Of a stretch of 19,639 nt of DNA, positions 1 through 19,639 are shown one piece after another. This stretch comes from a virus (Duplodnaviria > Heunggongvirae > Uroviricota > Caudoviricetes). Under the pieces are notes generated by a model. The model saw nothing but the letters and a program-made list of their open reading frames with translations. It made no database searches and was not told where the DNA came from. The stretch lies in IMG/VR virus record IMGVR_UViG_2700989171_000002; one strand, written 5' to 3'. Numbering within the stretch: position 1 is the first letter of the stretch; the number at the start of each line of letters is the position of its first letter. The translations under genes and the position numbers were made by a program.

Positions 1-42
1 GTAATGCGAAGGTCGTAGGTTCGACTCCTATTATCGGCACCA
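1..42 (+). tRNA. thrW: 3' portion of a tRNA gene (3' side of anticodon loop, T-arm, acceptor 3' strand, CCA), most likely tRNA-Thr(CGU); the 5' part lies outside the window
   Basis: GGTTCGACTCC at 19-29 is a canonical T-stem/loop, followed by an acceptor strand ending in CCA at 40-42. The leading GTAATGCG fits the 3' side of an anticodon loop with anticodon CGT. Assignment to thrW is from memory of the enterobacterial thrW sequence, not a search. Confidence 0.7.
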
Positions 43-56
43 TTTAAATCAATAAG

Positions 57-1217
57 TTACCTCGCATTTAAGTAAACCACGTTCTCCTCTTGTGCCGTAT
101 TTGTGCCATTGCGACTTATAATCGCATCGATTTTGCTTGCGTGCTCGGTGAGATGCCCGGCTGAAAGGTGGGCGTATCTTTGAACCATTTCGAGAGTTTC
201 CCATCCTCCCATCTCTTTAAGTGCAAGAAGAGAGACACCGGACTGAACCAGCCAGCTTGCCCAGGTATGCCTCAGATCATGGAAGCGGAAGTTGCTAATG
301 CCTGCCCGCTTTAACGCTCCCTTCCATGCCTTGTTGCTGTCGGTTCTCATCTTCCTTACCGCTGCTGTTTTTGTTCCGTCGCTTCGGTAGGCAGGTTTGG
401 TGTGGACAAATACCCATCTCTTATGGAGCCCCTGCTGTTTTCTTAATATCTGGCATGCGGTTTCGTTAAGAGGAACTCCGATCGCATTGCCAGCTTTTGT
501 TTCATCAGGGTGCATCCATGCCATTTTCTTATCCAGATCGACCTGTGACCACTCAAGGTCTGTAACGTTGGAACGGCGAAGGCCTGTCGTGATTGCAAAC
601 ATGACCACAGGGAAGAAGTGAGGAGCAATTTCTGCAAACAGGCGCTTCGATTCCTCCTCTGTAAGCCATCTGATGCGTCCATTCTTAACGCGTGGTGTTG
701 ATATTTTGGGTGCCCTGTCAAGCCATCCCCATTCAACAGCCATATTGAGAATGGCGCGAAGTATTGCCAGATGCCTCGTCTTCGTTCCTTTGCTTGCAAG
801 CTTTGGTTTATACTCCGGCACCGGATTGCCAAGTCGCAAACACCTGTCCCGGCTCATCTCCCAGTTCAGGCGATGGCGGCGGTTTTCCATCCCGTCTACC
901 GCCTCCATTATTTTTTCTGTTGTTATGTCAGAGAGAATGGCTTCTCTGAAGTGCAACATCCAGAACGATATAATGCTCTTGTCATCATCAATGGACTTCT
1001 TATCCGATTTCTCACGCAGCCACCGTATGCAGGCTTCCTTGAATAGCTTTTTCGGTGATTCCCCGAGATTTTTTACTCTCCACGCTTCTGCTTTCAGACG
1101 ATCGTGAAGTTCTTGCGCTTGCCTTTTGTCCGATGTTTCAAGAGAGCGTCTAACTCTTGATCCATCTGGCGCGACGAAATCGCAGTGCCACGTGCCACCG
1201 CGTAGTTTGATTGACAT
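57..1217 (-). CDS. int: Tyrosine site-specific integrase, P22 Int-like
   Basis: 386-aa ORF with the C-terminal catalytic motifs of tyrosine recombinases (HDLRHTWAS, then RYAHL with the nucleophile Tyr). N-terminal and central regions resemble P22 Int from memory. Its stop codon sits 15 nt from the tRNA 3' end. Confidence 0.93.
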   Translation of the reverse strand: MSIKLRGGTWHCDFVAPDGSRVRRSLETSDKRQAQELHDRLKAEAWRVKNLGESPKKLFKEACIRWLREKSDKKSIDDDKSIISFWMLHFREAILSDITTEKIMEAVDGMENRRHRLNWEMSRDRCLRLGNPVPEYKPKLASKGTKTRHLAILRAILNMAVEWGWLDRAPKISTPRVKNGRIRWLTEEESKRLFAEIAPHFFPVVMFAITTGLRRSNVTDLEWSQVDLDKKMAWMHPDETKAGNAIGVPLNETACQILRKQQGLHKRWVFVHTKPAYRSDGTKTAAVRKMRTDSNKAWKGALKRAGISNFRFHDLRHTWASWLVQSGVSLLALKEMGGWETLEMVQRYAHLSAGHLTEHASKIDAIISRNGTNTAQEENVVYLNAR

Positions 1218-1441
1218 GCTTTAACCTCCTGCACATCAACCGCATTCACCGCGCTATTGTGTCTCACAGACTTAAGCGCCGCAATGCAGTCTGACTTGCA
1301 AATGCGATATGGGCTTTTAGGTTTATCTGGATTTATCTTTGCGGCCTGAAGTCGTCCACTTCGTATCCACTGCGTGATAGTGCCTTTGTCTACCTTCAGA
1401 TACGACGCTGCCTCTTCACGAGTGAAGATTTCTTCTTCCAC
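1094..1441 (-). CDS. xis: Excisionase (HTH, AlpA/Xis-like), 115 aa
   Basis: ORF immediately upstream of int, GTG start at 1441 preceded by GGAG. N-terminal segment FTREEAASYLKVDKGTITQWIRSGRL is a typical excisionase helix-turn-helix. Overlaps int by about 124 nt in another frame; length matches P22 Xis (about 116 aa, from memory). Confidence 0.6.
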   Translation of the reverse strand: MEEEIFTREEAASYLKVDKGTITQWIRSGRLQAAKINPDKPKSPYRICKSDCIAALKSVRHNSAVNAVDVQEVKACQSNYAVARGTAISSRQMDQELDALLKHRTKGKRKNFTIV

Positions 1442-1531
1442 CTGGAATCTCCATTTATTGGATTGGTATTATTGCGGTAGGTCTGGATATCATTGAGCAA
1501 TGAACAGGCCTCATCGAGTATGAGGCTGTGG

Positions 1532-1876
1532 TTAGTCCTTGCGTAACTCGCTAATTCTTCTGTAAGTCTCTGGTGCTTTGTTTCCGTGTATCTTCATTTC
1601 AGACTTCAACAGATCAACGAGGGAATCCCATTCGTTGAGGATGCCTTTGAATGCCGGAACGCGCTTTGCAACCTTGTCGAATGAATCTCTGATTTCTGGG
1701 ATCTGCTCAACAAGTGCAACGCATCGTCTGAAATCGGCTGCGTCATGTGGAGCGCCGAAGTGATGACCATAGATATTCTTTTTCAGTCCACATGCGATTG
1801 AGGCAAGAGTTGCGCTACTGATGCCGACATCGCCAGTCGATTGCCATTTCAAAACCTTCATAGCCAAATCTGACAT
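1532..1876 (-). CDS. Hypothetical protein (114 aa), ea-region accessory gene
   Basis: Internal ATG at 1876 with GGAGA RBS chosen over the track start at 1903, which would lie inside the upstream terminator hairpin. No family recognised. Confidence 0.55.
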   Translation of the reverse strand: MSDLAMKVLKWQSTGDVGISSATLASIACGLKKNIYGHHFGAPHDAADFRRCVALVEQIPEIRDSFDKVAKRVPAFKGILNEWDSLVDLLKSEMKIHGNKAPETYRRISELRKD

Positions 1877-1890
1877 TTCTTGTCTCCAAT

Positions 1891-1911
1891 AAAAAACCGC
1901 CATCAGGCGGC
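1891..1911 (-). terminator. Rho-independent terminator-like hairpin (minus-strand RNA CCGCC-UGAU-GGCGG followed by a U6 tract)
   Basis: Plus strand reads AAAAAACCGCCATCAGGCGG; on the minus strand this is a GC stem followed by UUUUUU. It sits between the zinc-ribbon gene and the 114-aa gene. Confidence 0.5.
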
Positions 1912-1976
1912 TTGGTGTTCTTTCAGTTCTTCAAATCGAATATTGGTTACATTGTTTTCATATATGAATAAATAAA

Positions 1977-2156
1977 TTAGCTTTTTTCGTTGCCTTCGCG
2001 TTCTTTATTAATTTTGACAAACTCGTTTTTACCACGCTCTCCAAATGCGTCTTTAGAGTCGTTGTATCCGCAATCGCAGCACACATAATCACCAGACCAT
2101 CCACGCATTGTTTTTTCTTTTGCAATATTTCCAGAACCGCATTTTGGACAAGACAT
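1977..2156 (-). CDS. Small zinc-ribbon protein (59 aa; CPxCG...CxxCG)
   Basis: Internal ATG at 2156 with GGAGG RBS about 7 nt upstream. Two Cys pairs (CPKCG and CCDCG) typical of a C4 zinc ribbon. Flanked upstream by a markedly AT-rich stretch. Confidence 0.55.
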   Translation of the reverse strand: MSCPKCGSGNIAKEKTMRGWSGDYVCCDCGYNDSKDAFGERGKNEFVKINKEREGNEKS

Positions 2157-2252
2157 ATCACTACCTCCAAAGCATGAGTGAGATGACAACGTAACATTGA
2201 TTGGAGATTAACAATAGATTGCTGATGTAAAAGATATGTATAAGCTTCGCTT

Positions 2253-2927
2253 TCAAAGTGGAGGCTCTGGTAGCGGCATCCAGTGAGTTACGTCATCCAA
2301 GATATATCCTGATAAATACGTGAAAGCTCTATATTTTTTGTAATCAATTGGATTTGCAACCCAGTTCCAATATGCGGCCACGATTTCACCTTGACTAAAT
2401 GCCAGTAACATTTTGGTGTCTTCCGGCATTCGATCACTACAGCTTATCCAACCATCAGGAGTTACCGGAGAGTTGCCACCGGGAATATTTTCCGGAATAT
2501 TTTGTTGTGCGTTTTGTGGTTGTTCGGATTTACCCTGAAGCATGGCGGCGCGGCAGGCGTTCCAGCCAGCTGTTCGCCCAAGCGCGTAAACTTCAGATGG
2601 CTCAAGATAATCAATGTCATGCCCATCCTCATCGTCGTTCTCAGGTAATGCAGCAGGTACTACCGGTACTGGCGGAGCGGCGTAGACTTCAATAATCCCA
2701 TTATCAATAGGCCATTCCCCATCCTTGATGTAGTCACTTGTGCCGTCAACTTGCTGTTCTGCAATGTGGAATGCGCCAATAGGCTCTGCTTCCAGCGATG
2801 CCAGTGCAATACGCAGGGCAGCCAGGATATTCCCCTGGTAATCATCAAGCCCGAAAGGAAGCTCATCACGAACGCTTTCATAATCGTTGATAGCCTGCTG
2901 CAGCCATTCTCTTGTGATAGTGCTCAT
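2253..2927 (-). CDS. Hypothetical phage protein with C-terminal DUF551-like domain
   Basis: 224-aa ORF; C-terminal segment WISCSDRMPED...THWMPLPEPP resembles the DUF551 domain common in lambdoid ea-region proteins (from memory). Confidence 0.75.
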   Translation of the reverse strand: MSTITREWLQQAINDYESVRDELPFGLDDYQGNILAALRIALASLEAEPIGAFHIAEQQVDGTSDYIKDGEWPIDNGIIEVYAAPPVPVVPAALPENDDEDGHDIDYLEPSEVYALGRTAGWNACRAAMLQGKSEQPQNAQQNIPENIPGGNSPVTPDGWISCSDRMPEDTKMLLAFSQGEIVAAYWNWVANPIDYKKYRAFTYLSGYILDDVTHWMPLPEPPL

Positions 2928-3496
2928 GATGCCTCTCCTTTACATGCTTCGGTGACGTTTATTCCAGCGTTGTGCAGTGCCTCAAGAACCTGATGCTGCC
3001 TGTAAACCATTTCAGTGTGGTAAGGCTCGTCAAAATCGACGCGATGCAACATGCTATAGCATTGCGGAAGCACAACCTCCCGCGCCTCCAGTTCAGCGAT
3101 GCGCTTCTCTGCGGCTTCTGTTTTTCTCCTTAACGCCTCGCTACAACCATCAGCTTTTCGGATTGCTAACTCCAAGTGTTTATTCAGCGCTTCTGCGGCT
3201 TCCAGCTCAACGCGCAGCTTCCCTACCGTTAGCGCAATTTCCTCGTTCTCCTGGTCGCGGGATTTGATGTATTGCTGGTTTCTTTCCAGCTCATCCAGCA
3301 GCGCCAAGACGGTAGCGGGATTGGCTGCGGCGATGAAAGCAGCATCACGCGATTCGTTTTCACTGAACACCATAGCTATTTGCTCATGGTTCACGCCGTC
3401 AGTGGAGTAAATCTCATCGTCGAATTCAACAGCCCACTGACCTTTCGTAGCCTTCTCTGCGGCCTCACGCAGTGCCTGGTAATTAATCTCGCTCAC
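2924..3496 (-). CDS. Ead/Ea22-like coiled-coil protein
   Basis: 190-aa ORF with GTG start at 3496 preceded by AAGGAGG. Coiled-coil-rich middle region; resembles Ead/Ea22-family proteins of lambdoid early-left regions (from memory). Confidence 0.7.
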
Positions 3497-3508
3497 TGGT
3501 TGCCTCCT

Positions 3509-3661
3509 TTACGCCACATCGCATTCAGATATTTGTTTTGATTCACTGATGGAAAAGAATTTCTCTTAAGCAATTCCTCTCTCGATGGCATTGGCTTTAC
3601 GCGTTGGCGAATAATCATTTCTGCCGGAAGAATGCCGGGATTGTATGCAAGTCCTCTCATG
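3509..3661 (-). CDS. Possible small ORF (50 aa), hypothetical
   Basis: Hand translation [50 protein letters not shown] with an AGAGGA-type RBS. Fills the gap between neighbouring genes; below the ORF-track cutoff. Confidence 0.3.
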
Positions 3662-3676
3662 GTAAATTCCTCTTTG

Positions 3677-3991
3677 TTAATTTATTCGTATGCCTGCTCT
3701 TTCTTCATCGAGTTTTTTTAGCTTGTATCGCATAGCTCTTACTGAATAAATTGAGCGGCAGGTTGCAATTGCTATTTCTTCTGCGGAGAACTTACCGAAA
3801 AGTGATACTTCGGCTCTTGTCCATCGTCTTCCACGAAGTCGGCTAACAATGTCAGCGCCAATCCTTGTTGCTTTCGCCATTACTGCTTTTTCAGTCCTTT
3901 CCAGTTTTTCTGCGATAACTTCAACTGGCATTGTCGCCGCTACCTCGCGCAAGAAATCGACTTCCCATTTCTCCCATGGAGTCTTTTTCAT
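3677..3991 (-). CDS. Hypothetical protein (104 aa) with two internal W-x3-EV-x2-L repeats; in the position P22 abc2 occupies downstream of its recombinase
   Basis: Track ORF. Tandem repeat noticed by eye (WEKWEVDFL and WTRAEVSLF). Positional analogy only. Confidence 0.6.
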
Positions 3992-4002
3992 AGGCGATAC
4001 CG

Positions 4003-4491
4003 TTATTTGATAAGAAGTGAAGGTTTCCCAACTTTGAGTTGAGCACCGGGGATATTTATTCCTGCTTTTAGTTGGTGTTTGATTGCCAGTTTGTCGGCTT
4101 TAATTGTCGTTTCGAACTCAACGTATTCAGGAGGAAGGGCGCTTGAGTCGATGATTTCTACAGTTTCTGACGGTTTGCGGATTGTTACCTGGTGAATACC
4201 TGCTCGAATCTTTTTCTTGCCAACCATTTCAAGCGATGACGCTATATACGCCATAATGCTGTCAATCTTATTTTGAATTACTGCGGCTCGCTCATTTAGT
4301 GACTTTGCCTCGTCCTTGAGGCGTTCAGCATAACCATATTCATTTTTAATAATGGCAAGAAGTTGCTCTATTTTATCGGTAAATTCTCCTTCCATGCCTT
4401 CTATTGTGTCAGCAATCATCTCTGGCTCTAAATCTGAATCCATCAGCTTTGCGTATTCATTGGCTATTTCATACAGTTTGCTCACTGGCAA
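4003..4491 (-). CDS. Gp157-family / Gam-like protein accompanying the RecT recombinase
   Basis: 162-aa ORF overlapping the recT 3' end (translational coupling). Sequence resembles the Siphovirus Gp157 family often found next to RecT (from memory; uncertain). Confidence 0.55.
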   Translation of the reverse strand: MPVSKLYEIANEYAKLMDSDLEPEMIADTIEGMEGEFTDKIEQLLAIIKNEYGYAERLKDEAKSLNERAAVIQNKIDSIMAYIASSLEMVGKKKIRAGIHQVTIRKPSETVEIIDSSALPPEYVEFETTIKADKLAIKHQLKAGINIPGAQLKVGKPSLLIK

Positions 4492-5371
4492 CCTCCAGTT
4501 TCGCTTTGCATTCTATGTAAATGGCTTGTACGTTCTGCTGCAATTTCATTCCAGATGTCAGGCGATATGCTTCTGCAAAATATCGCTTCAAATCATCCAT
4601 GTTTTCTGCCTGAGCCATTTCATCGCAAAGAAGTTGTGCTTTATCCATTATTTCCTGCTGGCGTTTCCGTTCATCTTCGCGGATATCTTCCTCTGATTTG
4701 TGCGGCATAACTGGTTCCTGATGCATACCTTCATCTTCGTTAAGCAGGTGAATGGCATTATCCAGTCGCTGGGCTTTAGGCCAGTATTTGCTGGCGCGTT
4801 TAACTATTGTTTTACGCGCCATCTCTTCCCAGAATGTTTTCCACGGTCCATTCTTTGCCTTGCTCGTTGCTTCCACAGCTTTAATTTCTGCCAGACTCAT
4901 TTCTTCAGTCAGGTAGTCACCATCTGCTGTTTTAACCGTGCAATAACCTCCAACAATAGAGCCTCGCTCACCAAATGCGTTGTATTTGTGGGTTGGTGCT
5001 GAATCAAGGCCATTTGATTCATAGGTGTCGTTTGAGTACACCAGTTTGCATTGCCCCCACTTAATTGATCCTGTCGATTGCGCAAGATGAAGTAATCCCA
5101 TGTAACTGATATCAAGGCACACCATGCCGTCGCGAGGAACCAGATAAGCCAGTTTGCTGGCCGGGTTTAAGGTGATGCCGATCGCCGCAACATTGATGAT
5201 GGCGTTCTGTGCGCTGGTTGGATTTGCCAGTGCTGTTTTAGCCAGGTAATCGTTTTTCTGGAAATACTGAATTGCAAACTGGCTTTCCTTAGCCCATGTC
5301 ACCGTCTGTTCAGTCAATGCTCCGCAGAATAACTGCTCCTGCTGTTTAACGAATTCAACGATATTGCTCAT
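4469..5371 (-). CDS. recT: RecT-family single-strand annealing protein
   Basis: 300-aa ORF. The motif NGPWKTFWEEMARKTIVKRASKYWP closely matches the conserved RecT segment NGPWVTHWEEMAKKTAIRRLFKYLP of Rac RecT (from memory). Confidence 0.9.
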   Translation of the reverse strand: MSNIVEFVKQQEQLFCGALTEQTVTWAKESQFAIQYFQKNDYLAKTALANPTSAQNAIINVAAIGITLNPASKLAYLVPRDGMVCLDISYMGLLHLAQSTGSIKWGQCKLVYSNDTYESNGLDSAPTHKYNAFGERGSIVGGYCTVKTADGDYLTEEMSLAEIKAVEATSKAKNGPWKTFWEEMARKTIVKRASKYWPKAQRLDNAIHLLNEDEGMHQEPVMPHKSEEDIREDERKRQQEIMDKAQLLCDEMAQAENMDDLKRYFAEAYRLTSGMKLQQNVQAIYIECKAKLEVASEQTV

Positions 5372-5679
5372 GCAGCTTCTCCAAAAATGTGTCTGCGTTT
5401 GAATATTGCGAAGGCATATTCAGCCTTAACTCTTTCGGTTATTGCATCCCAGAACCATTCAGCGGCTTTTTCCTGATAGTTACAGTCATCATCTTCCAGC
5501 CAGTCGATAGCGTCCTTAGTGTGTTCATCTGGTTTATATGAGCGAAGCATTTCGCTTATTGGGTCGCAACGTTTGCAGAGGCGATCAACTTCACTGTTGA
5601 TTCGTTCGTAATCATCATCGGTAAAACTTGCGATGATTTGCGATATTTCACGCTTATCATTCAGAGTCAGAATCATCAT
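5368..5679 (-). CDS. Hypothetical early protein (103 aa), in the kil/arf position between cIII and the recombinase
   Basis: Track ORF with RBS; overlaps the recT start (ATGA-type coupling). No family recognised. Confidence 0.6.
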   Translation of the reverse strand: MMILTLNDKREISQIIASFTDDDYERINSEVDRLCKRCDPISEMLRSYKPDEHTKDAIDWLEDDDCNYQEKAAEWFWDAITERVKAEYAFAIFKRRHIFGEAA

Positions 5680-5760
5680 CTTTCTCCTGTTCTTTGTGCT
5701 GATTGAGCATTTTGTTCATCTGACGAATGAATTCTTCGTCTGACCAGTTATCTGTAAAAC

Positions 5761-5931
5761 TCATGGACGGCCTTGTTGTTTCAAAATATCCCAAAGCTTT
5801 TCGAGCAAACTTTTCATTCTTGGTTGTTTAAAGTCTGCTCCGGTTAAAATATTTTTTCGTGAATGCTGTACCGATAAAATTGGGTTGAAAGGGCGAACCG
5901 ATGCCGCCCCTGCAATAGCGAACTGTTGCAT
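5761..5931 (-). CDS. cIII: CIII-like protein (56 aa), probable FtsH inhibitor
   Basis: Internal start MQQFAIAG at 5931 with AAGGAG RBS. The N-terminal MQ-AIAG and C-terminal SLLEKLWDILKQQGRP parallel lambda CIII (MQYAIAG...SLLERI...LIDILNQPGVP, from memory). Confidence 0.6.
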   Translation of the reverse strand: MQQFAIAGAASVRPFNPILSVQHSRKNILTGADFKQPRMKSLLEKLWDILKQQGRP

Positions 5932-6157
5932 AGGATGCTCCTTCTGTTTGATTGCATAACGAAAACGCCTCGAATGAAGCGTTATTGGTATGCATATAAA
6001 AAAGCCCTCACACTGGAGGGCAAAGAAGATTTCCAATAATCAGAACAAGTCGGCTCCTGTTTAGTTACGAGCGACATTGCTCCGTGTATTCACTCGTTGG
6101 AATGAATACACAGTGCAGTGTTTATTCTGTTATTTATGCCAAAAATAAAGGCCACTA

Positions 6158-6255
6158 TCAGGCAGCTTTGTTGTTCTGTTTACCAAGTTCTCTGGCAATC
6201 ATTGCCGTCGTTCGTATTGTCCACTCCATTGATTCTTATCAATAGTCGTAGTCAT
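6158..6255 (-). pseudogene. ral: ral (restriction alleviation) remnant with a frame-shifting internal deletion
   Basis: Minus strand encodes MTTTIDKNQWSGQYER then a stop. Shifted by one frame, the same DNA ends in RTTAMIARELGKQNNKAA followed by a stop. These match the N- and C-termini of lambda Ral (MTTTIDKNQWCGQFKR...RTTAMIARELGKQNNKAA, from memory) with roughly 100 nt missing between them. Confidence 0.6.
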
Positions 6256-6325
6256 AAGGATAGTCCTGGTATTGTTCCATCACATCCTGAGGATGCTCTT
6301 CGAACTCTTCAAATTCTTCTTCCAT
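6239..6325 (-). CDS. Possible micro-ORF encoding a highly acidic 28-aa peptide (MEEEFEEFEEHPQDVMEQYQDYPYDYDY)
   Basis: ATG at 6325 preceded by GAGGTGA. Ends overlapping the ral start. Very short, so speculative. Confidence 0.3.
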   Translation of the reverse strand: MEEEFEEFEEHPQDVMEQYQDYPYDYDY

Positions 6326-6387
6326 ATCTCACCTCAAATAAGTGGTTTGCTGCCAAAACAATGAACCATCCGGAAATTCCAGATAGT

Positions 6388-6615
6388 TCATAATTCACTC
6401 TTCAATACTTCCAACTTACTAATAGCCGATAGATATCCGCGCTGATAAGGCATCATCATTCCTTCGAGCTTGCCACTTCTTAACTCCTCCCTGAGCAATT
6501 GTATTGCTTGATCAATAACCTCTGCCTTAGCGTCCTTTATGGCTTGCTTGCGGGGCTTTGCTTTCTGCTTTGGCAGATTTCTCAAGCATGATGGAATGTA
6601 TGTCTGATTCATCAC
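6388..6615 (-). CDS. Hypothetical early protein (75 aa) immediately downstream of N
   Basis: Track ORF, start abutting the N stop. No family recognised. Confidence 0.55.
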   Translation of the reverse strand: MMNQTYIPSCLRNLPKQKAKPRKQAIKDAKAEVIDQAIQLLREELRSGKLEGMMMPYQRGYLSAISKLEVLKSEL

Positions 6616-6924
6616 TTACCTGGCTGTCAGTTGTTTTGATTTCCGGTAGCCTGCCGCGTAAAGAGCTACGTTTGGCAGGCAAATACTTCCACTGCATTCG
6701 TCGGTATTTTGGTTACGAATGTTGCCGAGTGATATTGCTTTTTCAGAAAGGATTAAACGTTTTCTCGGGGCTTCCTGAACAGGTTCCTCACTGTCTGTGC
6801 CGAAGATCGAATCGATGATGTTGCATATAGCATCACGCTCGATAGCCAGCTTTCTGCGCCGCTCATGACGGCGAGTTTTGGCATTTCCTGCAAATGTTGA
6901 TTTCCCGTACACGATTACCGTCAT
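6616..6924 (-). CDS. N: Antitermination protein N (P22 gene 24-like) with arginine-rich motif
   Basis: Internal ATG at 6924 with GAGGA RBS. N-terminal GNAKTRRHERRRKLAIERD is the arginine-rich boxB-binding motif of P22-type N. Located about 120 nt downstream of nutL. Confidence 0.85.
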   Translation of the reverse strand: MTVIVYGKSTFAGNAKTRRHERRRKLAIERDAICNIIDSIFGTDSEEPVQEAPRKRLILSEKAISLGNIRNQNTDECSGSICLPNVALYAAGYRKSKQLTAR

Positions 6925-7043
6925 GATATTTTCCTCATGTGAAATGGCTTTGGTGGTGATGCGCCAGGTGCTGATCTTCTGGTTGCTGTCGTTGCAGCTG
7001 CAATTCACATCACCGCCAAACCCATCTCGTTTGGTATCTGTTT

Positions 7044-7078
7044 GCGCTTTGTCAGCGCCCCATCGAAGTTAAAGAGCC
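7044..7078 (-). promoter_or_regulatory. nutL site: boxA (GGCTCTTTAA) plus boxB hairpin (GCGCUGACAAAGCGC)
   Basis: Minus-strand sequence reads GGCTCTTTAACTTCGATGGGGCGCTGACAAAGCGC. boxB is a perfect 4-bp GC stem with a 7-nt loop matching the P22 nutL boxB as remembered. Confidence 0.8.
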
Positions 7079-7123
7079 TGCCAATCTGTTCCGTTTGGCT
7101 TCCAGCTTCCTGCTGATGGCTAA

Positions 7124-7152
7124 ATAGTACGATGTGTACTTTATTGAGTCAA
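7124..7152 (-). promoter_or_regulatory. pL promoter (-35 TTGACT, 17-nt spacer, -10 TACTAT) with overlapping operator palindrome AGTAC-N5-GTACT (7126-7140)
   Basis: Read directly from the minus strand, correctly placed upstream of nutL and N. The palindrome overlaps the -10 and spacer, as expected for an OL1-type operator. Confidence 0.7.
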
Positions 7153-7214
7153 TACAAAATGTTCTAAATGTGGTTAGTTTTTTATAACACTTTGTATTTT
7201 ATTGATTTATATTT

Positions 7215-7245
7215 TGGAAAAAGAAAACCCGACGCTAAGGTCGGG
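7215..7245 (-). terminator. Rho-independent terminator downstream of the repressor gene (stem CCCGAC/GUCGGG followed by a U-rich tract)
   Basis: Plus strand reads GAAAAAGAAAACCCGACGCTAAGGTCGGGTT; on the minus strand this is a hairpin followed by UUUUCUUUUUC. Lies between the cI stop and the pL operators. Confidence 0.6.
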
Positions 7246-7277
7246 TTATTGTTGTGTGTTTTAGAGTGGTGAGGCTG

Positions 7278-7937
7278 TTAACTAAATGTCTCTTCAGGCC
7301 ACTGGCTGGCGATAACTTTCCCTACTACGGAACAGCTATCATTGCATGGGATCATTGGATATTGCGGGTTTAGTGGTTGTAGGAACACCTGACCGCTATC
7401 CCTGATCAGTTTCTTGAAGGTAAACTCGTCACCACCAAGTCTGGCTATGCAGAAATCACCTGGCTCAACAGCCTGCTCAGGGTCAACGAGAATTAACATC
7501 CCGTCAGGAAAGCTTGGCTTGGATCCTGTTGGTGCGGTCATGGAATTACCTTCAACTTCAAGCCAAAACGCACAATCACTGGCTTTTTTGGTTGTGCTGA
7601 CCCATCTCTCCGCATCACCTTTGGTAAAGGTTCTAAGCTCAGGCGAGAACATCCCGGCCTGAACATGAGAAAAAACAGGGTACTCATATTGTTTTTTAAC
7701 GGGGGCAGATGAGTATTCGCCAACAGGTGAAAATGTACCGTCGTGGTTGAATGAGACGTTATCAATACCAAGGTATTTAAACACCACACCAATCTCGTCA
7801 AGAGATGGATGACGAGATCCGCGCAACCAGTGACCAATTCCACCCTGCGTCATACCAAGCTCTTCAGCTAACTTCTCTTGAGTTATGCCGAGTTCTTTCA
7901 TTCTGGATCTAGCCAGTTCATACCATTTCATCTTCAT
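7278..7937 (-). CDS. cI: CI-type prophage repressor (N-terminal HTH, C-terminal S24/LexA-like autopeptidase domain)
   Basis: Internal ATG at 7937 with AAGGA RBS gives 219 aa. HTH segment [27 protein letters not shown]-terminal EGNSMTAP...FTFKKL...LNPQYPMI resembles P22 C2 and LexA (catalytic Ser in GNSM, Lys in FKKL). Confidence 0.9.
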
Positions 7938-7993
7938 ATCCTTATTATTACGCTCTGTACTAAAACCATCCATGCACAAGATGTATTTTTTGT

Positions 7994-8022
7994 TTGCATT
8001 CCAAAAGTACATATCGTATTAT
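7994..8022 (+). promoter_or_regulatory. pR promoter (-35 TTGCAT, 17-nt spacer, -10 TATTAT) with overlapping operator-like palindrome AGTAC-N5-GTATT (8006-8020)
   Basis: Read directly; about 20 nt upstream of the cro start. The palindrome resembles the one at pL. Confidence 0.6.
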
Positions 8023-8048
8023 TGTTTCATGGTTACTATGGAGGGCAT

Positions 8049-8264
8049 ATGAGCAACCTACGAAAATATCGAGAGTCACTGAATATCTCTCAAACAACAC
8101 TTGCTAAGGCGGTTGGATGCACACAGGGAGCTATCGGACATTGGGAATCTGGTCGTCGCTTCCCAGACCTTAAAACATGCCGTGCTCTTGTTGCGTGCCT
8201 AAACAAGTTAGGCGCAAAAGTCAGTCTTGATGACGTGTTCCCGCCGGAACACAAAGCCGCTTAA
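8049..8264 (+). CDS. cro: Cro-like HTH repressor (71 aa)
   Basis: Internal ATG at 8049 with GGAGGG RBS. HTH segment ISQTTLAKAVGCTQGAIGHWESG. Divergent from cI across the operator region. Confidence 0.8.
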   Translation: MSNLRKYRESLNISQTTLAKAVGCTQGAIGHWESGRRFPDLKTCRALVACLNKLGAKVSLDDVFPPEHKAA

Positions 8265-8274
8265 TAAGCGGATC

Positions 8275-8309
8275 AGCTCTTTATCAATCTGCACCGCCGA
8301 CAACGCGGT
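8275..8309 (+). promoter_or_regulatory. nutR site: boxA (AGCTCTTTA) plus boxB hairpin (ACCGCCGACAACGCGGU)
   Basis: Immediately downstream of cro. boxB stem ACCGC/GCGGU matches the P22 nutR boxB as remembered. Confidence 0.75.
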
Positions 8310-8373
8310 AACTAATTAATCACTCATCGAAAGATGAGTATTAGTGATTATTTACCTATGGAAATAGTAAGAA

Positions 8374-8670
8374 ATGGAACAAACAAGTTACAGCAAACTA
8401 TCACAGCGCGACGTTGATCGCGCAGAAACAGATTTACTCATCAACCTGTCAACGCTTACCCAGCGCGGTCTGGCAAAGATGATTGGCTGTCATGAATCGA
8501 AGATAAGCAGAACGGACTGGAGATTTATTGCTTCGGTCTTGTGTGCTTTCGGAATGGCATCAGACATCAGTCCGATTAGCAGGGCTTTTAAGTATGCGCT
8601 TGATGGACTCACCAATAAAAAACGCCCGGAGGCAACCGAGCGTTCTGAACAAATCCAGATGGAATTCTGA
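8374..8670 (+). CDS. cII: CII-like transcriptional activator
   Basis: 98-aa ORF. C-terminus LTNKKRPEATERSEQIQMEF is nearly identical to the lambda CII C-terminus (ILTNKKRPAATERSEQIQMEF, from memory). HTH segment at GLAKMIGCHESKISR. Confidence 0.85.
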   Translation: MEQTSYSKLSQRDVDRAETDLLINLSTLTQRGLAKMIGCHESKISRTDWRFIASVLCAFGMASDISPISRAFKYALDGLTNKKRPEATERSEQIQMEF

Positions 8671-8702
8671 GGTCATTACTGGATCAATCCACAGGAGTAA
8701 TT

Positions 8703-8864
8703 ATGACAAAACGTCGTAAGAAATACCAGGAAAAAGAAGAGATTCGACACCCTGATTCACCTGAGGGATTAGTGGTAGCCGCAGCAAATAACAGGGCGTT
8801 CGCAGAGCGCCTTGTTGGTGTTTACAGACTAGCCAAAGCAGGAGTGAAACATGGGCGTCGTTAA
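8703..8864 (+). CDS. Possible small basic protein (53 aa) between cII and the replication initiator
   Basis: Hand translation MTKRRKKYQEKEEIRHPDSPEGLVVAAANNRAFAERLVGVYRLAKAGVKHGRR, ATG preceded by AGGAGT. Below the ORF-track cutoff. Confidence 0.4.
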   Translation: MTKRRKKYQEKEEIRHPDSPEGLVVAAANNRAFAERLVGVYRLAKAGVKHGRR

Positions 8865-8913
8865 GTTAGCTGATTACAGGCATAACCCTGTACAACATCA
8901 GGAGGCATCCAGT

Positions 8914-9741
8914 ATGGGGTATGTCTCTATACACCGCCAGTTTATGGACAGCAGGCTCTATAAGGACTCTCAGGCAGTACATCTTTGGCTTCACTTAATC
9001 CTCAAGGCTAATCACGAATCTACTGTCGTCAATACGGATATCGGTCCGATAACTGTTGATCGCGGTCAGATGATAACTGGACGCCCGTCGCTGGTCAGAG
9101 AAACATTCATTCCAGACAACAAAGTTCGGAGCTTATTACGGACTTTTGAGTCGAAAGGGATGCTTAATATTTGCTCGATGGGGAAGAAATTTAGCCTGTT
9201 TACAATCGTTAAATATGACGATTTTCAGGCAAAAAATTGTCCAACGGTTGTCCAACGGTTGTCCAACGCAAACACCAGTAATGGCGCGTCTCTCAGCGGA
9301 GATTGTCCAACGGTTGTCCAACGGTTGTCCATAAACAATAATATAAATAATATCTCTAATACTGACGTATTAGAGAGTGCCACAGCAGACAAAAAGTCTG
9401 ACAAGAAAAAACCTTCCGTTAGCTGTCAGGATGTTGTCGATGCTTACCACGAAATCCTTCCTGAAGCGCCAAGAATCCGCGCACTGAATGACAAGCGTAA
9501 AAACCAGATCCGAACGTTCTGGCGCAAAGCCGGAGTGATAACCCGCCAGCTTGACGGGCATGGGTTCACGATGCAGGACTGGAGAAATTATTTGAGCTAC
9601 GTAGGCGAAAATTGCCGATGGATGTTCGAAGAGCGTCCAAACCATCAACGCGGAACCGTCTGGCACAAAAAGGGATTTGATTTCCTGCTTAACGATAATA
9701 CCTACCTGAAAGTTCGTGAGGGTGAACACGATGACCGATAA
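8914..9741 (+). CDS. Replication initiator, lambda O-like (P22 gene 18-type), containing the origin iterons
   Basis: Same frame as track ORF 8851..9741, but the ATG at 8914 has a strong AGGAGG RBS; 8851 is an alternative start. The iteron array lies inside the coding sequence, as in lambda O. Its stop overlaps the helicase start. Confidence 0.75.
   Translation: MGYVSIHRQFMDSRLYKDSQAVHLWLHLILKANHESTVVNTDIGPITVDRGQMITGRPSLVRETFIPDNKVRSLLRTFESKGMLNICSMGKKFSLFTIVKYDDFQAKNCPTVVQRLSNANTSNGASLSGDCPTVVQRLSINNNINNISNTDVLESATADKKSDKKKPSVSCQDVVDAYHEILPEAPRIRALNDKRKNQIRTFWRKAGVITRQLDGHGFTMQDWRNYLSYVGENCRWMFEERPNHQRGTVWHKKGFDFLLNDNTYLKVREGEHDDR
9237..9335. repeat. Replication origin iterons: two clusters of three tandem 11-bp direct repeats (TTGTCCAACGG), followed by an AT-rich tract to about 9370
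   Basis: Units at 9237, 9248, 9259 and 9303, 9314, 9325 (last unit degenerate), then ATAAACAATAATATAAATAATATCTCTAAT. Seen directly; in-frame they encode the repeated peptide CPTVVQRLS. Confidence 0.85.
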
Positions 9742-11167
9742 TTTTTATGCGCCGCCCCATAGCATCGAGGCAGAGCAGGCGGTGATTGGTGGATTGCTTC
9801 TGGATGATGACAGCAGTGAGCGCGTCCAGAAAGTTCTGGCGATGCTGAAGCCTGATTCATTTTACAGCCGACCACACAAAATTCTTTTCGAAGAAATAAC
9901 CAGAATGCACCGGGAGCAAAAGCCAGTAGATGGCCTGACGCTTTTCGATGAACTGGAGCGCAAATCGTTAACGGTGTCTGTTGGCGGTTTTGCTTATATC
10001 GCTGAGATCGCAAAGAACACGCCAAGCGCAGCAAACATCGTTGCCTATGCAATGCAGGTTCGTGAAACCGCAATGGAACGCTACGCCATCAACCGCATGA
10101 CTGAAGCGACGGAATTGCTCTATTCCCGCAACGGAATGACTGCAACGCAGAAGTACGAAGCTATTCAGGCGATTTTCACGCAACTGACAGACCATGCAAA
10201 AACCGGATCGCGTCGCGGACTTCGCTCATTTGGTGAGGTCATGGAAGACTGGGTTAGCGACCTTGAGAAGCGATTTGACCCATCAGGCGAACAACGGGGA
10301 ATGAGCACAGGGATCCCATCGCTGGACAGGATGCTGTCACCGAAAGGTCTGGTGAAAGGCTCTCTGTTTGTCATTGGCGCTCGCCCTAAGATGGGGAAAA
10401 CGACGCTATACAGCCAGATGGCAATCAACTGCGCAGTGCATGAGAAAAAGCCCGCTCTGATGTTCAGCCTTGAAATGCCAGGAGACCAGATACTGGAAAA
10501 ACTGGTAGGGCAGAAGTCTGGTGTTAACCCGAATATTTTTTACCTTCCGGCGACAAATGACGCTGATGACGGCTATCAGGGTGATTACGATGGTGACTTC
10601 AACAGGGCGATCGAAACAGCTAATCGTTTGAGTGAAATCGACCTGCTTTACATCGACGACACGCCGGGATTATCTCTGGCTCAAATCGTCAGCGAAAGCC
10701 GTCGAATCAAGCGAGAAAAAGGATGTGTTGGCATGATTCTGGTCGATTACCTGACACTAATGACCGCTGAGAAGGCCGATCGCAACGACCTTGCTTACGG
10801 CATGATCACCAAAGGACTGAAGAACCTTGCCAAAGAGCTTGATTGCGTTGTTGTGCTTCTGACGCAGCTTAACCGCGCACTGGAAAGCCGAACCAATAAA
10901 CGCCCATTACCAAGTGACTCACGAGATACAGGGCAGATTGAACAGGATTGCGATTATTGGGTGGGGATCCATCGTGAAGGTGCTTTTGATGACAGTGTTC
11001 CACCTGGTGAAACCGAACTAATCCTTCGTCTCAATCGTCATGGCAATACCGGCACGGTGTATTGCATTCAGGCAAATGGCGCTATTTATGACACAGACCA
11101 ACAGTCTGCTGAAATGCGCCGCCGTGAACGCGAGGAGCCGCAGTCCAAGAAGAAAGGAGGATTCTGA
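9731..11167 (+). CDS. DnaB-family replicative helicase (P22 gene 12-like)
   Basis: Track ORF 9716 (GTG) to 11167; ATG at 9731 preferred (GAGG RBS, ATGA overlap with the initiator stop). DnaB N-terminal domain, Walker A (GARPKMGKT) and DnaB-type C-terminal motifs. Confidence 0.88.
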   Translation: MTDNFYAPPHSIEAEQAVIGGLLLDDDSSERVQKVLAMLKPDSFYSRPHKILFEEITRMHREQKPVDGLTLFDELERKSLTVSVGGFAYIAEIAKNTPSAANIVAYAMQVRETAMERYAINRMTEATELLYSRNGMTATQKYEAIQAIFTQLTDHAKTGSRRGLRSFGEVMEDWVSDLEKRFDPSGEQRGMSTGIPSLDRMLSPKGLVKGSLFVIGARPKMGKTTLYSQMAINCAVHEKKPALMFSLEMPGDQILEKLVGQKSGVNPNIFYLPATNDADDGYQGDYDGDFNRAIETANRLSEIDLLYIDDTPGLSLAQIVSESRRIKREKGCVGMILVDYLTLMTAEKADRNDLAYGMITKGLKNLAKELDCVVVLLTQLNRALESRTNKRPLPSDSRDTGQIEQDCDYWVGIHREGAFDDSVPPGETELILRLNRHGNTGTVYCIQANGAIYDTDQQSAEMRRREREEPQSKKKGGF

Positions 11168-11196
11168 TGACCATCTACATCACTGAGCTAATAACA

Positions 11197-11227
11197 GGGG
11201 CTATTTACACAGTAGCCCTTTTTTATT
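11197..11227 (+). terminator. Rho-independent terminator (GGGGCUA...UAGCCC followed by UUUUUUAUU), tR2 analogue at the start of the nin region
   Basis: Read directly, about 30 nt after the helicase stop. Confidence 0.65.
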
Positions 11228-11251
11228 GGATTAAGAACGAGGGGGATCCTG

Positions 11252-11464
11252 ATGGACACCGTTAACGGAATGTGTTCAGACGCACCGCGTGCCAAAAAAT
11301 GTAAATGCGGAAAATCACCGACAATATTCGACATGGAGAACGGGTGCCAAATCTACTGCGCTAACCACGCCGCTGTGGCGGCCGCGAATTATCGCAGTGC
11401 GGTAACGGAGTGGAATAACCTGAAATCTGTTAGAGAGGGAAGTCATGAAAAAACTAACCTTTGA
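11252..11464 (+). CDS. Hypothetical Cys-rich small protein (70 aa), NinA position
   Basis: Track ORF with GAGGGGG RBS; CKCG...CQIYCANH suggests metal binding. No family recognised. Confidence 0.55.
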   Translation: MDTVNGMCSDAPRAKKCKCGKSPTIFDMENGCQIYCANHAAVAAANYRSAVTEWNNLKSVREGSHEKTNL

Positions 11465-11885
11465 AATTCGATCCCCAGCACATCAGCAAAACGCTATTCA
11501 CGCGGTACAGCAAATTCTTCCAGACCCAACCAAACCAATCGTAGTAACCATTCAGGAGCGCAACCGCAGCTTAGACCAAAATCGGAAGCTTTGGGCTTGC
11601 CTTGGTGACGTTTCGCGTCAGGTTGAATGGCATGGTCGCTGGCTGGATGCAGAAAGCTGGAAGTGTGTGTTTACCGCAGCATTAAAGCAGCAGGACGTTG
11701 TTCCTAACCTTGCCGGGAATGGCTTTGTGGTAATAGGCCAGTCAACCAGCAGGATGCGTGTAGGCGAATTTGCGGAGCTATTAGAGCTTATACAGGCATT
11801 CGGTACAGAGCGTGGCGTTAAGTGGTCAGACGAAGCGCGACTGGCTCTCGAATGGAAAGCGCGATGGGGAGATCGGGCTGCATGA
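11445..11885 (+). CDS. ninB: NinB (Orf-family recombination protein)
   Basis: 146-aa ORF essentially matching lambda NinB as remembered ([31 protein letters not shown]...). Confidence 0.9.
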
Positions 11886-12055
11886 TGCGATGTTATCGGT
11901 GCGGTGAATGCAAAGAAGATAACCGCTTCCGACCAAATCAACCTTACTGGAATCGATGGTGTCTCCGGTGTGAAAGAACACCAACAGGAGTTTTACCACT
12001 ACCGCAGGAAAAGGAGGACGTGTGGCGAGACAGCGACGAAGTATTACTCAAATAG
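11882..12055 (+). CDS. ninD: NinD-like protein (57 aa, Cys-rich)
   Basis: ATG at 11882 overlapping the ninB stop (ATGA). Translation [34 protein letters not shown]...; same length as lambda NinD. Confidence 0.7.
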
Positions 12056-12198
12056 CGTTAGACAACCTGATTTTTACTCCTACCAAACGCACCAAATCCC
12101 GCAAGAAACCAATCCCCACAGAAAGCCAGGTAAAGACATTCGATTATGTCTACGGGCTGTTACAGGCCAAATGGAACCGCATGAGGAAAACAAGGTGA
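12022..12198 (+). CDS. ninE: NinE-like protein (58 aa)
   Basis: GTG start 4 nt after AAGGAGG. Translation [42 protein letters not shown]... resembles lambda NinE (MRRQRRSITDI...PTKRT...KTF, from memory). Confidence 0.65.
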
Positions 12199-12368
12199 TT
12201 GACCCAAATCGAAGTTACGAACAAGAAAGCGTCGAGCGGGCTTTAACGTNNNNNNNNNNCTGCGGTCAGAAGCTGCATGTGCTGGAAGTTCACGTGTGCT
12301 CCGATTGCTGCGCAGAACTGATGAGCGATCCGAATAGCTCAATGTACGAGGAAGAAGACGATGAATGA
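12195..12368 (+). CDS. ninF: NinF-like protein (57 aa), interrupted by a 10-nt run of N
   Basis: GTG start overlapping the ninE stop (GTGA). ...ESVERALT[gap]CGQKLHVLEVHVCSDCCAELMSDPNSSMYEEEDDE matches lambda NinF as remembered. Reading frame is preserved across the gap. Confidence 0.7.
   Translation: MIDPNRSYEQESVERALTXXXXCGQKLHVLEVHVCSDCCAELMSDPNSSMYEEEDDE
12250..12259. other. Assembly gap (10 N)
   Basis: Run of N characters inside ninF. Confidence 0.95.
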
Positions 12369-13083
12369 GTTAATAAATGGCAATGCCATCAAAATGACAA
12401 GCATTGAAATCGCTGAGTTGGTGGGTAAGCGTCATGACAATGTGAAACGTACCATCGAAACGCTGGCTAAAAATGGTGTTATCCGGCTTCCTCAAATTGA
12501 GGTTTCCGAAAGAATCAATAACTTAGGGTTCAGTGTTCAGTACGAGCATTACGTCTTCGAAGGCGAACAAGGAAAGCGAGACAGTATTGTCGTTGTAGCC
12601 CAGTTGTCGCCGGAATTCACCGCTCGTCTTGTTGACCGTTGGCGAGAGCTTGAAGAAACTGCGGTTAATATCCCAAAAACGCTACCAGAAGCGTTGCGCC
12701 TTGCTGCTGATCTTGCTGAGCAGAAAATGCAACTGGAAAACCAGCTCGCAATTGCCGCACCTAAAGTTGAGTTTGCCGATCGCGTTGGCGAGGCCAGCGG
12801 AATTTTGATTGGAAACTTTGCAAAGGTTGTTGGAATTGGTCCAAACAAACTGTTTGCGTGGATGCGCGATCACAAAATCCTTATTGCTTCAGGTTCCCGG
12901 CGCAATGTGCCAATGCAGGAATATATGGATCGCGGCTATTTCACAGTGAAAGAAACAGCGGTCAACACAAATCACGGAATACAGATATCGTTCACCACAA
13001 AAATCACCGGGCGTGGTCAACAGTGGCTGACCAGAAAGCTGCTCGATAACGGAATGCTGAAAGTAACAGGGGAGGCTGCTTAA
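12361..13083 (+). CDS. Rha-family N-terminal domain fused to ANT/KilA-C antirepressor-like C-terminal domain
   Basis: 240-aa ORF. N-terminal MTSIEIAELVGKRHDNVKRTIETL resembles the Rha regulatory-protein family; C-terminal FAKVVGIGPNKLFAWMRDHKILI...EYMDRGYF resembles the ANT (KilA-C) domain. Both from memory. Confidence 0.7.
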   Translation: MNELINGNAIKMTSIEIAELVGKRHDNVKRTIETLAKNGVIRLPQIEVSERINNLGFSVQYEHYVFEGEQGKRDSIVVVAQLSPEFTARLVDRWRELEETAVNIPKTLPEALRLAADLAEQKMQLENQLAIAAPKVEFADRVGEASGILIGNFAKVVGIGPNKLFAWMRDHKILIASGSRRNVPMQEYMDRGYFTVKETAVNTNHGIQISFTTKITGRGQQWLTRKLLDNGMLKVTGEAA

Positions 13084-13373
13084 TGGCTAATCTACGCAAA
13101 GAAGCACGCGGCAGAGAATGCCAGGTACGTATTTACGGCGTATGCAATGGCAATCCTGAAACTACAGTTCTGGCACATTACCGGATGGCTGGAATTTGCG
13201 GAACGGGAATGAAGCCTGACGACCTGATCGGCGCATGGGCTTGTAGTGACTGCCACGCGGAGATCGACCGACGCACCCATAATCTCGACAACAAAGACGC
13301 CAGACTTTACCACCTCGAAGGCGTGATCAGGACGCAGGCGATACTGCTGAAGGAGGGGAAGATTAAGCCATGA
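13083..13373 (+). CDS. DUF1364 / YbcO-like protein (96 aa), putative zinc-binding nuclease
   Basis: Resembles DLP12 YbcO as remembered (RGRECQVRI.GVCNGNPET.VLAH...CS.CH.EIDRRTH); same length. Confidence 0.75.
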   Translation: MANLRKEARGRECQVRIYGVCNGNPETTVLAHYRMAGICGTGMKPDDLIGAWACSDCHAEIDRRTHNLDNKDARLYHLEGVIRTQAILLKEGKIKP

Positions 13374-13732
13374 ACGAATATCAGTTTGCGCTTCCTTACC
13401 CGCCGTCGGTGAACACCTACTGGCGAAGACGGGGGAGTCAATACTACATCAGCGATAAAGGCCAGAAATACCGAAAAGACGTTCAGCAAATCATCCGCCA
13501 ACTCAAGTTAGACATTTTCACCAAATCACGACTCCGCATCAAAGTCATCGCAGACGTTCCAGACTCCCGCCGCCGCGACCTCGACAACATCCTGAAAGGT
13601 TTACTCGACTCCCTTATCCACGCCGGATTTGCGGAAGACGACGAGCAATTCGATGACATTCGCGTAATTCGTGGTGTGAAAGTACCAGGCGGACGGCTTG
13701 GAATAAAAATCACCGAACTGGAGAACGTATGA
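13370..13732 (+). CDS. rusA: RusA-family Holliday junction resolvase
   Basis: 120-aa ORF with RusA motifs (LPYPPSVNTYW, DVPDSRRRDLDN, GGRLGIKITEL) comparable to DLP12 RusA. Confidence 0.88.
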   Translation: MNEYQFALPYPPSVNTYWRRRGSQYYISDKGQKYRKDVQQIIRQLKLDIFTKSRLRIKVIADVPDSRRRDLDNILKGLLDSLIHAGFAEDDEQFDDIRVIRGVKVPGGRLGIKITELENV

Positions 13733-13917
13733 ACTCCACAATTCAAACGATACCAGAGCTTCTTATCCAGACACGAGGAAATCAGACCGAAGTGGCGAGG
13801 ATGCTTTCCTGTGCAAGAGGAACAGTGCTCAAGTACAACCGAGACAGCAAAGGCGAACGTCACGTAATAGTTAACGGCGTCCTGATGGTCAAACAGGGCA
13901 AGAGGGGAAGACGATGA
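13729..13917 (+). CDS. ninH: NinH-like small DNA-binding protein
   Basis: 62 aa; TIPELLIQTRGNQTEVARMLSCARGTVLKY parallels lambda NinH (TIPDMLVEAYGNQTEVARRLKCSRGTVRKY, from memory). Confidence 0.8.
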   Translation: MNSTIQTIPELLIQTRGNQTEVARMLSCARGTVLKYNRDSKGERHVIVNGVLMVKQGKRGRR

Positions 13918-14432
13918 GCATAAGAGAACTAAACCTCACCAAAGAGCAGCACGATTGGCTGAATGGATGGCTTGAACTGTGGGGCGCATGGGTTTATTCA
14001 GGTCGTCTGGAAAAGCGCATGAGCAGCGTAATAGCGAAGTTCATGGAGAGCGTAGAGCCGGGAAGAGTTATGACAAGGCCAATGTGTAATGATGATGATG
14101 GAATGTTGATTTCTCAGGTCGTCGATTCCGTCATGTACATTGACAAGAAAGCCTTTGGCATCCTCCTCAGCTACTACGCTCATGGTTCATCTAAGCGAGC
14201 AATTGCATCCTACTATCACGCGACTGCAAAGCCACGCAAGATGTGTGGACGTGGTGGCGAGGGATGGAGAAAACCTTCACTGGCAACCTGTAGAAACGAA
14301 ATTGACGATATCCTGAAAGCGTCGTTATTTGTTTTGTACCAGCCAATGCAAAATGCTTTCAAAATGCGTAAACGTGTTGAGAAAGTTAAGCATATTGCTG
14401 TTAAAAGCCTTGACATGCAATTATCCATTTAG
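13914..14432 (+). CDS. Q: Late-gene antiterminator Q (non-lambda type)
   Basis: 172-aa ORF in the canonical position (after ninH, ending inside the late promoter pR'). Family assignment is positional plus weak resemblance to Q of 21/82-type phages. Confidence 0.65.
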   Translation: MSIRELNLTKEQHDWLNGWLELWGAWVYSGRLEKRMSSVIAKFMESVEPGRVMTRPMCNDDDGMLISQVVDSVMYIDKKAFGILLSYYAHGSSKRAIASYYHATAKPRKMCGRGGEGWRKPSLATCRNEIDDILKASLFVLYQPMQNAFKMRKRVEKVKHIAVKSLDMQLSI

Positions 14433-14439
14433 CCATAAT
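14410..14439 (+). promoter_or_regulatory. Late promoter pR' (-35 TTGACA, 18-nt spacer, -10 CATAAT); the Q utilisation site is expected to overlap
   Basis: Read directly; the -35 lies within the last codons of Q, as in lambda. Confidence 0.6.
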
Positions 14440-14450
14440 TAGAAGGTAAG

Positions 14451-14494
14451 CTGCCGTTAGTGACTCTTAAGTTGCAACGGTGGCTTTTTTATTT
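14451..14494 (+). terminator. tR'-like terminator (stem CUGCCGUU/AACGGUGG with two G-U pairs, then CUUUUUUAUUU)
   Basis: Seen directly; the downstream sequence ATTTGCACAACAGGTAAGAGCATTG resembles the region after lambda tR' as remembered. The hand fold is approximate. Confidence 0.5.
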
Positions 14495-14504
14495 GCACAA
14501 CAGG

Positions 14505-14564
14505 TAAGAGCATTGAACCCGCAGACCTCGCGGAATTGGTTAAAGGTGCCGCGCAGTGCTCTTA
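14505..14564 (+). other. Long inverted repeat (11-bp stem UAAGAGCAUUG / CAGUGCUCUUA) enclosing about 38 nt; structured late-leader RNA element
   Basis: Arms at 14505-14515 and 14554-14564. One U-G wobble, which favours plus-strand RNA pairing. Confidence 0.4.
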
Positions 14565-14775
14565 TCGTTGTGGTGAATGCACAGGCTGATGTGTAAGGGC
14601 AAGAATCTTTCGCTGGATTCGGTGTGGCCACGTAGCCCGCTGTAGGCAGTTGCAGCAAACCGGAGATCAGCACCGGTCGCCACAATCCAAACTGAGCCGT
14701 AGCCACTGGATGTCCTGAATTCATCAGTGATAGTTATGCTGCGGCCTTCTACACATGATCTTCGTGAAAGCGGGT

Positions 14776-14812
14776 GACAGGAGGTCGCGCTAACAACCTC
14801 CTGCCGTTTTGC
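14776..14812 (+). other. Strong GC hairpin (CAGGAGGU...ACCUCCUG) followed by CCGUUUUGCC; terminator-like element in the late leader
   Basis: 8-bp perfect stem with a 10-nt loop, read directly. The U tract is short and interrupted, so terminator function is uncertain. Confidence 0.4.
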
Positions 14813-14910
14813 CCGTGCATATCGGTCACGAACAAATCTGATTACTAAACACAGTAGCCTGGATTTGTTCTATCAGTAATCGACCTTATTCCTAATTAAA
14901 TAGAGCAAAT

Positions 14911-14923
14911 CCCCTTATTGGGG
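14911..14923 (+). promoter_or_regulatory. sdi-like hairpin (CCCC-UUAUU-GGGG) just upstream of the dual-start holin
   Basis: Read directly; occupies the same position as the lambda S sdi structure that sets the holin/antiholin ratio. Confidence 0.5.
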
Positions 14924-14930
14924 CTAAGAC

Positions 14931-15254
14931 ATGAAGATGCCAGAAAAACATGACCTGTTAGCCGCCATTCTCGCGGCAAAGGAACAAGGCATCGGGGCAA
15001 TCCTTGCGTTTGCAATGGCGTACCTTCGCGGCAGATATAATGGCGGTGCGTTTACAAAAACAGTAATCGACGCAACGATGTGCGCCATTATCGCCTGGTT
15101 CATTCGTGACCTTCTCGACTTCGCCGGACTAAGTAGCAATCTCGCTTATATAACGAGCGTGTTTATCGGCTACATCGGTACTGACTCGATTGGTTCGCTT
15201 ATCAAACGCTTCGCTGCTAAAAAAGCCGGAGTAGAAGATGGTGGAAATCAATAA
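14931..15254 (+). CDS. S: Holin/antiholin, lambda S-type (class I), dual start Met1-Lys2-Met3
   Basis: 107-aa ORF essentially matching lambda S as remembered ([39 protein letters not shown]...). Confidence 0.93.
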
Positions 15255-15714
15255 TCAACGTAAGGCGTTCCTCGATATGCTGGCGTGGTCAGAGGGAACT
15301 GATAACGGACGTCAAAAAACCAGAAATCATGGTTATGACGTCATTGTTGGCGGAGAGCTATTCACTGATTACTCTGATCACCCTCGCAAACTTGTCACGC
15401 TAAATCCGAAACTCAAATCAACAGCCGCCGGACGCTACCAGCTTCTTTCCCGTTGGTGGGATGCCTACCGTAAGCAGCTTGGCCTGAAAGACTTCTCTCC
15501 GAAAAGCCAGGACGCTGTGGCACTGCAACAGATTAAAGAGCGTGGCGCTTTACCGATGATTGATCGCGGTGATATTCGTCAGGCTATCGACCGTTGCAGC
15601 AATATCTGGGCTTCACTGCCTGGCGCTGGTTATGGTCAGTTCGAGCATAAGGCTGACAGCCTGATTGCAAAATTCAAAGAGGCAGGCGGAACGGTCAGAG
15701 AGATTGAGGTATGA
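15238..15714 (+). CDS. R: Endolysin, lambda R-type lytic transglycosylase
   Basis: 158-aa ORF essentially matching lambda R as remembered ([35 protein letters not shown]...). Confidence 0.93.
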
Positions 15715-16148
15715 GCAAAGTAACCGCGATTATCTCCGCTCTGGTTATCTGCATCATCGTTTGCCTGTCATGGGCTGTTAATCACTACCGTGATAACGCC
15801 ATCGCCTACAAAGAGCAGCGCGATAAGGCCGCATCCACAATTGCTGACATGCAGAAGCGTCAACGTGATGTAGCAGAACTCGATGCCAGATATACAAAGG
15901 AGCTTGCTGATGCTAACGCGACTATCGAAAGTCTCCGTGCTGATGTTTCTGCTGGGCGTAAGCGCCTGCAAGTCGCCGCCACCTGTGCAAAGTCAACGAC
16001 CGGAGCCAGCAGCATGGGCGATGGAGAAAGCCCAAGACTTACAGCAGATGCTGAACTCAATTATTACCGTCTACGAAGCGGAATCGACAGGATAACCGCG
16101 CAGGTTAACTACCTGCAGGAGTACATCAGGACGCAATGCCTTCGATGA
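15711..16148 (+). CDS. Rz: Rz i-spanin
   Basis: 145 aa with N-terminal TM helix ([18 protein letters not shown]) and coiled-coil periplasmic domain. N-terminus matches lambda Rz; middle region diverged. Confidence 0.88.
15910..16095 (+). CDS. Rz1: Rz1 o-spanin lipoprotein, embedded in the +1 frame of Rz
   Basis: Internal ATG at 15910; signal peptide [20 protein letters not shown] with lipobox Cys, then a Pro-rich mature peptide. Embedded architecture as in lambda. Confidence 0.75.
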
Positions 16149-16321
16149 TAGCGATAATTTTACTCATCATCCTTCACATCTGGCTCTGTAGACAGGGTGA
16201 TGATCACTTCTGGAGTGAATCCAGATTAAACATCTCATTGCTGATGCTTGATATTGAGCATCTGGCGCGCGGTAAGGGGCTGCGTTGAGATAAGAGCCAG
16301 TCATTACAAATACCAGGATTT

Positions 16322-16347
16322 AGCCTCGCATTTGCGGGGCTTTTTTA
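16322..16347 (+). terminator. Rho-independent terminator after the lysis cassette (AGCCUCGC-AUUU-GCGGGGCU then UUUUUU)
   Basis: Read directly; 8-bp stem including one G-U pair, followed by a T6 run. Confidence 0.6.
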
Positions 16348-16492
16348 CATCTGCAGTAAACCGCGCATCGCAGCGCGTAACAATCCCGAGTCTTTCAGAA
16401 AGCTGAGCCTGAGAATTGCCGTATATGGTGGCGACCATCTCGGGGGCGGCTTTTCTGTGCGAACAGGCTCATCTTTCTAAAAGGTAAACGCT

Positions 16493-16978
16493 ATGAATAA
16501 CTTTGTTGAAATTACCTCAAGAATTGGTCGCATGTACCAAGATTTTCTTATAAGTGGAAAGGGGTCTGGCGACATCATAGAGGAAATTGACAAGCTAAGT
16601 GCAGAGCTGAGAAGGAATGGGTGTGTTAATTCTATCTTTTTTGAAACTTTGCTAAAGCAAGGCTTTATGTTTGACATGATTAATTACAACAAAGTCGCAC
16701 CCAGTGCTTCGCAAAAATCATATGTGTACGTTCTGCATGCTGAAGATAGTGGGCTAACAAAAATAGGGTTTAGTCGCAGGGTTAATAAACGAATTTCAGA
16801 GATATCTCGCATGAGTGGTGGGAAGCTAAATCTAATTGCAAAGATTCCGGCCGATAGAGAGCTTGAAACCAAATTGCACCAAAAATATTACAACTATAGG
16901 TCGCACGGGGAGTGGTTTAGCCTCAATCGTTGTCATTTGAAAGAGCTAAAAGAAATGCCTGGTAACGAACTGAAATAA
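16493..16978 (+). CDS. T5orf172-domain (GIY-YIG-related) protein, 161 aa; AT-rich moron
   Basis: C-terminal YVYVLHAEDSGLTKIGFSRRVNKRISEISRMSGG...ELETKLHQKYYNYRSHGEWFSL fits the T5orf172/MUG113 signature (YVYVL...KIG...R...E..LH......GEWF) as remembered. N-terminal 65 aa unrecognised. Coding region is visibly more AT-rich than its flanks. Confidence 0.7.
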   Translation: MNNFVEITSRIGRMYQDFLISGKGSGDIIEEIDKLSAELRRNGCVNSIFFETLLKQGFMFDMINYNKVAPSASQKSYVYVLHAEDSGLTKIGFSRRVNKRISEISRMSGGKLNLIAKIPADRELETKLHQKYYNYRSHGEWFSLNRCHLKELKEMPGNELK

Positions 16979-17226
16979 TCCCCGGACTCACTAATTAACG
17001 GCAGTACAGCGAAACAACCCAAGCCAGTAAGTGGGGAAATAACACTGGCAGCCACTGAAAGATGAACCTCCTGCCTTATGGCAAAAAAAGATTCTTTGTG
17101 GTGGCGGACTGATGGAAAGACATCGGTTATTGCAGAGACCATTCAATGAGTGGTCTCGACAATGGCTTATACCCTACACGGGATAACTTAACTGATATCC
17201 CTTTTAACGGATAAACGGAGCCAACA

Positions 17227-17469
17227 ATGGCAGAGATTATTCCCATGACTGAAGAACAGAAATTCCAGTTAGAGATTTACAAACTGGTCATGAACCAGAA
17301 CGCAGCCGCAGAAGAAGCATTTCAGTTCATTGGCACTGACGAGCTGAAGCTTGAGCTATTCAAAATTCACTTCCAGTCAGGTGGCGCTAATTCAGATATC
17401 ACGACCCGAACTATCGAAGCGGTGCGTAAATCGAAGGAAGCGTTAGACCTGTTTACTACCGGAGCATGA
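17227..17469 (+). CDS. Hypothetical protein (80 aa) upstream of terminase
   Basis: Track ORF with GGAG RBS. No family recognised. Confidence 0.55.
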   Translation: MAEIIPMTEEQKFQLEIYKLVMNQNAAAEEAFQFIGTDELKLELFKIHFQSGGANSDITTRTIEAVRKSKEALDLFTTGA

Positions 17470-17470
17470 T

Positions 17471-17650
17471 GTGAGCCGCGTAATCAATTTGGGTAAGGAG
17501 AAGAAATTCCCAATTACTCAAGAGCTATACGAGCGGCTTGAAAGCGTTATTCATGATTATGATGGTGAAATCAGTTTATGCGAGGCGATTGGTACACTCG
17601 AATTGCTGAAGCAGTCACTGATTGAAGGCGCGAAAGAGTCCTTAACCTGA
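17471..17650 (+). CDS. Hypothetical protein (59 aa), translationally coupled to the preceding ORF
   Basis: GTG at 17471 preceded by GGAG; start overlaps the upstream stop (ATGATGTGA). Hand translation VSRVINLGKEKKFPITQELYERLESVIHDYDGEISLCEAIGTLELLKQSLIEGAKESLT. Confidence 0.45.
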   Translation: MSRVINLGKEKKFPITQELYERLESVIHDYDGEISLCEAIGTLELLKQSLIEGAKESLT

Positions 17651-17673
17651 AATAACGATTAAGTGAGATGAAT

Positions 17674-18162
17674 ATGGCAGCACCAAAGGGCAACCGATTT
17701 TGGGAGGCCCGCAGTAGTCATGGGCGAAACCCTAAATTCGAATCGCCTGAGGCGCTGTGGGCTGCTTGTTGTGAATACTTCGAGTGGGCTGATGATAACC
17801 CGCTATGGGAGGGTAAGGTATTTTCATATCAGGGAGAAATAATTAAGGCTAATGTCCCTAAGATGCGAGCCATGACTATTTCAGGATTGTGTACCTTCCT
17901 TGATATCACCAGGCAAACATGGGGAACCTTCCGGTCAATGGAAGGTTTTTCTGACGTCACATCACGAGCGGAAGACATCATCTACGACCAGAAGTTCTCT
18001 GGCGCAGCCGCTGACCTTCTCAACGCTAACATCATCGCCCGTGATTTGGGCCTCAAAGAGCAGTCGCAAGTTGAAGACGTGACACCTGATAAGGGAGATC
18101 GCGATAAGCGGCGCTCTCGTATCAAGGAGCTATTCAACCGTGGAACTGGACGCGATTCTTGA
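17674..18162 (+). CDS. Terminase small subunit, P22 gp3-type
   Basis: Sequence from [40 protein letters not shown]... closely matches P22 gp3 as remembered. The track start at 17668 (MNM...) is an alternative. Confidence 0.9.
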
Positions 18163-19639
18163 TAACCTGAGCGATGAAGAGCAAATCGAATTGCTCGAGC
18201 TACTCGAAGAAGAAGAGAACTACCGGAACACACACCTGCTATATGAATTTACGCCATACAGCAAACAGCGTGAGTTCATCGACGCCGGGCATGACTATCC
18301 AGAGCGATGTTTTATGGCTGGTAACCAGCTTGGTAAGTCATTTACTGGTGCTGCTGAAGTCGCGTTTCACCTTACCGGGCGTTATCCGGGCACAAAAGGC
18401 TATCCTGCTGATGGTAAATATGGCGGTGAGTGGAAAGGTAAGCGTTTCTATGAACCTGTTGTCTTCTGGATTGGCGGCGAGACAAACGAAACTGTAACCA
18501 AAACGACTCAACGCATCCTGTGTGGTCGTATCGAAGAGAATGATGAGCCAGGCTACGGTTCCATACCTAAAGAAGACATCATTAGCTGGAAGAAGTCTCC
18601 TTTCTTTCCGAACCTTGTTGATCATCTTCTGGTTAAGCATCACACGGCTGATGGCGTTGAAGATGGCATTTCAATCTGCTACTTCAAACCATACTCGCAA
18701 GGCCGTGCTCGCTGGCAGGGTGACACAATCCACGGTGTGTGGTTTGACGAAGAACCACCATACAGCATTTATGGCGAAGGGCTTACCCGTACCAACAAAT
18801 ACGGGCAATTCTCAATTCTGACGTTTACCCCGCTGATGGGGNNNNNNNNNNNNNNNNNNNNNNNNNNNNNNNNNNNNNNNNNNNNNNNNNNNNNNNNNNN
18901 NNNNNNNNNNNNNNNNNNNNNNNNNNNNNNNNNNNNNNNNNNNNNNNNNNNNNNNNNNNNNNNNNNNNNNNNNNNNNNNNNCACCGACGAGCAGAAAGAG
19001 CAAATCATCGCATCCTATCCTGAGCATGAGAGAGAGGCGCGTGCTCGCGGTATTCCTACGATGGGTAGCGGGCGAATCTTCCAGATACCGGAAGAGACGA
19101 TTAAGTGTCAGCCGTTCGAGTGCCCTGATCACTTTTACGTAATTGGCGGTATGGATTTCGGATGGGATCACCCGCAGGCGCAGGTTCAGCTTTGGTGGGA
19201 TAAGGACGCAGACACAATCTACGTTTCACGCGTGTGGAAGGCGAAAGAAAAAACAGCCGTTCAGGCGTGGGGAGCCGTTAAATCTTGGGCGCATAAAGTG
19301 CCAACCGCATGGCCTCATGACGGAAACCAGCACGAGAAGGGCGGCGGTGAGCAGCTTAAAGGGCAGTACGCGGACGCTGGTTTTATGATGTTGCAGGAGC
19401 ATGCGACATGGCCTGATGGCGGTAATGCTGTTGAGCCTGGCATCACTGAATTGCGCGACATGATGCTCGATGGACGCTTCAAAGTATTCAACACCTGTGA
19501 GCCATTCTTTGAGGAGTTCCGCCTCTATCACCGTGATGAAAACGGGAAGATCGTCAAGCTTAACGATGACGTTCTCTCAGCCGTTCGCTATGCATACATG
19601 ATGCGCCGCTTCGCAAAAATGATGCGCGACATCAAAAAA
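18140..19639 (+). CDS. Terminase large subunit, P22 gp2-type; 3' end and stop codon lie beyond the window; interrupted by a 140-nt run of N
   Basis: Not in the ORF track because no stop occurs in-window. GTG at 18140 with AAGGAG RBS; hand translation [37 protein letters not shown]... matches P22 gp2 as remembered. The frame is preserved across the gap and continues to the last base. Confidence 0.85.
18842..18981. other. Assembly gap (140 N)
   Basis: Run of N characters inside the large terminase gene. Confidence 0.95.

Follow-up and report, generated by a model that had tools for sequence, protein, structure and literature searches.

The recT gene of the window (the whole 19,639-nucleotide stretch of DNA analysed here) lies in what is probably the Rec module in the early left operon of an E. 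coli prophage of the P22-like/lambdoid kind. The module is of the HK140 type, in which a RecT annealase is combined with a Gp157 ('MuGam-type') protein, and a phage exonuclease and SSB are absent. This layout is not new. The HK140 module was described by Zheng, Casjens, Davidson, Amundsen & Smith 2025 (PMC12315714) as a RecT-type annealase with a 'MuGam' anti-RecBCD protein, no nuclease and no SSB, and the window carries a near-identical allele of this already catalogued layout (HK140, mEpX1, Gally), which is common in E. coli. In that survey, 84 of 246 modules had no nuclease, and the P22 functional class (anti-RecBCD and SAP only) comprised 46 phages. By gene content and position, the module in the window fits this lambdoid class (anti-RecBCD and SAP, no SSB, no nuclease; PMC12315714), its anti-RecBCD role being putative.

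The module genes were all encoded on the minus strand and tightly coupled. Within the window the order was cIII, the 35-aa ORF, the 103-aa gene, RecT, the Gp157 gene, the 104-aa HTH gene and the DUF2737 gene (Table 1). The four ORFs of the earlier note (3677–3991; 4003–4491, 162 aa; 4469–5371; 5368–5679) were present where it had put them, with the 103-aa gene preceding recT. The stop codon of cIII overlapped the start codon of the 35-aa ORF in the sequence ATGA, the end of the 35-aa ORF overlapped the start of the 103-aa gene, and the 103-aa ORF and RecT again overlapped in ATGA. At the upstream boundary, the cIII-like protein matched P22 C3 weakly (28% over 53 aa). No Chi sites were observed, which is uninformative because only approximately 0.6 were expected at this length.

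Table 1. Genes of the Rec module and its boundaries, with window coordinates
Feature	Coordinates	Strand	Family match or annotation
cIII-like gene, 56 aa; upstream module boundary	5761..5931	-	orthologous ORF annotated cIII in mEpX1, Kapi1, HK542
35-aa acidic ORF MSFTDNWSDEEFIRQMNKMLNQHKEQEKDDDSDSE	5657..5764	-	phrog_17766, E 1.1e-15
103-aa acidic helical protein	5368..5679	-	phrog_3486, E 5.7e-59
RecT-family single-strand annealing protein, 300 aa	4469..5371	-	PF03837, E 2.5e-33
Siphovirus Gp157-family protein, 160 aa from GTG 4485	4003..4485	-	PF05565, E 3.2e-36
104-aa basic protein, two HTH-like halves	3677..3991	-	phrog_323, E 2.8e-20
DUF2737 protein, 55 aa; downstream module boundary	3493..3660	-	PF10930, E 9.1e-32

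The assignment of a clear RecT-family annealase, already made from the sequence in the earlier note, was borne out. RecT scored above the curated cutoffs of both the Pfam profile PF03837 (115.7 bits, cutoff 24) and TIGR00616 (76.8 bits, cutoff 52.65), and it matched phrog_148 (E 1.8e-91). With the Rac prophage RecT equivalog NF007351 it stayed below the cutoff (90.9 bits, cutoff 296). The window RecT represents a lineage other than that of the Rac prophage, corresponding to 'SAP-4' in PMC12315714, a SAP type that functions in HK140 without a nuclease and with MuGam. A RecE-, YqaJ- or lambda Exo-type exonuclease had been reported missing near recT, and an exonuclease domain in a neighbouring ORF had been named as the result that would overturn that reading. 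Such a domain was sought with Pfam scans of 30 window ORFs between int and the small terminase (those of the module plus 20 other substantial ones; int, cI, the lysis genes and the final ~1 kb lay outside the scan). None of these ORFs, including the neighbours of recT, matched YqaJ (PF09588), RecE, lambda-Exo, DUF3799 or PDDEXK. The only nucleases found in the scanned ORFs were YbcO (13083–13373) and RusA (13370–13732), both in the nin region, which together with NinB were the recombination helpers of the window.

In a survey of 160 viral contigs, RecT was followed by Gp157 in all 80 contigs of the window's RecT class. In the sister RecT class, YqaJ was the next gene in 69 of the 80 contigs, and none of the 160 carried both Gp157 and YqaJ. 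Gp157 sits exactly in the exonuclease slot of the sister modules. The metagenomic contig L012, for instance, had a 36-aa ORF, a 103-like gene, RecT, YqaJ, a 104-like gene and DUF2737, and the window has the same series with Gp157 for YqaJ. Modules with RecT and a YqaJ/lambda-Exo-type exonuclease (phi80 type; Cronobacter phage ENT47670, Erwinia phage Midgardsormr38, L012) shared with the window a RecT core that was 50–65% identical and a 103-aa family member upstream, as well as, in L012, the 104-aa family and DUF2737 downstream. They differed in having the exonuclease where the window has Gp157, and in a RecT C-terminal domain of a different, unrelated type.

The window RecT comprised a conserved core (aa 1–214; 4730–5371) and a separate C-terminal domain (aa 215–300; 4472–4729). 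In comparison with the exonuclease-linked RecTs, whose cores are similar as given above, the C-terminal domain was just 17–20% identical. In comparison with the Gally RecT, the core was 86% identical and the C-terminal domain 95%; the core difference is due to mosaicism. The same type of C-terminal domain (44–56% identity) preceded Gp157 in HK639, KO-TP1, PA-1, phage 15b and phiA005. It was also present on the Erf cores of PdC23 and HK542, and in PdC23 it again preceded Gp157. As a modest addition to the published catalogue, the type of annealase C-terminal domain tracks the absence or presence of a phage exonuclease. The exchange of this domain between Gp157- and YqaJ-linked RecTs, and the occupation of the exonuclease slot by Gp157, could indicate that Gp157 acts chiefly by contacting the annealase, whose C-terminal domain it would bind so as to bring RecT to DNA ends, and is not a RecBCD blocker. 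We consider this unlikely. In all 80 contigs with an HK542-type Erf, which has a C-terminal domain of this family, the next genes were an SSB-like gene and Abc2, and Gp157 was missing. Some Erf genes stand beside Gp157 although no domain of this type was detected in them. Moreover, mosaic phages co-inherit adjacent DNA, and linkage alone could explain the pattern of domains and partners. A dedicated Gp157-binding function of the domain, for which 86 loci and the PdC23 Erf spoke, was downgraded because the HK542-type Erf has this domain family but no Gp157.

The gene after recT had been described as a coupled, Gp157/Gam-like gene of 162 aa. Its family and coupling were upheld, its length probably needs correction and the Gam link was not confirmed. 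The most likely start is GTG 4485, giving 160 instead of 162 aa, with GGAGG 6 nt upstream of this codon and homologues that are 160 aa long. From this start, the gene overlaps the RecT stop by 17 nt. The protein matched PF05565 over its full length (125.2 bits, cutoff 28.6; profile positions 1–162 of 162), a profile that all 42 aligned homologues also matched, and it matched phrog_253, annotated 'Mu Gam-like end protection' (E 1.2e-52). The match to Mu Gam itself (PF07352) was colinear (27–147 of 149) but sub-threshold (16.3 bits, cutoff 28.3); PF07352 was matched by 10 of the 42 family members, with a best E of 0.0011. An hhalign comparison of Gp157 with Mu Gam gave a probability of 1%, the two having only the local motif 'VRpPSxSv.i.D' in common, and they belong to different Pfam families and PHROGs (491 for Mu Gam, 253 for Gp157). 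Structure prediction, which had been proposed as a check, yielded an AF2 monomer model of Gp157 with a pLDDT of 87, showing a long helix (23–89) and a small C-terminal domain. Foldseek of this model against the PDB returned nothing at E<=0.001, neither Gam nor Ku, and the fold search in BFVD returned Gp157-family proteins only. Sequence searches of the PDB with the three small proteins of the module and a Gp157 profile likewise gave nothing meaningful.

Experimental work on any Gp157 protein was not found in the searchable literature. The Gp157 of the HK140 module was classed as a 'MuGam' anti-RecBCD protein by analysis alone (PMC12315714). Genes for Gp157, Mu Gam, DUF2483 and DUF1351 occupy equivalent positions beside erf and sak4 in Firmicutes phages (PMC8093625). 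Gp157 is a putative 'MuGam-type' DNA-end protection or anti-RecBCD factor. Homologues in BFVD and GenBank are named 'Resistance protein', and following these annotations and the Pfam description Gp157 might be a phage-resistance or superinfection-exclusion factor with no part in recombination. This is very improbable for a protein that is constantly encoded beside annealase genes, within Rec modules of unrelated phages, and is translationally coupled to RecT. The 'resistance' label reportedly goes back to a cloned origin fragment of an S. thermophilus phage (the work of Foley et al. in 1998) and not to the protein.

The 104-aa protein shared phrog_323 with P22 Abc1 (1.3e-23) and Mu gp9 (5.2e-29). 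Mu gp9 was closer to it than P22 Abc1 is: BLASTP aligned it to Mu gp9 with 32% identity over 44 aa, and the profile of the 104-aa family matched Mu gp9 with 22.7 bits. With P22 Abc1 there was no BLASTP match, and hhalign gave a weak, colinear alignment over 77 columns (probability 18%, E 0.0014). Abc1-type HTH proteins sit in Rec modules from P22 to Mu. In the Mu gp9 (E8)-Gam pair, a phrog_323 HTH protein adjoins a DNA-end-protection gene, much as the 104-aa gene adjoins that of Gp157, with its PHROG annotation of end protection; the order there is the reverse of that in the window, and Mu has no annealase, whereas the window has RecT. The earlier note had seen a tandem internal repeat in the 104-aa protein, which was weakly supported. 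Its halves were identical at 11 of 47 positions, with a Smith-Waterman score equal to the shuffle mean, and a profile of unit 2 did not find unit 1 above shuffles, although it clearly found the third unit of 152-aa homologues (31–36 bits). Two HTH-like halves are the most fitting description of the protein, which has a pI of 10.0 and most likely binds DNA. In 7 related viral contigs, its slot after Gp157 was occupied by a true P22-type Abc1 (at least 100 bits); the allelic forms in other contigs were P22-type Abc1 or a 64-aa single-unit form.

Upstream of recT, the 103-aa protein (pI 4.6) was predicted to be all-helical; the AF2 model, a structure prediction as proposed in the earlier note, had a pLDDT of 75. 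The protein was 98–99% identical in the modules of HK140, mEpX1, Gally and Kapi1. The family is small (47 representative clusters among 1.84 billion proteins) and has no annotation so far. Homologues with 38–80% identity immediately preceded annealase genes with either a RecT or an Erf core, namely before RecT and Gp157 (L010, PA-1), before RecT and a YqaJ exonuclease (L012, ENT47670, Midgardsormr38) and before Erf and Gp157 (PdC23). That this family sits directly upstream of annealases, RecT and Erf alike, is a second modest addition. The 103-aa protein is most likely an annealase cofactor, given its coupling to annealase genes of both core types. The idea that it is a Kil/Arf-like counterpart was not sustained, as PHROG profiles and BLASTP detected no similarity to P22 Arf or Kil. 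P22 Arf matched phrog_2445 only, the 103-aa protein phrog_3486 and the 35-aa ORF phrog_17766/2123, its N-terminal 20 aa accounting for the phrog_2123 match. The 35-aa ORF (pI 4.3) was identical to Kapi1_014, preceded the 103-aa gene in 78 of 80 related viral contigs, and had the 'SDEEFI' motif alone in common with P22 Arf.

The layout had been likened to that of P22, and this parallel held in part. The P22 genes (c3-kil-arf-erf-abc1-abc2-orf56) have the same early-left-operon position as the window module. Both modules have an annealase without a phage exonuclease, a small phrog_323 HTH protein downstream of it (Abc1 in P22) and, at the end, an orf56/DUF2737 homologue, which is 77% identical and in P22 comes after abc2. 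However, the annealase is Erf in P22 and RecT in the window, Abc2 is absent from the window and Gp157 from P22, and the upstream 35-aa and 103-aa genes have no detectable relation to P22 Arf/Kil beyond the six-residue motif. No Abc2 homologue (PF11043, phrog_656) was found among the scanned window ORFs. When the small proteins of the window were compared with P22 Abc1, Abc2, Arf, Kil and orf56 by BLASTP, orf56/DUF2737 was the lone match.

A P22-style system, in which the 103- and 104-aa proteins are Abc-like and convert bound host RecBCD into an exonuclease serving RecT, would agree with the gene order, with the shared phrog_323 and with the positional allelism of the 104-aa gene and true Abc1. 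The record of phage Gally also names the 104-aa protein 'Anti-RecBCD protein 1'. Even so, we regard such a system as quite unlikely. Among the P22 proteins, binding and reprogramming of RecBCD has been demonstrated for Abc2 alone, which the window lacks. It is Abc2, not Abc1, that binds RecC (PMC9836394; PMC5928155). P22 Abc1 is an HTH protein (10.1101/2023.04.06.535777) without known function. Nor do the 103- and 104-aa genes stand in for a nuclease, since they are found as well around modules with a YqaJ exonuclease (L012, ENT47670, Midgardsormr38) or a nuclease of the ExoVIII/DUF3799 type (SEN22). The proposal that the small proteins modulate host nucleases therefore fared differently for its members: it agrees with the classification of Gp157 as anti-RecBCD (PMC12315714), and it is weakened for the 103- and 104-aa proteins by their occurrence beside phage exonucleases. 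These two are conserved Rec-module accessories, the 104-aa HTH protein being of the Abc1/Mu gp9 family, in modules with or without an exonuclease.

For the HK140-type module with RecT and Gp157, we hypothesize the following course. After infection or induction, Gp157 would bind or protect the ends of linear phage DNA or otherwise neutralise RecBCD; blocking of DNA ends, not reprogramming of RecBCD, would be expected of a Mu Gam-type protein. RecT would then anneal single-stranded regions to their complements, whether these regions were produced by nucleases or helicases of the host or became accessible at replication forks. This could yield the circular or concatemeric recombinant DNA needed by a headful-packaging phage, with NinB/Orf, RusA and YbcO of the nin region providing mediator and junction-resolving functions. 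It counts against this course that simple end capping would leave the 3' single-stranded DNA for RecT without an explained source.

More tentatively, the comparisons could be read as a constant chassis (small acidic peptide, 103-aa protein and Abc1/Mu-gp9-type HTH protein) with a swappable YqaJ/Gp157 slot, the annealase C-terminal domain switching with the slot. In such a chassis, which we consider possible but doubtful, translational coupling may link the 103-aa protein to the annealase whether its core is RecT or Erf, and its family may be a general cofactor of annealases that had so far gone unrecognised. The 'G/P22-type' C-terminal domain may serve as an adaptor through which RecT or Erf cooperates with nucleases of the host or with Gp157 and no phage exonuclease. 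Should Gp157 or the 103-aa protein prove to be genuine cofactors of RecT, dsDNA recombineering in recBCD+ hosts could be improved with them, and they would show how an annealase functions without its own nuclease.

The DNA identity of the module to Gally, mEpX1, HK140 and Kapi1 was 93–94% over 96% of positions 3400–6100, and at least 80% of the region was carried by 264 of 5,426 complete E. coli genomes. The Rec module of these four phages ('SAP-4 + MuGam, no nuclease, no SSB', PMC12315714) had the same genes in the same order, flanked by DUF2737 and cIII genes as in the window. The differences were allelic only, apart from kil, which stands between cIII and the 35-aa ORF in Kapi1 and is absent here. 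The neighbouring ral gene was a deletion remnant. The loss of kil relative to Kapi1 and the state of ral might suggest a decayed, non-functional module that has lost its exonuclease. This is scarcely credible, since every module ORF is intact and coupled, the plaque-forming phages HK140, mEpX1, Gally and Kapi1 have the same arrangement, and the arrangement is conserved across genera at protein identities of 44–60%.

The window (19.6 kb) corresponds to the early region of an E. coli prophage of the P22-like/lambdoid kind. Its genes were identified by Pfam and PHROG matches, some being named by position alone.

Features of the early region, with coordinates and basis of assignment
Feature	Coordinates	Strand	Basis
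Integrase	57-1217	-	position
Excisionase-like gene, HTH_17		-	Pfam/PHROG
DUF551 and Ead/Ea22 genes		-	Pfam/PHROG
DUF2737 gene	3493-3660	-	Pfam/PHROG
Recombination: 104-aa gene	3677-3991	-	Pfam/PHROG
Recombination: Gp157 gene	4003-4485 (most likely start)	-	Pfam/PHROG
Recombination: RecT gene	4469-5371	-	Pfam/PHROG
RecT C-terminal domain (aa 215-300)	4472-4729	-	
Recombination: 103-aa gene	5368-5679	-	Pfam/PHROG
35-aa ORF	5657-5764		
cIII		-	
ral remnant	6159-6255	-	
Putative mini-ORF	6238-6324	-	
N	6616-7008	-	Pfam/PHROG
Repressor	7278-8012	-	position
cII		+	
Replication-initiator-like gene		+	position
DnaB-type helicase, NinB, antirepressor, YbcO, RusA, NinH, Q		+	Pfam/PHROG
Lysis genes		+	position
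T5orf172/MUG113 gene (GIY-YIG-like)	16493-16978	+	Pfam/PHROG
Small terminase, P22 gp3-type		+	Pfam/PHROG

The four ORFs from which the earlier note had built a recombination module were all present at the coordinates given there, with family matches far beyond chance: RecT (PF03837, E 2.5e-33; TIGR00616, above cutoff), Gp157 (PF05565, E 3.2e-36), the 103-aa protein (phrog_3486, E 5.7e-59) and the 104-aa protein (phrog_323, E 2.8e-20). As read from the sequence, they form a tightly coupled gene string. The cIII stop overlapped the start of a conserved acidic 35-aa ORF, which overlapped the start of the 103-aa gene, whose stop in turn overlapped the RecT start (ATGA). The most likely start of Gp157 is GTG 4485, which has GGAGG 6 nt ahead of it; the resulting protein has 160 aa, as in all homologues, and its gene overlaps the RecT end by 17 nt. 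In the alignment of the 103-aa family (A4; window 5368-5372), nearly all members ended in E[AV]A, an ending compatible with a conserved GCATGA at which the stop overlaps the start of the annealase gene downstream. Translational coupling would then be family-wide; the overlap itself was verified in the retrieved loci only. One E. coli protein (P0145) was a natural fusion in which the N-terminus of the 35-aa ORF (MSIADTWSDEEFIRQMNKMLNQHKEQEKDDD) runs into the last 40 residues of the 103-aa protein; the two genes overlap, and a deletion between them is the apparent cause. The tandem internal repeat proposed for the 104-aa protein was the one weakly supported element: its halves were identical at 11 of 47 positions, and their alignment scored the same as the mean of the shuffles. 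With a profile built on the second half, the first went undetected; the third unit of 152-aa homologues was clearly detected.

Pfam scans that took in the module ORFs and 20 other sizeable ORFs of the window (outside them lay int, cI, the lysis genes and the final ~1 kb) yielded no match to YqaJ, RecE, lambda-Exo, DUF3799 or PDDEXK, bearing out the claim that RecT has no exonuclease nearby. The small flanking genes are no substitute for the exonuclease: the same families also surround exonuclease-carrying modules. A metagenomic phage contig (L012) carried, in order, a 36-aa ORF, a 103-like gene (77% identical), RecT, a YqaJ exonuclease, a 96-aa homologue of the 104-aa protein and DUF2737. Homologues of the 103-aa protein also abutted RecT, with an exonuclease next, in Cronobacter phage ENT47670 (49% identity) and Erwinia phage Midgardsormr38 (38%). 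In Salmonella phage SEN22, 103-aa and 104-aa genes about 90–94% identical to those of the window flanked an ExoVIII/DUF3799 nuclease and a phrog_11517 protein (1986-3376), with no annealase in this core. The same flanks around a completely different core show cassette exchange between conserved flanks. Since the flanking genes are common to both kinds of module, the difference lies in the middle slot, occupied by the YqaJ exonuclease in the sister modules and by Gp157 here. In a survey of 160 viral contigs with our own profiles, Gp157 followed window-class RecT in 80/80 contigs and YqaJ followed sister-class RecT in 69/80; the two occurred together in none of the 160. The Gp157 slot is the equivalent of the exonuclease slot.

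The Gp157-linked and YqaJ-linked RecT classes were 50–65% identical in their cores (aa 1-214). Their last ~86 residues were conserved within each class and unrelated between classes (17–20% identity). The window type of C-terminal domain recurred at 44–56% identity in six phages. Gp157 was the next gene in HK639, Klebsiella KO-TP1, Pantoea PA-1, phage 15b and Aeromonas phiA005; in Pantoea phage PdC23 the domain was carried on an Erf core (L174 2015-2647; PF04404, E 6e-44), in the order 103-like gene, Erf, HNH insertion, Gp157. The Erf C-terminus of E. coli phage HK542 (L004 2363-2968) matched the window domain at 27.8 bits, far above shuffles, and also matched the P22 Erf C-terminus. The shared domain, the C-terminal ~50–86 aa of the window RecT, is thereby tied to P22 Erf via HK542. 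A dedicated Gp157-binding function of this domain was considered and is weakened by HK542 Erf, as modules of that type carried an SSB-like gene and Abc2 and no Gp157 in 80/80 contigs. In addition, no such domain was detectable on a few Erf genes that lie beside Gp157. YqaJ was found alongside the window-type domain in none of roughly 180 loci, and it is defensible that this domain family is found in modules without a phage exonuclease while a different domain accompanies YqaJ. Because the counts are phylogenetically non-independent and adjacent DNA is co-inherited, the pattern is a lead and not proof. It fits the view that partner-interaction domains are probably shuffled (Zheng et al., PMC12315714).

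The P22-like layout suggested earlier held for the slot of the 104-aa gene and the orf56 boundary, and not for Abc2, the 103-aa protein or the 35-aa ORF. For one gene the analogy is better than could be judged from sequence alone, and for the others it is worse. P22 orf56, the gene after abc2 in that phage, was 77% identical to the gene closing the window module. The 104-aa protein shared phrog_323 with P22 Abc1 (E 1.3e-23) and phage Mu gp9/E8 (E 5.2e-29), and its orthologue is labelled 'Anti-RecBCD protein 1' in the phage Gally record. Its similarity to Abc1 was marginal (no BLASTP match; hhalign probability 18%, colinear over 77 columns), whereas it resembled Mu gp9 more clearly (32% over 44 aa; family-profile score 22.7 bits). 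Mu gp9/E8 lies immediately upstream of Mu gam (L007 5482-6325). By phrog_323 membership and neighbours, the members of this HTH family thus lie next to Gam in Mu, Gp157 in the window (3677-4485), Abc2 in P22 and YqaJ in L012. In related viral contigs (L050-L061, L062-L085), the slot after Gp157 held the two-unit 104-aa type in 40 distinct RecT contexts, genuine P22-type Abc1 (at least 100 bits) in 7 and a 64-aa single-unit form in 8. These three allelic small basic HTH forms define an 'Abc1-type HTH' slot. There are also versions with three units, 152 aa long (P0177-P0187).

No Abc2 homologue was found among the window ORFs scanned. Abc2 is the RecC binder in P22 (PMC5928155; PMC9836394), which argues against the P22-style reprogramming of RecBCD by Abc proteins that had been envisaged. 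Abc1 itself has no assigned function (PMC12315714); in the only recent data it figures as an HTH protein that triggers a P4-linked death response (10.1101/2023.04.06.535777). By PHROG and BLASTP, the 103-aa protein and the 35-aa ORF showed no detectable relationship to Arf or Kil except a six-residue SDEEFI motif.

We could not confirm in the present analysis that Gp157 is Mu Gam-like. Gp157 aligned colinearly with PF07352 below threshold (16.3 bits vs 28.3), and for 10 of 42 Gp157 homologues PF07352 ranked first among the families other than their own (best E 0.0011). Its PHROG label is 'Mu Gam-like end protection', and a local motif is common to both proteins. The hhalign probability for Gp157 and Mu Gam was 1%, and the two belong to different PHROGs. 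The Gam/Ku fold requires a dimer. A literature search found no experimental work on any Gp157 protein.

On this gene content, Gp157 would shield the ends of linear phage DNA against RecBCD or neutralise RecBCD in some other way, RecT would anneal single strands made by host enzymes or exposed at forks, and NinB, RusA and YbcO would finish the recombination events. Both the HTH protein of the Abc1/Mu-gp9 type and the acidic 103-aa protein may serve Rec modules in general as accessories. DNA binding is probable for the first; the second probably acts on the annealase, given that its coupling to it is kept across RecT and Erf cores. We regard this scheme as a whole as reasonably likely, with most doubt attached to what Gp157 actually does. 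The observation behind the earlier note stands, and its interpretation in part. The Chi site (GCTGGTGG) was absent from both strands of the window (1-19639). The absence agrees with phages encoding an anti-RecBCD function (PMC12315714) but carries little information, as chance alone predicts only ~0.6 sites at such length.

The module is already known and common. Across 96% of its length, the 2.7-kb region shared 93.6–94.3% identity with phages Gally, mEpX1 and HK140; with Kapi1 the figure was 93.2% across 87%. Of 5,426 complete E. coli genomes, 264 carried at least 80% of the region, and 76 records had a match at ≥99% identity. Zheng, Casjens, Davidson, Amundsen and Smith (Genome Res 2025, PMC12315714) examined the Rec modules carried by 246 lambdoid phages, 84 of them without a nuclease and 46 of the P22 functional type (anti-RecBCD and annealase only). 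Their catalogue gives HK140 a RecT-type annealase and MuGam as the anti-RecBCD protein, with neither nuclease nor SSB. In Firmicutes phages, genes for Gp157, Mu Gam, DUF2483 and DUF1351 take equivalent positions beside erf and sak4 (PMC8093625). Given these studies and the near-identical phages, an exonuclease-less RecT beside Gp157 is catalogued and not novel. What is left is a modest lead in the 103-aa family, in the Abc1-type slot and in the way the annealase C-terminal domain switches with the exonuclease.

The ral remnant consisted of an ORF (MTTTIDKNQWSGQYERRQ, then a stop) followed out of frame by a segment ending in IRTTAMIARELGKQNNKAA and a stop. Both ends matched P22 Ral, indicating that restriction alleviation was inactivated by an internal deletion or frameshift. 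Just upstream of the remnant and overlapping it was the extremely acidic putative mini-ORF of 28 codons (MEEEFEEFEEHPQDVMEQYQDYPYDYDY). Between the lysis genes and the small terminase sits the inserted T5orf172/MUG113 gene, which is probably mobile or accessory.
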